64,000 nucleotides of DNA, from positions 186,001-250,000 of the IMG/VR virus record IMGVR_UViG_3300024239_000011, one strand, 5' to 3'. Numbering within the stretch: position 1 is the first letter of the stretch; every line of letters starts with the position of its first letter. Shown here one piece after another: positions 1 through 64,000 of the stretch. The notes beneath the pieces are model-generated. The model was not told the origin of the DNA. It saw only the letters and a program-made list of their open reading frames with translations, and ran no database searches. The position numbers and the translations under genes were made by a program.

Positions 1-274
1 AGGACGGTCATAAACCTCATTGATGATGTGCCACACCCGCTGTTTTGGTTTGGCATCATCAGGAAGAAATGCTGTTATCTGACAAATTTCTTCCCATAAA
101 TCAGGATCGCGTTTGGATAAATACCGAATAGCAGACCGATTGTTATAGCCATTTTCGTATTGCGCAAGATATGCGGACAATTTTGCAAGAACATCCATAC
201 TTCATCTCCGTCTGTTGATGAAGTATTTATCCAATTATAAAAGTCATATCAATTTTTAATATGTTTTCTTCAAA

Positions 275-1060
275 TTACCCGATAAGCAGCCCATATCCTT
301 CTGAACCATCAATGTAGTTCTTCAGTTCCTCTTCCAATTTTTCAAGCTCAGCCATTGCTTCCGATTTGAGGGCATCACCGGGAAGTGATGTTCCGCCTTG
401 CGGACCAACAATCGTCTGGAACTTTGCATAGGCGGTACCAAGCATCAATTTGGCTTGGGCGAGGGCAAAACTGCGAATCCAAGGACGCGCATAGTCATCA
501 TTGAAAATTTCGACCTCGGGACGGAATGTATAAATCCACAGAACCGCAGTTTCAGGCGTATGGATTTGGCGATGGACCGTCAATTGTCGGGTGGTTGGGT
601 TCCAGTGATAATTTAAATCACGCCCAAATAACCGCCCCGCAACTTCTTGAAACTGATGAAACAGATCAAAAGTAAGAAGTCCTCCTTGCCGCCCCGCATC
701 CCGTAGATAAAGGTTGGTATAAGACATTGCAAATGGATCGATCTGGGAGCCACCAGTCTGTCCGCCGATACCACGTCGAAGAATCTGGCGAACTTCTTTG
801 ACCTCGCGAGGCAGTATATATACCTGTTGATCAGGCTGAAGCTCAATAAAGCTGAATTTCTCTTCAACGGAATTACTAGCACGCTGACGGTACCGATCAA
901 GAGCAAGATCGATAGCAAGGTCGTAATGTTCGGGGTCGAGTTCAATATCGACCATACCGCCACCCAGCATCATACCGAGTTCGGTTATCAATTTTTCACG
1001 GTTATAGATATAACCATGAAGCTCTTGGTCATGATTACCGGGCGTGGTCGTGGTCGTCAT
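275..1060 (-). CDS. Neck/head completion protein (T4 gp13-like)
   Basis: 261 aa; LGGGMVDIELDPEHY...A(K)F..I.GPQGG.SL.G..LK.EA pattern recalled from gp13-like neck proteins; TAAATA promoter at ~1088-1093 (minus); next to gp14/gp15-like genes. Confidence 0.8.
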   Translation of the reverse strand: MTTTTTPGNHDQELHGYIYNREKLITELGMMLGGGMVDIELDPEHYDLAIDLALDRYRQRASNSVEEKFSFIELQPDQQVYILPREVKEVRQILRRGIGGQTGGSQIDPFAMSYTNLYLRDAGRQGGLLTFDLFHQFQEVAGRLFGRDLNYHWNPTTRQLTVHRQIHTPETAVLWIYTFRPEVEIFNDDYARPWIRSFALAQAKLMLGTAYAKFQTIVGPQGGTSLPGDALKSEAMAELEKLEEELKNYIDGSEGYGLLIG

Positions 1061-1123
1061 CGCGTTTCCCTTATATTACCTGAATGTATTTATAGGCAGT
1101 AGGGGTTTGCGATGACGATAGTA

Positions 1124-1834
1124 TTACTTCGTCAACCCGTCCAAGTATGTGGAAATTTGCTGTACCAATCGCCCAAACTCATTGCGGCGACGAATCATAG
1201 TTGACCGCATGGTACCTTGTGCAATCATCGTCTTGTACCCATCAGAAGTTTCGTTTGAATACATCGAGAACCGAGTTTCAATGGTAGATAGAACCTCTTT
1301 AACTTGATCCTTAGTTGCCCCCTCAATGGATAGCAGCTTAACCGGAGCTTCGCGATCCTTGAGTAGTTTATCCCCATTTTCAACCAAGGCTATAATCTTG
1401 GTTGCCATATCTACCGGGGTAAGTTTCTTATCAGATTTCTCAATTACGGGCGAGGATACAACAACCTTGTTGTTTTTGATGGCTTCCTTTCCTTCGGTAA
1501 TGATCTCGTTGACTTTCGTTTCGAGCCATTTTTTAGTATCTTCGGTTAGTGGAAAATCATGCTGCTCAAGATAAGCAACCTTACCGATTGTTGTGTAACG
1601 CCAATCCTCAAGCGCACCAAAAGCGTTCTTGGGTTCGATTTTATGATCGCGGGCATACCGTAGGGCATGTGTTTTCAGGGTTTTTGCATCCAACGTTTCT
1701 TGAAGTACACTCAGGCAACGTAGGTACAGTTGACGGTAATTCGGGCTTTTCACCGTTACCCCAGAAAAATCAGGCAATCCCTTCATATCGTCCCTCGTTT
1801 GGTATTGAAAATTGAAGGGTAGCGAAACACTCAC
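1124..1834 (-). CDS. Hypothetical protein
   Basis: 236-aa ORF filling the gap, no recognisable motif. Confidence 0.6.
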   Translation of the reverse strand: MSVSLPFNFQYQTRDDMKGLPDFSGVTVKSPNYRQLYLRCLSVLQETLDAKTLKTHALRYARDHKIEPKNAFGALEDWRYTTIGKVAYLEQHDFPLTEDTKKWLETKVNEIITEGKEAIKNNKVVVSSPVIEKSDKKLTPVDMATKIIALVENGDKLLKDREAPVKLLSIEGATKDQVKEVLSTIETRFSMYSNETSDGYKTMIAQGTMRSTMIRRRNEFGRLVQQISTYLDGLTK

Positions 1835-1887
1835 CCCTATGTCAATTTTCCCAACAAGGGCTAAATACTTCTAAATGGGGGTGCCAT

Positions 1888-2352
1888 ATGGAGGAAATAA
1901 AGGGAATACTGGAAAATCCACTTACTGTCGGATATTTTTCCGCCATTTTGAGTTTAATTATTGGGTTGATTGTCAAAGATATCGCAATCAATTTTGTTTC
2001 CGGGCTTATGTTTTTCCTCGATAAAAATTTCACCGAAGGTGATACCGTTTACATTGACGGTCATAAGGCTGTTATTAGTAAAATTGGTATCAAAATGACG
2101 GTATTTACAATGAATAATGGTCGCGGGTTGACGTGGCGTTTTGTTCCCAATTCAAAAATCCGTGATCTTGAATTGGAAAAGGTCGTTATTCCCAAAGAAA
2201 CACAACTTATCCCAGAAATGCAGCGTAAAATAACAGATATGGAAGATTTCCTTGAACGGGCGCATGCAGAATTCCGAAAGGAAGTCGCAGAGCGTGAACG
2301 CAAAATAGAAGAAAAAGCCAGGGAAGCTCTTGAAAAAGGAGGGTCAGTTTAA
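1888..2352 (+). CDS. Small MscS-like (mechanosensitive channel domain) membrane protein
   Basis: TM helix, then NFVSGL...F..GD.V.IDG..A.I..IG, typical of the MscS beta domain; CTAAATA promoter at 1861. Confidence 0.6.
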   Translation: MEEIKGILENPLTVGYFSAILSLIIGLIVKDIAINFVSGLMFFLDKNFTEGDTVYIDGHKAVISKIGIKMTVFTMNNGRGLTWRFVPNSKIRDLELEKVVIPKETQLIPEMQRKITDMEDFLERAHAEFRKEVAERERKIEEKAREALEKGGSV

Positions 2353-3440
2353 TGTCTAGACTGTCACTATGGCGCAAACAAAAAGGTAACGATTATAATT
2401 TTATTGATCGTACATCCGCAGAACAATTCACCGTAGGCGGGGTAAGTGTCTATATCCACAAATATATAGGACCGTATACCGAGGAAGGTATAAACGAAGA
2501 AGAAGCGTTCTTAGCACCAAAAAATATAAATCAAGCCAAAGCCCCAGAGACATGGATACAGGATTTGCTTTTCATGGAGAACCGTGACCGCAAATACGAC
2601 CCACACATCTATGAACTTCGTGGACATTTCACGGTACAAGACAACGATTTCGATCTTTCACAATTTGGTCTAATGCTATCGAACGACAATATCTACATCA
2701 CGTTCCATCTAAACACAATGATCGATCAGATCGGACGAAAATTAATGTCAGGTGATGTGGTTGAACTACCAAATATGCGCGAAGATGCTATGTTAGATGA
2801 TACCGCAGATGCCATCAACAAATTCTATGTAATTGACGATGCAAACTATGCCGCCGAAGGATATAGCCCATTATGGTATCGCCATTTATGGCGTTGTACA
2901 TGTAAACCTCTTAAGGATAGCCCCGAATTTCGCGACATCCTTGGTACCGGTGAGAAGAAAGACGATCTCAAGAACCTGTTATCCACTTATGCGAAAGACA
3001 TTGCATTAAGCGATTTGTTGATAGAAGCTGCTGAAGCAGAATCACCAATGCGGAATTTTGAAACTGCCCATTTCTATGTCATCCCAGGTGATGACAGTAT
3101 TGGACGTATTCAGCAACCATCAATATGGTCGGGAGATGGCAAGCCGCCAAATGGCGCCGAACCAGTTGGGAGCGGTAAAATGTTTCCGTCCAATGCCCAT
3201 ATGGGTGATTATTTCCTGCGTACTGATTACGAACCGCACGTTCTGTACAAAAAGGAAAAGAATGGTTGGTCACCGATTGAGGTGGACTATCGCCGCACGT
3301 GGTATGCAGCCCACCGCATACTTGAATCATTTGTTGGCTCTACCGATAGCCCTGACCAAACATGGGTTGATGACAAAGGCAAAACTGTTACAGAACGACA
3401 GAATCTCAAAAAAGCGATCAAACCACGCAGTGACGTATGA
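2352..3440 (+). CDS. Neck protein (T4 gp14-like)
   Basis: MSRLSLW..KGNDY.FIDR, IQDLLFMENRDRKYD, DFDLSQFGL motifs; lies between gp13 and gp15 homologues. Confidence 0.75.
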   Translation: MSRLSLWRKQKGNDYNFIDRTSAEQFTVGGVSVYIHKYIGPYTEEGINEEEAFLAPKNINQAKAPETWIQDLLFMENRDRKYDPHIYELRGHFTVQDNDFDLSQFGLMLSNDNIYITFHLNTMIDQIGRKLMSGDVVELPNMREDAMLDDTADAINKFYVIDDANYAAEGYSPLWYRHLWRCTCKPLKDSPEFRDILGTGEKKDDLKNLLSTYAKDIALSDLLIEAAEAESPMRNFETAHFYVIPGDDSIGRIQQPSIWSGDGKPPNGAEPVGSGKMFPSNAHMGDYFLRTDYEPHVLYKKEKNGWSPIEVDYRRTWYAAHRILESFVGSTDSPDQTWVDDKGKTVTERQNLKKAIKPRSDV

Positions 3441-4329
3441 TGTCATCTACCTCGGTATAATTCTTGTCTTTCACATACACCCAGGTGTAACCAGCAGCCT
3501 CGACTAACTGTCGTTTAATGGCGGTTGTGCCTGGGTTATTTTTCTCCTGAAGTTTCTCTACATACCACGACTTGATCTCCACCACGTACTTTCCAAACAA
3601 GATAAAGTCAGCGATATAGAACACCCCAGCATCGGTAAACACAGGACCGTTCCCAATGTGATCATGGGTCAAACCGTGAATATCAAAACAGCGGGTGAGG
3701 AAATCAAGCTCATAACTGGATTGGTACAGCAGATCGGTGTCTCGAAATGGTTTTTGCTTAAAAACATTACGGTCTTTATCACTCAAAGTCTTTATCATAC
3801 TTTCAATCATTTTCTGCTTCGATTCTGGATTGAAAATAGGATTAAATTTTGAAGAGTGCATACGGTCAGATCGCCGTTTCTGATCATCCGACCCCTCATA
3901 CCGGGTATCGAAATAATCGCGAACCCGTTCGTTAAGATCAGTCGTCGCATGCTGTTTTTTCGCCTTTTCACTTAGGCGCTGACGTTCTGCATCAAACCGA
4001 TCAGAATTGCGAAAACGCCACCACCCTTCGCGTTGTTTATCCATAAAATTAGGATCATTTGCGCGCACTTGAAGGAATTCTTGACGTTTCCGTTCTTTAT
4101 CATCTTCTGTCCACATTTTCTTATATGCAGAACGCATTTCGTGAGAGATCAATGGCGCATCGGGAAACCGAGAAAGGTATTCGTCCCGTGTCGTTCCAAT
4201 CGATTTGAAATACTTGTTAGTCAGCCGCTTATACTGATTTCCAGTAAACAAACAGGTAATTACCGCTGGTGTATGATCTGGGTAAGTAATATCCACCGTT
4301 TTTGGGTCGGGACCGCCATAAATAGACAT
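3418..4329 (-). CDS. Free-standing homing-type endonuclease (C-terminal PD-(D/E)XK domain)
   Basis: YQSSYE...YIADF...VVEIKS nuclease motif with basic N-terminal DNA-binding region; antisense insertion between gp14 and gp15; ATG 4329 follows a GAGGTG RBS. Confidence 0.7.
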   Translation of the reverse strand: MSIYGGPDPKTVDITYPDHTPAVITCLFTGNQYKRLTNKYFKSIGTTRDEYLSRFPDAPLISHEMRSAYKKMWTEDDKERKRQEFLQVRANDPNFMDKQREGWWRFRNSDRFDAERQRLSEKAKKQHATTDLNERVRDYFDTRYEGSDDQKRRSDRMHSSKFNPIFNPESKQKMIESMIKTLSDKDRNVFKQKPFRDTDLLYQSSYELDFLTRCFDIHGLTHDHIGNGPVFTDAGVFYIADFILFGKYVVEIKSWYVEKLQEKNNPGTTAIKRQLVEAAGYTWVYVKDKNYTEVDDIIRHCVV

Positions 4330-4427
4330 ATAACACCTCACAGATTTCCGCTGTGAGTATTTATCTTTTGCTATTACGGGCAAATATGTGGTTTGGGTCC
4401 GGTGACCAAAATATGGAGGAAAATCAA

Positions 4428-5798
4428 GTGGCTAACCTTAATTTTTGGTATTCTGGGCAAATTAGGTCGTATATGCTTCAGTTCCTTCGCGTCTTCGCGG
4501 GGTTCCAGATCAAGACGGGGAAGGGCAAAGATGGCACCGAGACATTCATCAAGGTTCCAATTCGCTACTCGGATATGAGCCGTCAAGTTGGACATATTCT
4601 GCGTGAAAACAGCGAAAACATGATGTTATCGTGCCCGTTCATGACTGCGCATTTAACTGAAATTAGCCCTTCGGCGGAACGGCGCCAAACACCGAACCAT
4701 GTTAGTACGGTTCAAGTCACCGAACGCTATCATGACGATGGGTCAAACCAATATACCAACAAAATCGGTCAGGCATACTCAGTGGAACGTTTTATGCCGG
4801 TCCCCTACGATTTGGGCATGGAATTGAACATCTGGACATCGAACACTGACCAGAAACTTCAATTGCTTGAACAACTACTGGTTCTGTTCAACCCGTCCCT
4901 CGACCTTCAGACTTCGAACAACCCTGTGGATTGGTCCGCGTTGACCCTGATCGAGTTGGAATCAATCTCATGGTCGAGCCGCAGCATTCCGCAAGGTGCG
5001 TCGGAAGAAATCGACATAGCCACTTTGTCGTTCAAAATGCCGATATGGCTGAACCCACCGGCCAAGGTCAAGCGTCAGAAGATTATCCAACAGATCGTTA
5101 TGAACCTGATGGAGCATCCCACCATGCTAGACGCAGAACCGGGGGATATCCCGAACTGGACTGCGGACACCAAGCTCGATGCTCGGGTAGTGATCTCGCC
5201 AAATCAGTATCGCATTCGTCTCGAAGGCGATATCGTCACGCTTCTCGACTTCGCCGGAAACGAAAAGGGAGACGATGGTAAGGTATTCGAATGGTCCCCG
5301 CTTCTCGATCAGTATGGACAATACGAAGAAAGTGTATCGCAGATCGTTATTCGTACTTCGACCGACTACGATAACTTCGAGAACAATATCATTGGAACGA
5401 TCAAACTGATCCCGAACCAACCGAACAAGCTTCGGTGGACGGTCGATCCCGAAACGGTGCCGCGTGAAACCATCAAGAACATTCACGCGATCATCGACCC
5501 CCATAAGAACTACCCAGGAAAAGGTTTGCCCGCTCCATCGGTCGGTCAACGGTATCTGCTGCTTGATGAAATCGGACCCTGCGAAGCGTGGGGGAATATC
5601 GCCGCAAGTGCCAACGACATTATCGAATTCACCGGGGCACGCTGGGAGGTATATTTCAACTCAAACCAAATTCGAGAAACCCATATAGTCAAAAACTCAA
5701 ACCCAAACAGTCTAAAACACTACAAATGGAATGGACAGGAATGGGATGAATTAATCAACGGAGAATATTTCCCCGGCTCATGGCGCATCTTTCTGTAA
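4428..5798 (+). CDS. Tail completion/sheath stabiliser (T4 gp15-like) with C-terminal extension
   Basis: FWYSGQIRSY.LQF, VPIRY, MPVPYDL...IWTSNTDQKLQLLEQ.LVLFNPS; GTG start after GGAGG. Confidence 0.8.
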   Translation: MANLNFWYSGQIRSYMLQFLRVFAGFQIKTGKGKDGTETFIKVPIRYSDMSRQVGHILRENSENMMLSCPFMTAHLTEISPSAERRQTPNHVSTVQVTERYHDDGSNQYTNKIGQAYSVERFMPVPYDLGMELNIWTSNTDQKLQLLEQLLVLFNPSLDLQTSNNPVDWSALTLIELESISWSSRSIPQGASEEIDIATLSFKMPIWLNPPAKVKRQKIIQQIVMNLMEHPTMLDAEPGDIPNWTADTKLDARVVISPNQYRIRLEGDIVTLLDFAGNEKGDDGKVFEWSPLLDQYGQYEESVSQIVIRTSTDYDNFENNIIGTIKLIPNQPNKLRWTVDPETVPRETIKNIHAIIDPHKNYPGKGLPAPSVGQRYLLLDEIGPCEAWGNIAASANDIIEFTGARWEVYFNSNQIRETHIVKNSNPNSLKHYKWNGQEWDELINGEYFPGSWRIFL

Positions 5799-5803
5799 CT
5801 AAA

Positions 5804-5965
5804 CGGAACTATCGCATCAGATCAGGTAAACACCATTTGAGCGATATTCCTGTTTCAACGACACGTAGCTGATCAAGCCGTGAGCGACTTGATCCCGGCA
5901 GAGGTATCTCCACAGGCGGTGACGCCGCTAGGCGTCGGTTCGGGCATTCCTTGCCCTACCAAATA
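5804..5965 (-). ncRNA. Putative TnpB omega/reRNA scaffold
   Basis: Minus strand has GGGCAAGGAATGCCC hairpin and CGCCTGTGGAGA...TGAAACAGGAA complementarity, typical of tnpB 3' ends; boundaries approximate. Confidence 0.55.
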
Positions 5966-7048
5966 TTCAAATCCCCAACGCTTGATGTTCAAAGACGCAT
6001 TCGCGTCTCTGTCCATGACCAAACCGCAATTGGGGCAGTTGTAGGTTCGCTGGTTCAGCGGCATTTTCTGCCGATGATCACAGCAAGAACAGACCTGACT
6101 ACTGGGATCAAAGCGGTCAATTTGGACGAAATGCTTTCCCTGCCAGACCGCCTTGTAGGTGAACTGGCGTAGAATTTCGCCCCAACTGGCGTCGGCTATC
6201 GCCTTCGCCAAATTGTGGTTTCGCATCAATCCTTTGATGTTCAGGTTTTCGGCACAAATCACGCTGTAGGTCTTGGTTATCGAACTGGTGAATTTGTGGA
6301 TCAGGTCGGCTCTCTGATTTCGCACCTTGCGGTGTTGGCGGTAGAGCCGTAATTGGCATTTCTTTCGGTTCTGGCTGTCCTTACGAGCTTTGCTCAGACG
6401 GCGTTGCAAGCGGCGTAGCCGCTTCTGTGCCTTCCGCAGATGACGGGGATTGGCGACCACCTCGCCGTCACTGGTCACGACCAGTTCCTTCAGACCGAGG
6501 TCAATACCCACTGTGCTGTCCAAATCGGGAGCGATTGGCTGGTCGGGTATGTCAATCTCACAGACCACACTAATGTACCAATTATTGCCGTCTTGGCTCA
6601 CCGTGGCGGATAACGGACGCCCCTCGGGCAGCCGTCCAGCACGGAACCGCATCGATTCCATCTTTGGTAAATGGACGACATGATCACCAATGGCGAAGGA
6701 TTGGTTGGTCAAATAGAACGAATCACGTAAATTCGATTTCTTCTTGAACCGAGGGAAGCCCTTGCCGCCCTTGAAACATGCCTTCAAGGCACCATCAAGG
6801 TTTCTGGCGACCCGTTGAAGTGAACAAGCTGGTGCCGCCCCGAGCCAATCCGTCTCATTCTTCATCAACGGCAACATCTTTGCCATGTCTGCGTAAAAGA
6901 AGAATTTTTTCTCAGCCGCGTAGCGGTCTTGGTTCAGGTGGAGCAGATGGTTCCACAGCCAACGGCAATTGCCACCAAATTGCTTGAGTTGTTCGGTCTG
7001 GTTGCGAGTTGGATAAAGTCGTAGTTTGAATGCTTTCTGTGTTTTCAT
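5873..7048 (-). CDS. tnpB: RNA-guided endonuclease TnpB (IS200/IS605 OrfB family)
   Basis: KAFKLRLYPT N-terminus, GFPRFKKK, RuvC-I GIDLG, RuvC-II AENL, Zn finger CSCC..CPNCG, RuvC-III DRDANAS; catalytic D/E/D intact. Confidence 0.95.
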   Translation of the reverse strand: MKTQKAFKLRLYPTRNQTEQLKQFGGNCRWLWNHLLHLNQDRYAAEKKFFFYADMAKMLPLMKNETDWLGAAPACSLQRVARNLDGALKACFKGGKGFPRFKKKSNLRDSFYLTNQSFAIGDHVVHLPKMESMRFRAGRLPEGRPLSATVSQDGNNWYISVVCEIDIPDQPIAPDLDSTVGIDLGLKELVVTSDGEVVANPRHLRKAQKRLRRLQRRLSKARKDSQNRKKCQLRLYRQHRKVRNQRADLIHKFTSSITKTYSVICAENLNIKGLMRNHNLAKAIADASWGEILRQFTYKAVWQGKHFVQIDRFDPSSQVCSCCDHRQKMPLNQRTYNCPNCGLVMDRDANASLNIKRWGFEYLVGQGMPEPTPSGVTACGDTSAGIKSLTA

Positions 7049-7217
7049 CTGCTAAATACCAATGCGGGACAGCCCCATACATCTGCTGGGGTTTCATCGG
7101 GAGGTCGAAGGTCCGATGATTACCGCTACTTCTATTTAGCAAAAACGCTCAGTGGCAGTCGGTCAATCTATTGGGTCTACCTGATCTGATGCGATAGTCC
7201 CGTAACTAAATACGGTC

Positions 7218-7709
7218 ATGAAAATCGCATCATTATCCAAAGCTGATTGGAATCCACGCATCTACCTCGACCTAGACGGGGTGGTAGCGGACCTCCGAAA
7301 CGCCATCGAAACCAGAACCGGGCAACTACTGGAAAGTGTTTCTAAACGAACCATTCTCCAAGTAATTCTTGAGACGCCGAATTTCTGGGGAAGGTTGAAG
7401 AAAACAAATGATTGTGACGTATTATGGGAATATCTCAAGTCTCACAAACCAACTATTCTAACTGGAAAAGTCTCAGCCGATCCTCTGTGTGAAACCGGTA
7501 AACGGTTATGGGTTTTTGAAAACCTTGGAACCGAGGATGTTATTGTAACCAAAGGCGTTCTCAAACATACCTTCGGCAAACCCGGTGATATACTAATCGA
7601 TGACACGGAACGCAATATCAGATTGTGGCGTGAAATGGGTGGTATTGGAATTTTACACACCAGCGCAGCAGAAACCATTATCGAATTAAAGAAAATCGGC
7701 GTGCGTTGA
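7218..7709 (+). CDS. HAD-family 5'(3')-deoxyribonucleotidase
   Basis: YLDLDGV, ILTG, K..W, LIDD...NI..W...GGIGILH. Confidence 0.85.
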   Translation: MKIASLSKADWNPRIYLDLDGVVADLRNAIETRTGQLLESVSKRTILQVILETPNFWGRLKKTNDCDVLWEYLKSHKPTILTGKVSADPLCETGKRLWVFENLGTEDVIVTKGVLKHTFGKPGDILIDDTERNIRLWREMGGIGILHTSAAETIIELKKIGVR

Positions 7710-7761
7710 TTGACAGTGTAACAAATAATCGGTATATTCGGCTCTCTTAAACGAGGGACAA

Positions 7762-8979
7762 ATGACCTACATCACCAGTGACGAATTCCACGCCATCATT
7801 ACCCCTGCGACGGTTCGTATCAGCAAGCTGTTTGAGCAAGCTGGGTTCGACATCCGTATCGTCGGTGGAGCCGTGCGTGATTCGCTGCTCCGAGTGATGC
7901 CAAAGGATGTGGACTTCGCGACCAACGCGACCCCCGAAGAAATGATTCGGTTGATGGTTGCCGCTGATCTGTACGTGATCGGCGTCACGGAGTCCCTGCG
8001 GCGTGGTAAGACTCTGAATGAAATCATCGCGCGTATCGATGATATTCCGGGTATCCAGCATGGCACCGTGAGTGCGGTCATCAATGGTGAAACCTTCGAA
8101 ATCACCACGCTGCGATATGACATGGAAACGACCGGTCGGCATGCTAAAGTGGCATTTCATCGGTCGTTCCCGGAAGATGCCAAGCGTCGTGATTTCCGGT
8201 TCAATGCCATGTACGCCAGCATGGACGGGGAACTGCACGACTACGTTGGCGGTAAAGACGATCTCGACCAACAAGTTGTCCGGTTCGTTGGCGCCCCATC
8301 GCAGCGCATTAGAGAAGACTACCTGCGCATCTTGCGGTACTTCCGTTTTGCGGCGCGATTGGGGTTCTCCTTCGATGACGCGGCTGACGCGGCAATCGCA
8401 TACAACGTTGCGGGTCTGACGACCATCAGCGGCGAGCGCATCTGGGCGGAAATGTCCAAACTGTTCATGTATCGTGACCCGGTGAAATACCTGTTGCACA
8501 TGCATGCTCTGGGTGTAACCGAGGCAATCCAGTTGCCGGTGGATATGGATCAGGTGCGGGTGGTGTCCGAGTTCGCTACGTCGCCCGTGTCGGTACTGGC
8601 GGCATCGCTGCGTTCGGTTAGCGAGGTCGATACCCTGGCTGCCAGATGGAAGCTGAGCGGCGTTGAACGCAACTTGGCAGCATTCTTGGTGCAATATCGT
8701 GACGACCGGGTTGGGTTGCGGACTGCCCAGGATATGGTGGTCGATGGTGCCAACCACGACTTCGTTGCTGAACTACTGCGGGTCGGTGGACGTGTTGCCG
8801 AAGCGGATACGTTGGTTGGTTGGGTAACCCCCAAGTTCCCGGTTTCCGGCGCCGATCTGATGGCTTTGGGTATGAAACAAGGCAAAGAACTGGGTGATGC
8901 CTTGAAAAGCATGAAAGAACGCTGGAAACGCAGCGACTTTCAACTGTCCAAGGACGAACTGATGGCTGGCGGGGTTTAA
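7762..8979 (+). CDS. cca: Class II tRNA nucleotidyltransferase (CCA-adding enzyme)
   Basis: VGGAVRD.L....KDVDFAT, EITTLR, DAKRRDF..NA, RIREDYLRILRYFRF, ISGERIW; sigma70-like promoter TTGACA..TATATT at 7711-7738. Confidence 0.9.
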   Translation: MTYITSDEFHAIITPATVRISKLFEQAGFDIRIVGGAVRDSLLRVMPKDVDFATNATPEEMIRLMVAADLYVIGVTESLRRGKTLNEIIARIDDIPGIQHGTVSAVINGETFEITTLRYDMETTGRHAKVAFHRSFPEDAKRRDFRFNAMYASMDGELHDYVGGKDDLDQQVVRFVGAPSQRIREDYLRILRYFRFAARLGFSFDDAADAAIAYNVAGLTTISGERIWAEMSKLFMYRDPVKYLLHMHALGVTEAIQLPVDMDQVRVVSEFATSPVSVLAASLRSVSEVDTLAARWKLSGVERNLAAFLVQYRDDRVGLRTAQDMVVDGANHDFVAELLRVGGRVAEADTLVGWVTPKFPVSGADLMALGMKQGKELGDALKSMKERWKRSDFQLSKDELMAGGV

Positions 8980-8994
8980 CCCGCCAGCTTTTTT
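8965..8994 (+). terminator. Rho-independent terminator
   Basis: GCTGGCGGG-loop-CCCGCCAGC followed by T6. Confidence 0.85.
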
Positions 8995-9030
8995 ATTGGT
9001 CTACGTGTCAATATGGCGTAGGTTGCACCA

Positions 9031-9243
9031 ATGAAATGCAATCACTGTAACCTTGATTCGTCCGATTCCGGCTTCCGTATGAATGTACGGGATGGTGGAC
9101 CGATGTATTGGCGCCGTACCTCTGAAGGCATCATGCAGGCGTTTTGCTCCCCACATTGCAGCACCTCGCAACAACTCACCGACCGGGGTGAAGAAGTTCC
9201 TTCGTGGATTGCCGAACAACGAAAAATGTATGCTGCTAAATAA
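9031..9243 (+). CDS. Small Zn-finger-like protein
   Basis: CNHC...FCSPHC. Confidence 0.5.
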   Translation: MKCNHCNLDSSDSGFRMNVRDGGPMYWRRTSEGIMQAFCSPHCSTSQQLTDRGEEVPSWIAEQRKMYAAK

Positions 9244-9326
9244 TCTCGGCTGAAATGCCACGAACCGTAGGCAGTAAGTCCCTCGCGTCAGAGGGCGGGA
9301 AGTCCTACACGATCAGGAGAAACATC

Positions 9327-10430
9327 ATGGGTGTCCGTATTGAGGGCAATTCCCTCGTTTTTAGCTTTGAGAACGTCCATAAAGATGCCGGATGTTCGGT
9401 CAATTTTCAGCGTACCCTACGCATCCCTGACGACGAAAATACCTACGCGCTGCCACCTGGGTTGGGTAATTTCCCGATCCAAGCAGTAGAGGAATTCGCC
9501 AACGCCCCGTCCAAGTTCAAAGAACATGGTGGCTTCATGTTCCCCATGTATCAGTCCGAAGCCATGTGGATGAGCTTTAACAATTACAACGGCTATCCTA
9601 TCGCGCTGAAGATCGCCGCCGGGTCAATCAACGCGGTTGACGGCAACACCATCGAAGACGGACTGAATAGCAATGGTGAGCAGGACTACTGCGCGATCCC
9701 CGGTCAGCCGTGGCTTGACGGTTTCTGCGTCGAGAAGGGTAAGATTCGGCAGTTCATTGCCATGCCGCTGGGCGGCGGCTTCACTGCGGAAGAGCAGATT
9801 ACCGGCGAATCCCATTTTGGCGGACTTCAGTTCATCGCCTATGCGCTCAAGAAAGAAAAATGGGACGAAATCTGTCAGCATCGTGATGTATTGCGTTGCG
9901 CCTCTACTAAAGGTGGAGCATTTGCTTCGCCGGGCGTTTCCCCTTACATCACGGATTATTCAGAAGTTTATGCATGTGCCACCTCATCCATGGACATGTT
10001 AGATTGCGTTGGGATGGAAAGCGCCGCTATGGGCTTCGGTGCCGGTGGTGCCATGAAGCAGGACATCTATAAGGATGACTACACCATTGACGACTACGAC
10101 CTTGATAACCCGGTCGTCTGCCACGTCAACCTCTGCAACAGCGAAGCGTGGAGCCAGATCACCGGGGCGATGCCGCCGTACCCAGCGCCGACTGCCCAGG
10201 ACTACAGCCGTGCCCGCCTGCCGTGGTTCGACTACTACAGCGAAAAACACGCGGTGGACGGTTCCGCTACCCTAGCTGGGGTGAAATCGGTCAACGAAAT
10301 CCTGCTAGATCAGGGTGCCGACCCACTGCCCAACAATGAACCGGTAACGCCTGGGATGGTGGTGACCAAAATCGATCCGGATATCCAATATCCGGGCGTC
10401 GTGGTCCCCGCCTACAAAGCCCAGGCATAA
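9327..10430 (+). CDS. Conserved hypothetical protein
   Basis: FQRTLRIPDD..Y.LPPGLG.FP, PMYQSEAMW, QPWLDG...IRQF.AMPLG.G, LPWFDYY motifs; AGGAGA RBS before ATG 9327. Confidence 0.75.
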   Translation: MGVRIEGNSLVFSFENVHKDAGCSVNFQRTLRIPDDENTYALPPGLGNFPIQAVEEFANAPSKFKEHGGFMFPMYQSEAMWMSFNNYNGYPIALKIAAGSINAVDGNTIEDGLNSNGEQDYCAIPGQPWLDGFCVEKGKIRQFIAMPLGGGFTAEEQITGESHFGGLQFIAYALKKEKWDEICQHRDVLRCASTKGGAFASPGVSPYITDYSEVYACATSSMDMLDCVGMESAAMGFGAGGAMKQDIYKDDYTIDDYDLDNPVVCHVNLCNSEAWSQITGAMPPYPAPTAQDYSRARLPWFDYYSEKHAVDGSATLAGVKSVNEILLDQGADPLPNNEPVTPGMVVTKIDPDIQYPGVVVPAYKAQA

Positions 10431-10436
10431 AGTAAT

Positions 10437-10469
10437 AAAGCCCACCAGAGATAGTCTGGTGGGCTTTTT
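10437..10469 (+). terminator. Rho-independent terminator
   Basis: AAAGCCCACCAGA/TCTGGTGGGCTTT stem plus T-run. Confidence 0.85.
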
Positions 10470-10681
10470 ACTTAAATATGTCTTATGATAATGAAAATAC
10501 TAAGTCCACTCATTGACTTCTTAATACCACGTGCTAGAATGTACCTTGGTGAAGAACGGAGGGACATGATGTCCACCAAGCAATCCGACGTAAACGTTGA
10601 CGACGGTCTTACCGCGTCCCAGCAGCGTGCAGCCGAACAAGCTAAAATTCAGGCGAAACTTCGCCTATGGCTTAAAAACCA

Positions 10682-11212
10682 TTAATGCTTGTTCGTCATT
10701 AGGACGATCTGTTCGATCCGGTTAGCCAGGGTTTCAAGAGCCTTCGGCATGGCAGCAATCGCCTCAACGAAACGTGCCATTTCACCACGTAGATCGTCAA
10801 AACCACCACCCTTTAATCGTGCTTGAAGGTGCTGCACGACAGATGCCATAACTTTCTTGGCATTGCGTGCTTTATCCGCAATCACCTTATATTCCTGATG
10901 CGTAGCAGCACTTTCACTAAGTTTCAGGGACACCCGCTTGTAAGCGTTGGTTAGGTCGTTTAATGCGTCCTGTAATGCCCCCATTCCCACAGCGGTATTC
11001 ATCCCATCCATCTTACACAGTTCCATGTAAGAGTGACCAAGCGTTTCCAGCTTGCGTACTTCGGTCATGAAGCGTTCAAGGAACTCAACAAAATCACGAA
11101 CAGTTTGGAATTTCTCCGGAAATTCCACCATCCCAAATTTGATTTCAGCTATCTTGGCGGCAAGTTCTTTGAACTCACCAGTTGGGCGTGTCTCGAATTC
11201 AACTAGTCGCAT
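10682..11212 (-). CDS. Helical hypothetical protein
   Basis: Starts MRLVEFE after a GAGAGG RBS. Confidence 0.6.
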   Translation of the reverse strand: MRLVEFETRPTGEFKELAAKIAEIKFGMVEFPEKFQTVRDFVEFLERFMTEVRKLETLGHSYMELCKMDGMNTAVGMGALQDALNDLTNAYKRVSLKLSESAATHQEYKVIADKARNAKKVMASVVQHLQARLKGGGFDDLRGEMARFVEAIAAMPKALETLANRIEQIVLMTNKH

Positions 11213-11285
11213 GAAATTTCCTCTCTTTATACCCATATTTAGTTTTTATGTAGTCATAAATACCCCGACACCATTTATATAGGGG

Positions 11286-11741
11286 GTGCGCATGACGGAG
11301 ATTATCGATTTTGCATCTATTAAAAAGAAATCAACCATAGGTAAAGAATTTACATTTCTTGATGGTGATGCGGCAAGAACCAGGGATAGTTTTGGGTATG
11401 CCGCAATCATGAATGAGGCTCTTCATACCGTTGCACGAAAAATTATTCAAAAAGTTGCAACGGAAGGATTACCGGGCGCTCATCATCTGTATATCAGATT
11501 CGACACAACCACCAATGGCGTGTTTCTGGATGATTATCTTCGATCCAAATATCCGGCGGAAATGGTTATTCAATTACAACATAAGTTTACCGATCTCGAT
11601 GTTACCGACACCGATTTCACGGTCACCCTTCAGTTTGAAGGTACCCCTAAAAAAATTGTGATACCATTTATGTCCATAATTTCAGTGGTCGATCCATCAG
11701 TGCCATTCGGGTTTGGTATGATTGATCCATCAAATGTGTAG
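11286..11741 (+). CDS. sspB: Alphaproteobacterial-type ClpXP adaptor SspB
   Basis: EGLPGAHH.YI.F.T...GV...YL..KYP.EM.I.LQH.F.DL...F.VTL.F.G....VIPF..I..V.DPSV.FG. Confidence 0.85.
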   Translation: MRMTEIIDFASIKKKSTIGKEFTFLDGDAARTRDSFGYAAIMNEALHTVARKIIQKVATEGLPGAHHLYIRFDTTTNGVFLDDYLRSKYPAEMVIQLQHKFTDLDVTDTDFTVTLQFEGTPKKIVIPFMSIISVVDPSVPFGFGMIDPSNV

Positions 11742-11896
11742 TTTCGTCTCGTCCGCGTTTTTCCGTTTGTCAATATATTTTACTTGTAAATCAACAACTT
11801 AGAAATTTTCTAGTTGCCAACGGATAAAAATATGTTGACATAGGGGTGATTAATCGTCCACGCGCCTTGTTGGCGCTATATACGAGGAAGCGAACG

Positions 11897-12793
11897 ATGA
11901 CACGCCTTGCTAGAATTGGAACCGGAATGCCTGTGCCGATCAAGTCGCACGTAACCCCGGAATTGCGCCAACTGTTCAACACAAAAGCGGCAGAAAGCAA
12001 AACCGCCAATCTACCGATGGAACGGCGAACGGTGAAAATTTCCAGTCTCAAACTGGATGCGTCGTACCGGGGCACCAATCCCAAACCCGAGGCGGTTACC
12101 GATCTTGCGGTAAATTGGCAGGATTCCCTCTATACACCCATCATGGTGGTACAGCGTGGTAGGCACCTATTCATTATCAGGGGTCTGCGCCGGGCGCTGG
12201 CGGCTATTTTAACAGGTCGCAATGAGATTGAAGCGTTCATAATCCAATCGCAGGATGCCGAACACGAACTCAGCCTGTTGGAAACCGGCGCGGTACGGAC
12301 TCAGATCAAGCACCAACGTGCCCTGGCATCCCCGGTACATCCATCCCATGCCCTTGCCAAAGAGCTTCAACGCATATGTGATGCAGTAGGCGTGAAAATC
12401 GCGGAACATCAGGCACCGGGTGTCCTGACAGGAACCGAGCGCATGATGGATGCCATCACCAATTATGGTTCGGCACAAGTCGAACACGCACTGCGTTTGT
12501 ACCGCAAAATTTGGGCACGTGATAGGGTGCATGCCTACGTAACCAGCGGATTAACCGCATGGCTATATGCGGTGAAGGATATCCCACATGTCAGTGATGA
12601 TCGAATCATCACCGCTTTCCAACGGGCTTTCCACAGCCATGGCGACGCCATCACCGCCCAAAAAAGCCTCAATACCAACCGGCGACACACCGACCTCGTT
12701 TACTCCGAGCTATTCACTCGGAAATACAACGAAACGATGCACGGTCGTGCAAAGTTGAAGGTGGAAACAGTCATCAACCATCTGACCAAATAA
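11897..12793 (+). CDS. ParB/Srx-like N-terminal domain protein
   Basis: KISSLKLD..Y...PIMVVQRG..LFII.G.RR..AA...G; the usual DG.HR motif is degenerate. Confidence 0.55.
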   Translation: MTRLARIGTGMPVPIKSHVTPELRQLFNTKAAESKTANLPMERRTVKISSLKLDASYRGTNPKPEAVTDLAVNWQDSLYTPIMVVQRGRHLFIIRGLRRALAAILTGRNEIEAFIIQSQDAEHELSLLETGAVRTQIKHQRALASPVHPSHALAKELQRICDAVGVKIAEHQAPGVLTGTERMMDAITNYGSAQVEHALRLYRKIWARDRVHAYVTSGLTAWLYAVKDIPHVSDDRIITAFQRAFHSHGDAITAQKSLNTNRRHTDLVYSELFTRKYNETMHGRAKLKVETVINHLTK

Positions 12794-12808
12794 TGTAGGT
12801 CAAAGGAT

Positions 12809-12847
12809 ATAGGAAAGGGATGGGGTTAGCCCATCCCTTTCCTATTA
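12809..12847 (+). terminator. Long hairpin/terminator
   Basis: ATAGGAAAGGGATGGG/CCCATCCCTTTCCTAT 16-bp stem. Confidence 0.75.
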
Positions 12848-13043
12848 AAACTCTTTAGTTTGTTTATGTCCTTTATCCGAGTGTGTATGCCTGTTTACCG
12901 AGCATTTTAAAATTGGTTAAAGCCCCTTGACCGGTGGGTGGATCGGAACATATCATCCAGCATGCATCGGAGGGGTAGGGACGAATCACCCAATGGGTAA
13001 GGGCTTCCCGAACTCCATACTCCAAACATAGGCAAAAAGGAGG

Positions 13044-13628
13044 ATGGGGAGGATGACTGTCGTTGTTGCACTAAGCCAGGATGGGCAGGTAAATGACACG
13101 GTAACCGTTATACAAGACATTCACGAACGGTGCCGCCAACTTAAAATTAAGTGTCAAATCACCGATCACGAAGGGTTACTCAAAGCCTACCTTTTTGCGA
13201 CGAATTTTATTCCGCGCGATGATCGTTTCATGGTGAAAGCGGTTTTTCGTGAAGTTGCATTCCTGCTGCATGACACCACCGAGCATGATGTGGAAGAATG
13301 GTTCGATATTGTTGCCACATCCGAAGGGTCAAACTTAATGGATGCAGTCCTCGGTGAAGTACGCGAGGACATTGACAGCAACGTATTTGATTCCATGATG
13401 GTGCTTAAGCACACCCTAGAAAATTGCTGTGGCTTGGATATCCACTCTCAAAAAGATAAAATTTTCGAGATTGCGCACATGGTTGCGATGCTGGGCGCGG
13501 TGGATAATCTCGGGCATCCCACGAATGATCTGGCACGGATGCTGATGCACGAAGTGGCGAAACGCTACTTCCATCTCGCATGTGTCTTCATTCCCCCGAA
13601 CCCGGTGCATTTGGAAATCGACTCATAA
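13044..13628 (+). CDS. Hypothetical protein
   Basis: 194-aa ORF with AGGAGG RBS. Confidence 0.6.
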   Translation: MGRMTVVVALSQDGQVNDTVTVIQDIHERCRQLKIKCQITDHEGLLKAYLFATNFIPRDDRFMVKAVFREVAFLLHDTTEHDVEEWFDIVATSEGSNLMDAVLGEVREDIDSNVFDSMMVLKHTLENCCGLDIHSQKDKIFEIAHMVAMLGAVDNLGHPTNDLARMLMHEVAKRYFHLACVFIPPNPVHLEIDS

Positions 13629-13913
13629 CCAGAGTCGATACAGGGTTGCCTCTCGGGGATCGGAAAATGAAACGGTGAGACGGAGCAATATTGCTCCGTC
13701 TCCTACTTCAATACCCATCGCATTGAATGAATGGCTCACGGGCTTTCGAGTTTCGAACCATTCTATGATTCGATCATCGATCCCCACGCTGGACGATACC
13801 CAGTGAACCACCTCATGGTCACGGGGATTGTTCGTTACCTGCTGGATGGCTGACCCGGCGAATTCATCACCGGTTACCCACTCCACTAATAAAAACTCAC
13901 ACCGATCAGTCAC
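13623..13913 (-). CDS. Hypothetical phage protein
   Basis: Probable GTG start overlapping the upstream stop; C-terminal F.D..EA.L.RL.W motif resembles 60588..60923. Confidence 0.5.
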   Translation of the reverse strand: MTDRCEFLLVEWVTGDEFAGSAIQQVTNNPRDHEVVHWVSSSVGIDDRIIEWFETRKPVSHSFNAMGIEVGDGAILLRLTVSFSDPREATLYRLWL

Positions 13914-14592
13914 GCTTTTCGCATTGATCAGGCGTTGTAACCGAGGCGGCAAATTCTGCCTCTGCCTTCACCAGCGTAGATTGGGTCGTGCCATCATCAC
14001 CGACACTGGTCTTCAAGGTCTGGAAAGCTTGCTCAATCTGCCCCAGCGCCGTTTCGAGCTTCTGGATAGCACCATCTTCTTTGGTAGGTTCCTTAACCGG
14101 TTCGGCGGCGCCCAGAACGCTCGTCTCAAGCCGTAAAAGGCGCTCACGGAAATCCTCAATTTCCTTTAAGCGACGGTTCTCTTCCGTCAACGCCTCAATC
14201 TGATCTTCTAGGTCGGTACGAACCTTCTCGGCGTTCTCACAGCGTGCTTTCAAGTCCGTATTTTGGGAACTTAGTTTGGTGTTCATAGCCTTCATCTGAT
14301 AGGCAAAGGTGGCTACCTCTTGGGTTACTTCACCGATCACCGCATCAACATCCTTGCGCATTTCCTTGAACAGGGTGTCAAGATGCCCAGATATGGTCTT
14401 GAGTGCCCAATGAATCTGTTGGGCTTCCGGGACGTTTTCACTAAGTGTATCAATACGTTCTTGGGTCGCAGTCACGTTAAGATCGTTAACTACCGTAAGA
14501 TACCGCTTAATTTCCTTTACTGCCGTCCGAGCTTCCTCGCTACGTAGGGTTTCTGCCGCTGAAAAAGTCATAGTAATAGGATCAACTGACAT
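13906..14592 (-). CDS. Coiled-coil protein
   Basis: Heptad-rich; GGAGG RBS and CTAAATA promoter at ~14632-14638. Confidence 0.65.
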   Translation of the reverse strand: MSVDPITMTFSAAETLRSEEARTAVKEIKRYLTVVNDLNVTATQERIDTLSENVPEAQQIHWALKTISGHLDTLFKEMRKDVDAVIGEVTQEVATFAYQMKAMNTKLSSQNTDLKARCENAEKVRTDLEDQIEALTEENRRLKEIEDFRERLLRLETSVLGAAEPVKEPTKEDGAIQKLETALGQIEQAFQTLKTSVGDDGTTQSTLVKAEAEFAASVTTPDQCEKRD

Positions 14593-14656
14593 AACTTTAC
14601 CTCCGTGTGTGTCGTGTGTTATGTGTGTAGTTATTTAGCTCCCGGTGAAATAGATC

Positions 14657-15259
14657 ATGGAAAACCTCATAAAACGTGCGGCAAAAATCGCAGATGTTCC
14701 GATATCGGCAGCATTCATATACGGCAGTCGGGTATACGGTACTGCAACCTATTCATCTGACTACGATCTCGTGGTAATTTCAGATCAAGCACGGGATGGA
14801 CATGAAATTCGTAATGGTGACCTGAATATCCACCTCTACACGCCTGTGAAATTCCAAGAAAACCTTACCCTCCATAAAGTGGTTGCGGTTGAATGCTACC
14901 ACGCGCCCGACTGTTACAAATATGGAAACGTGGAGCGGTTCCGGTGGGTTGTGGACAAAGCCACCCTGCGCCGGGAATTTTCCGAGAAAGCATCGAATAG
15001 TTGGGTGAAGGGAAAGAAGAAACTTGACGTGGAAGGTGATTTTTATATTGGTCGAAAGAGCATCTTTCACTCGCTTCGTATTATCAAATTCGGTATCCAG
15101 CTTGCCATGACCGGTCGTATTACCGATTTTGGGGCAGCAAATGACCTGTACCAAGAGATTGTACAATCCCCCGAGGAAAACTGGGCTTTCTTCAAGGAAA
15201 AATACCAGCCGCTATACAACGAATTGAGCAGTGAATTCAGACGGCTTGCACCAAAGTAG
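14657..15259 (+). CDS. Pol-beta-superfamily nucleotidyltransferase
   Basis: YGSRVYG....SDYD.VV motif plus helical C-terminus. Confidence 0.8.
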   Translation: MENLIKRAAKIADVPISAAFIYGSRVYGTATYSSDYDLVVISDQARDGHEIRNGDLNIHLYTPVKFQENLTLHKVVAVECYHAPDCYKYGNVERFRWVVDKATLRREFSEKASNSWVKGKKKLDVEGDFYIGRKSIFHSLRIIKFGIQLAMTGRITDFGAANDLYQEIVQSPEENWAFFKEKYQPLYNELSSEFRRLAPK

Positions 15260-15322
15260 TCTTGCCGAACATGTCTGCACGTTGTATAGTGTACCGAATC
15301 TTTTCTCCAAGGGGAGCTTACC

Positions 15323-15718
15323 ATGTCGAATCCCGACGCCGTTGCCAAGTACATCGACCGCACTGCCCTGTCCAAGAGCCTGGGAGAGATCGTTCCCTAT
15401 GATCAGGGATACATCGTCAACGTCGGTGCCCAGTATCCCAACAAAGCTCCGGTGTTCGTCGGCATTCGCATGAGCAATGGCAAGCTGCGTATCACCGATG
15501 GTCGCGAAGGCATCCGACAGATCGCCAACATCAAGCCGAACCTGCCCAGACGCCCTGGCTATTACCTGTGCAAGGCTGCCAAGATGCACGAAGTGCGCTG
15601 CGACGAGGGCGAGGTGTATGCTCTGCTGCCGAAGGGCGCGTCCACCAAGGACGTGATCGATGCCATCCGTGCGGTCGGCTCGGCATCGCAGAATGGCGTG
15701 CTGCTCGACCGCCGCTGA
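15323..15718 (+). CDS. Hypothetical protein
   Basis: GC-rich, strongly codon-biased ORF with GGGGAG RBS and upstream TTGCCG..TATAGT promoter. Confidence 0.6.
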   Translation: MSNPDAVAKYIDRTALSKSLGEIVPYDQGYIVNVGAQYPNKAPVFVGIRMSNGKLRITDGREGIRQIANIKPNLPRRPGYYLCKAAKMHEVRCDEGEVYALLPKGASTKDVIDAIRAVGSASQNGVLLDRR

Positions 15719-15995
15719 TCATACCTACCGCGTGTCGGGTCATTGCCTGGGCGATCAAGACCGGAAAAATCGCGTCTATCTTTGACAGTGAAAATCAGGT
15801 CTGGTCTAATATCGGGTGGGTTATCGTAGCCATTATCAATGCAACGATTTGGTTCATCATCTTCCCGATCACGTTCTACCAATACCAAGAGAAAACCCAG
15901 GAAAAACGGTAAGGAAAAAGAGGGGCGTGTCCCCTCTTTTTTTGTGCGTTTTCAATAAATAAGCGTGGTGTTTACCATTACCAAGGACCACGCGG

Positions 15996-17138
15996 ATGAC
16001 CGACAAAATCAGGAAGTTCATTAACGAAAATGACCCCCAGACCCCATGCGTCATCATTGACGTTGATGTGGTCCGGAGGAATTATCACAAACTCAAATAC
16101 TTCCTTCCCGAAGCCGATGTCTTTTATGCGGTGAAGGCAAATCCTGGCAATCCTATTATTGAATCATTGGCAGAAATTGGGTCATCCTTTGACGTTGCCA
16201 GCATTCAAGAGCTTGATCTAGTTCTAAGTTTCGGCGTTAAACCCGAGAAAATTTCGTTTGGTAACACGATCAAAAAAGAACGTGACATAAAGTACGCTTA
16301 TGACAAGGGCATTCGCCTGTTCGTTTGCGACGCAGAATCCGAGCTTGAGAAAATTGCCCGTGCTGCCCCTGGCGCCAAAGTGTTCTGCCGCATTCTGTGG
16401 CTTGGGGAAGGCGCAGAATGGCCGCTATCCCGCAAGTTTGGGTGTGATCCCGATATGGCAGTAGACTTGCTCATTCGTGCCAAGGAACTGGGTCTGGACC
16501 CCTATGGGGTATCCTTCCACCCAGGCTCGCAACAGAAAGACCTCAATCAGTGGGATTTGGCAATCACCAAGGTCGCAGAAATTTTCCGTCAGGTCTATCG
16601 CGAAGCCGAAATTGAACTCAAAATGATCAACATGGGTGGTGGTTTTCCAGCCCCCGGCTATCGCACCCCGGTACAGAGCCTTGAGTCCTATGCCGACATT
16701 ATTCGGGCATCCATGGAAAAGAACTTCGGTGAAGATGAGTGGCCAAGAATCATCGTGGAACCCGGTCGTTCCATGACCGGAGACGCTGGTATCGTCCGAG
16801 CAGAAATCGTCCTGATTTCGAAGAAGATCGAGTCTGAATTTGAACCGCGTTGGGTCTATCTCGACATCGGTAAATTCAGTGGGCTTGTTGAGACGTTCGA
16901 GGAAGCCATCACCTATCGGTTCAAGACCCCGCGTGATGGTGATGAAGCGGGTCCGGTAATTCTAGCAGGACCAACGTGCGACAGCCTCGACATTCTATAT
17001 GAGAAAACGGAATACAATCTTCCGCTGACGTTGGAAATCGGGGATAAGGTTGAAATCTTGTCCTGTGGGGCGTATTCAACCACATACGCCTGCGTCAACT
17101 TCAATGGCTTCCCGCCGCCAAAGATATACTTCATATAA
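15996..17138 (+). CDS. PLP-dependent ornithine/lysine decarboxylase (fold III)
   Basis: FYAVKANP, FDVAS, KFGC, SFH.GSQ, GGGF, EPGR, GPTCDS.D, GAY. Confidence 0.95.
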   Translation: MTDKIRKFINENDPQTPCVIIDVDVVRRNYHKLKYFLPEADVFYAVKANPGNPIIESLAEIGSSFDVASIQELDLVLSFGVKPEKISFGNTIKKERDIKYAYDKGIRLFVCDAESELEKIARAAPGAKVFCRILWLGEGAEWPLSRKFGCDPDMAVDLLIRAKELGLDPYGVSFHPGSQQKDLNQWDLAITKVAEIFRQVYREAEIELKMINMGGGFPAPGYRTPVQSLESYADIIRASMEKNFGEDEWPRIIVEPGRSMTGDAGIVRAEIVLISKKIESEFEPRWVYLDIGKFSGLVETFEEAITYRFKTPRDGDEAGPVILAGPTCDSLDILYEKTEYNLPLTLEIGDKVEILSCGAYSTTYACVNFNGFPPPKIYFI

Positions 17139-17565
17139 TGTGTTGAGGTTATTTATCAACGCTATTCCTGATCAGCGTTGCCGTAGTGACGCTTCTATCC
17201 CACTTGTCGTTGGGATTGACTCTGGAACAAGCAATCGAACTAACTCATGCAATACAGCACGATCTTGCATGACCGGTTTGAAATGACTGCAACAACCGGT
17301 ACCCATTTTCTGGCGCCGTTATTTTTCCTGCGGTAAAAACTCAAAAATGATTATCGAAATTAACGAAAAGGCAAGCAGTACCCCCGCAGCTATCCATTGT
17401 TCAAACATCACGCATCCCATCCCAAACAAAATACCAATAAATCCATAGGCCATATTACACCTGTCCGATTTCAATATTCATGATAGAACAATGGGCGCGG
17501 TGGTGCCGACTGCGATCTGCACATCACCGCCCACACTCCAACTTATGCAGGTTGAACGGTGCGTA

Positions 17566-17982
17566 TCAAGGCACTGACCGCAAAATCCGTTCCCATCCGT
17601 CAGTCGTCGCCTCAGTGGCAATTTCCTCGTCATCCAACGCCTGATAGCCGACCAATAGGGAACACGCCCACTTAGGTGATCTTTTCTTACGACGTGCAAC
17701 TTCACGCGCCACCGCCTCACGATACCCAGACATGGCGGCATACAAACCAGGGATGGGATCGCGTTGAACCACAAAATCCCAGGTCAACCCGACCTTGCTC
17801 CCTTCACAACTGCAAATCCCGCCGCCAACGCGGACGCGGGTGTAACCAACCAACATCACCACTCGATCATCAGGAAGAACCGCAAGAATGCCTTCTTCCG
17901 TGTCTTCCAATTCACCATAATGAACCGGTAAGCCATGAGCATCGAGTGGTGGGTTGATGAGTTCTGCGGTTTCAATATTCAT
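17566..17982 (-). CDS. Hypothetical protein
   Basis: ORF from ATG 17982. Confidence 0.5.
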   Translation of the reverse strand: MNIETAELINPPLDAHGLPVHYGELEDTEEGILAVLPDDRVVMLVGYTRVRVGGGICSCEGSKVGLTWDFVVQRDPIPGLYAAMSGYREAVAREVARRKKRSPKWACSLLVGYQALDDEEIATEATTDGWERILRSVP

Positions 17983-18016
17983 GATGGACCAATTGTAAGT
18001 GTATTGGGCAGGAAAG

Positions 18017-19822
18017 TCAATGATGACGCCATACCCACCGCAATTTACCACAATCCCATATTCGATCAAAACCAAGTGTCTGCGCAGCAAGACTTTCAGT
18101 CATTTCAGAAGGATTGATACCAAACTTCTCCAATCTTTCCTTACGCAAGATGGATTTATGATACCTACGTTTATAATCCGTATAGTAAAAACTTGGGTCA
18201 ACATTACCATCCAGCATAAATCCAAGACGCTGGTATAGTTTCCCGGTACTGTGGCGATTATCAGAAAAAGAAACTACCGTAGTCGGGCAACATATTTCCA
18301 CAAATGTTTTGAACATTTTCGAAGCAATACCAGGGTAATGAAATCCGTTGGTTGCATATCTCACTAGTTCGTAGTCATATTCACCACGTGGATTGGTTGA
18401 GAACGCCATAACCGCTACGAGAGCATCATCATCGAAGGCACCAAAAATAGTGCCTACGGCAATACCACTCCCTTGTAAATGATGCTTATCTAAAAACTTA
18501 GCAGCAGACGCCCATTCTATCTTGGATATCTCTAATTGTCTTGCCCCGACACCCCGTGGGGCATGTCCAATTAAATGATGTATGCGGCTACGAACTACGT
18601 CATTATTTAGAACCCACTCATCACCGAATATCGTCAGGAGCGAAATTCCTTTTTCATTACATTGGCGCCATTTATCATAGTGATAAAAAGCGTTAGGGCG
18701 CCCCCGCTCGGACCATTGGCTATGAAAATACAACCCGCACATTTCAATCGCCAATGCCAAGTCAGGTAGATAAAAGTCTAGCTCACCCTTAATAATGGTT
18801 TGAGTATTCTTCTTGTAATTTATTCCAGCGTTATCAAGAATACGCTGCATAGCCGTTTCATATCCAGACCGCCCCGGTCGTTCGATCTCATACCGATCCA
18901 TATAGCGTCCAATGGTTCTGTCATTGACCTCCAACTTGACGGCAAGCTCGGATATCGAATACACCTCACAAAGTTGTTCGAACGCTTCTTTGTTTTGAAG
19001 GATATCGTATGCAACTGTAGACATTTGTCCCTGTACCCAATTCGAACGCCCATACCTGTTCAAATAGGTTTGGATACGCTTTGCTTTTACCACATCAGAT
19101 TTTAGAGGATGATCTACCCCTATAGTCGCAACCAAGATATCACGTATCTGCTGCTGAATGACAGGATTGGAAAAAGGGTTATCATATCCTGTTTGTTCGG
19201 TATACGCGGCACGAGCAATGTGCATGGCACTATCAGAACTATACCGATCTTGGCATGTTTGCTTGATTTTCTCTTTCACTTCATCCAATTGGGTATGCCA
19301 TTCCACCCCATATCGTATCAAATTGTTTAGCTTAGTGTTTTCCTTAACCTCTGCTGCCTGGGTATGCCACTCCACCCCATATTTTGCCAGATTTTGCTTT
19401 CGCAATCGGCATTTCACGTCATCTACCATCATGGCGTTTTCTACCCCATAACGCTCGATACAAGTAGAACGCATTTTATCTACAACAGCAGCTTTTTGTT
19501 GATCACTCTGCAAACTATGAAAATTAGATAGTTTATTGGATTGGTTCTCGCGGTTGCAAGAACATTCAACTTTGCTGCCGCAAAACCGAAACCCTTTATC
19601 AAGTGTATTGAATTTTTTACGGTTACCGTTCTTGCAGAATGGCGTCTCATCATGGAGTACAAGATAAACCATTTCGGGTATTGTCAAATCAATACCCCAT
19701 TTTTTGGTTTCTTGATACAACCATGCAAGCAATATCTTGTTTTGATTTATAGAACGCGCATAACCACGTTTTTGACTTAGATTTTTTACGACATCACGCA
19801 TAGTCGAATCCGAATCTCTCAA
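18017..19822 (-). CDS. Hef-like free-standing homing endonuclease (YGVE repeats, Vsr/PD-(D/E)XK nuclease, GNAT-like C-terminal domain)
   Basis: Repeated (K/R)YGVE..Q..VKE units; ELDFYLP..LAIE..G.YFHS...H..K...C...GI.L.TIF.DEW; FL..HHLQG...YELVRY...SFSD.R...G.LY..LGF; AT-rich; start may be ATG 19801. Confidence 0.75.
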   Translation of the reverse strand: MRDSDSTMRDVVKNLSQKRGYARSINQNKILLAWLYQETKKWGIDLTIPEMVYLVLHDETPFCKNGNRKKFNTLDKGFRFCGSKVECSCNRENQSNKLSNFHSLQSDQQKAAVVDKMRSTCIERYGVENAMMVDDVKCRLRKQNLAKYGVEWHTQAAEVKENTKLNNLIRYGVEWHTQLDEVKEKIKQTCQDRYSSDSAMHIARAAYTEQTGYDNPFSNPVIQQQIRDILVATIGVDHPLKSDVVKAKRIQTYLNRYGRSNWVQGQMSTVAYDILQNKEAFEQLCEVYSISELAVKLEVNDRTIGRYMDRYEIERPGRSGYETAMQRILDNAGINYKKNTQTIIKGELDFYLPDLALAIEMCGLYFHSQWSERGRPNAFYHYDKWRQCNEKGISLLTIFGDEWVLNNDVVRSRIHHLIGHAPRGVGARQLEISKIEWASAAKFLDKHHLQGSGIAVGTIFGAFDDDALVAVMAFSTNPRGEYDYELVRYATNGFHYPGIASKMFKTFVEICCPTTVVSFSDNRHSTGKLYQRLGFMLDGNVDPSFYYTDYKRRYHKSILRKERLEKFGINPSEMTESLAAQTLGFDRIWDCGKLRWVWRHH

Positions 19823-19891
19823 GCATCAATCTACAATCATGCCTCAAAATAATTCGAGCGCCAATTTAATTATTACTTGAAATACAATGGT

Positions 19892-19918
19892 TTGGGTAAC
19901 GCGGCTGATTATCTGGGT
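19892..19918 (+). other. Inverted, synonymously different copy of MCP codons LGNAADYLG
   Basis: TTG GGT AAC GCG GCT GAT TAT CTG GGT versus MCP TTG GGC AAT GCC GCG GAC TAC CTT GGG (minus, ~20033-20059); all 8 differences at third codon positions. Confidence 0.85.
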
Positions 19919-19935
19919 TAGATTTGAATAAACAA

Positions 19936-19970
19936 GAAACGGCGCCCGAAGGCGCCGTTTCCCTTTTGTT
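19936..19970. terminator. Bidirectional terminator downstream of MCP
   Basis: GAAACGGCGCC-CGAA-GGCGCCGTTTC stem (cUUCGg loop on minus), T-rich tails on both strands. Confidence 0.85.
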
Positions 19971-19993
19971 CTCGTACTCCAGTAGGAATAAAA

Positions 19994-21193
19994 TCACAAA
20001 AATTTGAGATTCGATGTGTTGATACCAACCAACCCAAGGTAGTCCGCGGCATTGCCCAATGAAGAGGCAGTGTTCGTAAGTTCAATGTAGCCATAACGGG
20101 TCATGAACGACACCACCGGCTCGAAGGTGCGCGGATCGATGATCACGCCCGAAGAAGTCAGCGGCACGTATGGGCAGTAGTACGCAGCAGCGTCGATCTC
20201 GCCCGGACCCTTATAACCGACCAGCACCGGGGTGTTGTCGGAAGCATACTGGTCCACGTACACGCGCATGGAGTTGTTCAGGGTACCGACGAACTTGGTG
20301 TTGGTCGGAGCCTCGAACACACCTTCGGTGGTACGAGCGAAAGCGGAGGTGGTTGCGGACTGAAGAATGGTCAGCGCAGTCGGGGAAACCACAACCCAGT
20401 TACCAGCACCACGACGGGTACGGGCAGCGATGAGGTTTGCCTGACGGTTGATCAGAACGGCCAGAGCGGCATGTTCGTCACCAACGAAGGTGGCGGTACC
20501 AGAGACGTTGCCCTGGTCGTACATGGCGGTCGGGGTGCCCGGCAGAGCGCGAAGGCTCTGAAGGATTTCCTGATCGATTTCAGCAGTGATTTCCTGAGCC
20601 AGAGCGGCCATGATTTCAGCTTCGATGTCGATGCCCTGCTGAGCCTGTGCGTCCTGCGCGGCTTCGAAGGTCCAGCGAGCGGACAGACGACGGGTCTTAG
20701 CTTCGACGGTTTCCTTCAGGATTTGGATGTTCAGGCGAGGACCGGGAACACCTTCCATCGTGGCAGTCGGAGCAGCCTTCGGGTTATTCGGGTCTTGGTT
20801 ACCCGAGTAGAAACGAGCAATGTCGAACGGGGACAGAGCTTCGGTACCAGCAGTCACGCCGCCGCCAACCGCAGGGATCGTGTCGGCATAACGCACACGC
20901 AGGGTGTGAATCTGAGCGACCGGACCAGTCATTGGCTGCACACCAATGATTTCATTGGCAATGACGGTGGGCATAACGCGCCGAATAACCGGCAGAATAA
21001 CCTTGTTCAAAGTTGCGATGTTGCCAGTAGCGGTAGCACCGACAGTGGCGTTTTCCAAGATCGGGGTCTTGGACATCAGGTCTTTGCGAGTGTTCTCAAG
21101 AACAACTTCCATGACCTTCTTCTTATTACCGGTCAGACCCTCGCAGAGAGCATCGCGGGTCTGCTTCCAGTGTGATTCAAAAAGCTTCGACAT
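19994..21193 (-). CDS. Major capsid protein (T4 gp23-like)
   Basis: ILPVIRRVMP..IA.EIIGVQPMTGP, VEAKTRRLSARWT.EAAQD, EITAEID.EI, YCPYVPL, FMTRYG. Confidence 0.97.
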   Translation of the reverse strand: MSKLFESHWKQTRDALCEGLTGNKKKVMEVVLENTRKDLMSKTPILENATVGATATGNIATLNKVILPVIRRVMPTVIANEIIGVQPMTGPVAQIHTLRVRYADTIPAVGGGVTAGTEALSPFDIARFYSGNQDPNNPKAAPTATMEGVPGPRLNIQILKETVEAKTRRLSARWTFEAAQDAQAQQGIDIEAEIMAALAQEITAEIDQEILQSLRALPGTPTAMYDQGNVSGTATFVGDEHAALAVLINRQANLIAARTRRGAGNWVVVSPTALTILQSATTSAFARTTEGVFEAPTNTKFVGTLNNSMRVYVDQYASDNTPVLVGYKGPGEIDAAAYYCPYVPLTSSGVIIDPRTFEPVVSFMTRYGYIELTNTASSLGNAADYLGLVGINTSNLKFL

Positions 21194-21209
21194 GTTCCCT
21201 ATCTCCTTA

Positions 21210-22625
21210 TTAAATACCTGCCATCTTAATACCAGCGAGCATCTTGAACTGATCGAGTTCGGCATCAAATGTTGCCGTATCGGTCTTTTCGTTCAGCGAA
21301 GCTTCGGTAAGACGGTTGTTTCGGTTTCCAGTGACCGCAACAGGTTTGCGCTGCGGAATGCTGTTGTTTTCGACAAGTTTCTTGCGACCATCCTTACGCG
21401 GACCAGCGGTCTCACCCAGTACAGACGGCAAGTATTTGTGGAACGCATCCTTCAGATTATCAGTACGAACATCTGCAAGGAGTTCTTCCATAATGACGCG
21501 CTTATCACGCGCCAGCGGCTTCAGGCATTCATTGAGTACCTTGGTACGCAATGCATTGTCTTCTGCCTTCTTGATGCGAGACTTAGCTTCCGTAAGAACC
21601 ATTTGCTGCTTCTTGACGGCACTAATAGCCTCTGCAAGTTTCTGTTCCACCCCAGCCTTCTCGTGCTGAAGCTTCTTAATTTCGGTACCTTCTGCAAGGT
21701 ACGACGCCATGTATTCAGCGGCGAAAGCCTCGAAAATACGACGACCGAAATTGTTCTCGCGAGCAGCCTTCAAGTCGTCACGGAACTGGGACATTTCTGC
21801 CTTCAGGGTGGACTCGATAGTTTGTTCAACGAGGGTGGCCGCACGCTTGATGAACGCGCTACGGGACTCTTCCAGCTTCTTCTTACCTTCAGCAACCAAT
21901 TTGACACGGGATTCCACGAGTTGCTTTTTGTCCTCGTTGAATTCCTTCATTTCATTGGTCAACTGCTTCAATACGAAGCTTTCTAGTGCCTTGGTACGTT
22001 CTTTAAGCTGCTTGTTGTAGCCAATCTTGGCTTCGCGAAGCTGCTTCTCCATCTTGACGCGCTGTTCTTGCAGAAGACGACGATCCTGAGTGAATTCATC
22101 CATTTCTTCTTTAAGCTGCTTCAGGACAAAGCCCTGTAGCACAGCGGTATGCTCAGACACTTTCTTCTTGTAGAGTGCCTTGGCTTCGGCAACAGCCTTA
22201 GCCAACTTGACACGCTGAGCATCGACAGCCTTGCGGTCATCGGTAAACTCAGCCATTTCCTCAGAAAGCTGCTTCAAGACGAAGGAGTTGAGCAGATCAA
22301 CCTTTTCCTTCAACTTGCTGCGGTAATGTGTCTTTGCTTCTTTGACAGCCTTGTCCAACTTCTCGCGTTGGCGGGAAACCGCCTTGCGATCCATCTGGAA
22401 CTCTTCCAGTTCAGACTTGATGGAGTCAGTAAGCATACGGTCCATGGCTTCAACGAGAAGACCACGGTCGTGGTCATAGCGACGGGCAAACTCTTCGCGA
22501 ACTTCGGTTTCCACCTCTTCGCGAAGGCTCTTCCGCGCCTCGTTCACTTTTTGTTCAATAGCTTCCTGAATTACCTTTTTATTTTCTTCAGAAAGCATTT
22601 TGAACATTTCGTTCTCTTTATCCAT
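21210..22625 (-). CDS. Prohead scaffolding protein (gp22-like)
   Basis: Long coiled coil with FVLKQL..EM.EF..D repeats, between protease and MCP. Confidence 0.85.
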   Translation of the reverse strand: MDKENEMFKMLSEENKKVIQEAIEQKVNEARKSLREEVETEVREEFARRYDHDRGLLVEAMDRMLTDSIKSELEEFQMDRKAVSRQREKLDKAVKEAKTHYRSKLKEKVDLLNSFVLKQLSEEMAEFTDDRKAVDAQRVKLAKAVAEAKALYKKKVSEHTAVLQGFVLKQLKEEMDEFTQDRRLLQEQRVKMEKQLREAKIGYNKQLKERTKALESFVLKQLTNEMKEFNEDKKQLVESRVKLVAEGKKKLEESRSAFIKRAATLVEQTIESTLKAEMSQFRDDLKAARENNFGRRIFEAFAAEYMASYLAEGTEIKKLQHEKAGVEQKLAEAISAVKKQQMVLTEAKSRIKKAEDNALRTKVLNECLKPLARDKRVIMEELLADVRTDNLKDAFHKYLPSVLGETAGPRKDGRKKLVENNSIPQRKPVAVTGNRNNRLTEASLNEKTDTATFDAELDQFKMLAGIKMAGI

Positions 22626-22646
22626 GGGACTACTCCTACTTCAAAA

Positions 22647-23282
22647 TTACTTCAGAGAGTTAATCCATCCCAGCAGTTCCTCACGGAGATACTTCTGAGC
22701 TTTTGGATCATGACGAACGGCTTCCGCCAGTTCTTCAACAATTACGCCACGCTTTGCGTAGTTCAGTGCTTCATACACTGCACGCGGATAAGCTTCAGGC
22801 GCAGACGGCTTCGCCACGATGTCTACGGTAATGATCTCGAAATCCGAGACATAACCACTGCCATCAACGTTACCCGAGCCGCGAGAGGAAACCCCGAGCT
22901 TCACATCGCATTCCAGAAGAGTACGAATAATGTTGCCCATTGGAGTTGGGATGATCTTGAGTTTTCCAAGACCGTTATTCCCATCCATACGCATTTCAGT
23001 AATAACGTGGCTCACACGATCCAAGTTGATGGTGAGTTCTTCCGGGTGGTCAGCTTCCCCAAGGATGCTTTCACCACGCCGGATGCACTCATTGATCTGA
23101 TCCACAGCCTTCGAAATCTCGTTGACCGGATAAACACGCTGATTATGATTACGGCAACCGCCCTGGATAAAAATGCCCTTCATGTAAAGGTCTTTACCAC
23201 CAGTGCTGTTTTCCTTGGTTTCAACAACCATACGGGTTTGATCTGGGGTGAGTGTTTCAAGAAGCTTGGTCTTCATGATCAA
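22647..23282 (-). CDS. Prohead protease (gp21-like)
   Basis: GIFIQG...N.NQRVYP, GEADHP, RVSH, TPMG, LGVSSRGSG, DIVAKPSAP.A. Confidence 0.95.
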   Translation of the reverse strand: MIMKTKLLETLTPDQTRMVVETKENSTGGKDLYMKGIFIQGGCRNHNQRVYPVNEISKAVDQINECIRRGESILGEADHPEELTINLDRVSHVITEMRMDGNNGLGKLKIIPTPMGNIIRTLLECDVKLGVSSRGSGNVDGSGYVSDFEIITVDIVAKPSAPEAYPRAVYEALNYAKRGVIVEELAEAVRHDPKAQKYLREELLGWINSLK

Positions 23283-23288
23283 TTCCCC

Positions 23289-24338
23289 TTACTTGGACAT
23301 GTTCTTTGCACCCATGGTATTCAGAGGGGACTTATTGTTCTCAGCACCAAAACCCTTACCGGAGTTCAGCGTTGCGGACTTGTCACCTTCCTTGGATACC
23401 TTGGTGCCGGTTGGAGCCGACTTGTTCACGTTGCGCGGGCTGGTAGCACCAGTTCCGCTCTTCGTGCCAGGAGCAGCCTCACGGTCGTAACCGGAGTGCT
23501 GGGAGGACTTAACCTCAACAGGCTTTGCCTTGTTTGCGCGATCACCCTTTGGGTGAGACGGCATTGGGGACACGTTGTTCTGAGTCACACGACCACCCTT
23601 GCCGATTTCAGCGTCAGACATCGTGACTTTCACGGTATCAAGCTCATCAAGAGCCGATTCGGTCAGATCATCGAAGTCGGCGCCAAGCAGAGCGTCGAGT
23701 TCTTCAAACACATCTTCTTCGCCATAAATGCTGGCGGATTCAGTGGTTTCTTCTTCGCCTTCTTCGCCTTCGGCGTCATCAGCAGAAGCAGTTTCTCCAT
23801 CAACCTCTTCCCCGTCGATGTCACCGTCGATGTCGCCACCCAGGTCATCGTCGCCTTCAGGAGCTTCCGCACCTTCGCCGTTTAGGGCGTCAAAACTGGA
23901 CTGAAGTTCGTCAAAACGAGCTTCGAGGTCTTCGATCTGGGCTGCCAGATCGCTTTCTTCGCCACCTTCGATATCACCACTGTCAATGGCATCATCGGCT
24001 TCATCACCTTCAACGCCATCACCAGACAGTTCATCAGCAACATCACCCGCAGCGTCTTCGATGCCACCATCGCCGCCCTCGGTGCCTTCTTCGTCACCAA
24101 GGTCATCGTCGCCAAAATATTCTTCGAAAGTCATTTCATCGCTTTCAAGCTGATCTTGATCGTCACCGATCTCATCAGCCGAAGCGTCACCCATGCCCAG
24201 AGCATCGTCTTCTTGCATCAGGCTTTCGTGAATTTCACGAGCCTTCTCAACGAAAATCTGGTGCAGGAGCTTGCGGGCTTTCTCTTCGTCTTTGTTGATA
24301 AGGTACTCTAGCACCTTCTCCAACTTCTGATTCGCCAT
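23289..24338 (-). CDS. Acidic prohead core-type protein
   Basis: Very D/E-rich, directly upstream of the protease; minus TAAATA at ~24386-24391. Confidence 0.65.
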   Translation of the reverse strand: MANQKLEKVLEYLINKDEEKARKLLHQIFVEKAREIHESLMQEDDALGMGDASADEIGDDQDQLESDEMTFEEYFGDDDLGDEEGTEGGDGGIEDAAGDVADELSGDGVEGDEADDAIDSGDIEGGEESDLAAQIEDLEARFDELQSSFDALNGEGAEAPEGDDDLGGDIDGDIDGEEVDGETASADDAEGEEGEEETTESASIYGEEDVFEELDALLGADFDDLTESALDELDTVKVTMSDAEIGKGGRVTQNNVSPMPSHPKGDRANKAKPVEVKSSQHSGYDREAAPGTKSGTGATSPRNVNKSAPTGTKVSKEGDKSATLNSGKGFGAENNKSPLNTMGAKNMSK

Positions 24339-24505
24339 TGTAGTTCTCCTTGTTTGACCAAAACCACAGACAAGTTTCTCGTCTTTATTTACAGGTCTGT
24401 GAATTTTACTTATCGAAAAGCCTCAAAAATTGGGATTTTTTAAAAATTGCCATTTTTCAATCATTTTTGGTAAAACCAAATAACCTTGAGTTGGACGAAA
24501 TACGC

Positions 24506-25327
24506 ATGAAAGACATCATTCTATTTGGCAATTGCCTGGAAACTTTGGATAGTTTCCCGAACAACACAGCTAGGTGTTGTATTACTAGTCCACCTTATTT
24601 TGGACTACGTGACTATGGGCATGAAGATCAAATCGGGAACGAACAAACCCCATCGGAATACATCACCAATTTGGTTAATGTATTTCGAAAGGTTCGTCGT
24701 GTTTTGACTGACGATGGGATTCTATGGGTGAATATCGGGGACAGTTATGCGGGGGCTGGATACAGCAATCACAAAAACACCGGAGGTGCCCAACGAAGTG
24801 ATGGAGGGAAACAACGGCACCTGATTGGTACCGGATGCAAAAATAAAGACTTGATTGGTATTCCGTGGATGTTGGCTTTTGCATTGCGCGAAGATGGTTG
24901 GTATCTTCGGCAAGACATTATTTGGCACAAACCAAATCCCATGCCGGAATCGGTCAAAGATCGATGCACCAAATCCCATGAATATTTGTTTCTATTGTCA
25001 AAATCTGAGAAATATTATTTCAACAGCGAAGCAATTCGAGAACCATGTGTTGGATCATCACAGCAGCGAAGTCGTAGATCGGTTTGGACAGTGCCAATTA
25101 AACCTTACAAAGGGGCGCACTTCGCAACTTTTCCCCAAAAACTGATAGAACCATGCGTATTGGTCGGTTCCGAACGTGGTGATATAATCCTTGATCCGTT
25201 TATGGGGTCTGGTACAACGGCAGAGGTCGCAATTATACACAATCGTCATTATATCGGTTGTGAGCTAAATGATGGCTATAAACCCCTACAAGACCAACGA
25301 ATCATGTATGCGAGACAAAAAGAATGA
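24506..25327 (+). CDS. DNA methyltransferase (N4-C/N6-A, beta class)
   Basis: TSPPY, IW.KPNPMPES..DR, HFATFP, LDPFMGSGTT. Confidence 0.93.
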   Translation: MKDIILFGNCLETLDSFPNNTARCCITSPPYFGLRDYGHEDQIGNEQTPSEYITNLVNVFRKVRRVLTDDGILWVNIGDSYAGAGYSNHKNTGGAQRSDGGKQRHLIGTGCKNKDLIGIPWMLAFALREDGWYLRQDIIWHKPNPMPESVKDRCTKSHEYLFLLSKSEKYYFNSEAIREPCVGSSQQRSRRSVWTVPIKPYKGAHFATFPQKLIEPCVLVGSERGDIILDPFMGSGTTAEVAIIHNRHYIGCELNDGYKPLQDQRIMYARQKE

Positions 25328-26178
25328 AGCCCTTATACAATGTGAATGGTTTAATGTTCTGGTCGGAGGAAGAGGTTCGCCTTCGGGAAACCATGCGTGA
25401 TACCTTTGCTCGTGGAATTCAAAACATCCTCCTGGCTGAAAACCCGGCATGGCAGTTTGTCTATTTCGAAGGTCCATTGTTAACCCCACGCTCGTTAATC
25501 AACCAGAACTACACCAATGATGATGTGTGGGTTCAAGAAGGTGAAGCCGACAAGCTGCGCTCTCAAATTGCGAAGCTGTATGCAGATGATTACCGCGACA
25601 GCGATTATCAGGACCGCAAGGAAGATCAGATCGCGGAACTGGAAGCAAAGCTTGCCCAGTACAGTGATCTTGTGCTGCGTCCGGAGACGACCCCGACTTC
25701 GTACACCTTCGCGCAACACCTCCTGAACAGCCATAGCGGTCACAAGCCGCCGATCTGCGTATGGCAGGCAGGTAAGAGCTTCCGCCGTGAAGCGGAACAG
25801 CCGACCAAGCACATGCGCTTGAAGGAATTCTACCAACAGGAATTCCAGTGTCTCTATACCGCTGACACCAAAAACGACTACCACACCGCCGTTCTGGAAC
25901 CGGTGCGCAAGATGATTGCCCAGGCAATCCCCTTCCCGACCCGTATTGTCGAAAGTGATCGTCTCCCGGCATACAGCCAGATCACCATGGATGTGGAAGT
26001 ATGGAATGAAGATAAGTGGATGGAGGTCTGCTCCATCAGTCGCCGTACCGATTTCCCAGACAAAGCCCGGTTCACAACCAAGAACGGTACCGTGGAAAAG
26101 GACATTTTGGTTTGTGAAATAGCCATTGGTCTAGACCGCTGTGTATACAACTACAATCAGTGGGCACAGAATGTCTAA
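25324..26178 (+). CDS. Class II aaRS catalytic-domain protein (GlyRS/ProRS-like, no anticodon domain)
   Basis: LRPET, WQAGKSFRRE, RLKEFYQQEFQ, MEVCSIS.RTDF, EIAIGLDR. Confidence 0.8.
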   Translation: MKPLYNVNGLMFWSEEEVRLRETMRDTFARGIQNILLAENPAWQFVYFEGPLLTPRSLINQNYTNDDVWVQEGEADKLRSQIAKLYADDYRDSDYQDRKEDQIAELEAKLAQYSDLVLRPETTPTSYTFAQHLLNSHSGHKPPICVWQAGKSFRREAEQPTKHMRLKEFYQQEFQCLYTADTKNDYHTAVLEPVRKMIAQAIPFPTRIVESDRLPAYSQITMDVEVWNEDKWMEVCSISRRTDFPDKARFTTKNGTVEKDILVCEIAIGLDRCVYNYNQWAQNV

Positions 26179-26343
26179 GGCTTATGATCGCCTGCGAAAG
26201 AAATACATCTTTCGCACCGAAATCTTCGAGAGCAAGAAGACCTAAAAAATTATCCGGATGTTGACCGTGTTTGGGGAGGAAGAAGGCTACTTCCTGGCGG
26301 AATTGGTCGATAACATCATGTGGTCAGAGGTGGTGATCAAGAA

Positions 26344-26607
26344 ATGAAAATTCGTTTCCTCGATATCGACCAACCGGAACCGTATTTCTGGGTCAACCGA
26401 AATCGGGACCGGGCACCAATCGAATGCCCGGCGTGTGATGCGGGACTTCCTGTCAGGAAAGTCCACATGGTCAATGCTGTCCCGGTTATCGGGTATTGGC
26501 TCCCCGAGTTAAAACACTCTAAGAACCGTTCAAAACGGGTCTGGAAGAAACTCATCCGCAGACAGTCGAAGCCCATGTATGGTAAACCTGTAGTGGTGGT
26601 ACTATGA
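26344..26607 (+). CDS. Hypothetical protein (CxxC)
   Basis: CPAC; lies in an operon-like run. Confidence 0.45.
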   Translation: MKIRFLDIDQPEPYFWVNRNRDRAPIECPACDAGLPVRKVHMVNAVPVIGYWLPELKHSKNRSKRVWKKLIRRQSKPMYGKPVVVVL

Positions 26608-26954
26608 ACGGATCAGCCGAAGACATACTCAGCCGTATTAAAGCCATGGCGAAACCGTCAGATGCATCCCCCGATCTCCCTGAGTGTGACGATAAGGGCA
26701 TCAACGCATTACTAGATGTGGTTGCTGCACGTGCCGTGACAATTGCCCCCCACACTCATTATGTGGTCGATGATTGTGACACCAGAACGTCAACAGTTGC
26801 TTATTTCGACGGGAATGGTTGGTGGCTTCCTGGGAGTGAAATGATGCATTCTGCTGAAGAATTCGATAATGGTCGTTTCCAAATTAAGTCCAAAATCGCA
26901 GTAACCCACCACGCCTATGGTCCATGGAAAGTTGAAAGCGGAAGGTTCGCTTAA
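26604..26954 (+). CDS. Hypothetical protein
   Basis: Start/stop overlaps with neighbours. Confidence 0.55.
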   Translation: MNGSAEDILSRIKAMAKPSDASPDLPECDDKGINALLDVVAARAVTIAPHTHYVVDDCDTRTSTVAYFDGNGWWLPGSEMMHSAEEFDNGRFQIKSKIAVTHHAYGPWKVESGRFA

Positions 26955-27832
26955 TGCCAACGCTCGATGAATTAAAAGCCAAAGTCCTTGCACTCAAGGA
27001 CCAGCAATCAGAACGTGAAGCTGCTATATTGGCACATCCAGACCTCTTGAGCCGACCGATTGTTGAAGTATCGGAAGTAGGGAAGTTTGCTGGTGAGGTC
27101 TATTACCTCGCTTGCCATATGCCCATGACTTCACTGGAATTTGACGCGGGGGCAGACATCCCCAATGGCAACCATGCCTATGCGACGTGGTACAAAGACT
27201 GTGTGAGCTTTAGCTACGATGGTATACCGTGGCGTACTGTTCGTTCCACTGATCGTTCATCGACCATTTCCGGACGCACCATTGAAGATTTGTTGGTGGA
27301 ACTGAAGCGGTGGCATTTCGAGGTACCAATTAATGCGTACATTTTACGGCTCGCCATCCGCCCAGAACGCCAGCTAACGCTTGATGATTTGCGCGACAAA
27401 CTTCAAAAAATACAGCCACGGGCAGATATTGGGCAGTTCCCCACGTTGCGCGACAAACCAATTCGCGAACACGCAGTCACGAATACCATTCACCTTCAAC
27501 CCCATACGGTGGATATCTACGTTCTTGCGCGAAAAATCCCCTATACCGAAGAAGAATGGGCTTATTTTGATTACGAAACACCCCCGGATGAAAATTGCTT
27601 AGCCTTTCTGACCTTCTACGATGATCGCGTGGATTTTACCCATTGTGATGACGGTATCGTAGTATGGCGCACGATTAATATTGAGGATGATCGTTGCGTG
27701 ACCATTCACGGTGACACGGTTGAACGGTTGCTCGGTGAAGTTCAGAAAGACTACCTGGGTCCGATTCCCGAGGATTGCTTCATTGTGAAAGTGGCATACA
27801 CTCGGCAATACCAGCTACACTCAGCCCGTTAA
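26954..27832 (+). CDS. Hypothetical protein with two tandem homologous domains
   Basis: TLD(E/D)L..K...Y.LA...P...D.V.F...WRT...TI.G.T.E.LL.E occurs twice. Confidence 0.65.
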   Translation: MPTLDELKAKVLALKDQQSEREAAILAHPDLLSRPIVEVSEVGKFAGEVYYLACHMPMTSLEFDAGADIPNGNHAYATWYKDCVSFSYDGIPWRTVRSTDRSSTISGRTIEDLLVELKRWHFEVPINAYILRLAIRPERQLTLDDLRDKLQKIQPRADIGQFPTLRDKPIREHAVTNTIHLQPHTVDIYVLARKIPYTEEEWAYFDYETPPDENCLAFLTFYDDRVDFTHCDDGIVVWRTINIEDDRCVTIHGDTVERLLGEVQKDYLGPIPEDCFIVKVAYTRQYQLHSAR

Positions 27833-27836
27833 AAAT

Positions 27837-28109
27837 ATGGAACACGAAATCTTATATCCGTGCCATCTGATCCACCCTGACCATCCGCATCACGAGCGGG
27901 TGGTCAAGGTGCTATCGCCGTTTGAATGCGAAGACGGGAAACGCATGTTCAGTCGGGTTCAGGTACCGATCAACGTATCGTTTCGACCCGACCCCAAGGC
28001 AAACAAGTTTATAGTCGGTGGGCGGAACTCATACGCAGCAGCACAATTTGCCACCAAGTTGCGACAATGCATTGTTGGCTTGGCTAAACATAATGCAATA
28101 ACAGATTAG
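27837..28109 (+). CDS. Hypothetical protein
   Basis: 90-aa ORF in the same run. Confidence 0.45.
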   Translation: MEHEILYPCHLIHPDHPHHERVVKVLSPFECEDGKRMFSRVQVPINVSFRPDPKANKFIVGGRNSYAAAQFATKLRQCIVGLAKHNAITD

Positions 28110-28242
28110 TTTCTCCGCATCTGCTATTGCAAACCTGAAATTCTGCTGGTATAAATATCGAAAGTTGATTCTGATGCTACCCATTCCGATGTGGTCGTAA
28201 CGGAGTCAAACCCTTAGAAAATAAGCGGTTTGGAGATAACCA

Positions 28243-30018
28243 ATGCGAGAGCTTAATGTAGCTCTTGCCCAGTTGAACCCCAAGGTGGGTGACATCGCGG
28301 GCAATCTGAGCAAGATTCTGACCACCCGTCAGACCAATTCCAACGTCGATCTGATCGTCTTCAGCGAGTGCGTGTTGACCGGCTATCCGGTTGAAGACCT
28401 CGTGCAGCGCCCCGCCTTCATGAAGGCGGTCATGGCGGGCATCGAAGAACTGCGCGCCGCCATCGCGGGCACCGATGGTCCCGAGATCATCTTCGGCACT
28501 CCCTATCTCGAAGGCGGTAAGGTCTACAACGCCGCCATCTACGTCGCCCGGAACGGCAAGGTTCAGGTGCGCTTCAAGTCCGAGTTGCCGAACTACGATG
28601 TGTTCGATGAAGTGCGCAACTTCACCCGCGCCATCCCCGCCGACAACCAGACCTTCCGCATCGGTGATTATCATGTCGGCATGATGATTTGCGAAGATGG
28701 CTGGTACCCGCGCGTTTCCGAAGCCCTGTACAAGGGCGGTGCCGACATCATCTTCTGGATCAACGGCTCGCCGTTCTGCCAGGGCAAGGACCAGCTTCGC
28801 AAGGAAGTCATGGCGCAGCGCGCCAAGGAATGCCCCGGCACCCCGATCCTGTACGTCAATCAGGTCGGCGTTCAGGACGACATCGTGTTCGACGGCGCTG
28901 GTTTCGTTAGCGACCGTGAGGGCAACATCGTCGCCCAGCTTCCGGCGTTCGAGGAAAGCGTGACCGCGTTCAAGCTGGTCAATCACACCAAGAACACCGA
29001 AGTCAGCCTCGACCCGAACGCCCGTTCGCAGGCGTACCCGAGCGAGGACGAGGCGATCTACCGCGCCCTGATGCTGTCGCTGCGGGATTACGTGGAGAAG
29101 AACCGCTTCCCCTATGTGGTCCTGGGTCTGTCGGGTGGCATCGACTCCGGTCTGGTCGCCGCGCTCGCTGCCGATGCTCTCGGTCCCGACCGCGTGTGGG
29201 CAGTTCGCCTGCCGTCGCAGTGGACTTCCGACGAGTCCAACGATCTGGCAACCGAACAGTGCCGCCGCATGGGTATCCGTTGTGACACCATCGCTATCGC
29301 GGAAGCGGTTGCGGTGCTGGAAAACAACATCAACACCCTGGCGCTGTCCGATCTTCCGTTCCCGTCCCGTGACCCCAAGGGTCTGGCGGAAGAGAACGGT
29401 CAGTCCCGTGAACGCGGTCAGACCCTCATGTGGCTGTCCAACAAGTTCGGTCCCATGGTGGTGTCCACCGGCAACAAATCCGAGTACAGCACCGGCTATG
29501 CCACCCTGTATGGCGACATGTGCGGCGGTTACGCCTTGCTCAAGGATGTGTGGAAGCTAGACGTGTTCGCGGTCGCTAAGTGGCGCAACGAAAACCAGCC
29601 CATCGGCAGCCGTTTGCCCCGTGGTCCGAAGCAAACCCTGGAAGTTATCCCGGCGCGTGTGATCGAACGCCCGCCGACTGCCGAACTCAAGCCGGGTCAG
29701 TCGGACGAAGAATCGCTCATGCCCTATGACTTCCTCGACCCGCTGCTGATCGCCATGGTCGAAGACGAAAAGAGCAACGATGACACCGCCCTGATGCTGC
29801 TGGAACGCTTCGGCGCCGTTCGCAACTGGTGCGACGACGTGGACAAGATGCGGCGTCTGCTGGACCTTGCCGAGTACAAACGGCGGCAGGCAGCGCCGGG
29901 TCCGAAAATCACCCGCAAGTCCTACGGCAAGGGTCGTCGCTACCCGATCACCAATGGCTTCGTGGAAGTCTGTTCGGCGGATGTTCGGGCGCTGGTCGAA
30001 AGCAAGATGACCACCTGA
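28243..30018 (+). CDS. nadE: Glutamine-dependent NAD+ synthetase
   Basis: Nitrilase domain (ALAQLN..VGD, E..LTGY, K..LPNY.VFDE, ICED.W) plus synthetase (GLSGGIDS, STGNKSE...GYATLYGDM, PPTAEL, AEYKRRQA). Confidence 0.97.
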   Translation: MRELNVALAQLNPKVGDIAGNLSKILTTRQTNSNVDLIVFSECVLTGYPVEDLVQRPAFMKAVMAGIEELRAAIAGTDGPEIIFGTPYLEGGKVYNAAIYVARNGKVQVRFKSELPNYDVFDEVRNFTRAIPADNQTFRIGDYHVGMMICEDGWYPRVSEALYKGGADIIFWINGSPFCQGKDQLRKEVMAQRAKECPGTPILYVNQVGVQDDIVFDGAGFVSDREGNIVAQLPAFEESVTAFKLVNHTKNTEVSLDPNARSQAYPSEDEAIYRALMLSLRDYVEKNRFPYVVLGLSGGIDSGLVAALAADALGPDRVWAVRLPSQWTSDESNDLATEQCRRMGIRCDTIAIAEAVAVLENNINTLALSDLPFPSRDPKGLAEENGQSRERGQTLMWLSNKFGPMVVSTGNKSEYSTGYATLYGDMCGGYALLKDVWKLDVFAVAKWRNENQPIGSRLPRGPKQTLEVIPARVIERPPTAELKPGQSDEESLMPYDFLDPLLIAMVEDEKSNDDTALMLLERFGAVRNWCDDVDKMRRLLDLAEYKRRQAAPGPKITRKSYGKGRRYPITNGFVEVCSADVRALVESKMTT

Positions 30019-30027
30019 ACCAGAAAT

Positions 30028-30076
30028 CCATAGTGACCATCGTAAAGTTATAAATAAAGCGATGGTCACTATGGAG
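30028..30076 (+). promoter_or_regulatory. RBS-sequestering hairpin with late promoter in the loop
   Basis: TCCATAGTGACCATCG/CGATGGTCACTATGGA 16-bp perfect stem; loop contains TATAAATA; 3' arm overlaps GGAGG. Confidence 0.85.
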
Positions 30077-30082
30077 GGTTAG

Positions 30083-30937
30083 ATGAATAAATTCGCAGCT
30101 AAAACAAAAGCAATACCATACTCCGATACAGAGATAGAACGTCTTCGGGTGTTATGGGTTTCGGGTTCTATGGAAGAAATAAAAGAAGCATTTCCTAACC
30201 GCTCTTTGATTGGACTTGGACAGAAAGCTAAAAGTCTGGGTTTGGAATGTAAAGTTGAACGCGCCAGACGTGGTGATCTGTCCGTATTATTGGATAAATC
30301 ACTAACATCATTTTACTGGCTCGGTTTTATACTTGCCGATGGACATTTCACCAAAACAGGGCAATTAGTCGTTGCATTAATGGAAAAAGATAAAAATCAC
30401 CTTGAACATCTTGCTCAATACCTAAAAACAACAGTCAAATATCCATATAGGCGAGAAAAAGAATACAAAAAGAGGACATCATTAATTTCACCATCAGAAC
30501 AACAATTAAGATCAGTTGTTCGAATAACAGTACAAGACAAAGAAATAGTAGATCAGATCAATTTTTTATTAGGATTGCCATCTTCGAGAAAGACATACAA
30601 CCCTCCTACTAAGTTAGACGACTTGAATACAGACGAAATTACGGCTCTGTTTATAGGTTTCTTTGATGGGGATGGGTCATCAAGTTATAGTTCAATAGAG
30701 GGGTGTGTTCGGAAATCAGCAAGACTTGAAAATCATATTTCGTGGAAACCAGTTTTTGAAATCTTTAGAAATAACAATTTAATACACAACGCTATAACAC
30801 ACAAAAATAAGAATACCGTTTCCGGACATCCTACGAAAACTACTATGATGCGGTTATTAGCGTTCGCCACTGAGTATAAGTTACCAATTCTAATTCGGAA
30901 ATGGTCAATCTGGTTTGACGAAAGCAACTTAAACTGA
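30083..30937 (+). CDS. LAGLIDADG homing endonuclease
   Basis: YWLGFILADG and LFIGFFDGDG motifs; AT-rich island between GC-rich nadE and pncB. Confidence 0.9.
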   Translation: MNKFAAKTKAIPYSDTEIERLRVLWVSGSMEEIKEAFPNRSLIGLGQKAKSLGLECKVERARRGDLSVLLDKSLTSFYWLGFILADGHFTKTGQLVVALMEKDKNHLEHLAQYLKTTVKYPYRREKEYKKRTSLISPSEQQLRSVVRITVQDKEIVDQINFLLGLPSSRKTYNPPTKLDDLNTDEITALFIGFFDGDGSSSYSSIEGCVRKSARLENHISWKPVFEIFRNNNLIHNAITHKNKNTVSGHPTKTTMMRLLAFATEYKLPILIRKWSIWFDESNLN

Positions 30938-30966
30938 TATACTTTTGCTAATTGGAGGATCAACAC

Positions 30967-32397
30967 ATGACCAATTTTGCAGATCGTATTCTTCGTCCAG
31001 AAACGAACGATTATCCTGTTCGGAATTTGACAGATATCGATTTCTATAAATTTAGTATGGGGCAGTTCATTTTCCAAAACTACAAGGGCGTCCGCGTCCG
31101 CTTCGGTCTGATCAATCGCGAGCAGAAAATTCCGCTGGCGCGCATCGTGGATGAAGCGGAACTGCGCGCCGCGCTCGATCACATCTGCACGCTGAAGATT
31201 CGACGCACCGACCTGTCCACTCTGCGTGGTATGGACGTGTACGGGCAGAATATGTTCTCGAATGACTATCTGGCGTTCCTGGCTGATCTGCGCCTGCCGA
31301 CCTACGACCTGAAGCGAGTGGGCGATCAGTACGAACTTTTCTTCGAGTGCGAATGGGCGGAAGTCACGCTGTGGGAAACCATCGCGATGGCTGCCATCAT
31401 GGAATTGTACTATCGCGCTCTGATGCGGAAGCTGCCCAAGCGCGAACTCGAAAACATGTACGGCATGGCGGCGAACAAGCTGTACCGCAAGCTGCTGCGT
31501 ATCAAACAGCACGGCGGCATCCGCCTCGCTGATTTCGGTCAGCGTCGCCGTCACAGCTTCCTGTGGCAGCGTTACGCCATTGACATGGCGAAAGACGTGC
31601 TGGGTGAGCAGTTCACGGGTACCTCGAACACCTACATGGCGTTCGGCGCTGACTTGAATCCCATCGGTACCAACGCGAACAAACTGCCGATGGTGGTGAC
31701 CGCGCTCAAGATGATCGAGGCGCTGAAGGGCGGACTGTCCCGCGAAGACATCATCCCGCTGGTACGTGGCGCTCAATACACGGTGCTTGACCAGTGGGAG
31801 CAGATGTACGGTTCGGGTCTGCGGATCATCCTGCCCGATACCTACGGCAGCAAACAGTTCTTCGCCAACATGTCGGCTGATCAGGCGCGACGTATCGCCT
31901 TCGATTGGCGTGGCATCCGCCAGGACTCTGGCGACCCCGTGGCGGAATGCTGGATGTTCATCAACTGGCTGAAGTCGCAGGGCGTCGCCAATCCGAAGAA
32001 GGCGGGCAAGGTCTGCATTTTCTCGGACGGTCTGGACGTGAAGCTGGACGGTGCTTCGGGTGAACCCGATATCATCGAGCTTTACGAAACGTTCAAGGAC
32101 GAAATCAACACGCCGTTCGGCTGGGGTACCAACTTTACCAATGACTTCAAGGGCTGCCTGTCCTGTGCCGATGATCTGGTGCCGGGTCTGGAAGACTTGG
32201 GGCTGAAGTGGAAGGACGTGTTCAAGGGCTTCTCGCTGGTCTGTAAGGTCATCGCGGTCATCTATGACGGCATCAAGGTCGGTGCTGTGAAGCTGTCGAA
32301 CAACATTCTGAAGGCGACCGGCGCTAAGGAAGATGTGGCGGAATACATCCCCATCTACGGTGAAGACGGTCGCATTGAGCAGAAGGTCAACGTGTGA
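30967..32397 (+). CDS. pncB: Nicotinate phosphoribosyltransferase
   Basis: DIDFYKF.M.Q, TLWET, DFGQRRRHSFLWQ, GTSN, LPDTYG, R.DSGDP, IFSDGLD, FGWGTN.TND, VKLS. Confidence 0.93.
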   Translation: MTNFADRILRPETNDYPVRNLTDIDFYKFSMGQFIFQNYKGVRVRFGLINREQKIPLARIVDEAELRAALDHICTLKIRRTDLSTLRGMDVYGQNMFSNDYLAFLADLRLPTYDLKRVGDQYELFFECEWAEVTLWETIAMAAIMELYYRALMRKLPKRELENMYGMAANKLYRKLLRIKQHGGIRLADFGQRRRHSFLWQRYAIDMAKDVLGEQFTGTSNTYMAFGADLNPIGTNANKLPMVVTALKMIEALKGGLSREDIIPLVRGAQYTVLDQWEQMYGSGLRIILPDTYGSKQFFANMSADQARRIAFDWRGIRQDSGDPVAECWMFINWLKSQGVANPKKAGKVCIFSDGLDVKLDGASGEPDIIELYETFKDEINTPFGWGTNFTNDFKGCLSCADDLVPGLEDLGLKWKDVFKGFSLVCKVIAVIYDGIKVGAVKLSNNILKATGAKEDVAEYIPIYGEDGRIEQKVNV

Positions 32398-32528
32398 TGG
32401 ACGGCGAAGATTACCGTCTGGATCACTGGCTGGTGGAGCGGGGAGCAATCCCCGCTTTCGCCTCATCCTGCCCCTGCTGTAAGGCAAAAACACAACAGAA
32501 ACCCGGCTCGGAACCCGAGCAGAAAACA

Positions 32529-33473
32529 CTAAACAATAATACCCCTCTCTACTAAAATTTGGTAGAATTTGTGCTTGTGGGGATACAATATTCTTATTAA
32601 TTCTATACCATTATTAGCACAATACTTTGTTTTCACATCATCGCGGTATTGCGTATCACGTAAAGATTTTTCCCCTCCCCAATGACCGACAGGGCGGAAA
32701 TGTTGTGCTCCATCATACTCAATAACGGTATGAATACTTGGTAAATAAAAATCAAATCGTAACGGATATCCCGTTGATGGGTTTCGACAATCATCAAATG
32801 TTTTTTGAAAAACATACGCAATATTATTATCATCCAATATTCTCATAAGGCGAATTTCCGCCACAGAACTACTTTTACATTTAGGGCACCCATTCCCGTT
32901 TAAATGATGTCGTGGCGTTTGTTCAAAAATACCGTGATGCGGGCAGTCTATTTGCACCCTTGTATAATCATTTACGTATGACACATAGGAATAGTTGTAA
33001 AACTGCCCATGTATCACGTTGGCTCTTTTACCAAATATTTCAGCCGTTAAAGATTGTTTCTGCGCAGTTTTACGATCACCACATCGGGGACAACCATATC
33101 CATGTGAATGATTATCGGGTGATTGTTCGAAAACACCATGTAACGGGCATTTTATTTTTACTTTTGTGCGTGCATTCTTATACTCCACAAGGTCATATTG
33201 ATAAAACCCTTCATGAATGCTCGTAGATTTGTTGATAAACTCAATTGATTTCTTTTCTATATTTTTCCCTTTATTGCGCACACTACTAGCACAGCGAGGA
33301 CAACCTTGACCTTGTAGATGATTATCAGGTCTTTGAGTAAATTCGCCGTGTACCCGACATGTAATTACCACCGGGGTCTTATTGTTGATGTAGTTAGACT
33401 TATCATAGCTATATTTGCCGTCATGAACAGATAGTGCCAACCCAACAAACCATTCAGTATCCCGTTTTTGCAT
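32529..33473 (-). CDS. Free-standing homing-type endonuclease (Zn-finger repeats plus Vsr-like nuclease)
   Basis: Three H...Y.Y....Y....V.I.C..HG.F.Q.P..H..G.GCP.C repeats; LRFDFYLP...IEYDG.QH. Confidence 0.8.
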   Translation of the reverse strand: MQKRDTEWFVGLALSVHDGKYSYDKSNYINNKTPVVITCRVHGEFTQRPDNHLQGQGCPRCASSVRNKGKNIEKKSIEFINKSTSIHEGFYQYDLVEYKNARTKVKIKCPLHGVFEQSPDNHSHGYGCPRCGDRKTAQKQSLTAEIFGKRANVIHGQFYNYSYVSYVNDYTRVQIDCPHHGIFEQTPRHHLNGNGCPKCKSSSVAEIRLMRILDDNNIAYVFQKTFDDCRNPSTGYPLRFDFYLPSIHTVIEYDGAQHFRPVGHWGGEKSLRDTQYRDDVKTKYCANNGIELIRILYPHKHKFYQILVERGIIV

Positions 33474-33543
33474 AGTTGCCTCACAAACCATCATGTGCTA
33501 TTATTTAGCAAAATTAGCACATGACAGTTCAAAAGGTCGCCAC

Positions 33544-34884
33544 ATGTCTTCCCGCGCCAACACTGATTACACGTTTTTTTGGAAATCCGATTCGCCTTTC
33601 AGCAATTGGCATCCATCTGAATTTGTATTGCCATTCCCTTGGCATTTAATCGATCTCACACGGGGTAATGCGATTCACCGTCCAGCGGTGAAGGCACTAT
33701 TCTCCATGGGCATCACTTTTGATGATCTCAAGTTCAACTGTGTTGAAAAATATATGATGTTCGCCAAAAGTCTTCTCATGGGCGATTATATCACTGCTGC
33801 TAAAATTCTCAAAGAAACTCGCCCAAATGAATTAAAACGATTGGGGCGGGAAGTATCGCCGTGGAACGAAGAATTATGGATCGAACATCGTTTTAATATC
33901 GTGTTCGACGCATGTTGGGCGAAATTCACCCAGAATGAGCATCTACGTGATGAAATGCTTAGCACGGGAACTACAAAATTTGCGGAGGCGAGTCCCAAGG
34001 ATGCTATTTGGGGTCTTGGTATTTCCGTTGACGATCCACGCATTAATACGCCAGCCGTATGGACCGGTTTAAATCTTCTCGGGCAGGTTCTTGACAAGGT
34101 GAAAGCTCGCCTGCGCACCCAACCGGTGATCAAGCGCAAGATTCTGCCCTGGATGTCCGTCCAGAAGCGGGAACCGCGTGTCGCCCTAATGGTCGGACGG
34201 TTCCAGCCACTTCACCGTGCGCACTGCATGGTCATCGAGCGCATGCTTCAGGACAATGACGTGGTGATCATTGGTATCGGGTCGGCGCAGGAATCCAAAA
34301 CCCAACGCAACCCGTATCACGCCGAAATCCGCATGGCGATGCTGAAAAACGTTTTCGGCAACCGTATCGTGACCATGCCGTTGCGTGACTTGGGGTCGGG
34401 GGTTCACACCCAGGAATGGATTACCAACGTCATCGGTAAATGCCATGAAATGCGCCTACCGACGCCCAATCGCTACTACTGCGGATGCCATGACGATTCG
34501 CTCTGGTACCAGGGCTACTTCAGTGGCACCAACCCGAAGAAAATCGAGGTTGGTGACATGGTGAAATACGTCCACACCAGCGAAGACCGGGAACTGATCA
34601 TCCTCGAACGGACGATGAATCACTACCCGAGCGCCACGCGCATCCGTGAGTACATGAACCTGCGAATGGAAGACTGGAAGTGGTGGATTCCCGAGGTCAA
34701 CCACGTCCTAGTGGAAGCTAACTATCCAGCGCAGTTCCGCACCGCGCTGGAAGTCGAAGACTTCAGCGAGTTCACCGATATCCAACCGGAAGGTACGTTT
34801 GTGTACCAACCGACCAATGGCGAAATCTATCAAAAAATCAATGGTGTCTACCAGCCCAAGCGCGAATCGGTGGTCATCGAGTAG
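33544..34884 (+). CDS. NADAR domain fused to NadM-type NMN/NaMN adenylyltransferase
   Basis: FSNW, E.YMM..K, K.LGR.V, KF.QN..L...L.TG...EASP.D.IWG.G...G.NLLG (NADAR); GRFQPLH.AH...IGIGSAQ...RNP...R..M, SAT.IR (cytidylyltransferase-like). Confidence 0.88.
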   Translation: MSSRANTDYTFFWKSDSPFSNWHPSEFVLPFPWHLIDLTRGNAIHRPAVKALFSMGITFDDLKFNCVEKYMMFAKSLLMGDYITAAKILKETRPNELKRLGREVSPWNEELWIEHRFNIVFDACWAKFTQNEHLRDEMLSTGTTKFAEASPKDAIWGLGISVDDPRINTPAVWTGLNLLGQVLDKVKARLRTQPVIKRKILPWMSVQKREPRVALMVGRFQPLHRAHCMVIERMLQDNDVVIIGIGSAQESKTQRNPYHAEIRMAMLKNVFGNRIVTMPLRDLGSGVHTQEWITNVIGKCHEMRLPTPNRYYCGCHDDSLWYQGYFSGTNPKKIEVGDMVKYVHTSEDRELIILERTMNHYPSATRIREYMNLRMEDWKWWIPEVNHVLVEANYPAQFRTALEVEDFSEFTDIQPEGTFVYQPTNGEIYQKINGVYQPKRESVVIE

Positions 34885-34929
34885 TAAATGGGGCGGGAAT
34901 TATCCCGCCCCAAATTATGAGAACAAAAC

Positions 34930-35277
34930 ATGACACAAGTTGCTCTGTATCAAGGGTTCCCGGTTTCCAAGGATGGTTCTGTCGAGGGCGAACTTCCGCC
35001 AGATGTGAAATCGCGTTTTCCATCGGACCCTGATAATATCGACAATTACGATCTGGTACAGGCAGGTTACGAAGTCGTTATTCTATGTATTGATGAAGAC
35101 TCTGATTTCCCCATTGACGATGAGGAAGATCGGAATGAAGAAGGCGAAATTTATCTCGACGTAGCCCTTCAATGGTGCCCGGAACCTCCACCCGGTGAAG
35201 GTTGGAAATTGGCATGGAAAACCCCTCACGGGGATGATTGGAACGTCGTTTGGTGGAGAAAGAAAAATGACAGTTAA
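34930..35277 (+). CDS. Acidic hypothetical protein
   Basis: 115-aa ORF overlapping the next start. Confidence 0.55.
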   Translation: MTQVALYQGFPVSKDGSVEGELPPDVKSRFPSDPDNIDNYDLVQAGYEVVILCIDEDSDFPIDDEEDRNEEGEIYLDVALQWCPEPPPGEGWKLAWKTPHGDDWNVVWWRKKNDS

Positions 35278-36133
35278 AGATCGAGCAATAGGCTCATTTA
35301 TTGGTTTGGCTATTGGCGATGCCCTCGGCACCCCAGCAGAATTCAAGATGCCCGGCGAATTCGAACCCATCACTGGAATGCGCGGTGGTGGGGCTTTTCG
35401 TTTGAACCCTGGCGAATGGACCGACGATACCAGTATGGCGTTGTGTATTGCGTATTCACTGTCCGACAAAGGTGATTTTGTCCCGTCTGATATCATGAAA
35501 CGGTTTGTGAACTGGTGGCAGCACGGCTACGCTTCCCACAACGGGCGCTGCTTTGATATTGGTACCACCACCCGCAAAGCCCTTCAGCGGTTCATAAAGA
35601 CCGGTGAAACGTCAATGCCGGATACAGACCCGATGGCGTCTGGAAACGGCGCCATCATGCGATTCTCACCCATCGCCACGTTCTATCACGACAACATCGA
35701 CCGCATGGTTGAGGTGGCAATTTCCCAGGCAATGATGACCCATCCAACCCCCGAGTCTATTCGGGAGGCGGAAACCTTTGCCCGCATCATTCACGGGGCA
35801 ATGCACGGCAAGACGAAGGAAGAACTTATCGACTGCGAGAAATTCAAGAAAATCCCGGCTGATATGGTCCCGGCAACTGGTTACGTTGTGCATACGATGT
35901 TTGCTGCACAATGGGCAGTTGCCAATTCGGATAATTTCTGCGATGCTCTACTCAAGGCAGTAAACCTAGGGGATGATGCTGATACCGTTGGTGCGGTTAC
36001 CGGTCAAATTGCCGGTGCATTGTACGGCGTCTCTACAATCCCCAACGAATGGCTGTCGGTGCTTGCATGGCGCGAACAATTGTTCGATCTGGCGGAAAAA
36101 CTATACTCAGGTCAACCCAACAACGACATGTGA
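35267..36133 (+). CDS. ADP-ribosylglycohydrolase (DraG/ARH family)
   Basis: GLAIGDALG...EF, GEWTDDT, FDIG, SGNGAIMR, VNLGDDADT.GA. Confidence 0.95.
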   Translation: MTVKDRAIGSFIGLAIGDALGTPAEFKMPGEFEPITGMRGGGAFRLNPGEWTDDTSMALCIAYSLSDKGDFVPSDIMKRFVNWWQHGYASHNGRCFDIGTTTRKALQRFIKTGETSMPDTDPMASGNGAIMRFSPIATFYHDNIDRMVEVAISQAMMTHPTPESIREAETFARIIHGAMHGKTKEELIDCEKFKKIPADMVPATGYVVHTMFAAQWAVANSDNFCDALLKAVNLGDDADTVGAVTGQIAGALYGVSTIPNEWLSVLAWREQLFDLAEKLYSGQPNNDM

Positions 36134-36137
36134 AATA

Positions 36138-36455
36138 ATGGCAAAACATAAACATATTTTTTACGCAAATGAAGACGAAGGAATGATTGATCTTCTTGAG
36201 TTTTTTGGTTGTTATGAGGATATCGAGCATATTTTCGATATCGAAATAGCTTGCGCAGAAAAAGACGGAACCCCGCTATTTCATAAAGATAATCCAAATG
36301 GATTTCATGAAGAATATGATGGAGTTGTATTAGACACTATCTTCAGAAATGCGGACACCAAAGTAATTCATAGGCTTGGAATCAAGGGTTATAAATTTCA
36401 AGTAACGTATGATGATGAAACCGAAGAATTTATTAATGCGAAAATATCCAGATAA
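36138..36455 (+). CDS. Hypothetical protein
   Basis: AT-rich ORF from ATG 36138. Confidence 0.5.
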   Translation: MAKHKHIFYANEDEGMIDLLEFFGCYEDIEHIFDIEIACAEKDGTPLFHKDNPNGFHEEYDGVVLDTIFRNADTKVIHRLGIKGYKFQVTYDDETEEFINAKISR

Positions 36456-36569
36456 CCACTTGCCCAACAATTGAAGGAGACGGTTCATCCTCGTTCCGTC
36501 GGGTTTGATGTTGTTAGAGCAACATCAAACCCCGCTTGTATATTTATCTCGAACGAAAGGGGGCGCGTT

Positions 36570-37086
36570 ATGGCACGGATTGCCGTTTACGCGGGAAGTT
36601 TTCGACCCGATTACCTATGGTCATTTCGACATGATCGAGCGTGCGTTGCCGCTGTTCGACCGGCTGCATGTCACAATTGCGGTCAATCCCGATAAGGATA
36701 GCGGGCTACTCTCGCTCACGGAACGTCGCGAACTGATCGAAGCATGGCTCGCCACCAAAGACTTCAAGGACAAAGTGGTGGTGGTCGATGCGGTCAAGGG
36801 AATGTTGGTAAAGCATTGCCGCCATATTGGCGCCCATTTCATCGTGCGCGGATTGCGTGCGGTATCGGACTTCGATTATGAATTTCAGGTCTACGGCATC
36901 AACCGTGATCAGGCACCAGACATCCAAACCATCTGGTTCCCTGCGTCGCCCGAATTCATGTTCGTGTCCTCGAAAACGGTCAAGGGCATCTTTAAGAGCG
37001 GTGCCGACATCAGCAAGTACGTTCCGCCCCTCGTGGAACAGAAAATGCGCGAGCGCATTCAACAGACTACCTACGAGGTGGTATAA
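36570..37086 (+). CDS. coaD: Phosphopantetheine adenylyltransferase, split by a +1 frame change at ~36600
   Basis: MARIAVYAGSF (frame 0) joins FDPITYGH (frame +1); IVRGLRAVSDFDYE, FVSS..VK. Confidence 0.88.
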
Positions 37087-37098
37087 GGACTACGGATT

Positions 37099-37887
37099 AT
37101 GCTGGACAATCTTCTCTACCAAGAAAAGCTTCTGAGCCTTGAAGAGGAACAGGCGCTTACCAACCGTATGAATGACAAGAAGGCGTTCGACACGCTGATA
37201 TTGGCACATGCGCCCTTGGTCGGGAAGATTGCGCGTAATTTCAAGGGCTATAATCTGCCCATGGACGACCTCATTTCCTGCGGGTTCACTGGACTTGTTT
37301 ACGCTGCCCATCGGTTCGATCCGACCCGTGGCGCTCGGTTCGCAACCTATGTAGAAGACCGCATTCGTTACGAAATTGCCGAATACGTTCTTAAAAACCT
37401 GCGACTGATGCGAGTGGATGTATCAGGTGCGCATCGGAAGTGCTTCTACGCAATTTCCCGTATGCGTCGAAAACATAACATACTTCGTTTCACCGAAGAA
37501 AATGCCGGTCCCGCAGCCGAGGAACTTGGGGTGGAACCCCGTATCCTTGTGGATATGGAGGATCGACTTCAGGCGGTTACTTCACTTGACACCCCTGTGA
37601 AAGATGGTAGTTCCACCACCCTAGCCGACCTTCTGGTAGACGGTTCGACCATGACGACCGTGGAAGACAATCTTGCTGAACGCCAGGAATACAACCAACA
37701 GTGGTGCTGGGTTCAAGAAGCCATCACTACGCTGAATGACCGAGAACAAGACATCATCCGTCAACGCAAATTGATGGATGAACCGCCTACCTTAAATGAA
37801 TTGGCGGTGAAGTATAACGTTTCGTCGCAGCGTATCCGCCAACTCGAAACACGTGCGATGGAAAAAATCATCAGCTATTGCATTTAA
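37099..37887 (+). CDS. RpoH-like sigma-70 family factor
   Basis: LV.KIA..F.GY.LP..DLI..G..GL..A..RFDP.RG.RFATY; LNDREQDII..R...P.TL.ELA..Y.VS.QRIRQLE.RA. Confidence 0.9.
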   Translation: MLDNLLYQEKLLSLEEEQALTNRMNDKKAFDTLILAHAPLVGKIARNFKGYNLPMDDLISCGFTGLVYAAHRFDPTRGARFATYVEDRIRYEIAEYVLKNLRLMRVDVSGAHRKCFYAISRMRRKHNILRFTEENAGPAAEELGVEPRILVDMEDRLQAVTSLDTPVKDGSSTTLADLLVDGSTMTTVEDNLAERQEYNQQWCWVQEAITTLNDREQDIIRQRKLMDEPPTLNELAVKYNVSSQRIRQLETRAMEKIISYCI

Positions 37888-37897
37888 AGGTGTTCCA

Positions 37898-38953
37898 ATG
37901 AGAATTCTCCTAGTACGGCATGGTGAATCCGCTGCCAACGCCAACAAAGACCTCCACGCCAGCATGGCGGATCACGACATCCCGCTATCCGAGCGTGGTT
38001 TGTTGCAGGCGACCGAAGCAGGTAAATTCCTAAACGCATTCTTGAACGAACGTTTGCGTGCTGAAAAAGATATGGGAACGTTTGCGTTAGAAGCATTTGG
38101 GATGAAATCGCCTCTTGGTGATGGGCTTAAATTACCCAAAGTCCGGCTATGGAATAGTCCCTATCGGCGTACACGACAAACGGCGAAGAATATCCTCGCT
38201 CAAATTACACCGAGCGAATTCAACATCGATCAACGTGAAAACAGCCGTTTATGCGAGCAGCAATTTGGGTTGTTCGATGGTATTCCCGATGATGAACGTC
38301 ATCTCCATTTCCCGGACGAAGCCGCACACTATAAAAAGTGTGAGGACCACGGCGGGCATTATTGGGCACGTATGCCGTTGGGCGAGAGCCGGTTCGACGT
38401 GGGCAACCGCGTATATCAATTCTTTGGTAGCGTCCACCGCGATAGCGAAAAACACGGCATCGACACGATCATCGTGATCTGTCACGGCATCACCTTGCGG
38501 GTATTTGTTCAGGAATGGCTCCATTTGTCCCCGGAATGGGTCAATGCCGAACCGAACCCAGATAATTGTTGGGTCCGCTATCTCAGCCAGGGAGAGGATG
38601 ACACTCATGGGCGTCCCGGTAATTGGATCGACCATGGCTATATTTTCACTGGGGAAGGACAGTCCGGTCTTTGGCCAAAACAACGAGCGCCACGCCACGG
38701 ACATCCATGCACGGGCGAATGCAATGGCGCTGCCACTTGGTCATCCAATGGCTGCGGTGCCTGTGGGATCACCGAACACGAGAACGAAACCTGGGAACAG
38801 ATGTCTACCCAGGAACGGTCCCGTATTTTCGCGGACATCACCCTTCGTGATATTACCCCGGCATTGAAAGCGTGTGGGACGTGTCGGTTCCAAGAGGGGT
38901 GTAGCAAGCCGGAAAAACGGGACAATTACTGCAACGAATGGGCAGCATCATGA
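37898..38953 (+). CDS. Histidine phosphatase with Cys-rich C-terminal extension
   Basis: LVRHGES, SPY.RT.QT, L.EQ.FG, GES, CHG. Confidence 0.9.
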   Translation: MRILLVRHGESAANANKDLHASMADHDIPLSERGLLQATEAGKFLNAFLNERLRAEKDMGTFALEAFGMKSPLGDGLKLPKVRLWNSPYRRTRQTAKNILAQITPSEFNIDQRENSRLCEQQFGLFDGIPDDERHLHFPDEAAHYKKCEDHGGHYWARMPLGESRFDVGNRVYQFFGSVHRDSEKHGIDTIIVICHGITLRVFVQEWLHLSPEWVNAEPNPDNCWVRYLSQGEDDTHGRPGNWIDHGYIFTGEGQSGLWPKQRAPRHGHPCTGECNGAATWSSNGCGACGITEHENETWEQMSTQERSRIFADITLRDITPALKACGTCRFQEGCSKPEKRDNYCNEWAAS

Positions 38954-39176
38954 CCGAGAAACCGTTCGTCAGCAGATGTTGTGAGGGCGAGGAATGTTCT
39001 TGCGGTGCGCCTGCTGAACATAAAGTCGAAGAAGTCATCTTCTACGACGACCCGCACCAGCAACGTCACCCGTTCACCGCATACGTTTGCCACAAATGTT
39101 TCGTCCACATCATGGGCAACGCGGCAAAACGTCCCGAAGAGCTATAAACGGAAAGGGCGGCAATTTGCCGCCCTTT

Positions 39177-39449
39177 TCATTTTCCGTCCGGTGGCGTGTC
39201 GTACACGATCAGGATTGTTTCAGCCAGATTGGTCAACGCCTTAAGCGTACTGGTTTCAAACGCGGTGCCTTGGTGAGTCAATGCCAGCGTTGCAACCATT
39301 TTTAGCACACCGATCACTTCCGGGGAATAATTGAACGGCGGTTTGGCGTAATGGTTGGCATTACCAATCAGTTGCTCGATCAGCGGAATGACCTCTGCGT
39401 TGGGTTGCTCCAACGCAGACAGAAAATCAAAACATGAATCAGACAGCAT
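39177..39449 (-). CDS. Hypothetical protein
   Basis: 90-aa ORF ending at the hairpin 39151-39178. Confidence 0.45.
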   Translation of the reverse strand: MLSDSCFDFLSALEQPNAEVIPLIEQLIGNANHYAKPPFNYSPEVIGVLKMVATLALTHQGTAFETSTLKALTNLAETILIVYDTPPDGK

Positions 39450-39484
39450 GTGTCGTTCCTATTCGACGGTAGGCATGATAGCCA

Positions 39485-40027
39485 TCAGGCAGCTTCCTTT
39501 AACAGCAGAGCATACACCTTGGCAATCTCTTCCTCAGTATGGGCAACGCCGCCCGCATTAAGATCGATGTACCACTGAAGCACTTCCTTGCGGGTCTTCA
39601 GATTGTTGATATGGACGGTGAAGGCGCAATCGTGCGGCAGCTTGTCCGCATACTCGCCATACAGCCGACCGAACGCCGGGATTTCGTTCGCCAGGAACCG
39701 GCGAACTGCCTGAAGGCGCTGTTTACCATCAACCAGCACCAATTCGCCCCGGAAATCGTCGTTCCAGCGGGGATGATTGAAGTACAGGTCGCGGCTGGAC
39801 TGCCCGCCGCGCAGGATAAATTCAACATAGCGAATCTGCTGCTTCTCGTTCCACACATGGGCGCGTTGGAAATCAGGGTCGAGGACGAGAACCTGCTGAC
39901 AACCCGGATCGTCCTGATCCGCCAGCCACCCTTCCAGATAGCGCCACGACTGCTCGCACTTGTACGCGGCAGACCGGGTGAACTGCGGGATGTCACGGAA
40001 CCTGTTGAACGGACCCAAGGCAGTCAT
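39485..40027 (-). CDS. DUF262 (GmrS/ParB-like) protein
   Basis: PDFQR.HVW...Q...YVE, VDGKQRL, LN.GG. Confidence 0.85.
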   Translation of the reverse strand: MTALGPFNRFRDIPQFTRSAAYKCEQSWRYLEGWLADQDDPGCQQVLVLDPDFQRAHVWNEKQQIRYVEFILRGGQSSRDLYFNHPRWNDDFRGELVLVDGKQRLQAVRRFLANEIPAFGRLYGEYADKLPHDCAFTVHINNLKTRKEVLQWYIDLNAGGVAHTEEEIAKVYALLLKEAA

Positions 40028-40109
40028 GGTGATCTCTCCATCGAAGAAAGATAAATTAACAGACCTTGGCCGTTATGTCAAGATGGTAGGTTCATTTTGT
40101 GAGGTGGCT

Positions 40110-40580
40110 ATGAATATTCAAATCCCGACTTTCCTCGATTTCGAAGCATCTTCGCTCCATACGGGGTCATATCCAATTCAAGTAGCATGGAATATAGGGG
40201 AGGAATATACTGAATACCTTATCCGTCCACACAAATCATGGACCGATTGGGACTACAACGCCCAGAACATCCATGGGATCGCACAAAATGACCTTCTCAC
40301 CTACGGAAAAGATGCGAAGTCGATTGCCCTGGTCATGAACGAAGCACTTCGGGAACAATTAGTGTTGTCCGACAACCCAGCTTACGAGAAATACTGGCGC
40401 GACCGCCTCTTCGCACAATACGACATTCACCCAGAATTCGAGTTCGCGGATATCCGCTTTAACCTCCCGGTAGAGATTGTTAGTCGCCCGCATTTGATTG
40501 CTCAGCTTGAGAACTGGCGAAAACAAGCCCGAATCAAAGCAGGACCAGCCCACCAAGCGAAAAACGATGTTGCATGCTGA
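40110..40580 (+). CDS. DEDDh-type exonuclease
   Basis: FLDFEASS....YPIQVAW, IHGI, H.A..D; possibly truncated by TGA at 40578. Confidence 0.75.
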   Translation: MNIQIPTFLDFEASSLHTGSYPIQVAWNIGEEYTEYLIRPHKSWTDWDYNAQNIHGIAQNDLLTYGKDAKSIALVMNEALREQLVLSDNPAYEKYWRDRLFAQYDIHPEFEFADIRFNLPVEIVSRPHLIAQLENWRKQARIKAGPAHQAKNDVAC

Positions 40581-40629
40581 GTTGAGACATGGAAAATTAT
40601 GGCAGATGAGATAAAGGCACTCGGAAGCC

Positions 40630-40878
40630 ATGAAAACGAAGCAAATTGAGCAAGGCAAAACCTACGAGGTCAAATCTGGCAAGGAAGCGCGTCGCGTTAT
40701 TCAGATCGGAAAAGATTTGTCACGTCCTCGCTGGAATAGTAAACCCAAGGCAGAGCCGAAACCGGGTGCGACTCCCATCGTTCGTTTCGAAATCATTCGT
40801 GGACCCCATGCCGGGTGCATTGATTCGTTATATCTTTTCCAGTTCGCCTGTTGGGCGCACAAAGAGGTTGCAGTATGA
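40630..40878 (+). CDS. Hypothetical protein
   Basis: 82-aa ORF in run. Confidence 0.5.
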   Translation: MKTKQIEQGKTYEVKSGKEARRVIQIGKDLSRPRWNSKPKAEPKPGATPIVRFEIIRGPHAGCIDSLYLFQFACWAHKEVAV

Positions 40879-41171
40879 AACGCTTTATCTTTCCGCTCGT
40901 CGCCGTTCTGGTATTGACCGCCTGTGGTCTTGACGATGAACAAAAGAAACGTTGTGAAGGACGGTGGCAGGTTTTGTCGTATTACGAGGTGAATAATTCA
41001 CAATCCACCAGATTGGATAGTGAAACACTTTGCGTTCTCTCAGTTGCCGATATGCGCCCGCCTTGTGAAGGCAACCTCAAAACCATTGAATACATTTCCC
41101 GTAGTGGGTCATATTCTACCAGAAATGTATGTATTATGGCAGCAAGCCCAAGCGGAAATTTGAACCAGTAG
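40875..41171 (+). CDS. Putative lipoprotein
   Basis: MKRFIFPLVAVLVLTAC signal peptide with lipobox. Confidence 0.7.
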   Translation: MKRFIFPLVAVLVLTACGLDDEQKKRCEGRWQVLSYYEVNNSQSTRLDSETLCVLSVADMRPPCEGNLKTIEYISRSGSYSTRNVCIMAASPSGNLNQ

Positions 41172-41183
41172 GAAACTCACAAT

Positions 41184-42161
41184 ATGAAACTGAACACCCG
41201 CATCGCGCCGTCTCCGACTGGTTTCATGCACATCGGGACTGCCCGCACTGCTTACTTTAATTTTTTGGCTGCTAAAGCCAGCGGCGGCACTTTCTATCTG
41301 CGCATTGACGATACCGATACTGACCGTGAGGTTGAAGGTGCAGTGGACGTGATCCTGAACAGCTTGTCATGGTTGGGGTTGGATTACGATTCAGAGGTAA
41401 TCTACCAGTCGCAGCGGAAAGATGTTTATCGTCAATGGGCGCGATGGTTGATTTCTATCGGCGCTGCCAAGGAACTCGACAATGGCGCGATTGCCCTGGT
41501 ATGGCAGGATTACATGCCGCGCGTGTGGCATGACGACATCGCGGGCGAAATGGCAATTTCCGACAAGGAAGCCGAACAAATCGACGGGCTGATCCTGATG
41601 AAGGGTGGCGACAAGCTTGGTCAGCCGATCTACCACTTCGCATCCGTGGTCGATGACTGGAACCGAATCAACTGCATCATTCGCGGCACCGATCACATCT
41701 CGAACACTGGCAAGCAGCTTGCCATCTGGGCAGCTATGAACCGGTTCTGTGAGATTCAGAACGAGCGAAAGACGGAACTTGACCCGGTTCATGGTCACTT
41801 CCAAACGCCGCCCGAGTTCCCGCGCATTGCCCATGTGGGTTTGATCCACAAGAACAAGAAGAAAATGTCGAAACGGGACGCGGTGACCGACCCGACGATC
41901 TTCATGGCGTACTATCAGGAAAACAACTATGAACCGGAAGCAGTTCTGAATTTTCTATTGCGTATGGGATGGGGTCCGACTGTGGATGACAAATCCACTA
42001 CTACTCTCCCACGTGAACGTGCAGTGGAACTGTTCCTCGAAGGCGGTAAGATGCGGTCGGCACCCGCAAACTTCGATATGGCGAAATTGGAATCGTTTAA
42101 TCGCAAGTATAAAGGTATGCGCGAGAATGCCCTGAAAGCGACAGTCAATGCAGTGGCTTAA
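41184..42161 (+). CDS. GluRS/Glu-Q-RS-like class I aaRS catalytic domain
   Basis: TRIAPSPTG.MHIG.ARTA, LRIDDTD, Y.FASVVDD, IRG.DH, KMSKR, LLRMGW; no anticodon-binding domain. Confidence 0.88.
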   Translation: MKLNTRIAPSPTGFMHIGTARTAYFNFLAAKASGGTFYLRIDDTDTDREVEGAVDVILNSLSWLGLDYDSEVIYQSQRKDVYRQWARWLISIGAAKELDNGAIALVWQDYMPRVWHDDIAGEMAISDKEAEQIDGLILMKGGDKLGQPIYHFASVVDDWNRINCIIRGTDHISNTGKQLAIWAAMNRFCEIQNERKTELDPVHGHFQTPPEFPRIAHVGLIHKNKKKMSKRDAVTDPTIFMAYYQENNYEPEAVLNFLLRMGWGPTVDDKSTTTLPRERAVELFLEGGKMRSAPANFDMAKLESFNRKYKGMRENALKATVNAVA

Positions 42162-42307
42162 ACGTCTGTTCATCCACTCAAAAGTCCGTGACCAAGAACT
42201 GATGGACCTTATTGATCAAGCTAAAAAGGAACCGATCTGTCCCCCGAGAAAAAAGCTGAAATCAAAGCTAGGACCGAGAAAGTGTTCGAAATAGTGAAGG
42301 GCGCCAC

Positions 42308-43051
42308 TTAGGCGCCCTTCTTCTTTCCGGTGGAGGCGGATACCGCCAACTGATCTGCCCGCTCATTGTACATCAGCGTGGCATGTCCGGGCACATGCTG
42401 GTACGTGACCATTCCAAGCCGTCGATGCTGCTTCTTCAGAATTTCGAGCAGTATCCCATGAACGCCCCATGCCCGACTCTTGGTCATACATTCGACCACC
42501 ATGAGAGAATCGGTCAGCACGGTGACATCTGAATCATCGGGTACTGCGTTGAGCGCGTACACCACCGCCATGATTTCGGGAGCATAGCTATCCGCAATCC
42601 AGGGAATTTCAACCGGATAGCTGCCTTCGCAATACTGTTCACCATCCCCGCCGACAATCACCCACCCAGCACCCATGCGCTTGGTCTTCGGGCGAAACGA
42701 CCCATCGGTGTAGACATCAAACAGCCATACGGACGGCTTCGCTGGGCGTCGGGTCTGTGGTTTGACCCCTTGCCCAACAACTGCCATGAGGTGCTGCTGT
42801 TCATAGAAAGTCAACGACCGAAAATGATATGCGAGGGGACCATTTCGGAGAACATCTAACCCGGCATCAAAGTCGTAAATGTCCCCACGGGCGGCCAACG
42901 CCTTGAGGTCCGGGAACTCCGAGATCAAGCCACAAACCTTCCAGAAAGTGTCTCGCCCGGATGGGTACTGCCCCACACTCGCTTCAAGGCGGAATGCGGC
43001 TTCTTTTGCGCGCTCATTAATCCGCCAACAGATATCATCAATAAAACTCAT
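42308..43051 (-). CDS. Ribonuclease HI with N-terminal extension
   Basis: VYTDGS, GAGWV, E..A...AL, LTDS, HVPGH....NERAD.LA. Confidence 0.9.
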   Translation of the reverse strand: MSFIDDICWRINERAKEAAFRLEASVGQYPSGRDTFWKVCGLISEFPDLKALAARGDIYDFDAGLDVLRNGPLAYHFRSLTFYEQQHLMAVVGQGVKPQTRRPAKPSVWLFDVYTDGSFRPKTKRMGAGWVIVGGDGEQYCEGSYPVEIPWIADSYAPEIMAVVYALNAVPDDSDVTVLTDSLMVVECMTKSRAWGVHGILLEILKKQHRRLGMVTYQHVPGHATLMYNERADQLAVSASTGKKKGA

Positions 43052-43099
43052 CCGACGACCTTTCTAAATACCTCTACCATAACAACGTGGAGGTGTGCC

Positions 43100-43666
43100 A
43101 TGGCAAGATTCGAAGATGCTATTGGGGTAATTTTAGAACATGAGGGCGGTCTAGTCGATCATAAATCTGATCCGGGCGGCGTCACCAACTGGGGTGTTAG
43201 TTTGCGTTTTGCCTTGAGTACATTGAAGCAGGACAAAGACAAGGATGGTTGGCTTGATGGCGACATCGATCACGACGGCGACGTAGATGCGGATGACATC
43301 CGCAAGATGAAACGCGAAGATGCCGTGAAAATCTATCGCCTCCATTTCTGGAAGGACATCTATGGGGATATCGTCTCCCAAAGCATCGCCACCAAACTCT
43401 TTGATATGGCGGTGAACATGGGCGCCGGGCAAGCCCATAAAATCCTTCAGCGCGCGGTCAACAAATGCGGCGATACCATCGACGTGGATGGTGGGTTTGG
43501 ACCAAATACTCTTTCCCATCTGAATGTACAAATCAACAAGCGCAGCGAACGGTACTTCCTGTCCGTGTTGCGCCAAGAAGCATGGGAATTCTACCAAAAC
43601 CTCATTAAGCAAAAACCCGAACTTGCTGCATTTGAAAAAGGTTGGAAGAACAGGGCGTTCTCATAA
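43100..43666 (+). CDS. GH108-family endolysin
   Basis: HEGG..DH..DPGG.TNWGVS, Y...FW, FDMAVN.G, DG.FGP.T, F.KGW.NR; CTAAATA promoter at 43064. Confidence 0.92.
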   Translation: MARFEDAIGVILEHEGGLVDHKSDPGGVTNWGVSLRFALSTLKQDKDKDGWLDGDIDHDGDVDADDIRKMKREDAVKIYRLHFWKDIYGDIVSQSIATKLFDMAVNMGAGQAHKILQRAVNKCGDTIDVDGGFGPNTLSHLNVQINKRSERYFLSVLRQEAWEFYQNLIKQKPELAAFEKGWKNRAFS

Positions 43667-43677
43667 GGAAAATACCA

Positions 43678-44208
43678 ATGCGAGTATTCGAAATAACCGA
43701 AGAAGTATTAGATAGAAACATTCATAATAAAAACAAATTTTTCTATCGCCCGGCAAACGGAGAAATCTTATATGCACCTCGTTGTGACGAGTTTGATCTC
43801 GAACATTCGCATCGAATAATTCAATCACCTGAACTATTTGGTATGACTGCACATGAGATTGGGGAAATTCCAGTCGAGAAACGACAGAATGGTTATCCAT
43901 TGTTAGGCATGGATGATATGGCCAAACTAATCGAAAAAGCACTAGCGCAAGGCTGGGTTCGTGTATGTCTGAATGTAAATGGTAATATTTTCATACACGC
44001 CAAAAACGCCAAACTCGTCCGTCAAACTCTACGGTACCTACGCGATGTGCATAATATATATTCCGCAACCATAGATATCGGACCTGTGGCGGCTCATCCC
44101 GTAATCTCCCTAACACTTGATACTGATGAAGGAATAAGCCGTTTCATCAAACATGGCACTACTGACGATAGTTGGGAAAATGAACAATTGGCGCTAGTCC
44201 GAAGCTGA
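43678..44208 (+). CDS. Hypothetical protein
   Basis: Starts MRVFEITEE. Confidence 0.55.
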   Translation: MRVFEITEEVLDRNIHNKNKFFYRPANGEILYAPRCDEFDLEHSHRIIQSPELFGMTAHEIGEIPVEKRQNGYPLLGMDDMAKLIEKALAQGWVRVCLNVNGNIFIHAKNAKLVRQTLRYLRDVHNIYSATIDIGPVAAHPVISLTLDTDEGISRFIKHGTTDDSWENEQLALVRS

Positions 44209-44249
44209 AAAAATTTGCTGATAATACCATATACGGATATGGTTCTTCC

Positions 44250-44798
44250 ATGGAAGACGATCTCGTAAAACACAGCAAATTCATGAGCCTCATCTTGCGG
44301 CATAAACCCGAGAAAGTAGGTCTTACCCTCGGGGATGGCGGTTGGGTCAATACGTTTGACCTCATCAAGGCGATGAATGACCACAATTACCCGATCACTC
44401 TCGACACCCTCATTACAGTCGTTGAAGACAACGACAAGAAGCGTTTCTCCTTCAACCATGACAGGTCGATGATACGGGCTGCCCAAGGGCATTCGGTTGA
44501 TGTGAAGCTGGACTATCGCCCGAAACGCCCGCCTGATCGACTGCATCACGGTACCGTCTACGCCTTCCTGAAGTCGATCAAGCAGACCGGCTTGGACAAG
44601 GGCAAGCGCCATGCAGTGCATCTGAGCGAGGATTATGCGACGGCGGTCAAGGTTGGATCGCGCCGTGGTGATCCGGTCATCCTGATCATCAAAGCCAAGG
44701 AAATGCACGAGGACGGCTATTCGTTCTTCCAGAGCGACAATGGCGTTTGGCTGACCGACTTCGTGTTACCGAAGTACATCATCTTCCCCAATGACTGA
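44250..44798 (+). CDS. kptA: NAD+-dependent RNA 2'-phosphotransferase (Tpt1/KptA)
   Basis: SK.MS.ILRH.P, K.RF, IRA.QGHS, HGT, R..VHLS, S.NGVWL. Confidence 0.95.
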   Translation: MEDDLVKHSKFMSLILRHKPEKVGLTLGDGGWVNTFDLIKAMNDHNYPITLDTLITVVEDNDKKRFSFNHDRSMIRAAQGHSVDVKLDYRPKRPPDRLHHGTVYAFLKSIKQTGLDKGKRHAVHLSEDYATAVKVGSRRGDPVILIIKAKEMHEDGYSFFQSDNGVWLTDFVLPKYIIFPND

Positions 44799-45198
44799 GG
44801 TATTTTACGCATCGACTGACTATGGTGGGTCTAGACAGTACCTACACCCAGATGATGGTAACCCTCTCATTGGTGACGTATATCGGGATCAGTCTGAGAT
44901 TGGGTGGGAAGGACTTTTGAAATACGCCACAAGCTATATAGGCGATTTCTTCAAGATTTTCCCGTTTGATGTTGAACAAACAGTATTCGGTGAACGAAAG
45001 ATCGTTATTGGCAAATTAATCATCGAGAAAGGTCATAGAATTTGTCCAATTAGATATGATTTCTACATACGGACATCAAACAACGTTCTTGTATATGCAT
45101 TAGAAATGTGGTTGAAGGGCAAACCCATCATTCATACTTTCATAAATCGAGAAATCCATGACAGAATCTATCAGGATGCATGTCATGAAGGGCTATAG
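44791..45198 (+). CDS. Hypothetical protein
   Basis: Overlaps the kptA stop. Confidence 0.5.
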   Translation: MTEVFYASTDYGGSRQYLHPDDGNPLIGDVYRDQSEIGWEGLLKYATSYIGDFFKIFPFDVEQTVFGERKIVIGKLIIEKGHRICPIRYDFYIRTSNNVLVYALEMWLKGKPIIHTFINREIHDRIYQDACHEGL

Positions 45199-45231
45199 CA
45201 AGAATGGGTAGACCTTGTAATCAATCCCTGA

Positions 45232-45474
45232 TTACAGACCCATTCCCATGCCCATACCACCATCATCACCACCATCAGGCTCACCATAAATTAATTCAAG
45301 CATGTCGTTGCGCTGGAGCATTTCCAGACGACGTGTTGCGCGAATTTTTTTGAGTTTATTGAGGTCGCGCAAAGTCAGGCGGCTCTTGCGGGTATCAGAC
45401 TTTTTGAACTGATTGAGTTTATCATCATCCGGATCATAGTAGCCGTAATTCGCGTTAATTTCGCTTGCCTTCAT
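45232..45474 (-). CDS. Small late protein (head-module associated)
   Basis: DTRKSRLTLR.LNKL motif; GAGG RBS; CTAAATA promoter at ~45501-45507. Confidence 0.65.
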   Translation of the reverse strand: MKASEINANYGYYDPDDDKLNQFKKSDTRKSRLTLRDLNKLKKIRATRRLEMLQRNDMLELIYGEPDGGDDGGMGMGMGL

Positions 45475-45578
45475 CTAGTCCCTCACTTGATGGTACTAGC
45501 TATTTAGCACGAACTCTGTGCGGCGACTTGACAGCCCCAAATTGTAAAGGTATGCTGGGTCATCTTACGAGGTGACCC

Positions 45579-46118
45579 ATGGACAAGAATGCCGCCATTG
45601 CCTTGATGCAAGCTGCTGGTATCGCCGCTTCCGACGAGTTCGGTGCGGACATCGACTTCAAGAGCGATGCGGCGCGGCTGGTTCTGGACGACATTCTGAC
45701 CACCCTGATCAACCGGGGTGTCGCCAAGGTTACCAATGCCAAGCCGGGCGCTCCGGTGGCGCTGGACAACCGCAACGAAAAAACCCGCTATGAGGTCAAG
45801 ATCGAATTCAGCGTTGATCATTACAGCGCGGGCATGCACGAGTTCGTTGGTACGATGGATGAATTGAAAGTATCCATCAAGAAAGCTGCCGACAAATTCT
45901 ACCGCGAGGTCGAGGATAACTTCGACAAGTACGGCGATCACCGTTGCTATTGCCCGATGTTGGGTAACGGCTATCCCTGCCGGTCGCCCGATATGGGCGA
46001 CGTGGTGTCGTTCACCGTCATCGATGTCTTTGCCTTGATTGGCGGGCGTAAAGAAGAAGTCAAATACCACAGCGATGTTTACCAGAAATTCCGGCGAATT
46101 GCCCAGGACGAAGAGTAA
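45579..46118 (+). CDS. Hypothetical early protein
   Basis: TTGACA-17-TATGCT promoter at 45528-45556; GAGGTG RBS. Confidence 0.65.
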   Translation: MDKNAAIALMQAAGIAASDEFGADIDFKSDAARLVLDDILTTLINRGVAKVTNAKPGAPVALDNRNEKTRYEVKIEFSVDHYSAGMHEFVGTMDELKVSIKKAADKFYREVEDNFDKYGDHRCYCPMLGNGYPCRSPDMGDVVSFTVIDVFALIGGRKEEVKYHSDVYQKFRRIAQDEE

Positions 46119-46194
46119 CGTTTTCTTCGCGGCATCTTGACAGCCTCAGATAGTAAGTGTATTGTGGTCCCGTTCAGAGAGAAGGAACGGGACC

Positions 46195-46812
46195 ATGAAG
46201 ACCCTTGGCGCTACCGTCTACGAATTCGGTCTGGTAAACAGCACCCCGGTGATCCGGGAACTGATCGTTGTTTCGGTGGACATGAACGGTGGGTACCGGA
46301 CCACTCCGGACACGACCAAGGGTTTCACCATCACCGACACCCGCGACAACGCTGAAGCTGGTCTGCGTGACGTGATCGCGGTTCGTCTGGCTGCTCTGCG
46401 CTCCGAGATTGAGGCGCTGGAAGCGGTCGAGGTGCCCCAGGTGGACACCGCCCGTGACAAAATCACCGACATGGACTTCAAGGGCGTCCGCAACTTCTAC
46501 AAGGCGGCTCCCAAGGTCGTCAGCCCGTTTGCTGTGGGTACCGAAGTGTACCGTGTTTGTATGGGCATGATGGGCGGCACCGTGGTTGAGAAAACCGTGG
46601 TTTCACGCCTCTTCCTCAGTTCAAATCAGGGCAAGCTTACCGTTCTGGTGGGTACCGGGACCGACACCTCGAACTATTCCCTCGCTCGGTATGACGGGGA
46701 AGGTAAGATGGCGAACAACGCCACAGTGTACCATTTGACCAAGGATGTGGCGGAAGCCAATCTGCTCAAGGTAATGTTGGACAAGGCTGCCGAGGAAGTG
46801 TTTACCCGATAA
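46195..46812 (+). CDS. Hypothetical early protein
   Basis: TTGACA-17-TATTGT promoter at 46137-46165. Confidence 0.6.
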   Translation: MKTLGATVYEFGLVNSTPVIRELIVVSVDMNGGYRTTPDTTKGFTITDTRDNAEAGLRDVIAVRLAALRSEIEALEAVEVPQVDTARDKITDMDFKGVRNFYKAAPKVVSPFAVGTEVYRVCMGMMGGTVVEKTVVSRLFLSSNQGKLTVLVGTGTDTSNYSLARYDGEGKMANNATVYHLTKDVAEANLLKVMLDKAAEEVFTR

Positions 46813-47350
46813 ATACGGGCAATAAAAAACCAGCCCTCAGGCTGGCGATAGATATTCCTCTACTAGATGGGCAAGGAAATCGAGTGCCCCTTGCGGCGTG
46901 GTCAACATTGTTACCGGGAGTGGTTGATTTAGCGACAAATGGACAATATTGGATGAAAAGTACCGTATAAGTCCAAAACCCTCGTATCGACCACTTCCGG
47001 GTTCTCTTGGTCCCCACCGCCCTCTCTTTCGTAGCTTCCGTGGGGGTTCGTGAGTCTGCCCTAACAGACTATCACAGGCGGCATAAAAAACTTCCTTTTC
47101 CATGAGCCTATTTATAGCAAAGAAAAAAGGGGAGGTCAACAACCTCCCCTTTCTTACCATCCGCGTGCAATATCGCGCGTGATTTCTAAGTAATCTGGCT
47201 CGTCAACCACCACAATATCAGGTTCGGTTCCCCGTTCCATAATTATAGGGGAATTTTCATGATTGGGTTCCCATACCCATTCCTGCCCATCCCAGACAAG
47301 TTTCCCACCTTTGACACCAAACACGGGCGGAACGACAACTACCAGAACCA

Positions 47351-47818
47351 TCACACCCCGCCAACAATGTCCCGCACGGCTGCCAAATAATCAATCTTAG
47401 TAGGCTTTTCCTCTTGAATATCCGGGAGTTTGACGGTCAAACCCAACCCAGACTTTACCATGGTGAAATATTTCACTTCACCAAAGTTGATCAAATCCCC
47501 ACCAGGGAGCGTATCTACAAGCGACCCACGCGGCTCGATATTTACACGAGCATTATTGACATTGGGTATGTACCCACTGCCTCCACCAGTGCCCGAAACG
47601 GTGATGGATGTTTTATCAACCACCTGAGAATATCCACACCCACCAATGTTGTTTTGGCTGGACGATAACATGGTCATCTTACGAAGATCATCAATCGTGA
47701 ACAAAGACATTTCAGCAAGCTTCATGTTCTTAATTTGTTCCTTATAGAGACGATCACTTTCTTGTTTCTCTGCTTCCGACCAACCGTAACTGATCTCATA
47801 CTTGTCAACTATATCCAT
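47351..47818 (-). CDS. Hypothetical protein
   Basis: Ends DYLAAVRDIVGG, like the next ORF (47154..47354, DYLEITRDIARG). Confidence 0.55.
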   Translation of the reverse strand: MDIVDKYEISYGWSEAEKQESDRLYKEQIKNMKLAEMSLFTIDDLRKMTMLSSSQNNIGGCGYSQVVDKTSITVSGTGGGSGYIPNVNNARVNIEPRGSLVDTLPGGDLINFGEVKYFTMVKSGLGLTVKLPDIQEEKPTKIDYLAAVRDIVGGV

Positions 47819-47832
47819 ATTCCACCTTCTTA

Positions 47833-49593
47833 TTAGAGGTTTAGGTCTGGTCCGGTATCACCACCAGACGCGCCTTCGCCACCGCTAATTGGACTTTCAC
47901 CACCGGTCATGTCCATGTCACCACCTTCATCGCCCATGTCCATATCACCCATACCCATATCGAAGCCGCCACCGCCGCCCCCAATACCAACATCACGCAG
48001 ACCGCCGCTTTTGTCTTCACCGGACTTACCAGACTTATCTTTAACCTTCGAAGCGTTTTCGGCTGCCCAATACTTCTCATTTTCGAGAACTTCGTCTTCA
48101 GTCCAACCAGCATACTTGATAAGACCGTAACGCTTCGAAATCCACGGAATCTGACTGACTTGACCATACAATCCAAGACGCTGAGAATCAATTTCCATAC
48201 GCTTGTATTCACCGAAGTTTTGTGGCTCGTGGAATGCAATCTCGTAGATAGTCGGATGAATTTCGATGCCGTTCCTCTTTAAGAACAACTTGAATTCCAT
48301 ATCAAACATTGGCGCAAGAACATTCTGAAGACGTTGGCAATATTTTGAGAAACGCCATTCCTGAATGTATGCGGTACCTACACGCCCATCACTTACCTGG
48401 GCGGTACCATCTTCTGGTCCAGTCGGTAAATACGATGTTGGAATACGCAGCGCACGGAACAACTTATTGCTGAAGTATTTCACGTCATCGATCTCGCCCA
48501 GGTTCTCACCCGCAGGGAGAGTTTCAACCTTAGAGCCGCGACCCTCGGCTGACTGAGCAAAGAAATAGTCTTCAATGATCGCCATGGGATTATACGCCGC
48601 ATCCAGAATGGATGCGCCACCGCCTGTCCGGTTAGGAATACGACGCTGGTGAATTTCGTTCTTGATTCGTTCCACATAAGCCATCGCCTTATGGGCGGGC
48701 ATGTTACCCACATCCACATAAAATACGCGACGTTCAGGGGCACGCTGGACGCGGTAAATGATCATCGCATCTTCCAGCAATTCCTTCTGCTTATAGACCT
48801 TGAATACCGATTCAAGAATTGAGTTACCAAATGGCCAATTCTGATCCATACCTTCGGACAAAGAAAGGTGAACCACATGTTCTGCCGCCACCGGCACAAC
48901 TTGTTCATTGTGTCCACCACCGAACCGGGTTTGCATAATCGGGGTTGAAGCCAGGGTGGAACCGCCGCCCATCAATGGTTCAGCGCCAGTCTGGGACGGC
49001 CATGCACCATTCATATTCGCAGCATCCTTGCGGAGCGCCGTAGCGGTCTTTGCCATGATGTTCAGGTCCAAATCCTTGATCAAGTATTCCTGGGGTTCCT
49101 TACCCTCGGCTTCATTGACCACGATGGACTGCACCTTGGCATGATCGACCCACATGAGTTCATACGTCTCGGGGTCGCGGATAAAGAACTGATCACCGTA
49201 CTTGATCGTGTTACGGACAACCTTCCAAATGCGACGGCGGAAATCGTTCAGCTTGACCCACTTACGAAGAGCAGTTTCAAGAAGTTCAGTTTCCGTTTCG
49301 GTCGGTTCTTCGTGATACACGATCTCGAACGGCTGATCCTCATTGTCTTCGATCTGGGTACAGAAATCGGCAATGGTATCGAGGGCAGCATTGATTTCAC
49401 TGTCCATATCCATCTGGTCATACTGTGTATAGCGCGCAATGCGGTCGCCTTGACCAGAATAGACCTCGGGGAGCCAGCTTGCGAATTTACCGCCGGTACC
49501 GGCGCCATATGCTCTATCGTCAAGCCCGCTCATCGCGGTAGATGCCTTGAGCTTTTTGCTCGGCACTACCTGAAAGTGCTTCTTCCAACTCAT
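47833..49593 (-). CDS. Portal protein (T4 gp20-like)
   Basis: YDQMDMDSEINAALD, LLEDA.IIYR..RAPERRVFYVDVGNMP.HKA, EDYFF...EGRGSKVETLP.G.NLGEIDD..YF..KL.RAL.IP. Confidence 0.96.
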   Translation of the reverse strand: MSWKKHFQVVPSKKLKASTAMSGLDDRAYGAGTGGKFASWLPEVYSGQGDRIARYTQYDQMDMDSEINAALDTIADFCTQIEDNEDQPFEIVYHEEPTETETELLETALRKWVKLNDFRRRIWKVVRNTIKYGDQFFIRDPETYELMWVDHAKVQSIVVNEAEGKEPQEYLIKDLDLNIMAKTATALRKDAANMNGAWPSQTGAEPLMGGGSTLASTPIMQTRFGGGHNEQVVPVAAEHVVHLSLSEGMDQNWPFGNSILESVFKVYKQKELLEDAMIIYRVQRAPERRVFYVDVGNMPAHKAMAYVERIKNEIHQRRIPNRTGGGASILDAAYNPMAIIEDYFFAQSAEGRGSKVETLPAGENLGEIDDVKYFSNKLFRALRIPTSYLPTGPEDGTAQVSDGRVGTAYIQEWRFSKYCQRLQNVLAPMFDMEFKLFLKRNGIEIHPTIYEIAFHEPQNFGEYKRMEIDSQRLGLYGQVSQIPWISKRYGLIKYAGWTEDEVLENEKYWAAENASKVKDKSGKSGEDKSGGLRDVGIGGGGGGFDMGMGDMDMGDEGGDMDMTGGESPISGGEGASGGDTGPDLNL

Positions 49594-49638
49594 TAAATCA
49601 CCTCAAGTGTGTGTAGTGGTGTGATTAACCGCGACTAT

Positions 49639-51735
49639 TTATGCAGTCTGAACAGCGATTCGCCCGGTATTGTCTGCCATGTCCTTCGTGTGGCGCAATG
49701 TATCTTCCAAACGTTCGTTCTGTTTCTTCAATTCTTCCATCATAACACGTTGCTGCTCTAGTTGAGCTTTAAGAATTTCGATGGTTTCATTTCGGTGGGC
49801 AGTCTGCGCGTCTGCCTGTTTTTGCAACTCTGACTTCTGTTGCTCGGACATAACTGCTATGGGCTGGTCTTTACCACCCATGTTCTGGTTGTTATTAGGA
49901 GAAGTAACCGTCGTCGGAGTTTGTGCGGGTCCGGACGAACCGAAGATTCCAGTTACACTATCCCAGGCGCTACCGATTGCCCCGGTAGTAGTATTCCAGG
50001 CATTTGAAACCGTTGACTTGGCAGACGCATAACTGTTGGTAACGCCGTTTACAAAGCCTGCAACACTATCGATGGCTTGCCTCAACGATTCGAGACTGCT
50101 TTGCCATTTTTCAATTTCACCACCTAGCGACCAATTACTAAGCGATTCCTTGGTTTTGAGCAGCCATTTCGCTATTTCTGCTAATGTTCCATCCCCACCG
50201 GCCAACTCAGCCACCTTCCCCCACAGGTAATCCCATGCTTCCAAGGCTGCGGCACGAAGACGCTCAAAAATACTTTCAAACTTTTTCGTCCATTGCTCAC
50301 TGTCGGTGCCCAAGGTATTAATCTCTTTCATGATGTCCGCAATGGTATCCCATGCTGGACCAAGAAATTTTGCACCCTTGTCAAAAAGGTCGAACGCAAA
50401 CGATTTGAAATTTGCACGCAATGTGCTTAGCGCCTGATCAGCTTGAAGCAAGGTCCGGGTAAACCCAGTACGTCGCTTCATTTCTTCCTCAAACGATTCT
50501 GGTTTCTGGTTCGCAGACTCGCGGGCATGGGCGAGAACGTCCATGACCATTTTGGACTGCGCATCGCCGTCAGACGCCATCTGATTGAGGATTTGTATCT
50601 GGGCTTCTGACATGTTCCCAAGATCAGCCATCAATGCCTTGGTGATGGCTTCCGGGTCTGTCTTCCCACCACTGTTCGCCGTGTTTAGCTGGTTCTGAAT
50701 GGTGTCTAGCGTATTCTGAAGACCAAGCCCTGCATTCGATGCCAGATCGGAGAACCATACACTCCCGTTCTTCACAAACGCATCCATGATCGAATCGGCG
50801 GCGCCCTTACCAGCCTGGGCAGACATATTCTGGTACAACTTCATGAGTTCTTGCTGACTACCTTGACCGCGCATACTCATGGAGAGTTTCCACCCGGAAT
50901 CGTCATTCGATTTAGTCATAGAACCACGTAGAATGTCGTCGCGGCTTCGACCGGTTATGCGCGCCAACATATCTGCGTTCTGGACCAAATCCTTGAAGCT
51001 TTCAGCAGCATCCTTGGCACTCATTGTTTCAAGCTTGCCTGTCTGCTTGAGCATTTTTATGTGCTGGGTGTAATGCTTCTGCACATCCCCCAACGTCATC
51101 CCAAAGTTCTCGACCTTAGCCATCACCGAGGTCATCGTTGAGAAATAGTCGCTGAGTCCTTTTCCACCCAGTGTCGCGGCAGCTTCGGATGCCTCGTTGA
51201 TAGTCTGTGCAAATTGATCAATGGACATATTAGCGTGATATGCCGCTTGACCCATCGCAATGATGTTACCACCAAATGACTGACCGACATTGATCATGTC
51301 ACGGTAGGTATTTCGTGATGCAACCATTTCATCGAATACGTCGGTCATCGCACCAACGACAAGTCCAACGGTCGCACCAAGCAACGAACCAATAAGCGGA
51401 ATTTTACCTAAGGTGTCACCAACCGCGTCCCCCATATCAGAGACCGTCCGAGTGACACTGCGGGCTACATTATCAAAATTACCCAAGTTGTCGAGCGTGT
51501 TATTAACCGACCGTCCAAACTCGACCGAGTCATTACGCAAACTATCAAATATCGTTTTAGTGGCTTTTTCACGAGAAATATCTTTGTTCTTAGCGGCTCT
51601 ATCATCACGAGACCGCTTTCCCCCCATTGCATCCACAAGGTCACGAAGCGTCTTTTCAGTTGCCCAACCGTCGCGTTTATCGATTTGCAATAGAAGACGG
51701 CCAAGCAGTTTTTCGTCAATGTCCATCCGCGTCAC
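49639..51735 (-). CDS. Tape-measure/baseplate-hub-like protein
   Basis: 698 aa, A/G/S-rich helical with W-spaced repeats; divergent from gp26-like gene; minus CTAAATA at ~51785-51791. Confidence 0.55.
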   Translation of the reverse strand: MTRMDIDEKLLGRLLLQIDKRDGWATEKTLRDLVDAMGGKRSRDDRAAKNKDISREKATKTIFDSLRNDSVEFGRSVNNTLDNLGNFDNVARSVTRTVSDMGDAVGDTLGKIPLIGSLLGATVGLVVGAMTDVFDEMVASRNTYRDMINVGQSFGGNIIAMGQAAYHANMSIDQFAQTINEASEAAATLGGKGLSDYFSTMTSVMAKVENFGMTLGDVQKHYTQHIKMLKQTGKLETMSAKDAAESFKDLVQNADMLARITGRSRDDILRGSMTKSNDDSGWKLSMSMRGQGSQQELMKLYQNMSAQAGKGAADSIMDAFVKNGSVWFSDLASNAGLGLQNTLDTIQNQLNTANSGGKTDPEAITKALMADLGNMSEAQIQILNQMASDGDAQSKMVMDVLAHARESANQKPESFEEEMKRRTGFTRTLLQADQALSTLRANFKSFAFDLFDKGAKFLGPAWDTIADIMKEINTLGTDSEQWTKKFESIFERLRAAALEAWDYLWGKVAELAGGDGTLAEIAKWLLKTKESLSNWSLGGEIEKWQSSLESLRQAIDSVAGFVNGVTNSYASAKSTVSNAWNTTTGAIGSAWDSVTGIFGSSGPAQTPTTVTSPNNNQNMGGKDQPIAVMSEQQKSELQKQADAQTAHRNETIEILKAQLEQQRVMMEELKKQNERLEDTLRHTKDMADNTGRIAVQTA

Positions 51736-51805
51736 CTCGGGTTAAAACCCAATAAAATCCGATTATAAATACTGATATCTAAAGTATTTAGTAAGGGATT
51801 ATAGT

Positions 51806-52648
51806 ATGACAGAAATGCCATCAACCAACCCACTGCGCAAATTCTTCCGCGAACCGGGTATATATATCAAGCTCCCAACCATGGGGTACTTCAACCCCGG
51901 TGAGATTGATTTCACGGCATCAGGGGAAATCCCGATCTACCCGATGACGGCTTACGATGAGCTTCTTCTGAAAAACCCTGATGCATTGCTCAATGGTGAT
52001 GCAATCGAACGCATCATCACATCCTGTGTTCCTGATATTAGAAACCCACGAAATCTTTGCACACCAGATGTTGATACTATTCTTTTGGCAATTCGCGCAT
52101 CATCATATGGCGACATCATCGAATACCAATCAAATTGCCCCAAGTGTAACAAAGAAAACACTTATGCAGCATCCATCCGTTTTGCAGTAGAAACCATTGC
52201 ATTCCATGAACCGGCATATCCAGTGGAAGTGGGTAAGAATGTATTAGTGCATATTCGTCCACGGTCGTTTGCAACCGCGACGAAAGCGGCGATCAAAGCG
52301 TTTGAACAGCAAAAACTTCTTCAGGAAATCACCAAAGCAACTGAAATAGATGATCTTGAGAAAAACGCCATCTTCCGTGACAGCTTTGAGAAAATCTCAA
52401 ACCTGAACTTCGAACTGATAGCGGATTCGATTATTTCCGTTACTATCCCGCAAGGCACGGTGGTCGAACCGGAATTCATCAAAGAATGGCTAGTGAATAC
52501 TGACACTCGTTCCGTTAAAAAAGTGGAAAAGGAAATTTTACGAGTAACTGAGATCGGTGTGAACAAAAAACACGCGGTTTCCTGTCCTAATTGTCAGCAC
52601 GAATGGGAGTCGAATATTATCTTCGATCCATCCTATTTTTTCGGATGA
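51806..52648 (+). CDS. Baseplate hub assembly protein (T4 gp26/gp51-like)
   Basis: NPL..FFR.P.IYI.LP, PMTA.DE..LK.PDALLNG, D.D.IL.AIR.SSYG, CPKC and CPNC, ends DPSYFFG. Confidence 0.85.
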   Translation: MTEMPSTNPLRKFFREPGIYIKLPTMGYFNPGEIDFTASGEIPIYPMTAYDELLLKNPDALLNGDAIERIITSCVPDIRNPRNLCTPDVDTILLAIRASSYGDIIEYQSNCPKCNKENTYAASIRFAVETIAFHEPAYPVEVGKNVLVHIRPRSFATATKAAIKAFEQQKLLQEITKATEIDDLEKNAIFRDSFEKISNLNFELIADSIISVTIPQGTVVEPEFIKEWLVNTDTRSVKKVEKEILRVTEIGVNKKHAVSCPNCQHEWESNIIFDPSYFFG

Positions 52649-52869
52649 GGCTCTTGGCAGCAACGCCGGAAGAAATTCAGCATATCCTCCATGAAATGAC
52701 TGAGGAGTCGAGAGCCATAACAAAGTCAATAGCAGACATCGTAACTTACTCAAATGGTGGAGTAGGTTGGTCTGAAGCATGGTCAATGTCTCCGGAATCC
52801 CGCAAAACCATAGCGAAATCCATTGGAGAACTGTTTGAATTTAAGAAAAAAACTGGATTACCATTTTAA
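52645..52869 (+). CDS. Small baseplate/tail chaperone partner (possible -1 frameshift extension of the previous gene)
   Basis: GGV.WSEAW.MSP..R pattern; ATGA overlap; T TTT TTC at 52636-52642. Confidence 0.6.
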   Translation: MRLLAATPEEIQHILHEMTEESRAITKSIADIVTYSNGGVGWSEAWSMSPESRKTIAKSIGELFEFKKKTGLPF

Positions 52870-52936
52870 TTGGGTTTGACACCCTCTACTATCCATGATA
52901 GTATGATATAGTGATCGTTGTTCAGTAGAGGGTGTC

Positions 52937-53377
52937 ATGAGCAACAAACCCGCAATCGGTATTTTCGTCTGGATGGCGTTTGGCACCAAACTCATCAAAA
53001 GCCGATTGTTCTGGGTCGCTATGTGGGCGATCTGGCTGGTATTGTTCCCATGGGCTACCTCACCAAACCCAAACCAAGGTCCAGTACAGATTGTATGGGT
53101 GATCATATCGATCATCATTCTGCCCACCGTGTTCTATATCATTCAAGCGATTCTCTCGAACATCATCGTGAAAATTCTACTTTGGTTATGCGTAGGTTTC
53201 TGTTGGTTTTGGGCAGTAGTGTTTTGGTACAAAGGCTTCGATCCTATTCCGCCTTTGTTCCTTTCGTTAATTCCGTTGGCATTTATTGCCTGGAAGTTCA
53301 CTCTTATTGTGATTTCTGGTGGAATTGCTACCTTAGCACTCGGAACGCGCTGGTCTTTCAGAAAAACTGAAGACTAA
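52937..53377 (+). CDS. Multi-pass membrane protein
   Basis: About four hydrophobic segments; TTGACA..TATGAT-like promoter upstream. Confidence 0.65.
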   Translation: MSNKPAIGIFVWMAFGTKLIKSRLFWVAMWAIWLVLFPWATSPNPNQGPVQIVWVIISIIILPTVFYIIQAILSNIIVKILLWLCVGFCWFWAVVFWYKGFDPIPPLFLSLIPLAFIAWKFTLIVISGGIATLALGTRWSFRKTED

Positions 53378-53384
53378 ACAACTT

Positions 53385-54255
53385 TTAGTTATTGCACCAG
53401 ATCGAGGTACCACCTTCCCTCCCATAAAAGAAGGAAGATGGTAACACGGATTTGCACCGAGTCTCAGTACCCGAACATCGAGGCTAGTGCTTTAAAACAG
53501 CACGGTAGGCGGGTCGTCGTACTCCTACCATCCCCTCTCACCTTCACTCCGACCGGTGCCGATCAGGGACTTGTCGGTAATTCCTGACCGGGTGCCTGTT
53601 GTGGTTCATCACATATCAGGCTCTTTGCACCAAATAACCTAAGGTAATTGGATTTACATAGCTACACTCAGTAGCCGTGTCTATTTCAGTTCGATTGAAC
53701 TGGGGTCCGCTTGGCGTGCCTTGCATTCCCTATCCCGCCGACTGCACTCGTGGTCTTGTTGATCCCACAAGCGGATTTCCAGCGGTTGTGCTACACTCAC
53801 TCAATGTCTTCGTCGGCGGCTGTGTAGCCTATTGTCCGAAGCCAGGGGTACTGCGGGATCACAGTGGTTGAAATCCCTGTGTAGGTATATAATGCTGCGA
53901 GCAGCTACGCTAAATATGTGCATAGCTGTTCGCAGCTATATGACACCTTCCGGTGTCCTGCTTAACTGCCCAGACGGAAACCCTCACCATGCCCGGTGGG
54001 GGTTTCTTTATGTCTGGACATAACCGAGATAGGGTAAACCTATTGAGCCTGTGGACGTGCTGAGTAAAGAGCGGTGTTAACGGAGCCAAGAACGGGATGG
54101 GATTATATCCCTGCGCCGAACCGCAGAAGTCCACAGCTTGGAAATTATATGCGGAATTTTTACCTAACCACATAAGATTTTACCTGAAAGAATCGAAAAG
54201 ACTCGTGCAGGTTGCCGTACACGAGTCTTAACGAATCTGTAGTGGTAGCCGCAAT
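53385..54255. ncRNA. Large structured non-coding region (candidate ncRNA)
   Basis: ~870 nt with no credible ORF and more than 10 visible helices, several with G-U-compatible substitutions. Confidence 0.6.
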
Positions 54256-54262
54256 ATAAAAA

Positions 54263-54505
54263 TTAGGTATGCCTGAGGATTTCCTTGCGGATGATCTTCG
54301 CATCCACTTCAGGTCGTGACGCGATTTTCAGGCTTACCGACGAACCGTGGCACGTACATTCGGTGCCAGTGAATGACACAAATCCAGCCGCGATAACATG
54401 ACCGGGCATAGCATTTGCGATCAACGCATGTTCGATGTAGTTTGGGAAAACGATGGCAGCATCATTTAGACCATTGTCCATAATGACGTATTTGGCGTCT
54501 TTCAT
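54263..54505 (-). CDS. Hypothetical protein
   Basis: KYV....IVFP..I.H...AAGFV...C.G.S.SL.I.SR pattern. Confidence 0.6.
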   Translation of the reverse strand: MKDAKYVIMDNGLNDAAIVFPNYIEHALIANAMPGHVIAAGFVSFTGTECTCHGSSVSLKIASRPEVDAKIIRKEILRHT

Positions 54506-55122
54506 TACAATCCTCGTCTGGTAATGGTGTCGATGGCGCGTTGAAGCATTTCAGTTTCGGAATTGGTCAGAGTGGTGCCCAGTCGGGTACGGATTGATTC
54601 CAGTCCTTCAAGGGTTTCGTCCTTTCTGACTTTCGCGGCGGTTTCCTTTTCCTCTTGTTCTTTCTTCCGTGTTGCTTCGCGTGCTGCTTCGTCCGCTCTA
54701 CGCTTGCGTTCTTTTTCTTCGTATTCCGCAGTAGCAATCGCGATCTCTTCGGTGGTCATAAGACGCCGATGACCATATGCATTTTGAAAGCGCCAGCCCA
54801 AAACCAGCGGTGCAAGGTCGGCAAGGTCGTAGTTTTTGTTGGCGTGGTGTGCCTTGAGGAATTCGGTTTCCCCAAAACCATAAGAGTAGGTTTCCCACAG
54901 GGCATCCACTAGGAGAGCTTGCTTGCCCCAACCATACGGACGGCGAGCGTAGCCCACCAACGCACCATCGACGCGGATTTCCCACCGGGTGCGTTCCTTG
55001 GGATGTCCATCGGGGTTTCCTTCCGATACCCACTGATGGCGCCAGCGTTCGATCTGCGTAAATTCGACCGTGCTGCCGTCGATCATGAAACTGACGGTTT
55101 TGGATTTCGGCTTAGTAGGCAT
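54505..55122 (-). CDS. Hypothetical protein
   Basis: Likely ATG 55122; charged coiled-coil C-terminus. Confidence 0.55.
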   Translation of the reverse strand: MPTKPKSKTVSFMIDGSTVEFTQIERWRHQWVSEGNPDGHPKERTRWEIRVDGALVGYARRPYGWGKQALLVDALWETYSYGFGETEFLKAHHANKNYDLADLAPLVLGWRFQNAYGHRRLMTTEEIAIATAEYEEKERKRRADEAAREATRKKEQEEKETAAKVRKDETLEGLESIRTRLGTTLTNSETEMLQRAIDTITRRGL

Positions 55123-55465
55123 TCGGGTCACCCCATAAATCTTTAAGGTAATAGTCTTGATCCACACACCTTGCGCGCAATGCCATGCAATGTTCGGCAA
55201 GCAAGCTCGGTAGGTTGTCCTTGAAAGTTCCTTCAAAAATCATAGGACGCCCTTCGTGTGACACATCTTTATAGTGTTTTACCGGTGACATATGGGCGAA
55301 CACGATCTTATTTTGAGCAAGGTAAATCCGGTAGACTTTTTCATCGCATTGCATGCGGCACTCGAAGCCCGTAATGTTTCCAGTCTCGATTAATTCGAAG
55401 CCGTGTTTGCACGATGTTACGTGAACATCGGCGTGGGGTTCTAATGGGACGAACGAGACGGACAT
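55112..55465 (-). CDS. Hypothetical protein
   Basis: In a minus-strand run. Confidence 0.5.
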   Translation of the reverse strand: MSVSFVPLEPHADVHVTSCKHGFELIETGNITGFECRMQCDEKVYRIYLAQNKIVFAHMSPVKHYKDVSHEGRPMIFEGTFKDNLPSLLAEHCMALRARCVDQDYYLKDLWGDPNAY

Positions 55466-55480
55466 TTGAATGACCTATGC

Positions 55481-55957
55481 CTACTTGCACATGGGGCAAC
55501 GGATGTAACGCCGTGCCCGATGCGAATGGTTAACCTCGGGATTGGGGACACGTTCGCTACCCTTGCATGTGTCGCAGAACGCTAAATGCTCCGGATGACA
55601 TAGAATGGTGTCACCCCGCCATTTAACCTGAACAATCCCGCTGTCTTCGATCATAACGACCGTGCCTTTATGATCGTAATACCCTTCGGCGTTGCTCCGC
55701 GCAATGCGAACTTTCTGCCCAACCCAGAATTTCTTAGACAAAGTGATGGTATTGAGGTCGAAGATGAATACAACTCCTAGCGGAAGCTTGGACTTGTAAT
55801 GGTACACGGCATGGTCGAAGGTCAGCTTGTTCGGAAAATAGATGCTACATTCATCAACCTCGATTTCCGCACCGTCGCGCTCTCGTATCATGGTTGCCAG
55901 TTTTTCGGCGTTCGCCGGGGTGTTCACCTTGAAAAATTTGTGGAAGCGGATCATCAT
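55481..55957 (-). CDS. Hypothetical protein (SH3-like plus CxxC)
   Basis: VGQKVRI...G.V...V.VKW; CDTC/CPMC. Confidence 0.5.
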   Translation of the reverse strand: MMIRFHKFFKVNTPANAEKLATMIRERDGAEIEVDECSIYFPNKLTFDHAVYHYKSKLPLGVVFIFDLNTITLSKKFWVGQKVRIARSNAEGYYDHKGTVVMIEDSGIVQVKWRGDTILCHPEHLAFCDTCKGSERVPNPEVNHSHRARRYIRCPMCK

Positions 55958-56244
55958 GCCACCGTATTGATGGTGATCGGCATACCGTGGCAGACCCGGC
56001 GTAACGCACCTTTACGTGCAGCGCGGACAGCATCGATAGCCATGCGCCATTCAACACGGTTAATTGTTGAATCAAGGTCATCGGTCTGGAATGCTACTGC
56101 GCGACTTGAACCTTGCCACTCCATATGGACATGGAATTTCTTTTCGGTACCTGCGGTGATCATGGTCGTACTGCGACCAACCGTAATGGTAAAGCCTTTG
56201 ATGCTATTCTCTTCGAGCAGGGCGAGTGCAGTATCGAGTTCCAT
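55954..56244 (-). CDS. Hypothetical protein
   Basis: GAGG RBS. Confidence 0.5.
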   Translation of the reverse strand: MELDTALALLEENSIKGFTITVGRSTTMITAGTEKKFHVHMEWQGSSRAVAFQTDDLDSTINRVEWRMAIDAVRAARKGALRRVCHGMPITINTVA

Positions 56245-56599
56245 ATCAGCCTCACAATTTCACATGGATGATGTGACGTTTACCATCCCACTGGTTGGTC
56301 AGGAAATTCTTCAGCGCAGTTTCCCGCTTGGGAAGAGACATGCGAAAGGATTCGTTGATCGCCCCGCGTTTCCGGCGCCCATAGAAAGTCACTTCGGTGT
56401 AATTGGAGAAATCGTATACCCGCCCGTCGCTGAACCACGCAGTCCCGGACACGGGTTTGCCATTGGTGGTAACCGAGGTGACTTGGCATTTGGTGATGGT
56501 CAGCATGGATGGCTCCTGATTTGAACCAATAGTACCAGCCCAATCCCAAGTTGTCAATCTGGGCCAAAAGAAAACGGGCTGCCGAAGCAGCCCTATGGT

Positions 56600-57394
56600 T
56601 TAGATTACGGAAGATCGTGCGGTTCGTGCTGACTGATGATGGGATGCCCCGCCGTAGGGGTTTGCCATTTCCATGTACTTCAGAAGGTATTGCTCGGGTG
56701 CTACACGGAAATCGATCATCCATGGGGTGTCACCGCGTGGCATCTTTCCGGGTTTCTGGTGCAGGATGGCGATTTTCCACGTGGTGTCTTTAGCAATATC
56801 AACACCAGGGACAACAATCCGGTTCTGGGTGTACGGGGTTTTGATTAGCGACCGGCGCTGTGCTTCATCGTATTCGATTTCCAGCAGACGACGCGGAATT
56901 TGGATGTGGCGCTTGCGCGTTTCATCCAGACTTTCCAAGAACTCATATGAACCGCTACCCTTGACCTGAATGCGGGCAGAGTTGCCATAGAATTTCAGGA
57001 TTTCCGCAACCAGCGCCCGACGCACTTCGCGATGCACTGACATCGGGATGGAGATTACGCTTTCGACCAGCATGAGGATTTGCTTGTCGGTGGCGAAAAG
57101 CCCGTCCCGATGCGTCTGAAGGCTCTCGGGAAGCTCGACCTTCTCCTTGGTGCCAGTCACTACCTTCCGCACGTCAAAGCCCTCTTGGATCGCGGTACCG
57201 AGGGTGTTGATGGTCTGATCCGTGATGGTAGCCAAGAGCTTGGGATCGCGACGGAGCATCCGCATCAATTCCGTGTTCAGGGCGTTGTACAGGACAAGTT
57301 CCTGACCCATAATTGTGCGCACACGGGTCTTATCATGGTATGCAAGCTCTACCGTGTATTGCTGATTTGTTGTTTTCTTATCAATTCTGGTCAT
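56600..57394 (-). CDS. Hypothetical protein, possibly resembling the N-terminal half of TnpB
   Basis: AGGAG RBS; minus TAAATA at ~57459-57464; see finding. Confidence 0.6.
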   Translation of the reverse strand: MTRIDKKTTNQQYTVELAYHDKTRVRTIMGQELVLYNALNTELMRMLRRDPKLLATITDQTINTLGTAIQEGFDVRKVVTGTKEKVELPESLQTHRDGLFATDKQILMLVESVISIPMSVHREVRRALVAEILKFYGNSARIQVKGSGSYEFLESLDETRKRHIQIPRRLLEIEYDEAQRRSLIKTPYTQNRIVVPGVDIAKDTTWKIAILHQKPGKMPRGDTPWMIDFRVAPEQYLLKYMEMANPYGGASHHQSARTARSSVI

Positions 57395-57478
57395 AGTAAC
57401 TCCTTTGTACCCGAAACTCGGATAGAAACATCGCTGATAAATATTTTCAGGATCGTTCTATTTATTTTTCGAGGCAGG

Positions 57479-58180
57479 ATGCGGTACCAAGAACTATTCG
57501 AATGGAGTACGGATGTCCTAGCGTCAGTTAACAATAAGCCGGGATTTCAGGTATGGTTTGGGGAGTCGAAGGTCGTTGATCGCGACGGTTTACCGCTCCC
57601 TGTATTTCACTACACCTCTGCACAGTTCGAGGTTTCGAATTTTCACCCATTCAGTCACTTCGGGTCGGACAAAGCCGCCATGGCGATTTGGCAGCATCGC
57701 TACGACTTGGGGGACAAGCCGGGTCGGATACGACAGAAGACGCTTAATCGGATTACCCAGAACCCAGATGCTTTTTATTGGAAGAATGATGGTCGTCATG
57801 GGCGGGATGATGTCCAACATCGCACCATCCCGGTGTTCTTGAGGATCGAGAAGCCGTTACGAATCGAAGATCACGGTGACGCTCACCGCCCTGAAGTTTT
57901 CCTACACATACTGAGGGATTTGGGGCTTTATGAGCCGGATTTCGATGAACTACACCGTTTAGCAAAGAAGCGGCGTTTACCGGATAATTTTGGTACTGGT
58001 TTGAGCCGTCTGCTCCACGTGTATTCTGATGAGAAAATGAACTCCATTATTCTCGATGTGATGCGCAATGCCGGGTACGATGGGTTCGTTTACAAGAATC
58101 TTAAAGAACACAAGGGTAGTCGGAGTTGGATTATTCTTGACCCATACCAAGTCCGCTCGGTGTTTGAATTCCTTGGATAA
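57479..58180 (+). CDS. ADP-ribosyltransferase-like protein (ART-PolyVal-like)
   Basis: F..WFGESKVVD.DG.PL.VFH.T, HFG, PVFLRI.KPL, GYDG..Y.N..E, QVRS; TAAATA promoter at 57438. Confidence 0.65.
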   Translation: MRYQELFEWSTDVLASVNNKPGFQVWFGESKVVDRDGLPLPVFHYTSAQFEVSNFHPFSHFGSDKAAMAIWQHRYDLGDKPGRIRQKTLNRITQNPDAFYWKNDGRHGRDDVQHRTIPVFLRIEKPLRIEDHGDAHRPEVFLHILRDLGLYEPDFDELHRLAKKRRLPDNFGTGLSRLLHVYSDEKMNSIILDVMRNAGYDGFVYKNLKEHKGSRSWIILDPYQVRSVFEFLG

Positions 58181-58248
58181 TAGGTGATTTGGGACATCCA
58201 AATGGTTCTGAGAGATAAATACTCACATAATAAGTGAGTGGAACCAAA

Positions 58249-59052
58249 ATGGATTATGAACGCATATATGACAATTTGATGGTTAGGGCGTCGAGCCGTG
58301 TATTAGATGGTTATGTTGAAAAACATCATATCATTCCACGATGTGTCGGTGGTTTAGATGATAATACGAACTACGCAATATTGACTCCAGAAGAGCATTA
58401 TCTGGCGCATCTTTTGTTGGTGAAAATGCCGCGTTATAAAGGGCATTCCAAATACAATAAGCTGGTATATGCCGCCAACATGCTCACCGTTGGGGGAAGT
58501 CGTAATAACAAATCTTATGGATGGTTAAAACGCAAGTTGGGCGCGTTGGTGCGCGAAAACAATTTAGGTAGAAAGCAAAGTGAAGAAACTATTGAGAAAC
58601 GGGTAAGTAAAACGCGCGGACAGAAACGAACTGACGAAACCCGTCAACGCATTCGTGATGCGTTGACTGGGCGAACACGACCCGAATTTTCGGAAGAATG
58701 GATCGCAAAACTACGTCAGGCGAATACCGGTGAAAACAACAATATGTTCGGTAAGAAACATAGTGATGAAAGTCGTCGCAAGATGTCCGAAAGTAAAAAG
58801 GGCAAACATCTATGGACTGATGATCAAAAACGTGAAATTGGAGAACGCATGCGCGGTCGTGTTGATACCGAAGAAACAAAGAGGAAGAAGTCTACTGCGA
58901 TTAAGTCATCATGGGAAGATAATGATGAACGCAAAAAACAGTTAAGCGAAAAAATGCGCGGTCGTGTTCTTTCAGAAGAAACCAAAAAGAAATTATCTGA
59001 TGCTGCTAAGCGGCGTTGGCAGAAAATAAAGGAAAACGCCAATGAATTCTAA
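58249..59052 (+). CDS. HNH homing endonuclease with NUMOD3 repeats
   Basis: EKHHIIPRC.GG.D...N...LT.EEH.LAHLLL; repeated (H/Q)SEET..K.S units. Confidence 0.9.
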   Translation: MDYERIYDNLMVRASSRVLDGYVEKHHIIPRCVGGLDDNTNYAILTPEEHYLAHLLLVKMPRYKGHSKYNKLVYAANMLTVGGSRNNKSYGWLKRKLGALVRENNLGRKQSEETIEKRVSKTRGQKRTDETRQRIRDALTGRTRPEFSEEWIAKLRQANTGENNNMFGKKHSDESRRKMSESKKGKHLWTDDQKREIGERMRGRVDTEETKRKKSTAIKSSWEDNDERKKQLSEKMRGRVLSEETKKKLSDAAKRRWQKIKENANEF

Positions 59053-59539
59053 AAACAAAGGTAATACGTTCGAGCGTAAGATTGCCAATTTGTTTTCGAA
59101 ACGGTTTGCTGAGAAAACTGGTATTGCCCAAGCGTTCAGACGTAATATCGATTCTGGTAGTTTTTTTGGCGGTTCAAATCAAAAACGAACGGAAACGCAT
59201 AATACTGAGAACGCAGTATTTGGTGATATTAATTGCCCGAGTAATTTTAACTATTCGCTTGAATGCAAGCATTACAAAGCTGGTCCCTCATTTGCCAATC
59301 TCATGAAGCAAAATTGTAAGGATTGGGATGGGTGGATTAGTCAAGCCGAACAGGATAGTAAAAATTCTGGAAAGAAAATGGCTATCATCGTCAAATATAA
59401 CAATGTTGAGGAAGTAGTCATTCTGTCGGAACCGGTCCCGGATTGCTACAATATGCCGTACAAGGCTTATTTTGTGGCGCCGTTGGTAGATTTTCTTAAA
59501 ATGGACGACAGTGTGTTCTTTCCAGAAACGGTGGATTGA
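59042..59539 (+). CDS. Holliday junction resolvase-like PD-(D/E)XK nuclease
   Basis: SK.KG..FER.IA, F.R...SG, GDI, ECK.YK, W..QA. Confidence 0.75.
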   Translation: MNSKNKGNTFERKIANLFSKRFAEKTGIAQAFRRNIDSGSFFGGSNQKRTETHNTENAVFGDINCPSNFNYSLECKHYKAGPSFANLMKQNCKDWDGWISQAEQDSKNSGKKMAIIVKYNNVEEVVILSEPVPDCYNMPYKAYFVAPLVDFLKMDDSVFFPETVD

Positions 59540-60201
59540 TGGTAGAGCGGTTGGAGCCTCGGGAAATTCTACGGCGGTTTGGCTCGCCGGAATATAAGCA
59601 GCAACGGCAGCGCAAGATGTCGAACTACCAGAACGTGGTGTTCGATAATTGCGAACGGATTTTCGGAAAGTACCATTCTTGGGTGCGGTACTCTGAAATG
59701 CTGTTATGGCTCCAACCCAAAGATCGCGGGCTGTTATACGTCCACCCACAGGTTTTCCCGTTTGATGGGCGCCTGGGGGTGGTTGTTTCGGAAATTCTCC
59801 GGTACACCTCAATCAAGCTTCAGAAGAATGGGTCTGATTTGGTCAAGGGAAGTGAGGTAATCCGGGGCGGTGAACACATCATCGACGTGGAACGGCAGAT
59901 GGATGACGCGGATCACCTACAAATAAGCTGTCGCCTCCCGTTTAGCTCTTACCATATGGCGGGAATGGTTGACGACAAAGCGTGTCATTTTGTCAACCTG
60001 ACTAACATGAACCTTCCGGCGCGGGGATCAAGTAACGGACCATACCCATCGGTTTGTGCAATTTTCCTGAAACAAGAGGACGCCGGGAAATACCGTGATT
60101 GGTTGGTCAACCTGATCCATTCCAATCCAGAATATTTCTCGTGGGAAGGGTCGAACCTATATTTCAGTCCACTCTATCCAGAATTCCCGAAGGATTTTTG
60201 A
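59536..60201 (+). CDS. Hypothetical protein
   Basis: 221-aa ORF overlapping the previous stop. Confidence 0.55.
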   Translation: MMVERLEPREILRRFGSPEYKQQRQRKMSNYQNVVFDNCERIFGKYHSWVRYSEMLLWLQPKDRGLLYVHPQVFPFDGRLGVVVSEILRYTSIKLQKNGSDLVKGSEVIRGGEHIIDVERQMDDADHLQISCRLPFSSYHMAGMVDDKACHFVNLTNMNLPARGSSNGPYPSVCAIFLKQEDAGKYRDWLVNLIHSNPEYFSWEGSNLYFSPLYPEFPKDF

Positions 60202-60587
60202 TGTCAACCGATAATTATTGTATGACCAAACAAGAAATTCTCAAGGCGTTACTGGAAGGTATCAAAAAGAAACCCGATCCTCCACCTGAAATTGATCCGG
60301 AAGTTAAACAGTTTTTCGAGGACAGCCGATCTGAACCACCTGATTAGTTTTAATCTCGGACAGAGCGATGCGAGCTTTTTCAACCATCATTGAGCAGAAA
60401 TCTGGGTCTTCAATTAGATCAAACCATTCATTTATTCTGTCTAATTTTGGTACGTTGATACTCCAACCGGCATCGGGATACCACATCATAGGTGATGAAA
60501 GACCCTTATCGGATGCCAAAACTACCAACGTACCAGTATAGTCGCGTGCCACGATCATAACGACCCCCAAAATTTGTTTTGGGCTAT

Positions 60588-60923
60588 TTATTCTTGCCAC
60601 TTCAATCGGAGCATAGTCGCCTGACGCCGGTCTTTGCAGTAGATGCGGTACCGGTAATAGGTAAATTCACCCTTTATGACAGTGTTACGTGTTACGACAA
60701 TTGGCGATGTGGTACCGACGTTTAGCCAATCGATCAAATCCCTGTCGAACGCATCATGCCGGTCTTCGTCAATGTCCACCGTGAACGATGTCCAAAGGAG
60801 GTAAACATTGGGAAGCGGGATTGGTTCGGACGGACCAATACCAAACACGCTTCTACCAATATTCTTTCGGTTAAGTTCAGTGATGTTCTGAAGATTAAAC
60901 TGCACGAGTTTGTTGCCATTCAT
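60588..60923 (-). CDS. Hypothetical phage protein
   Basis: C-terminal D...ATM.RLKW motif. Confidence 0.55.
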   Translation of the reverse strand: MNGNKLVQFNLQNITELNRKNIGRSVFGIGPSEPIPLPNVYLLWTSFTVDIDEDRHDAFDRDLIDWLNVGTTSPIVVTRNTVIKGEFTYYRYRIYCKDRRQATMLRLKWQE

Positions 60924-61161
60924 GTTCCCACATCAACAAGATTATATCCGCTGGTTTTTTATGGCTTCAATTTTTTCGCGCTTCCGCTGGAACGGCAGGA
61001 AAACCGATACGGCTGGTCGTATAGCTCAGTTGCTCAAGCAGGCTGGTGAACAGCACATGCCCTATTCACTGCTAGTGCGGTAGACGGGGCACCCCGCCAG
61101 AACGAAGACTCACGCGACCACCACAAACCGCAAACAATCAGAAGAATAAGTGGGTTTATTT

Positions 61162-63498
61162 CTAATCTTCGAATGTTGTGAATTTATTTTCTTTGCGTGC
61201 GATCAGAATATGGCTCGACCTAGTTTGCAATTCTTCGCGATGTGTTACCAGCATGATGCATTTATTTCTATCCCGTCCCATCTCTTTAAGTATATTGAAT
61301 GCCATTTCACTACCTTGTGTATCTAGACCGGCATCAATGATTTCGTCGCAAAGAAGTATATTAATAGGACCATTGAGATTTTCCCAGATATCGCGGAAAG
61401 CTAGGGATAATGCGATAGACAGACGGGTACCTTCGCCGCGAGACAGGTTTCCGATGTCTAATTCACGACCGTACTGGTTGATTTCCGCCGTTAAGTCATT
61501 ATGGAACGTGACCTGATGGGGTAGTCCGATCTTACTCAGATAGTTAGCAAGGCGGGTATTGAGAAAGTTCAAGTTCTGGTCGATGATCTTCTTACGGATG
61601 AAACTCTTCTTATCCACCAGAAGGTCTTTGAGGAATTTTTGGTGATCCAGTAAGCGCGTCAACTCATTCAGACGATCATAGCGCGGCGGGGTAAGGTTCT
61701 TTTGAAGTGTTTCCGCTTGTTCGGTGTACGGGTTCAACTTTGCCTTTTCAGTCGCGAGATCACGGGTGAACTGTTCGAACAGAGCCTTCGCCTGATAGGC
61801 GTCGTTACGGGTCGGGAAGATCGACGTAGGACGCACGCCAAGCCCGGTTATAGCGGCTTCTTTATCGGCCAGTATGGCATGCTTTTCCGACAGAACAGAC
61901 CCGATCAATTCTGCCTGTGCGTTCTTTTCAGTAATTTTGTCTGCTATAACCTTCGCTGCTGTTTCGGCTATCGCTTTGACTTCAGCAATCTGCTGGGTGA
62001 CTTCGCCTATGCGACGTTCAAGGTCCATCTGGGTGGAGATCGTTTCTCCCTTCAGTTTGCTAACAACTGCCTTGGTGTCGGACTGGATTTGCTTGATTTC
62101 GCGATCCCGATCCATTTCAAGTTTGGTAATGTCGTTCCCGGATCGTGCGATTTCATTGATCAATTGGGTATGGTGTTTTTCCATTTCCGTCTTGATCGTG
62201 GTAATGCGGGTTTCGATGCGTTCTATTACGTCATGAATATGCGCTTCGTCTTTCAACGCCTGTCCACAAGCTTTACAATTCTTACTGTCCGGGTCGGACA
62301 GTTCTGCTTCTGCTTTCGTAAGCTCTTCCTGTAATGCGGCGGTACGAGTTGCTGTGCTGACTTTGGTGGCTTCTAGAGTCGCACCAACACGCCCGATGGC
62401 AGTTTCAGTCTGGGTATTGATGCGGGCAATAGCTTCTTCGCATTGGCGTTCAGTGCGCTCAACCTGGGCAGCAACGGTAGTATCCAGTTGGTCAAGATCA
62501 CGTTGATAGCGGTCTAGTTCGTTCTGAAGTCGCGTGACTTGCTGTTCATCGACGCCAGAACTCGTTTCAAGTTCCTTGATCTCAGCAAGCAAACGAGTGG
62601 CTTCGGTTTCGATCTGACGGATTTCTTGGGTAATAACATCCCGATCCGCTTTCAACGCTTGTATGGCACGGTCATAGATGTCTTGATCATCAAAGGCTTT
62701 CACTTCGGCATCGAAGTCGATACCGGAAAGGGCACTGAGGTTGCCTTCGATTTCTGCGATGGTGTTATGCTGGGTGGTATCCCAACGTTGCACCTTCAAC
62801 ATCAGGTCATCAATGCTGGTTTGGATTTTATCGTTCGCTGCTTTGATAGCCTCTATTTTATTCTCTTCCGACTCAATCTCGCGCTTAGAGTTGCGCATCA
62901 ACTCCATGATCGTTTCAGCTTTTTCAGACAGCAACTTGATACCAAGAATTTGCTCGATGATTTCGCGTTGCTCGGTTGGCTTCATCATCAAAAACGGGGC
63001 AGTGTAAGTGTTCATAGCTACGACGTGCTTGAACATCTCAAAGTCGATACCGACCACCGTATCAATGGCTTCCTGTGTATCCTTACCAGTACCCTGTTGG
63101 TCGCCAACCTCTTTGACGATTTCCTCGGAATTATCGGACGCACGAACAACGCCGTCCACAATCCACCGAAAGATTTTGGGTTTCTGCCCCCGTTCAACCC
63201 GGTACGTGTGACCTTTCTTCTGGAATTCCAAGGTCACTAAACTCTGTTTATTGTTGATGTTGTTTACAAAGTTGCCCACACGCCGAATCGGTGAAATGGC
63301 ATGTCCGTACAGAGCATAAGAAATGCCATTTACGATGGTGGTTTTTCCAACCCCATTTCTCGCAGAATTGTCGCCCTGTGGCTGGTCTAGGTTCTCGCCC
63401 AGGATGAGGGTCAGTCCCTTACGATCTAGAGATACTACCTGCTCGACGTTACCCACCGAGAGAAAGTTTTTCATCGTGATCTTGGTGAATTCCAACAT
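61162..63498 (-). CDS. Recombination ATPase gp46 / Rad50-SbcC
   Basis: KNFLSVG, Walker A NGVGKTT, coiled coils with CKAC Zn hook, signature LSRGE, Walker B LCDE, H-loop VTH. Confidence 0.95.
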   Translation of the reverse strand: MLEFTKITMKNFLSVGNVEQVVSLDRKGLTLILGENLDQPQGDNSARNGVGKTTIVNGISYALYGHAISPIRRVGNFVNNINNKQSLVTLEFQKKGHTYRVERGQKPKIFRWIVDGVVRASDNSEEIVKEVGDQQGTGKDTQEAIDTVVGIDFEMFKHVVAMNTYTAPFLMMKPTEQREIIEQILGIKLLSEKAETIMELMRNSKREIESEENKIEAIKAANDKIQTSIDDLMLKVQRWDTTQHNTIAEIEGNLSALSGIDFDAEVKAFDDQDIYDRAIQALKADRDVITQEIRQIETEATRLLAEIKELETSSGVDEQQVTRLQNELDRYQRDLDQLDTTVAAQVERTERQCEEAIARINTQTETAIGRVGATLEATKVSTATRTAALQEELTKAEAELSDPDSKNCKACGQALKDEAHIHDVIERIETRITTIKTEMEKHHTQLINEIARSGNDITKLEMDRDREIKQIQSDTKAVVSKLKGETISTQMDLERRIGEVTQQIAEVKAIAETAAKVIADKITEKNAQAELIGSVLSEKHAILADKEAAITGLGVRPTSIFPTRNDAYQAKALFEQFTRDLATEKAKLNPYTEQAETLQKNLTPPRYDRLNELTRLLDHQKFLKDLLVDKKSFIRKKIIDQNLNFLNTRLANYLSKIGLPHQVTFHNDLTAEINQYGRELDIGNLSRGEGTRLSIALSLAFRDIWENLNGPINILLCDEIIDAGLDTQGSEMAFNILKEMGRDRNKCIMLVTHREELQTRSSHILIARKENKFTTFED

Positions 63499-63514
63499 AG
63501 TTCGCCTTTTGTTC

Positions 63515-64000
63515 TCATACTGGGAATATTAATAGCTCAGTTTTCTCGGTGGCTGCAATTTTCTTCCCGTTGTCGGTTTCCACCTTGGTCTGCTGGATCG
63601 TGTATTTGGCATCAAACGCTTCAATACGCGCCCACGAGTAAAGGTCACGGATTTCTGGGCAGTCGTCATATGACAGCACCCACGGGTGTGGACATACCCG
63701 CAGAAGGTCTGCCATGCGGCGGTGATCGTCCTCGGTGAAGGCATGCTGGTACAGATCACCGCCCTTCATGTAATACGGCGGGTCCAAATAGATGAAAGCT
63801 GGTCGGCTGGTGTCGGTGATCATTGCAGCAAAATCGCTGTTGGTGACCCTCGCATCGACCGAAATAAACTGCTTGTGGATCAGGTCGATTTTCTTGCAGA
63901 TGTTGGATGGACTCCAACGGCAATCAATTGGGTACTTGGTATTGGCATCTTGGTTGCGCCCACCTAATGGACCGCCGGATTTGACGCCGAGACCTGAGTA
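63515..64000 (-). CDS. DNA adenine methyltransferase (Dam/D12 class), 5' part outside window
   Basis: IYLDPPYY, W.LSYDD; frame stays open to the window edge. Confidence 0.85.
   Translation of the reverse strand, partial: YSGLGVKSGGPLGGRNQDANTKYPIDCRWSPSNICKKIDLIHKQFISVDARVTNSDFAAMITDTSRPAFIYLDPPYYMKGGDLYQHAFTEDDHRRMADLLRVCPHPWVLSYDDCPEIRDLYSWARIEAFDAKYTIQQTKVETDNGKKIAATEKTELLIFPV

Follow-up and report, generated by a model that had tools for sequence, protein, structure and literature searches.

Genes at the Locus

The window analyzed here is a 64,000-nucleotide stretch (positions 186,001 to 250,000 of IMG/VR record IMGVR_UViG_3300024239_000011) from a 543-kb phage of soil or subsurface origin. 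An earlier note on this DNA had described an N-terminal NADAR domain fused to an NMNAT and followed by a DraG/ARH hydrolase, an architecture borne out by Pfam, PDB matches, and an AF2 model. The features of the region are as follows.

28243..30018, plus strand: NadE, glutamine-dependent NAD+ synthase, 591 aa (Pfam CN_hydrolase 196 bits, NAD_synthase 100 bits)
30083..30937, plus strand: LAGLIDADG-type homing endonuclease-like ORF between nadE and pncB (Pfam LAGLIDADG_3, E 1.2e-6)
30952..32397, plus strand: PncB-type nicotinate phosphoribosyltransferase, 481 aa (Pfam NAPRTase_N and NAPRTase)
32529..33494, minus strand: ORF with DUF723, treble-clef zinc-finger, and DUF2726 matches (Pfam), divergent from the fusion gene
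33544..34884 (alternative start 33493), plus strand: NADAR-NMNAT fusion gene (Pfam, PDB matches, NCBIfam, AF2 model)
34890..34911, plus strand: GC-rich hairpin directly 3' of the fusion stop codon, without T-tract (read from the sequence)
34930..35277, plus strand: acidic ORFan (P0003), 115 aa, pI ~4.05, its 3' end overlapping the ARH start by 11 nt
35267..36133, plus strand: DraG/Tri1-type ADP-ribosyl(arginine) hydrolase (ARH), 288 aa (Pfam ADP_ribosyl_GH 236 bits)
36138..36455, plus strand: unassigned ORF of 105 aa (longest frame from 35973; gene call from L010)
36505..37086, plus strand: CoaD, phosphopantetheine adenylyltransferase (NCBIfam coaD 145 bits, cutoff 103)
37099..37887, plus strand: sigma-70 family factor (Pfam Sigma70_r2 and r4), also conserved 3' of the island in L008, the contig of a sister phage
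37853..38953, plus strand: histidine phosphatase (His_Phos_1) with DUF1289, conserved with the island in L008
39150..39178, plus strand: strong intrinsic-terminator-like hairpin with T-tract (13 pairs, 8 G-C), closing the plus-strand gene block
44250..44798, plus strand: KptA/Tpt1 RNA 2'-phosphotransferase (Pfam PTS_2-RNA 166.7 bits)

The NADAR-NMNAT Fusion Protein

Read from 33493 to 34884 on the plus strand, the fusion ORF encodes 463 aa (P0001). The start at 33544 (Met18) is likelier, because a Shine-Dalgarno-like AAGG lies upstream of it, residues 1–22 are disordered in the structural model, and a start at 33493 would overlap that of the divergent gene. The NADAR domain occupies residues 28–208 (33574–34116; Pfam NADAR, 150.5 bits for a cutoff of 35.1) and also passes the NCBIfam YbiA-type model TIGR02464 (136.8 bits, cutoff 73.7). 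It is followed by a disordered linker (214–223), the NMNAT domain (229–418; 34177–34746), within which Pfam CTP_transf_like matches residues 232–287 (42 bits, cutoff 21), and a small beta-rich tail (419–463). On sequence comparison, this second half is classified as an NMNAT and not another cytidylyltransferase because its best PDB matches are the archaeal NMNATs 1f9a and 1ej2 and the NadM enzymes 2qjo and 2qjt.

The AF2 model of the fusion has a pLDDT of 87.4 and a pTM of 0.57. Superposed separately with Foldseek, the NMNAT half aligns to 1hyb with a TM score of 0.79 and the NADAR half to 8bau with a target-normalized one of 0.70. Given this pTM and the disordered linker, there is no sign of physical cooperation between the halves, and the fusion may amount to plain coexpression of two independent functions. 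An assembly artifact is excluded since three proteins from different samples (P0001, P0004, and P0005) share the same architecture and a conserved linker, and since 93–100% of the sampled 31-mer words of the window are present in four runs of one study.

Eight residues of the NADAR half, E85, K92, R119, W129, R133, E165, D170, and W173, are kept in all three fusions. They correspond to E43, K50, R79, W89, R93, E125, D130, and W133 of 8bau in the numbering of PMC11543638 (chain numbering +2), from which the roles of the residues compared here are taken. By profile, fold, and all eight binding and catalytic positions, the domain thus belongs to the NADAR superfamily (PF08719). It is of the YbiA type, with Glu165 at the E125 position of 8bau, which is Asp in DarT1-linked NADARs and His in T4-type ones (PMC11543638). 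The fused NADAR has neither of these residues, does not belong to PF08010, and shows no significant similarity to gp30.3; on these sequence features it is neither of the DarG1 nor of the AdfN type. The phage encodes a separate T4 gp30.3/AdfN-type NADAR (PF08010, 161 bits) elsewhere in its genome, at G000:C1:67781-68185.

The NMNAT half displays the GRFxPLHRAH (235–244) and S/A-T-R-x-R (380–385) motifs in all three fusions, and thereby the features of NadM/archaeal-type enzymes: an HxxH of the GRFQPxHxxH type, a C-terminal SxTxxR, and a nucleotidyltransferase Rossmann fold. Catalytic motifs are likewise intact in the NADAR domain and in the ARH. None of the NCBIfam equivalog cutoffs is reached by the NMNAT half (at best 66.9 bits for a cutoff of 127, and 59 bits for a cutoff of 181), with alignments covering only its first ~70 residues, and by these comparisons it represents a divergent clade with an insertion. 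Classical NadM-type enzymes prefer NMN. Because of this preference and of the sub-cutoff scores, we infer the use of NaMN from the gene context only. Identity among the fusions is 41–48% for the NADAR half and 64–74% for the NMNAT half; the NADAR thus evolves faster while keeping its catalytic residues.

A Predicted Preiss-Handler Cluster

The earlier note had suggested a unit that replenishes NAD+, and had missed two genes that strengthen this proposal, nadE and pncB, directly upstream. NadE scores 620.5 bits with the NCBIfam equivalog PRK13981 (cutoff 479) and is 64% and 66% identical to its counterparts in L008 and in contig L075, respectively. PncB, the only member of its family in the genome, is 66% identical to the L075 enzyme and reaches 302 bits with the nicotinate phosphoribosyltransferase model PRK05321, under its cutoff of 379. 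An assignment of this phosphoribosyltransferase as NadV/NAMPT was rejected, as both Pfam and NCBIfam place it in the PncB type. PncB, a candidate NaMN adenylyltransferase, and NadE are thus encoded together, and we read these genes as a complete Preiss-Handler cluster predicted to lead from nicotinic acid to NAD+.

The genome encodes no other NMNAT, its second CTP_transf_like gene being coaD, and no NadV, which leaves the fusion as the only enzyme for the adenylyltransferase step. PncA is also absent from the genome; nicotinamide freed by NADase defenses would therefore need deamidation by the host. The cluster is interrupted by endonuclease-like genes. The LAGLIDADG-type ORF is absent from the nadE/pncB position in L008 and L075. 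The ORF at 32529..33494 is probably a mobile endonuclease-like gene, and an HNH_repeat/DUF723 gene is also present in the L008 island.

Clusters of pncB, nadD, and nadE have been described bioinformatically in jumbo phages (PMC11662467). The present locus resembles them in its clustering, in the size of the phage (above 500 kb), and in taking the same route from nicotinate, but its adenylyltransferase is of the NadM type and fused to a NADAR, and homing-endonuclease-like genes interrupt it. It also shares the NadM/archaeal-type NMNAT domain with NadM-Nudix proteins (Synechocystis slr0787, Francisella NadM, the phage KVP40 type, and the NARP2 NMNAT), as well as a second domain handling ADP-ribose and a place in a phage NAD+ cluster. 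In contrast to these proteins, the partner is an N-terminal NADAR N-glycosidase and not a C-terminal Nudix pyrophosphatase, and the companion enzymes are PncB and NadE, of the deamidated route, instead of NadV. The locus accordingly differs from NARP2, where the partner is NadV/NAMPT and the NMNAT carries a fused Nudix: only a PncB-type enzyme is present and the fusion protein contains no Nudix domain. Nor does it correspond to NARP1 (Adps and Namat), as the genome has no Pribosyltran_N match (PRPP-synthetase-like Adps).

The ARH Cassette and Downstream Genes

The ARH does follow the fusion downstream, but the two genes are not directly adjacent, being separated by a hairpin and the acidic ORFan. 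The hairpin (34890..34911), which the terminator scan did not call, marks the boundary ahead of an inserted cassette. By comparison with L008, the ARH and the ORFan form a cassette of their own, gained by this phage alone. The ARH stands outside the conserved unit, because L008 has NadE, PncB, the fusion, and sigma-70 without it; the ORFan is absent from L008 as well. The ORFan has no Pfam, PHROG, NCBIfam, or PADLOC match, and no homolog was found in a word-indexed search of 5.8 billion sequences, which tests only candidates sharing 5-residue words.

The ARH ORF spans 35195–36133, with a probable ATG start at 35267 preceded by GGAG. It is the only ARH of the genome, in single copy; jumbo phages of enterobacteria and of Xanthomonas have similar ARHs, ~40% identical to it. 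Its best sequence matches are DraG and Tri1, the ADP-ribosylarginine hydrolase serving as T6SS immunity protein in Serratia. The alignment to Tri1 (PDB 6dre, 254 bits) covers Tri1 residues 70–365 and shows the dinuclear metal-site motifs GDALG, DDT, TH, and DDxDT. With PF03747 and these metal-binding Asp/Thr motifs, the protein falls in the DraG/Tri1 branch of ADP-ribosylglycohydrolases, and its most likely action is to strip protein arginines of ADP-ribose. It differs from Tri1 and DraG in its sub-equivalog scores (NCBIfam Tri1 300 bits for a cutoff of 490; DraG 192 bits), in lacking the ~65-residue N-terminal extension by which Tri1 occludes Tre1, since the alignment begins at Tri1 residue 70, and in having no partner ART (Tre1/DraT) as neighbor. 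Among the ART families scanned in the genome, we found no ADPrib_exo_Tox, no DarT, and, by tblastn, no homolog of T4 Alt.

Family searches gave no match for the ORF at 36138..36455. The cytidylyltransferase-like gene at 36505–37086 was considered as nadD and rejected, NCBIfam identifying it as coaD; it is unrelated to the ORF at the equivalent position in L008. The NAD+-consuming KptA, ~9 kb downstream, is also encoded in the sister contig (seen in L008 and L010). A sigma-70 promoter scan performed no better than on shuffled sequence. Three stand-alone Nudix genes and one Macro gene are present in the genome.

Relatives and Distribution of the Fusion

Related gene clusters without the NADAR domain are found in several contexts. 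L075, probably a cellular contig, carries nadE, pncB, and a plain NMNAT gene (66%, 66%, and 53% identity). The T4-like contigs L076 and L077 encode NadE, NMNAT, and an isochorismatase (PncA-type fold), and Sinorhizobium phage Phosso encodes NadE, PncB, Nudix, NMNAT, and isochorismatase. By these comparisons, the NadE-PncB-NMNAT cluster is passed down among giant T4-type phages of the Phosso/Atu_ph07-like kind, and the probably cellular contig has it as an operon. The statement of the earlier note that NadM is more usually fused to Nudix holds here: the NMNAT relatives P0023 and P0043 have an N-terminal fused Nudix, and in Phosso the Nudix gene lies directly upstream of the NMNAT gene. The NADAR therefore occupies the Nudix slot of these relatives. 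An independent link between NADAR and NMNAT is provided by cyanophage-type clusters of NadM-Nudix, NADAR, and NAMPT, which are also reported in PMC9503650.

Word-indexed searches with the protein and with a 60-sequence profile retrieved the fusion, out of billions of proteins, only in P0001, P0004, and P0005. An exhaustive HMMER search of 1.84 billion representatives yielded no other full-length representative among the best 150, and ten multidomain candidates taken from these consisted of repeated NADARs or of a NADAR joined to SLOG, Nudix, DUF4326, or Macro. In IMG/VR and in 185,579 species genomes, scans gave loci with NADAR alone and a single case of adjacency, with no fusion. Two other clusters combining PF01467 and PF08719 exist in the ESM Atlas, with a weak score of 0.77; rarity therefore holds for this orthologous fusion and not necessarily for the domain pair. 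A widespread cellular fusion with a housekeeping role, which would have spoken against the earlier note, did not emerge from these domain-architecture searches.

Proposed Function of the Locus

Judging from gene content, the fusion probably supplies the adenylyltransferase step of a phage Preiss-Handler pathway, with a NADAR added in the Nudix slot, and so combines NAD+ supply with ADP-ribose erasing. PncB would form NaMN from nicotinate and PRPP, the NMNAT half would adenylate NaMN and possibly NMN too, and NadE would amidate NaAD to NAD+. Joined to the N-terminus of the NMNAT, where relatives have a Nudix ADP-ribose pyrophosphatase, is a YbiA-type NADAR, a putative ADP-ribosyl N-glycosidase with intact motifs. 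An enzyme rebuilding NAD+ would therefore be made together with one freeing ADP-ribose from N-linked adducts. The Tri1/DraG-type ARH may act as an added eraser, directed at arginine-linked ADP-ribose on proteins. Together, these genes could keep NAD+ available during infection, both against NAD+-depleting defenses and for phage users such as KptA, and erase ADP-ribose marks. On the gene content, NAD+ replenishment is well supported and ADP-ribose erasing plausible. Rebuilding of NAD+ by phages is an established counter-defense in the case of NARP1–3 (bioRxiv 10.1101/2024.02.11.579819; PMC13464706).

What the NADAR half would act on is less certain. ADP-ribosylated bases (guanine N2) in nucleic acids are a substantial possibility, and all NADARs tested so far hydrolyze ADPr-guanine (PMC11125620; bioRxiv 10.1101/2024.07.11.602962); soluble N-glycosidic ADP-ribose derivatives are nearly as likely a target. 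Read narrowly, the counter-defense unit of the earlier note would be a dedicated one: the fused NADAR, as an orphan DarG1-like antitoxin, would strip the ADP-ribose that a presumed host DarT1 places on guanines of phage DNA, the ARH would take it off proteins, and the NMNAT would make good the NAD+ that these ARTs consume. Its replenishment component stands, but the sister phage lacks the ARH, so the three functions do not form a conserved unit. As for DarT1, the fused domain shares with AdfN (T4 gp30.3), NADAR-Bas32, and NADAR-Bas60 the NADAR superfamily, the catalytic Glu and Lys, a phage origin, and the lack of a cognate DarT. Bas32 and Bas60 are divergent non-T4 phage NADARs that neutralize DarT1 and restore growth on DarTG1 hosts (bioRxiv 10.1101/2024.07.11.602962), and the fused NADAR is ~32% identical to NADARs of 148–151-kb Escherichia phages, which may be of the Bas60 (Vequintavirinae) type. 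Its catalytic residues are intact, and its faster evolution with these residues kept fits a conflict-facing role. However, it is fused to an NMNAT, unlike these proteins, and carries the YbiA-type Glu instead of the Asp of DarT1-linked NADARs. In vitro, E. coli YbiA hydrolyzes ADPr-guanine, yet in vivo it fails to protect cells against DarT1 (PMC11125620). The separate gp30.3/AdfN-family protein further weakens the case for the fused NADAR as a dedicated anti-DarTG1 factor. A role against DarTG1 is thus one possibility among others, and the complete scheme of the earlier note is unlikely.

The AdfN-type protein could take the DNA role, leaving the fused NADAR to stand in for the NadM Nudix and to hydrolyze N-glycosidic ADP-ribose derivatives made from NAD+, for instance cADPR isomers, ADPr-base, or ADPr-amino-acid signals produced by host immunity or by phage enzymes. 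Signals or toxic by-products would be destroyed while the NMNAT half rebuilds NAD+. The position of the NADAR in the Nudix slot, its match to the YbiA small-molecule N-glycosidase model, and the presence of NADARs in cyanophage NadM/NadV clusters are consistent with this idea, as is the case made on contextual grounds for soluble ADPr derivatives as the main targets of NADARs in phages (PMC9503650, PMC7824862). Yet Nudix and NADAR co-occur in the cyanophage clusters and are therefore not simple substitutes, the genome retains its stand-alone Nudix and Macro genes, and cleavage of a soluble ADPr signal has so far been shown for no NADAR; we regard this form of the proposal as rather unlikely. 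Quite unlikely, in our estimate, is an auxiliary metabolic module with no part in conflict, serving a very large, slow-replicating phage by raising NAD+; the NADAR would then perform YbiA-like damage control on by-products of riboflavin or of pyridine nucleotides, and the ARH would be an unrelated passenger. The orthologous operon on L075, the neighboring coaD, which suggests general cofactor supply, and the view that clusters of this kind provide phage enzymes with NAD+ (PMC11662467) argue for it. So does the resemblance to E. coli YbiA, the riboflavin-intermediate N-glycosidase whose TIGR02464 model the NADAR half passes and whose subfamily-defining Glu it shares (PMC11543638), although the fusion lies in a context of NAD+ synthesis with no riboflavin genes nearby. 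Against it, our searches found the fusion in no cellular genome, and the plain NMNAT of the cellular-type operon implies that the NADAR was added in phages. The conflict context of phage ARH, NADAR, Macro, and Nudix proteins is also well documented (PMC9503650).

Returning to the preferred reading, NAD+ supply with an added ADP-ribose eraser, the locus is a rare variation on gene modules known from giant phages and not a new type of system. Since each component has known counterparts and comparable clusters are on record, it is an incremental lead rather than a surprise. To our knowledge, NADAR proteins outside DarT operons mostly have no assigned role. A covalent link to an NAD+-forming enzyme, in the slot of the ADP-ribose pyrophosphatase of relatives, is a clear genetic lead; combined with the independent cyanophage NADAR-NadM-NadV neighborhoods, it indicates a functional association of one NADAR clade with NAD+ salvage. 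In addition, the fusion offers a compact construct with which to ask whether a Preiss-Handler-type cluster acts against NAD+-depleting defenses, as NARP1–3 do, and which ADP-ribose linkages are cleaved. Most speculative, and improbable at present, is a two-in-one counter to NAD+-based immune signaling, in which the NADAR would destroy a host signal or adduct, with Thoeris-type His-ADPR, a cADPR isomer, or base-linked ADPr as candidates, while the NMNAT, PncB, and NadE rebuild NAD+. If true, this would bring the NAD+ reconstitution pathways to four, the new one being Preiss-Handler-based and carrying its own eraser, and would provide a function for the large group of non-DarT NADARs.

The Fusion Gene and Its Domains

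The gene lies in a cluster of NAD+ genes of a virus whose record, 543,035 bp long, is complete by CheckV; the window corresponds to G000:C1:186001-250000. The features below are in window positions, except for the last, from the sister phage contig L008.

19994-21268, minus strand: T4-type major capsid gene
28243-30018: glutamine-dependent NAD+ synthase (NadE), directly upstream of the fusion (equivalog model 620 bits, cut-off 479)
30083-30937, plus strand: LAGLIDADG homing-endonuclease-like gene
30952-32397: PncB-type nicotinate phosphoribosyltransferase, directly upstream of the fusion
32529-33494, minus strand: DUF723/HNH-repeat homing-endonuclease-like gene with a treble-clef zinc finger
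33493-34884, plus strand: fusion ORF, 463 aa by translation (P0001)
34930-35277, plus strand: acidic ORFan, 115 aa, its 3' end overlapping the ARH start by 11 nt
35267-36133: ADP-ribosylhydrolase (ARH) gene, probable ATG start preceded by GGAG
36505-37086, plus strand: CoaD, a phosphopantetheine adenylyltransferase (score exceeds the NCBIfam cut-off)
37099-37887, plus strand: sigma-70 family factor
37853-38953, plus strand: histidine phosphatase and DUF1289 protein
44250-44798: KptA/Tpt1, NAD+-consuming
47833-49593, minus strand: T4-type portal gene
L008:938-2017, minus strand: homing-endonuclease-like gene

Pfam places NADAR at residues 28-208 of P0001 (150.5 bits) and CTP_transf_like at residues 232-287 (42 bits). 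The C-terminal half is a predicted NMN adenylyltransferase: among solved structures its sequence best matches two archaeal NMNATs (1f9a, 1ej2) and two NadM-Nudix enzymes (2qjo, 2qjt), and its top NCBIfam models are archaeal NMNAT and NadM, all scoring below their cut-offs. In the AlphaFold2 model (mean pLDDT 87.4, pTM 0.57), a disordered linker (214-223) connects two domains that are both well folded and that superpose on 1hyb and on the NADAR structure 8bau with target-normalised TM scores of 0.79 and 0.70. Pfam, PDB sequence matches and the model thus confirm the N-terminal fusion of NADAR to NMNAT described in the earlier note, whose start codon at 33544 (Met18) is also the likelier one.

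In an alignment to 8bau, with residue roles taken from PMC11543638, E43, K50, R79, W89, R93, E125, D130, and W133 correspond to E85, K92, R119, W129, R133, E165, D170, and W173 of P0001. All eight are kept and are invariant across the three known fusion proteins, as are the NMNAT motifs GRFxPLHRAH and S/A-T-R-x-R (3/3). The E125 position distinguishes YbiA-type NADARs (Glu) from DarT1-linked (Asp) and T4-type (His) ones (PMC11543638); the fused NADAR, unlike the last two, has the YbiA-type Glu (E165).

A Rare Fusion in a Conserved NAD+ Module

A word-indexed search of 5.8 billion sequences, with protein and profile queries, yielded three fusion proteins in total, and exhaustive HMMER on 1.84 billion representatives gave no other full-length match among the best 150 listed. 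The multi-domain matches examined were NADAR repeats or SLOG-, Nudix-, DUF4326-, and Macro-NADAR proteins. No NADAR-NMNAT fusion appeared in scans of IMG/VR or of 185,579 species genomes, so it is not the common cellular architecture that the earlier note had considered as a refutation, and the literature searched does not describe it. Two ESM Atlas clusters (120 and 102 members) carry both PF01467 and PF08719, with a weak score; these could be fusions of separate origin or cytidylyltransferases of another kind, and we therefore claim rarity for this orthologous fusion only.

P0004, the fusion protein of L008, is 53% identical to P0001. The gene order of L008 is NadE (64% identical to that of the window), HNH/DUF723, PncB, a small ORF, NADAR-NMNAT, an unrelated 194-aa ORF, sigma-70, His_Phos_1/DUF1289, and, at some distance, KptA. 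L008 has no ARH and no acidic ORFan, nor the CoaD gene that adjoins the NAD+ genes in the window. NadE, PncB, and the fusion thus make up the conserved unit; the ARH cassette was inserted in this phage, against the proposal that fusion and ARH form one unit. In the window, the cluster is interrupted by the LAGLIDADG and DUF723/zinc-finger ORFs; homing-endonuclease-like genes intersperse the NAD+ island at differing positions in the two sister phages. In both, the sigma-70 and histidine-phosphatase/DUF1289 genes follow straight after the island; that the phosphatase acts on phosphorylated ADP-ribose derivatives is speculation.

The closest plain NMNAT, P0009 (196 aa, 53% identical), is encoded in a nadE-pncB-NMNAT operon; identity to the phage proteins is 66% for its NadE and 66% for its PncB. 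With a GC content of 37% and sulfate-permease, DMT, and ferric-reductase-like genes nearby, the contig is probably cellular. P0026, a relative 46% identical, occurs on T4-like phage contigs beside NadE, RNA ligase, and isochorismatase. The island of phage Phosso comprises NadE, PncB, four small ORFs, Nudix, NMNAT (34% identical to the fused one, same clade), and isochorismatase, and in P0023 and P0043, two relatives from metagenomes, a Nudix is fused to the N-terminus of NMNAT. These last three arrangements indicate that the slot before NMNAT holds Nudix in relatives and NADAR here. The gene neighbourhoods of this NMNAT clade consistently link it to the deamidated (nicotinate) route. NadM-Nudix, NADAR, and NAMPT are neighbours in Synechococcus phage B3 and one IMG/VR contig, an independent NADAR-NMNAT link already noted (PMC9503650).

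Family scans of the phage's own genome (the 543,035-bp record) found one PF08719 NADAR, one ARH, one NAPRTase-family gene, two cytidylyltransferase-like genes, and, elsewhere, three Nudix and one Macro. They found no isochorismatase (PncA), NAD-dependent ligase, PRPP-synthetase-like (Adps), DarT, or ADPrib_exo_Tox gene. The second cytidylyltransferase-like gene (36505-37086) was considered as NadD and rejected on its NCBIfam assignment to CoaD, so that only the fused NMNAT is left to carry out the adenylyl transfer that must link the PncB and NadE reactions.

The evidence best supports a Preiss-Handler NAD+ module of the phage in which an ADP-ribosyl N-glycosidase took the place of a Nudix as partner of the adenylyltransferase. 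PncB, the fused NMNAT, and NadE would make NAD+ from nicotinate, NMNAT bridging the other two steps; NMNAT would have acquired NADAR as its Nudix was replaced, and downstream a lineage-specific cassette would add a Tri1/DraG-type arginine-ADP-ribose hydrolase. The enzymatic steps, the preference for NaMN, and any defence target are what we infer. NAD+ rebuilding as phage counter-defence is established for NARP1-3 (bioRxiv 10.1101/2024.02.11.579819; PMC13464706), jumbo-phage Preiss-Handler clusters are catalogued (PMC11662467), and surveys of NADAR and ARH genes in phages exist (PMC9503650, PMC7824862). New here are the NADAR-NMNAT fusion itself and the implied Nudix-to-NADAR replacement.

A Second NADAR and the Role of the Fused Domain

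The fused NADAR might erase ADP-ribose from DNA or RNA. Every NADAR tested hydrolysed ADPr-guanine in vitro (PMC11125620), and two non-T4 phage NADARs neutralised DarT1 (bioRxiv 10.1101/2024.07.11.602962). Among the fusions, the NADAR half evolves much faster (41-48% identity vs 64-74% for the NMNAT half) while keeping its catalytic residues. However, the same phage has a separate NADAR of the family of AdfN (gp30.3), the T4 factor stripping DarT1's ADP-ribose off phage DNA (bioRxiv 10.1101/2024.07.11.602962). A tblastn search with gp30.3 from the T4 record gave a 36%-identical match at G000:C1:67775-68209 of the virus record, and PF08010 confirms it outside the window (161 bits, G000:C1:67781-68185, minus strand). 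This domain makes up the C-terminal half of a protein of 301 aa (L073:1477-2382, minus strand), whose first ~155 residues match no family; the adjacent gene is weakly nucleoside-2-deoxyribosyltransferase-like.

This protein makes a dedicated anti-DarTG1 role of the fused NADAR less likely; the two NADARs could serve different transferases. The interpretation in the earlier note is partly supported: NAD+ replenishment is reinforced by the upstream NadE and PncB genes, overlooked at first.

The ARH Cassette

The ARH scores 236 bits on ADP_ribosyl_GH, aligns full-length to Tri1 (6dre, 254 bits), Thermus ARH, and DraG, and has the metal-site motifs in the Tri1 alignment. It differs from Tri1 in missing the N-terminal extension, the alignment starting at Tri1 residue 70. 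The ARH does lie downstream of the fusion, as first noticed, but not immediately: a hairpin and the acidic ORFan intervene. The latter (pI ~4.05; 27 Asp+Glu vs 9 Lys+Arg) has no homologue by word-indexed sequence search and was co-inserted with the ARH. Its size and charge are like those of phage inhibitor or mimic proteins, and its sequence is recorded on an 869,618-bp contig, larger than the 543-kb record. In Serratia phage BF (L011) and Xanthomonas phage XbC2 (L012), a homologous ARH (~40% identical) is followed, after ~4 kb, by an NMNAT/NadR gene; loose proximity of ARH and NAD salvage thus recurs in jumbo phages beyond this one.

The Phage and Its Other Genes

The closest isolates by portal protein are Sinorhizobium phage Phosso (54.5% identity), Agrobacterium phage Atu_ph07 (51.8%), and Pseudomonas phage PA5oct (~51%). 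No deposited phage has DNA near-identical to the window; the metagenome runs that contain it are from subsurface and soil, all of one study. Near the capsid gene lies a PLP-dependent ornithine/DAP/arginine decarboxylase gene (15996-17138, plus strand). Two truncated aminoacyl-tRNA-synthetase-like genes encode a 284-aa class II core (25324-26178, plus strand) and a class I Glu/Gln catalytic domain alone, at 325 aa similar in size to GluQ-RS (41184-42161, plus strand), the latter kept in L008. A 180-aa ORF (39485-40027, minus strand) with a GmrSD_N (DUF262) domain, also matched by the PADLOC models NsnA and PD-T4-2_A, is a phage-borne relative, no larger than a fragment, of a nuclease domain used in defence.

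What the first reader, a model, noticed from the sequence alone, without database searches (positions are those of the whole stretch)
53385..54255. ~870-nt densely structured non-coding region, candidate large phage RNA
Seen: the longest ORF-free stretch in a gene-dense window, full of helices. Examples: 53408-53421/53430-53443 (14 bp, perfect on minus with two G-U); 53550-53580; TCCGCTTG/CAAGCGGA (~53707/53768); GCTACAC/GTGTAGC (~53790/53822); 53894-53936 (14 bp, CTAAATA in loop); GACACC-GGAA-GGTGTC (53942-53957, GNRA loop on minus); 53970-54018 nested stems; CTGTGGAC/GTCCACAG (~54049/54129) enclosing smaller hairpins; 54198-54229 (10 bp). TTGCACC recurs at 53392, 53452 and 53625. I cannot match it to tmRNA, RNase P or group I/II intron cores. 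Wobble pairs favour minus in the left half and are mixed in the right half. Inference: a large multi-domain ncRNA in the GOLLD/ROOL size range, or a structured replication or packaging locus.
Basis: partly seen in the sequence, partly recalled or inferred. Interest (0 to 1): 0.8.

Follow-up and report, generated by a model that had tools for sequence, protein, structure and literature searches.

The report
New structured RNA in jumbo phage
The gene-free stretch is real and holds a roughly 460-base, many-hairpin non-coding RNA on the minus strand that matches no known RNA family, is better conserved than the neighbouring genes in a distant relative, and lies downstream of a gene for a nuclease-less TnpB/Cas12f-like protein that may be its partner.

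Summary
Window 53378-54262 is an 885-nt gap between convergent genes and folds far better than shuffles (z -10.2 on minus, -4.95 on plus). The gap is not one unit.

The left part, 53393-53849 (minus strand), is a conserved RNA core. It is 72% identical to a gap in a metagenomic relative (L009) whose hub protein is only 53% identical and whose flanking small genes are unrelated. It shows no codon periodicity. Across 13 helices, 15 pairs changed on both sides and stayed paired, and 3 broke. The pairwise consensus fold has z -7.1 on minus against -3.1 on plus. Rfam gives no hit.

The right part, 53850-54262, is lineage-specific. It holds a terminator-like hairpin, three near-perfect hairpins, a helix that is degraded in a 96.5% identical relative, and an 87-codon ORF of uncertain status.

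A 264-aa gene 2.3 kb upstream on the same strand is predicted with high confidence to be a RuvC-less TnpB/Cas12f-like WED+REC protein. In other lineages its homologues are followed directly by 0.45-1.16 kb without called genes.

Best reading: a new structured ncRNA family, possibly the RNA partner of that protein. The function is not proven. Only two diverged sequences exist.

The parts
53393..53849 (-). Conserved RNA core (A-type), about 460 nt, 13 helices joined by invariant single-stranded linkers
   Evidence: It is 71.9% identical over 474 columns to L009 4296-4761 (+). This is the highest nucleotide identity of all segments shared by the two loci. Mismatches by phase are 42/41/45. The pairwise alifold z is -7.1.
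53735..53785 (-). P0 enclosing P1: a 9-bp hairpin with an 11-nt loop whose last ten bases, AUCAACAAGA, are invariant (the first loop base is G in the window and U in L009)
   Evidence: Independent MFE folds of the window, L007 and L009 all give P1. P0 is the enclosing helix in the L009 fold. The window and L007 folds pair GUCGGCGG with the upstream CCGCCGAC instead, a pairing that has an A.G mismatch in L009, so P0 is a curated choice. There are one-sided changes GU to GC and GU to AU, and one break in L009.
53703..53730 (-). P2: hairpin of equal length in both lineages with a different inner sequence
   Evidence: Separate MFE folds of the window and L009 both give a hairpin here, although nearly all inner bases differ.
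53687..53702 (-). P3 hairpin
   Evidence: Four of 5 pairs changed on both sides between the window and L009. L007 extends the helix by an insertion.
53660..53676 (-). P4 hairpin
   Evidence: Two compensatory pairs.
53630..53651 (-). P5 hairpin: CCAA/UUGG base kept, inner part variable in length
53594..53621 (-). P6 hairpin
   Evidence: Two compensatory pairs, GC to AU and CG to UA.
53559..53591 (-).
   Evidence: Four consecutive pairs changed on both sides and all stayed paired.
53487..53558 (-). P8, P9 and P10 hairpins
   Evidence: The P9 and P10 stems are invariant. In L007, P10 gains a G-C pair through an insertion plus a substitution. P8 has one break in L009.
53406..53459 (-).
   Evidence: P11 has 1 compensatory pair. 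P12 has 2 compensatory and 4 one-sided changes. The L007 changes A-U to G-U and U-G to C-G keep pairing.
53889..54018 (-). Three near-perfect hairpins (53889-53941, 53942-53957, 53970-54018), lineage-specific
   Evidence: The local fold z is -8.2. They are identical in L007 and absent from L009. No copies occur elsewhere in the window.
54049..54129 (-). Variable domain with a hypervariable 16-nt patch at its 3' side (54049-54068)
   Evidence: About 17 of the 31 window/L007 differences within the gap fall here. The 8-bp closing helix loses 3 pairs in L007. The patch has no match elsewhere.
53910..54173 (-). 87-codon ORF of uncertain status
   Evidence: It is intact in L007 with 8 amino-acid changes. 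Five of the 8 substitutions outside the patch are synonymous. It has no homologues and no family hits. It was not called as a gene on L007.
54189..54238 (-). Terminator-like hairpin with a U-rich tail, just after the 80-aa gene
   Evidence: Arms of 19 nt, 84% complementary. It lies in a window with z -5.1. The simple terminator scan did not flag it.
56600..57394 (-). 264-aa gene: RuvC-less TnpB/Cas12f-like WED+REC protein, the candidate RNA partner
   Evidence: The AF2 model has pLDDT 93.2 and pTM 0.86. The top 23 Foldseek PDB hits are all Cas12f/n/k, TnpB or Fanzor. The family has 195 clusters, and the listed members are mostly 200-345 aa.
59042..59539 (+). PDDEXK_15 / RusA-like resolvase gene, conserved divergent neighbour of the WED+REC gene
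   Evidence: Pfam family as listed. phrog_244 at E 3e-20.

Best explanation
Shown: window 53393-53849, read on the minus strand, encodes a conserved non-coding RNA of about 460 nt. It is built of about 13 hairpins joined by invariant single-stranded linkers (for example GGGAUAGG, GAAAUAGAC, AAAUCCAA, UAGCCUCGAUG, ACCUCGAUCU). It belongs to no described RNA family.

Inferred: this pattern of variable but compensated stems with frozen junctions is what is seen in RNAs that act through a defined three-dimensional fold, rather than through simple antisense pairing or as DNA.

Most likely mechanism (inferred, about one chance in three): it is the RNA subunit of a ribonucleoprotein with the phage's 264-aa TnpB/Cas12f-like protein. 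That protein keeps the RNA-binding WED and REC modules and has no RuvC nuclease domain. Its gene lies upstream on the same strand. On this reading the RNP would bind nucleic acid under RNA guidance or scaffolding within the replication/recombination gene block, which holds RNase H, gp46/47 and a PD-(D/E)XK resolvase.

The right-hand 400 nt of the gap are not part of the conserved RNA. They hold a terminator-like hairpin, lineage-specific hairpins and perhaps a small gene.
For: Non-coding and conserved:
- The core is 71.9% identical to L009, against 68-69% for the portal gene, 59.7% for the hub gene and 57.6% for the WED+REC gene.
- The adjacent small genes are not homologous.
- Mismatch phases are 42/41/45, against 83/47/199 for portal and 99/69/179 for hub. 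Indel lengths are mostly not multiples of three.

Structure:
- Of 83 curated pairs, 59 are unchanged, 6 changed on one side and stayed paired, 15 changed on both sides and stayed paired, and 3 are broken.
- The alifold energy is -107.5 against -68.3 +/- 5.5 for column shuffles (z -7.1). It finds 13 compensatory pairs against 7.5 +/- 2.9.
- Window/L007 micro-differences inside the core all keep or extend helices.

Strand:
- z is -10.2 against -4.95, -7.1 against -3.1, and -4.5 against -2.9 for L009.
- 15 G-U pairs sit in the curated helices.

Partner hypothesis:
- The AF2 model has pLDDT 93, and the top 23 PDB fold matches are all Cas12f, Cas12n, Cas12k, TnpB or Fanzor.
- Homologues in L010-12, L063/65, L064, L066 and L067 are followed directly, on the same strand, by 446-1158 nt without called genes.
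- In the window and in L009 the RNA is the only conserved non-coding segment. It lies 2.3 and 1.3 kb downstream on the same strand, with unrelated genes in between.
- L052/53 lack both the gap and the gene.
Against: - Only two diverged sequences exist (the window with L007, and L009), so covariation rests on one comparison. 3 of 60 shuffled alignments reached as many compensatory pairs.
- No transcript evidence is available, and neither promoter nor 3' end could be defined.

Against the partner link:
- The RNA is not adjacent to the gene in the window.
- At about 460 nt it is far larger than the omega or guide RNAs I know of (about 100-300 nt, from memory).
- The gene-free gaps next to the homologues in other lineages share no detectable sequence or covariance-model similarity with this RNA.
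- Phage Phosso keeps a gap homologous to the L010 type, and tblastn finds no WED+REC gene in any deposited phage record, Phosso included.
- A distant family member (L068) is followed directly by a gene.
- The fold matches have modest E-values (7e-4 to 5e-2) and TM scores of about 0.3-0.55.
Confidence: 0.4

Rival explanations
1. It is an autonomous large 'ornate' RNA in the manner of GOLLD or ROOL. On this reading it is a stand-alone structured RNA that acts on its own, as a scaffold, assembly or ribozyme, with no link to the TnpB-like protein. The shared neighbourhood only reflects conserved gene order in this phage clade.
For: All the evidence for a conserved folded RNA applies. The RNA is flanked by unrelated genes in the two lineages, as an independent gene would be. 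Phosso has an L010-type gap, and no WED+REC gene was found by tblastn. The gaps beside the homologues are not homologous to this RNA.
Against: No covariance-model match to GOLLD, ROOL, OLE, raiA or HEARO. There are no tRNA genes nearby, unlike many GOLLD/ROOL loci as I recall them. A TnpB-like WED+REC protein needs some RNA partner, and no other conserved non-coding segment is shared by the two loci.
Confidence: 0.3
2. It is a replication-origin transcript: a structured primer or R-loop RNA, like ColE1 RNA II or the T4 oriF/oriG transcripts. It would be processed by the nearby RNase H and would mark an origin in the replication/recombination block.
For: The neighbourhood holds gp46/47-like genes and a resolvase, and relatives have an RNase H gene directly beside the syntenic gap. 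The cumulative GC skew of the window reaches its minimum in the 52-54 kb bin.
Against: There are no iterons, direct-repeat arrays or AT-rich unwinding element. The region is more G+C-rich (50-52%) than its left flank (42-45%). The genes converge here rather than diverge. The skew rise comes mostly from one bin, and only 64 kb of a 543-kb genome could be seen. Frozen junctions with compensated stems point to a folded RNA, not a hybrid-forming primer.
Confidence: 0.12
3. It is a cis-acting 3' untranslated element. On this reading the 87-codon ORF (53910-54173) is a real gene. The hairpins and conserved core are its 3' UTR, or that of the operon, serving as stabiliser, processing site or terminator array at a convergent junction.
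For: The ORF is intact in L007, and 5 of the 8 substitutions outside a hypervariable patch are synonymous. AGG lies 9-10 nt before the AUG. A terminator-like hairpin and other hairpins lie at a convergent gene junction.
Against: The ORF has no homologues or family hits and was not called on L007. Its 3' half runs through near-perfect palindromes. The ORF is absent from L009 while the core is conserved there behind a different gene. About 460 nt with invariant junctions is much more than a stabiliser or terminator needs.
Confidence: 0.1
4. It is a decayed gene, a DNA-level site (pac or recombination site) or chance structure.
For: No experimental evidence for a transcript exists. The family is very small.
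Against: There is no codon periodicity and no protein family hit for any ORF piece. Stops of all kinds occur in all frames. Conservation is above that of the coding genes. Compensatory changes and G-U asymmetry favour one strand.
Confidence: 0.04

Closest known systems
GOLLD and ROOL (large ornate RNAs of bacteria and phages)
   Same: A size of several hundred nucleotides, many hairpins, a phage setting, no coding capacity and an unknown biochemical role.
   Different: No sequence or structure match (cmscan at gathering score and at E up to 10). No tRNA genes nearby. The family is very small: three contigs.
TnpB omega RNA / Cas12f guide RNA / TldR guide RNA
   Same: A structured RNA encoded downstream of, and on the same strand as, a gene whose product has the TnpB/Cas12f WED+REC fold. 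Conservation stops abruptly at the 3' end of the scaffold (53393), after which the relatives diverge.
   Different: The protein has no RuvC domain at all. The RNA lies 2.3 kb away with five or more genes between. The scaffold is 2-4 times longer than known omega RNAs (sizes from memory). No guide or target could be identified.
ColE1 RNA II / T4 origin transcripts
   Same: A structured RNA of roughly 500 nt near replication and recombination genes, with RNase H beside the syntenic gap in relatives.
   Different: No unwinding element or iterons. The conservation pattern is that of a tertiary fold.
Group I and group II introns of T4-like phages
   Same: A structured RNA of several hundred nucleotides in a T4-like phage, with homing-endonuclease genes nearby (NUMOD3 gene 58234-59052).
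   Different: No covariance-model match. It does not interrupt any gene, because the flanking genes end on opposite strands. The one domain-V-like AGC, in P6, is AAU in L009.

Membership tests
GOLLD, ROOL, OLE, HEARO, raiA and every other Rfam 15 family | Match to the family covariance model at or near its gathering score | tested here: not met
   The whole window gave 0 matches at gathering score. The region 53200-54450 at E up to 10 gave only chance-level miRNA or leader hits of at most 21 bits. The relatives' loci also gave 0.
Large ornate ncRNA (operational class) | More than 400 nt, non-coding, many conserved helices supported by covariation, conserved junctions | tested here: met
   The support rests on one diverged pair of sequences.
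Group I intron | Interrupts a host gene or RNA, and matches the conserved P3-P8/P4-P6 core | tested here: not met
   The flanking genes converge and both end with stops. There is no model match.
Group II intron | Domain V with a conserved AGC triad and a match to the D5-D6 model | tested here: not met
   No model match. The only AGC-bearing hairpin (P6) reads AAU in L009.
TnpB/Cas12f-type omega or guide RNA | Encoded at or directly after the 3' end of the effector gene, on the same strand | tested here: inconclusive
   The strand is the same, but the RNA lies 2.3 kb (window) or 1.3 kb (L009) downstream with unrelated genes between. Direct adjacency of a gene-free gap is seen only in other lineages, whose gaps are not homologous to this RNA.
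TnpB/Cas12f-type omega or guide RNA | Partner protein is a TnpB/Cas12 with WED, REC and RuvC domains | tested here: not met
   The fold matches the WED+REC part only. The protein has 264 aa and the listed family members are mostly 200-345 aa, with no RuvC domain.
TnpB/Cas12f-type omega or guide RNA | Variable guide segment next to the scaffold that matches a target | not testable with these tools
   The sequence diverges right after the scaffold. The host and any targets are unknown. The hypervariable patch has no match.
Replication origin / primer RNA (ColE1 RNA II, T4 oriF/oriG type) | AT-rich unwinding element, iterons or initiator boxes, and a skew switch | tested here: inconclusive
   No repeats or AT-rich tract. 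The local cumulative-skew minimum falls in the 52-54 kb bin, but only 64 kb of 543 kb was seen.
Protein-coding gene (intact, recoded or decayed) | Open frame, third-position bias of substitutions, or similarity to a protein family | tested here: not met
   For the core. The 87-codon ORF in the right half remains undecided.

The most novel reading that the evidence does not exclude
The RNA is the unusually large guide or scaffold RNA of a new kind of RNA-guided system in jumbo phages. In this system a TnpB-derived protein has been reduced to its RNA- and DNA-binding WED+REC modules. It is always encoded back-to-back with a PD-(D/E)XK/RusA-like nuclease that would supply cleavage in trans. The system would act in phage replication, recombination or competition between phages.
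Probability: 0.15. Interest if true: 0.92.

Novelty: new variant of a known kind. Interest (0 to 1): 0.68.

Why it matters
Large, intricately folded RNAs with no known function are rare. When studied they have turned out to be ribozymes, RNP scaffolds or self-assembling cages. This would add a family from jumbo (543-kb) T4-like phages, a group in which non-coding RNA is almost unexplored.

The same search turned up a family of about 195 clusters of RuvC-less TnpB/Cas12f-like proteins, conserved next to a PD-(D/E)XK resolvase gene. In the ten loci examined they sit in the replication/recombination block of T4-like jumbo-phage contigs. If the RNA and this protein work together, this would be a new offshoot of the TnpB-to-Cas12 lineage, and possibly a compact RNA-guided DNA binder.

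Tried and rejected
Searches for a known family or further homologues:
- Rfam at gathering score and at permissive thresholds, on the window and on seven relatives' loci, found nothing. ARAGORN found no tRNA or tmRNA.
- blastn of the region against 50,697 phage records found no match.
- Exact-pattern scans were run with conserved blocks: IMG/VR four times, JGI metagenomes once, GTDB genomes once. They returned only the window's own contig plus chance hits, which nhmmer rejected.
- A protein search with the 264-aa gene returned only the query's own cluster (100% identical). tblastn of its L010 homologue against deposited phages found none.

Tests for homology between this RNA and the gene-free gaps of other lineages (L010/Phosso, L063/L064, L066, L067, L054, Atu_ph07):
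- blastn, nhmmer profiles, shared k-mer order and a covariance model of the 5' domain were all negative.

Other ideas tested:
- Recoded gene: rejected.
- Decayed gene: rejected for the core.
- Repeat or mobile element: no copies in the window.
- Sigma-70 promoter and intrinsic terminator scans gave nothing above shuffles.
- Hypervariable patch as a guide: no target found.
- Defence-system and NCBIfam models for neighbouring proteins found nothing relevant.

Full report
WHAT IS THERE. The window is part of IMG/VR contig IMGVR_UViG_3300024239_000011 (543,035 bp). Window position plus 186,000 gives the contig position. It is a T4-like jumbo phage: it has a gp20-type portal, a gp26-type baseplate hub and a T4-type late promoter TATAAATA just before the hub gene. 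Its nearest cultured relatives, Agrobacterium phage Atu_ph07 and Sinorhizobium phage Phosso, share only about 40% hub identity. The flagged stretch is the 885-nt gap 53378-54262. It lies between a 146-aa gene on the plus strand and an 80-aa gene (phrog_3988) on the minus strand, so the genes converge on it. It is the largest gap in the window.

IS IT MORE THAN CHANCE? Yes.
- The minus strand folds at -342.1 kcal/mol against -271.9 +/- 6.9 for shuffles (z -10.2). The plus strand gives z -4.95.
- Scanning in 150-nt windows shows that the extreme value comes largely from three near-perfect hairpins at 53889-54018 (z -8.2) and from a terminator-like hairpin at 54189-54238 (z -5.1). The remaining windows give z from -0.5 to -3.5.

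NOT CODING AND NOT A KNOWN RNA.
- All six frames contain several TAA, TAG and TGA codons.
- None of the small ORFs hits Pfam or PHROGs.
- Rfam 15 gives no match at gathering score. At E up to 10 it gives only noise, both in the window and in seven loci of relatives.
- There are no tRNA or tmRNA genes.
- blastn against 50,697 phage records finds nothing.

RELATIVES. Hub-protein homologues led to contigs that carry the same neighbourhood.
- L007 (ENA) is a 96.5% identical copy of the gap.
- L009 (ENA, hub 53% identical) has an 823-nt gene-free gap. Positions 4296-4761 (+) of L009 match window 53849-53393 (minus) at 71.9% identity over 474 columns.
- This is the best-conserved nucleotide segment shared by the two loci. 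It exceeds the portal gene (68-69%), the hub gene (59.7%) and the 264-aa gene (57.6%).
- The small genes that flank the RNA are unrelated in the two phages.
- Substitutions show no three-base periodicity (42/41/45 by phase). The portal (83/47/199) and hub (99/69/179) controls do. Indel lengths are 1, 1, 8, 1, 1, 1, 1, 2 and 3.
- Exact-pattern scans of IMG/VR, JGI metagenomes and GTDB genomes with conserved blocks returned no further member. The family is therefore very rare in current data.

STRUCTURE AND STRAND.
- Independent MFE folds of the window, L007 and L009 give the same row of local hairpins.
- I curated 13 helices, P0-P12 (coordinates), holding 83 base pairs. Between the window and L009, 59 pairs are unchanged, 6 changed on one side and stayed paired, 15 changed on both sides and stayed paired, and 3 are broken.
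- P7 has four consecutive compensated pairs and P3 has four of five. P4 and P6 have two each.
- P2 and P5 keep a hairpin of similar size although nearly all inner bases differ.
- The few window/L007 differences inside the core also keep or extend helices. P10 gains a G-C pair by an insertion plus a substitution. P3 is lengthened. In P12, A-U becomes G-U and U-G becomes C-G.
- The RNAalifold energy of the window/L009 pair is -107.5 against -68.3 +/- 5.5 for column-shuffled alignments (z -7.1). It finds 13 compensatory pairs against 7.5 +/- 2.9, and 3 of 60 shuffles reach 13.
- The opposite strand gives z -3.1. L009 alone also prefers the equivalent strand: -264.8 (z -4.5) against -243.7 (z -2.9).
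- Fifteen G-U pairs in the curated helices would be A-C mismatches on the other strand.
- Between the helices lie invariant single-stranded blocks of 7-15 nt, among them GAGUGAGUGUAGCAC, AUCAACAAGA, GGGAUAGG, GAAAUAGAC, AAAUCCAA, GUGAGAG, UAGCCUCGAUG and ACCUCGAUCU.
- Frozen junctions with compensated stems are the signature of an RNA that works through a tertiary fold. This last point is inference.

ANATOMY OF THE GAP, read 5' to 3' on the minus strand.
1. 54238-54189: a terminator-like hairpin with a U-rich tail, after the 80-aa gene.
2. 54173-53910: an 87-codon ORF.
3. 54129-54049, inside that ORF: a variable domain. Its closing helix is degraded in L007 (3 of 8 pairs lost). Its 3' side is a 16-nt patch with 9 differences, set in otherwise almost identical sequence.
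4. 54018-53889: three near-perfect hairpins, identical in L007 and absent from L009.
5. 53849-53393: the conserved core.
6. About 15 nt further on, the stop codon of the convergent gene.

The ORF is intact in L007, and five of the eight substitutions outside the patch are synonymous. However, it has no homologues, was not called on L007, and runs through the palindromes. Its status is open. In L009 the extra sequence lies 3' of the core instead of 5'.

TCCGCTTG/CAAGCGGA and GCTACAC/GTGTAGC fail in L009. CTGTGGAC/GTCCACAG fails in L007.

CONTEXT: A TnpB-LIKE GENE.
- The 264-aa gene at 56600-57394 (minus) is conserved in L009 (48%) and in L010 (29%, E 1e-29).
- Pfam, PHROGs, NCBIfam, PADLOC and PDB sequence searches say nothing useful about it.
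- A profile search finds 195 clusters at 50% identity. Nearly all listed members are 200-345 aa.
- An AlphaFold2 model built on 50 sequences has pLDDT 93.2 and pTM 0.86. Its layout is a strand, a long helical insert and then a beta-barrel.
- Foldseek against the PDB returns, as its top 23 hits, only Cas12f, Cas12n, Cas12k, Cas12o/p, TnpB and Fanzor complexes. Probabilities are 0.82-1.0 and E-values 7e-4 to 5e-2. ISDra2 TnpB with its RuvC domain unresolved gives TMt 0.55.
- The protein is therefore a WED+REC module of the TnpB/Cas12f type without a RuvC nuclease domain.
- It is encoded back-to-back with a PDDEXK_15 / RusA-like resolvase gene in L009, L010, L063, L064, L066, L067 and L069. In the window, insertions separate the two genes.
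- In L010-12, L063/65 and L064 the gene is followed directly, on the same strand, by 950-1158 nt without genes and then by RNase H. In L066 and L067, 446 and 703 gene-free nt run to the contig end.
- L052/53 lack both the gene and the gap.

Against a simple link:
- Those gaps fall into sequence groups (L010/Phosso; L063/L064) that share nothing detectable with the window's RNA. blastn, nhmmer, motif order and a covariance model of the 5' domain are all negative.
- Their own structural signal is weak (alifold z -2.3 and -1.35).
- Phosso keeps an L010-type gap, and tblastn finds no such gene in any deposited phage record.
- The distant member L068 is followed directly by a gene.

HOW IT MOST LIKELY WORKS.
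- Shown: it is a conserved, folded, non-coding element whose helices read correctly on the minus strand.
- Inferred: it is transcribed from the minus strand, either from its own promoter or as the 3' part of the upstream operon, and acts as a folded RNA.
- My preferred mechanism, at roughly one chance in three, is an RNP with the WED+REC protein. Proteins of this fold are known only as RNA-guided effectors whose RNA is encoded just downstream on the same strand (established for TnpB, Cas12f and TldR; from my knowledge and the titles).
- This RNA is the only conserved non-coding segment in the two loci. The unrelated genes between it and the protein gene look like later insertions.
- The main rival, about equally likely, is an autonomous ornate RNA unrelated to that protein.
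- A primer or origin RNA (about 0.12) fits the RNase H / gp46/47 neighbourhood and the local skew minimum. It lacks iterons and an AT-rich element.
- A cis-acting 3' UTR element (about 0.1) and a decayed gene, DNA site or chance structure (under 0.05) are less likely.

COMPARISON AND NOVELTY. It resembles GOLLD and ROOL in size and style but is not a member of either. It resembles omega RNAs in position and strand, but it fails adjacency and size, and its candidate partner lacks RuvC. It is not an intron. I rate it a new family within the known class of large structured RNAs of unknown function. A minority reading would make it part of a new RNA-guided system.

LIMITS. There are only two diverged sequences, no expression data, undefined ends and an unknown host. 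The partner hypothesis rests on synteny and a predicted fold.

Noticed in passing
window 56600-57394 (-) and 59042-59539 (+); L009 896-2862; L010 12603-14053; L063, L064, L066, L067, L069: A family of about 195 clusters of mostly 200-345-aa proteins has a confidently predicted TnpB/Cas12f WED+REC fold and no RuvC domain. Its gene is encoded back-to-back with a PDDEXK_15 / RusA-like resolvase gene in the loci listed here. No deposited phage genome has a tblastn match.
   Followed up: partly
L010 11445-12602; L063 4337-5286; L064 4374-5400; L006 (Phosso) 8230-9243; L054 10856-11665: Relatives carry 0.8-1.16 kb gene-free gaps at the syntenic place, beside RNase H. These gaps have conserved cores of their own: L063/L064 are 74% identical over 363 nt, and L010/Phosso 62% over 175 nt. 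The cores are not alignable to the window's RNA or to each other.
   Followed up: partly
L010 12555-12574 (-), L064 5360-5379 (-), L066 1549-1567 (+): The gaps after the WED+REC gene in L010, L064 and L066 begin with a GC hairpin followed by AGATCGRA..GATGTAGC. L063 has only the GATGTAGC part. CTACTTTATA is shared further on. These could be a promoter or the 5' end of an RNA.
   Followed up: no
window 54049-54068 (-): A 16-nt patch differs at 9 positions between the window and L007, although the surrounding gap is almost identical. It changes five consecutive codons of the 87-codon ORF. No match was found elsewhere in the window or in IMG/VR.
   Followed up: partly
window 53910-54173 (-), protein P0244: The database lists this 87-aa ORF on two contigs, the longer of 869,618 bp. 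That exceeds the 543-kb IMG/VR contig, so another assembly of this phage, or of a larger relative, may exist.
   Followed up: no
window 51764-51771 (+), also 1087, 28150, 30049, 47109: Exact T4-type late promoter boxes (TATAAATA) occur 5 times against 1.1 expected. One lies 35 nt before the hub gene start.
   Followed up: no
L009 9226-12888: The portal gene of the relative L009 is interrupted by an intein (Intein_splicing inside Portal_T4, product 1220 aa).
   Followed up: no
window 57080-58180 (+) and 58234-59052 (+): An ORF with weak ART-PolyVal (ADP-ribosyltransferase) similarity overlaps the 5' end of the 264-aa gene on the opposite strand. A NUMOD3 / group-I-intron-type homing endonuclease gene sits between the WED+REC gene and the resolvase gene.
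   Followed up: no
window 52001-54000: The cumulative GC skew of the 64-kb window reaches its minimum in this bin. Genes at 54-57 kb are on the minus strand yet show positive skew.
   Followed up: no
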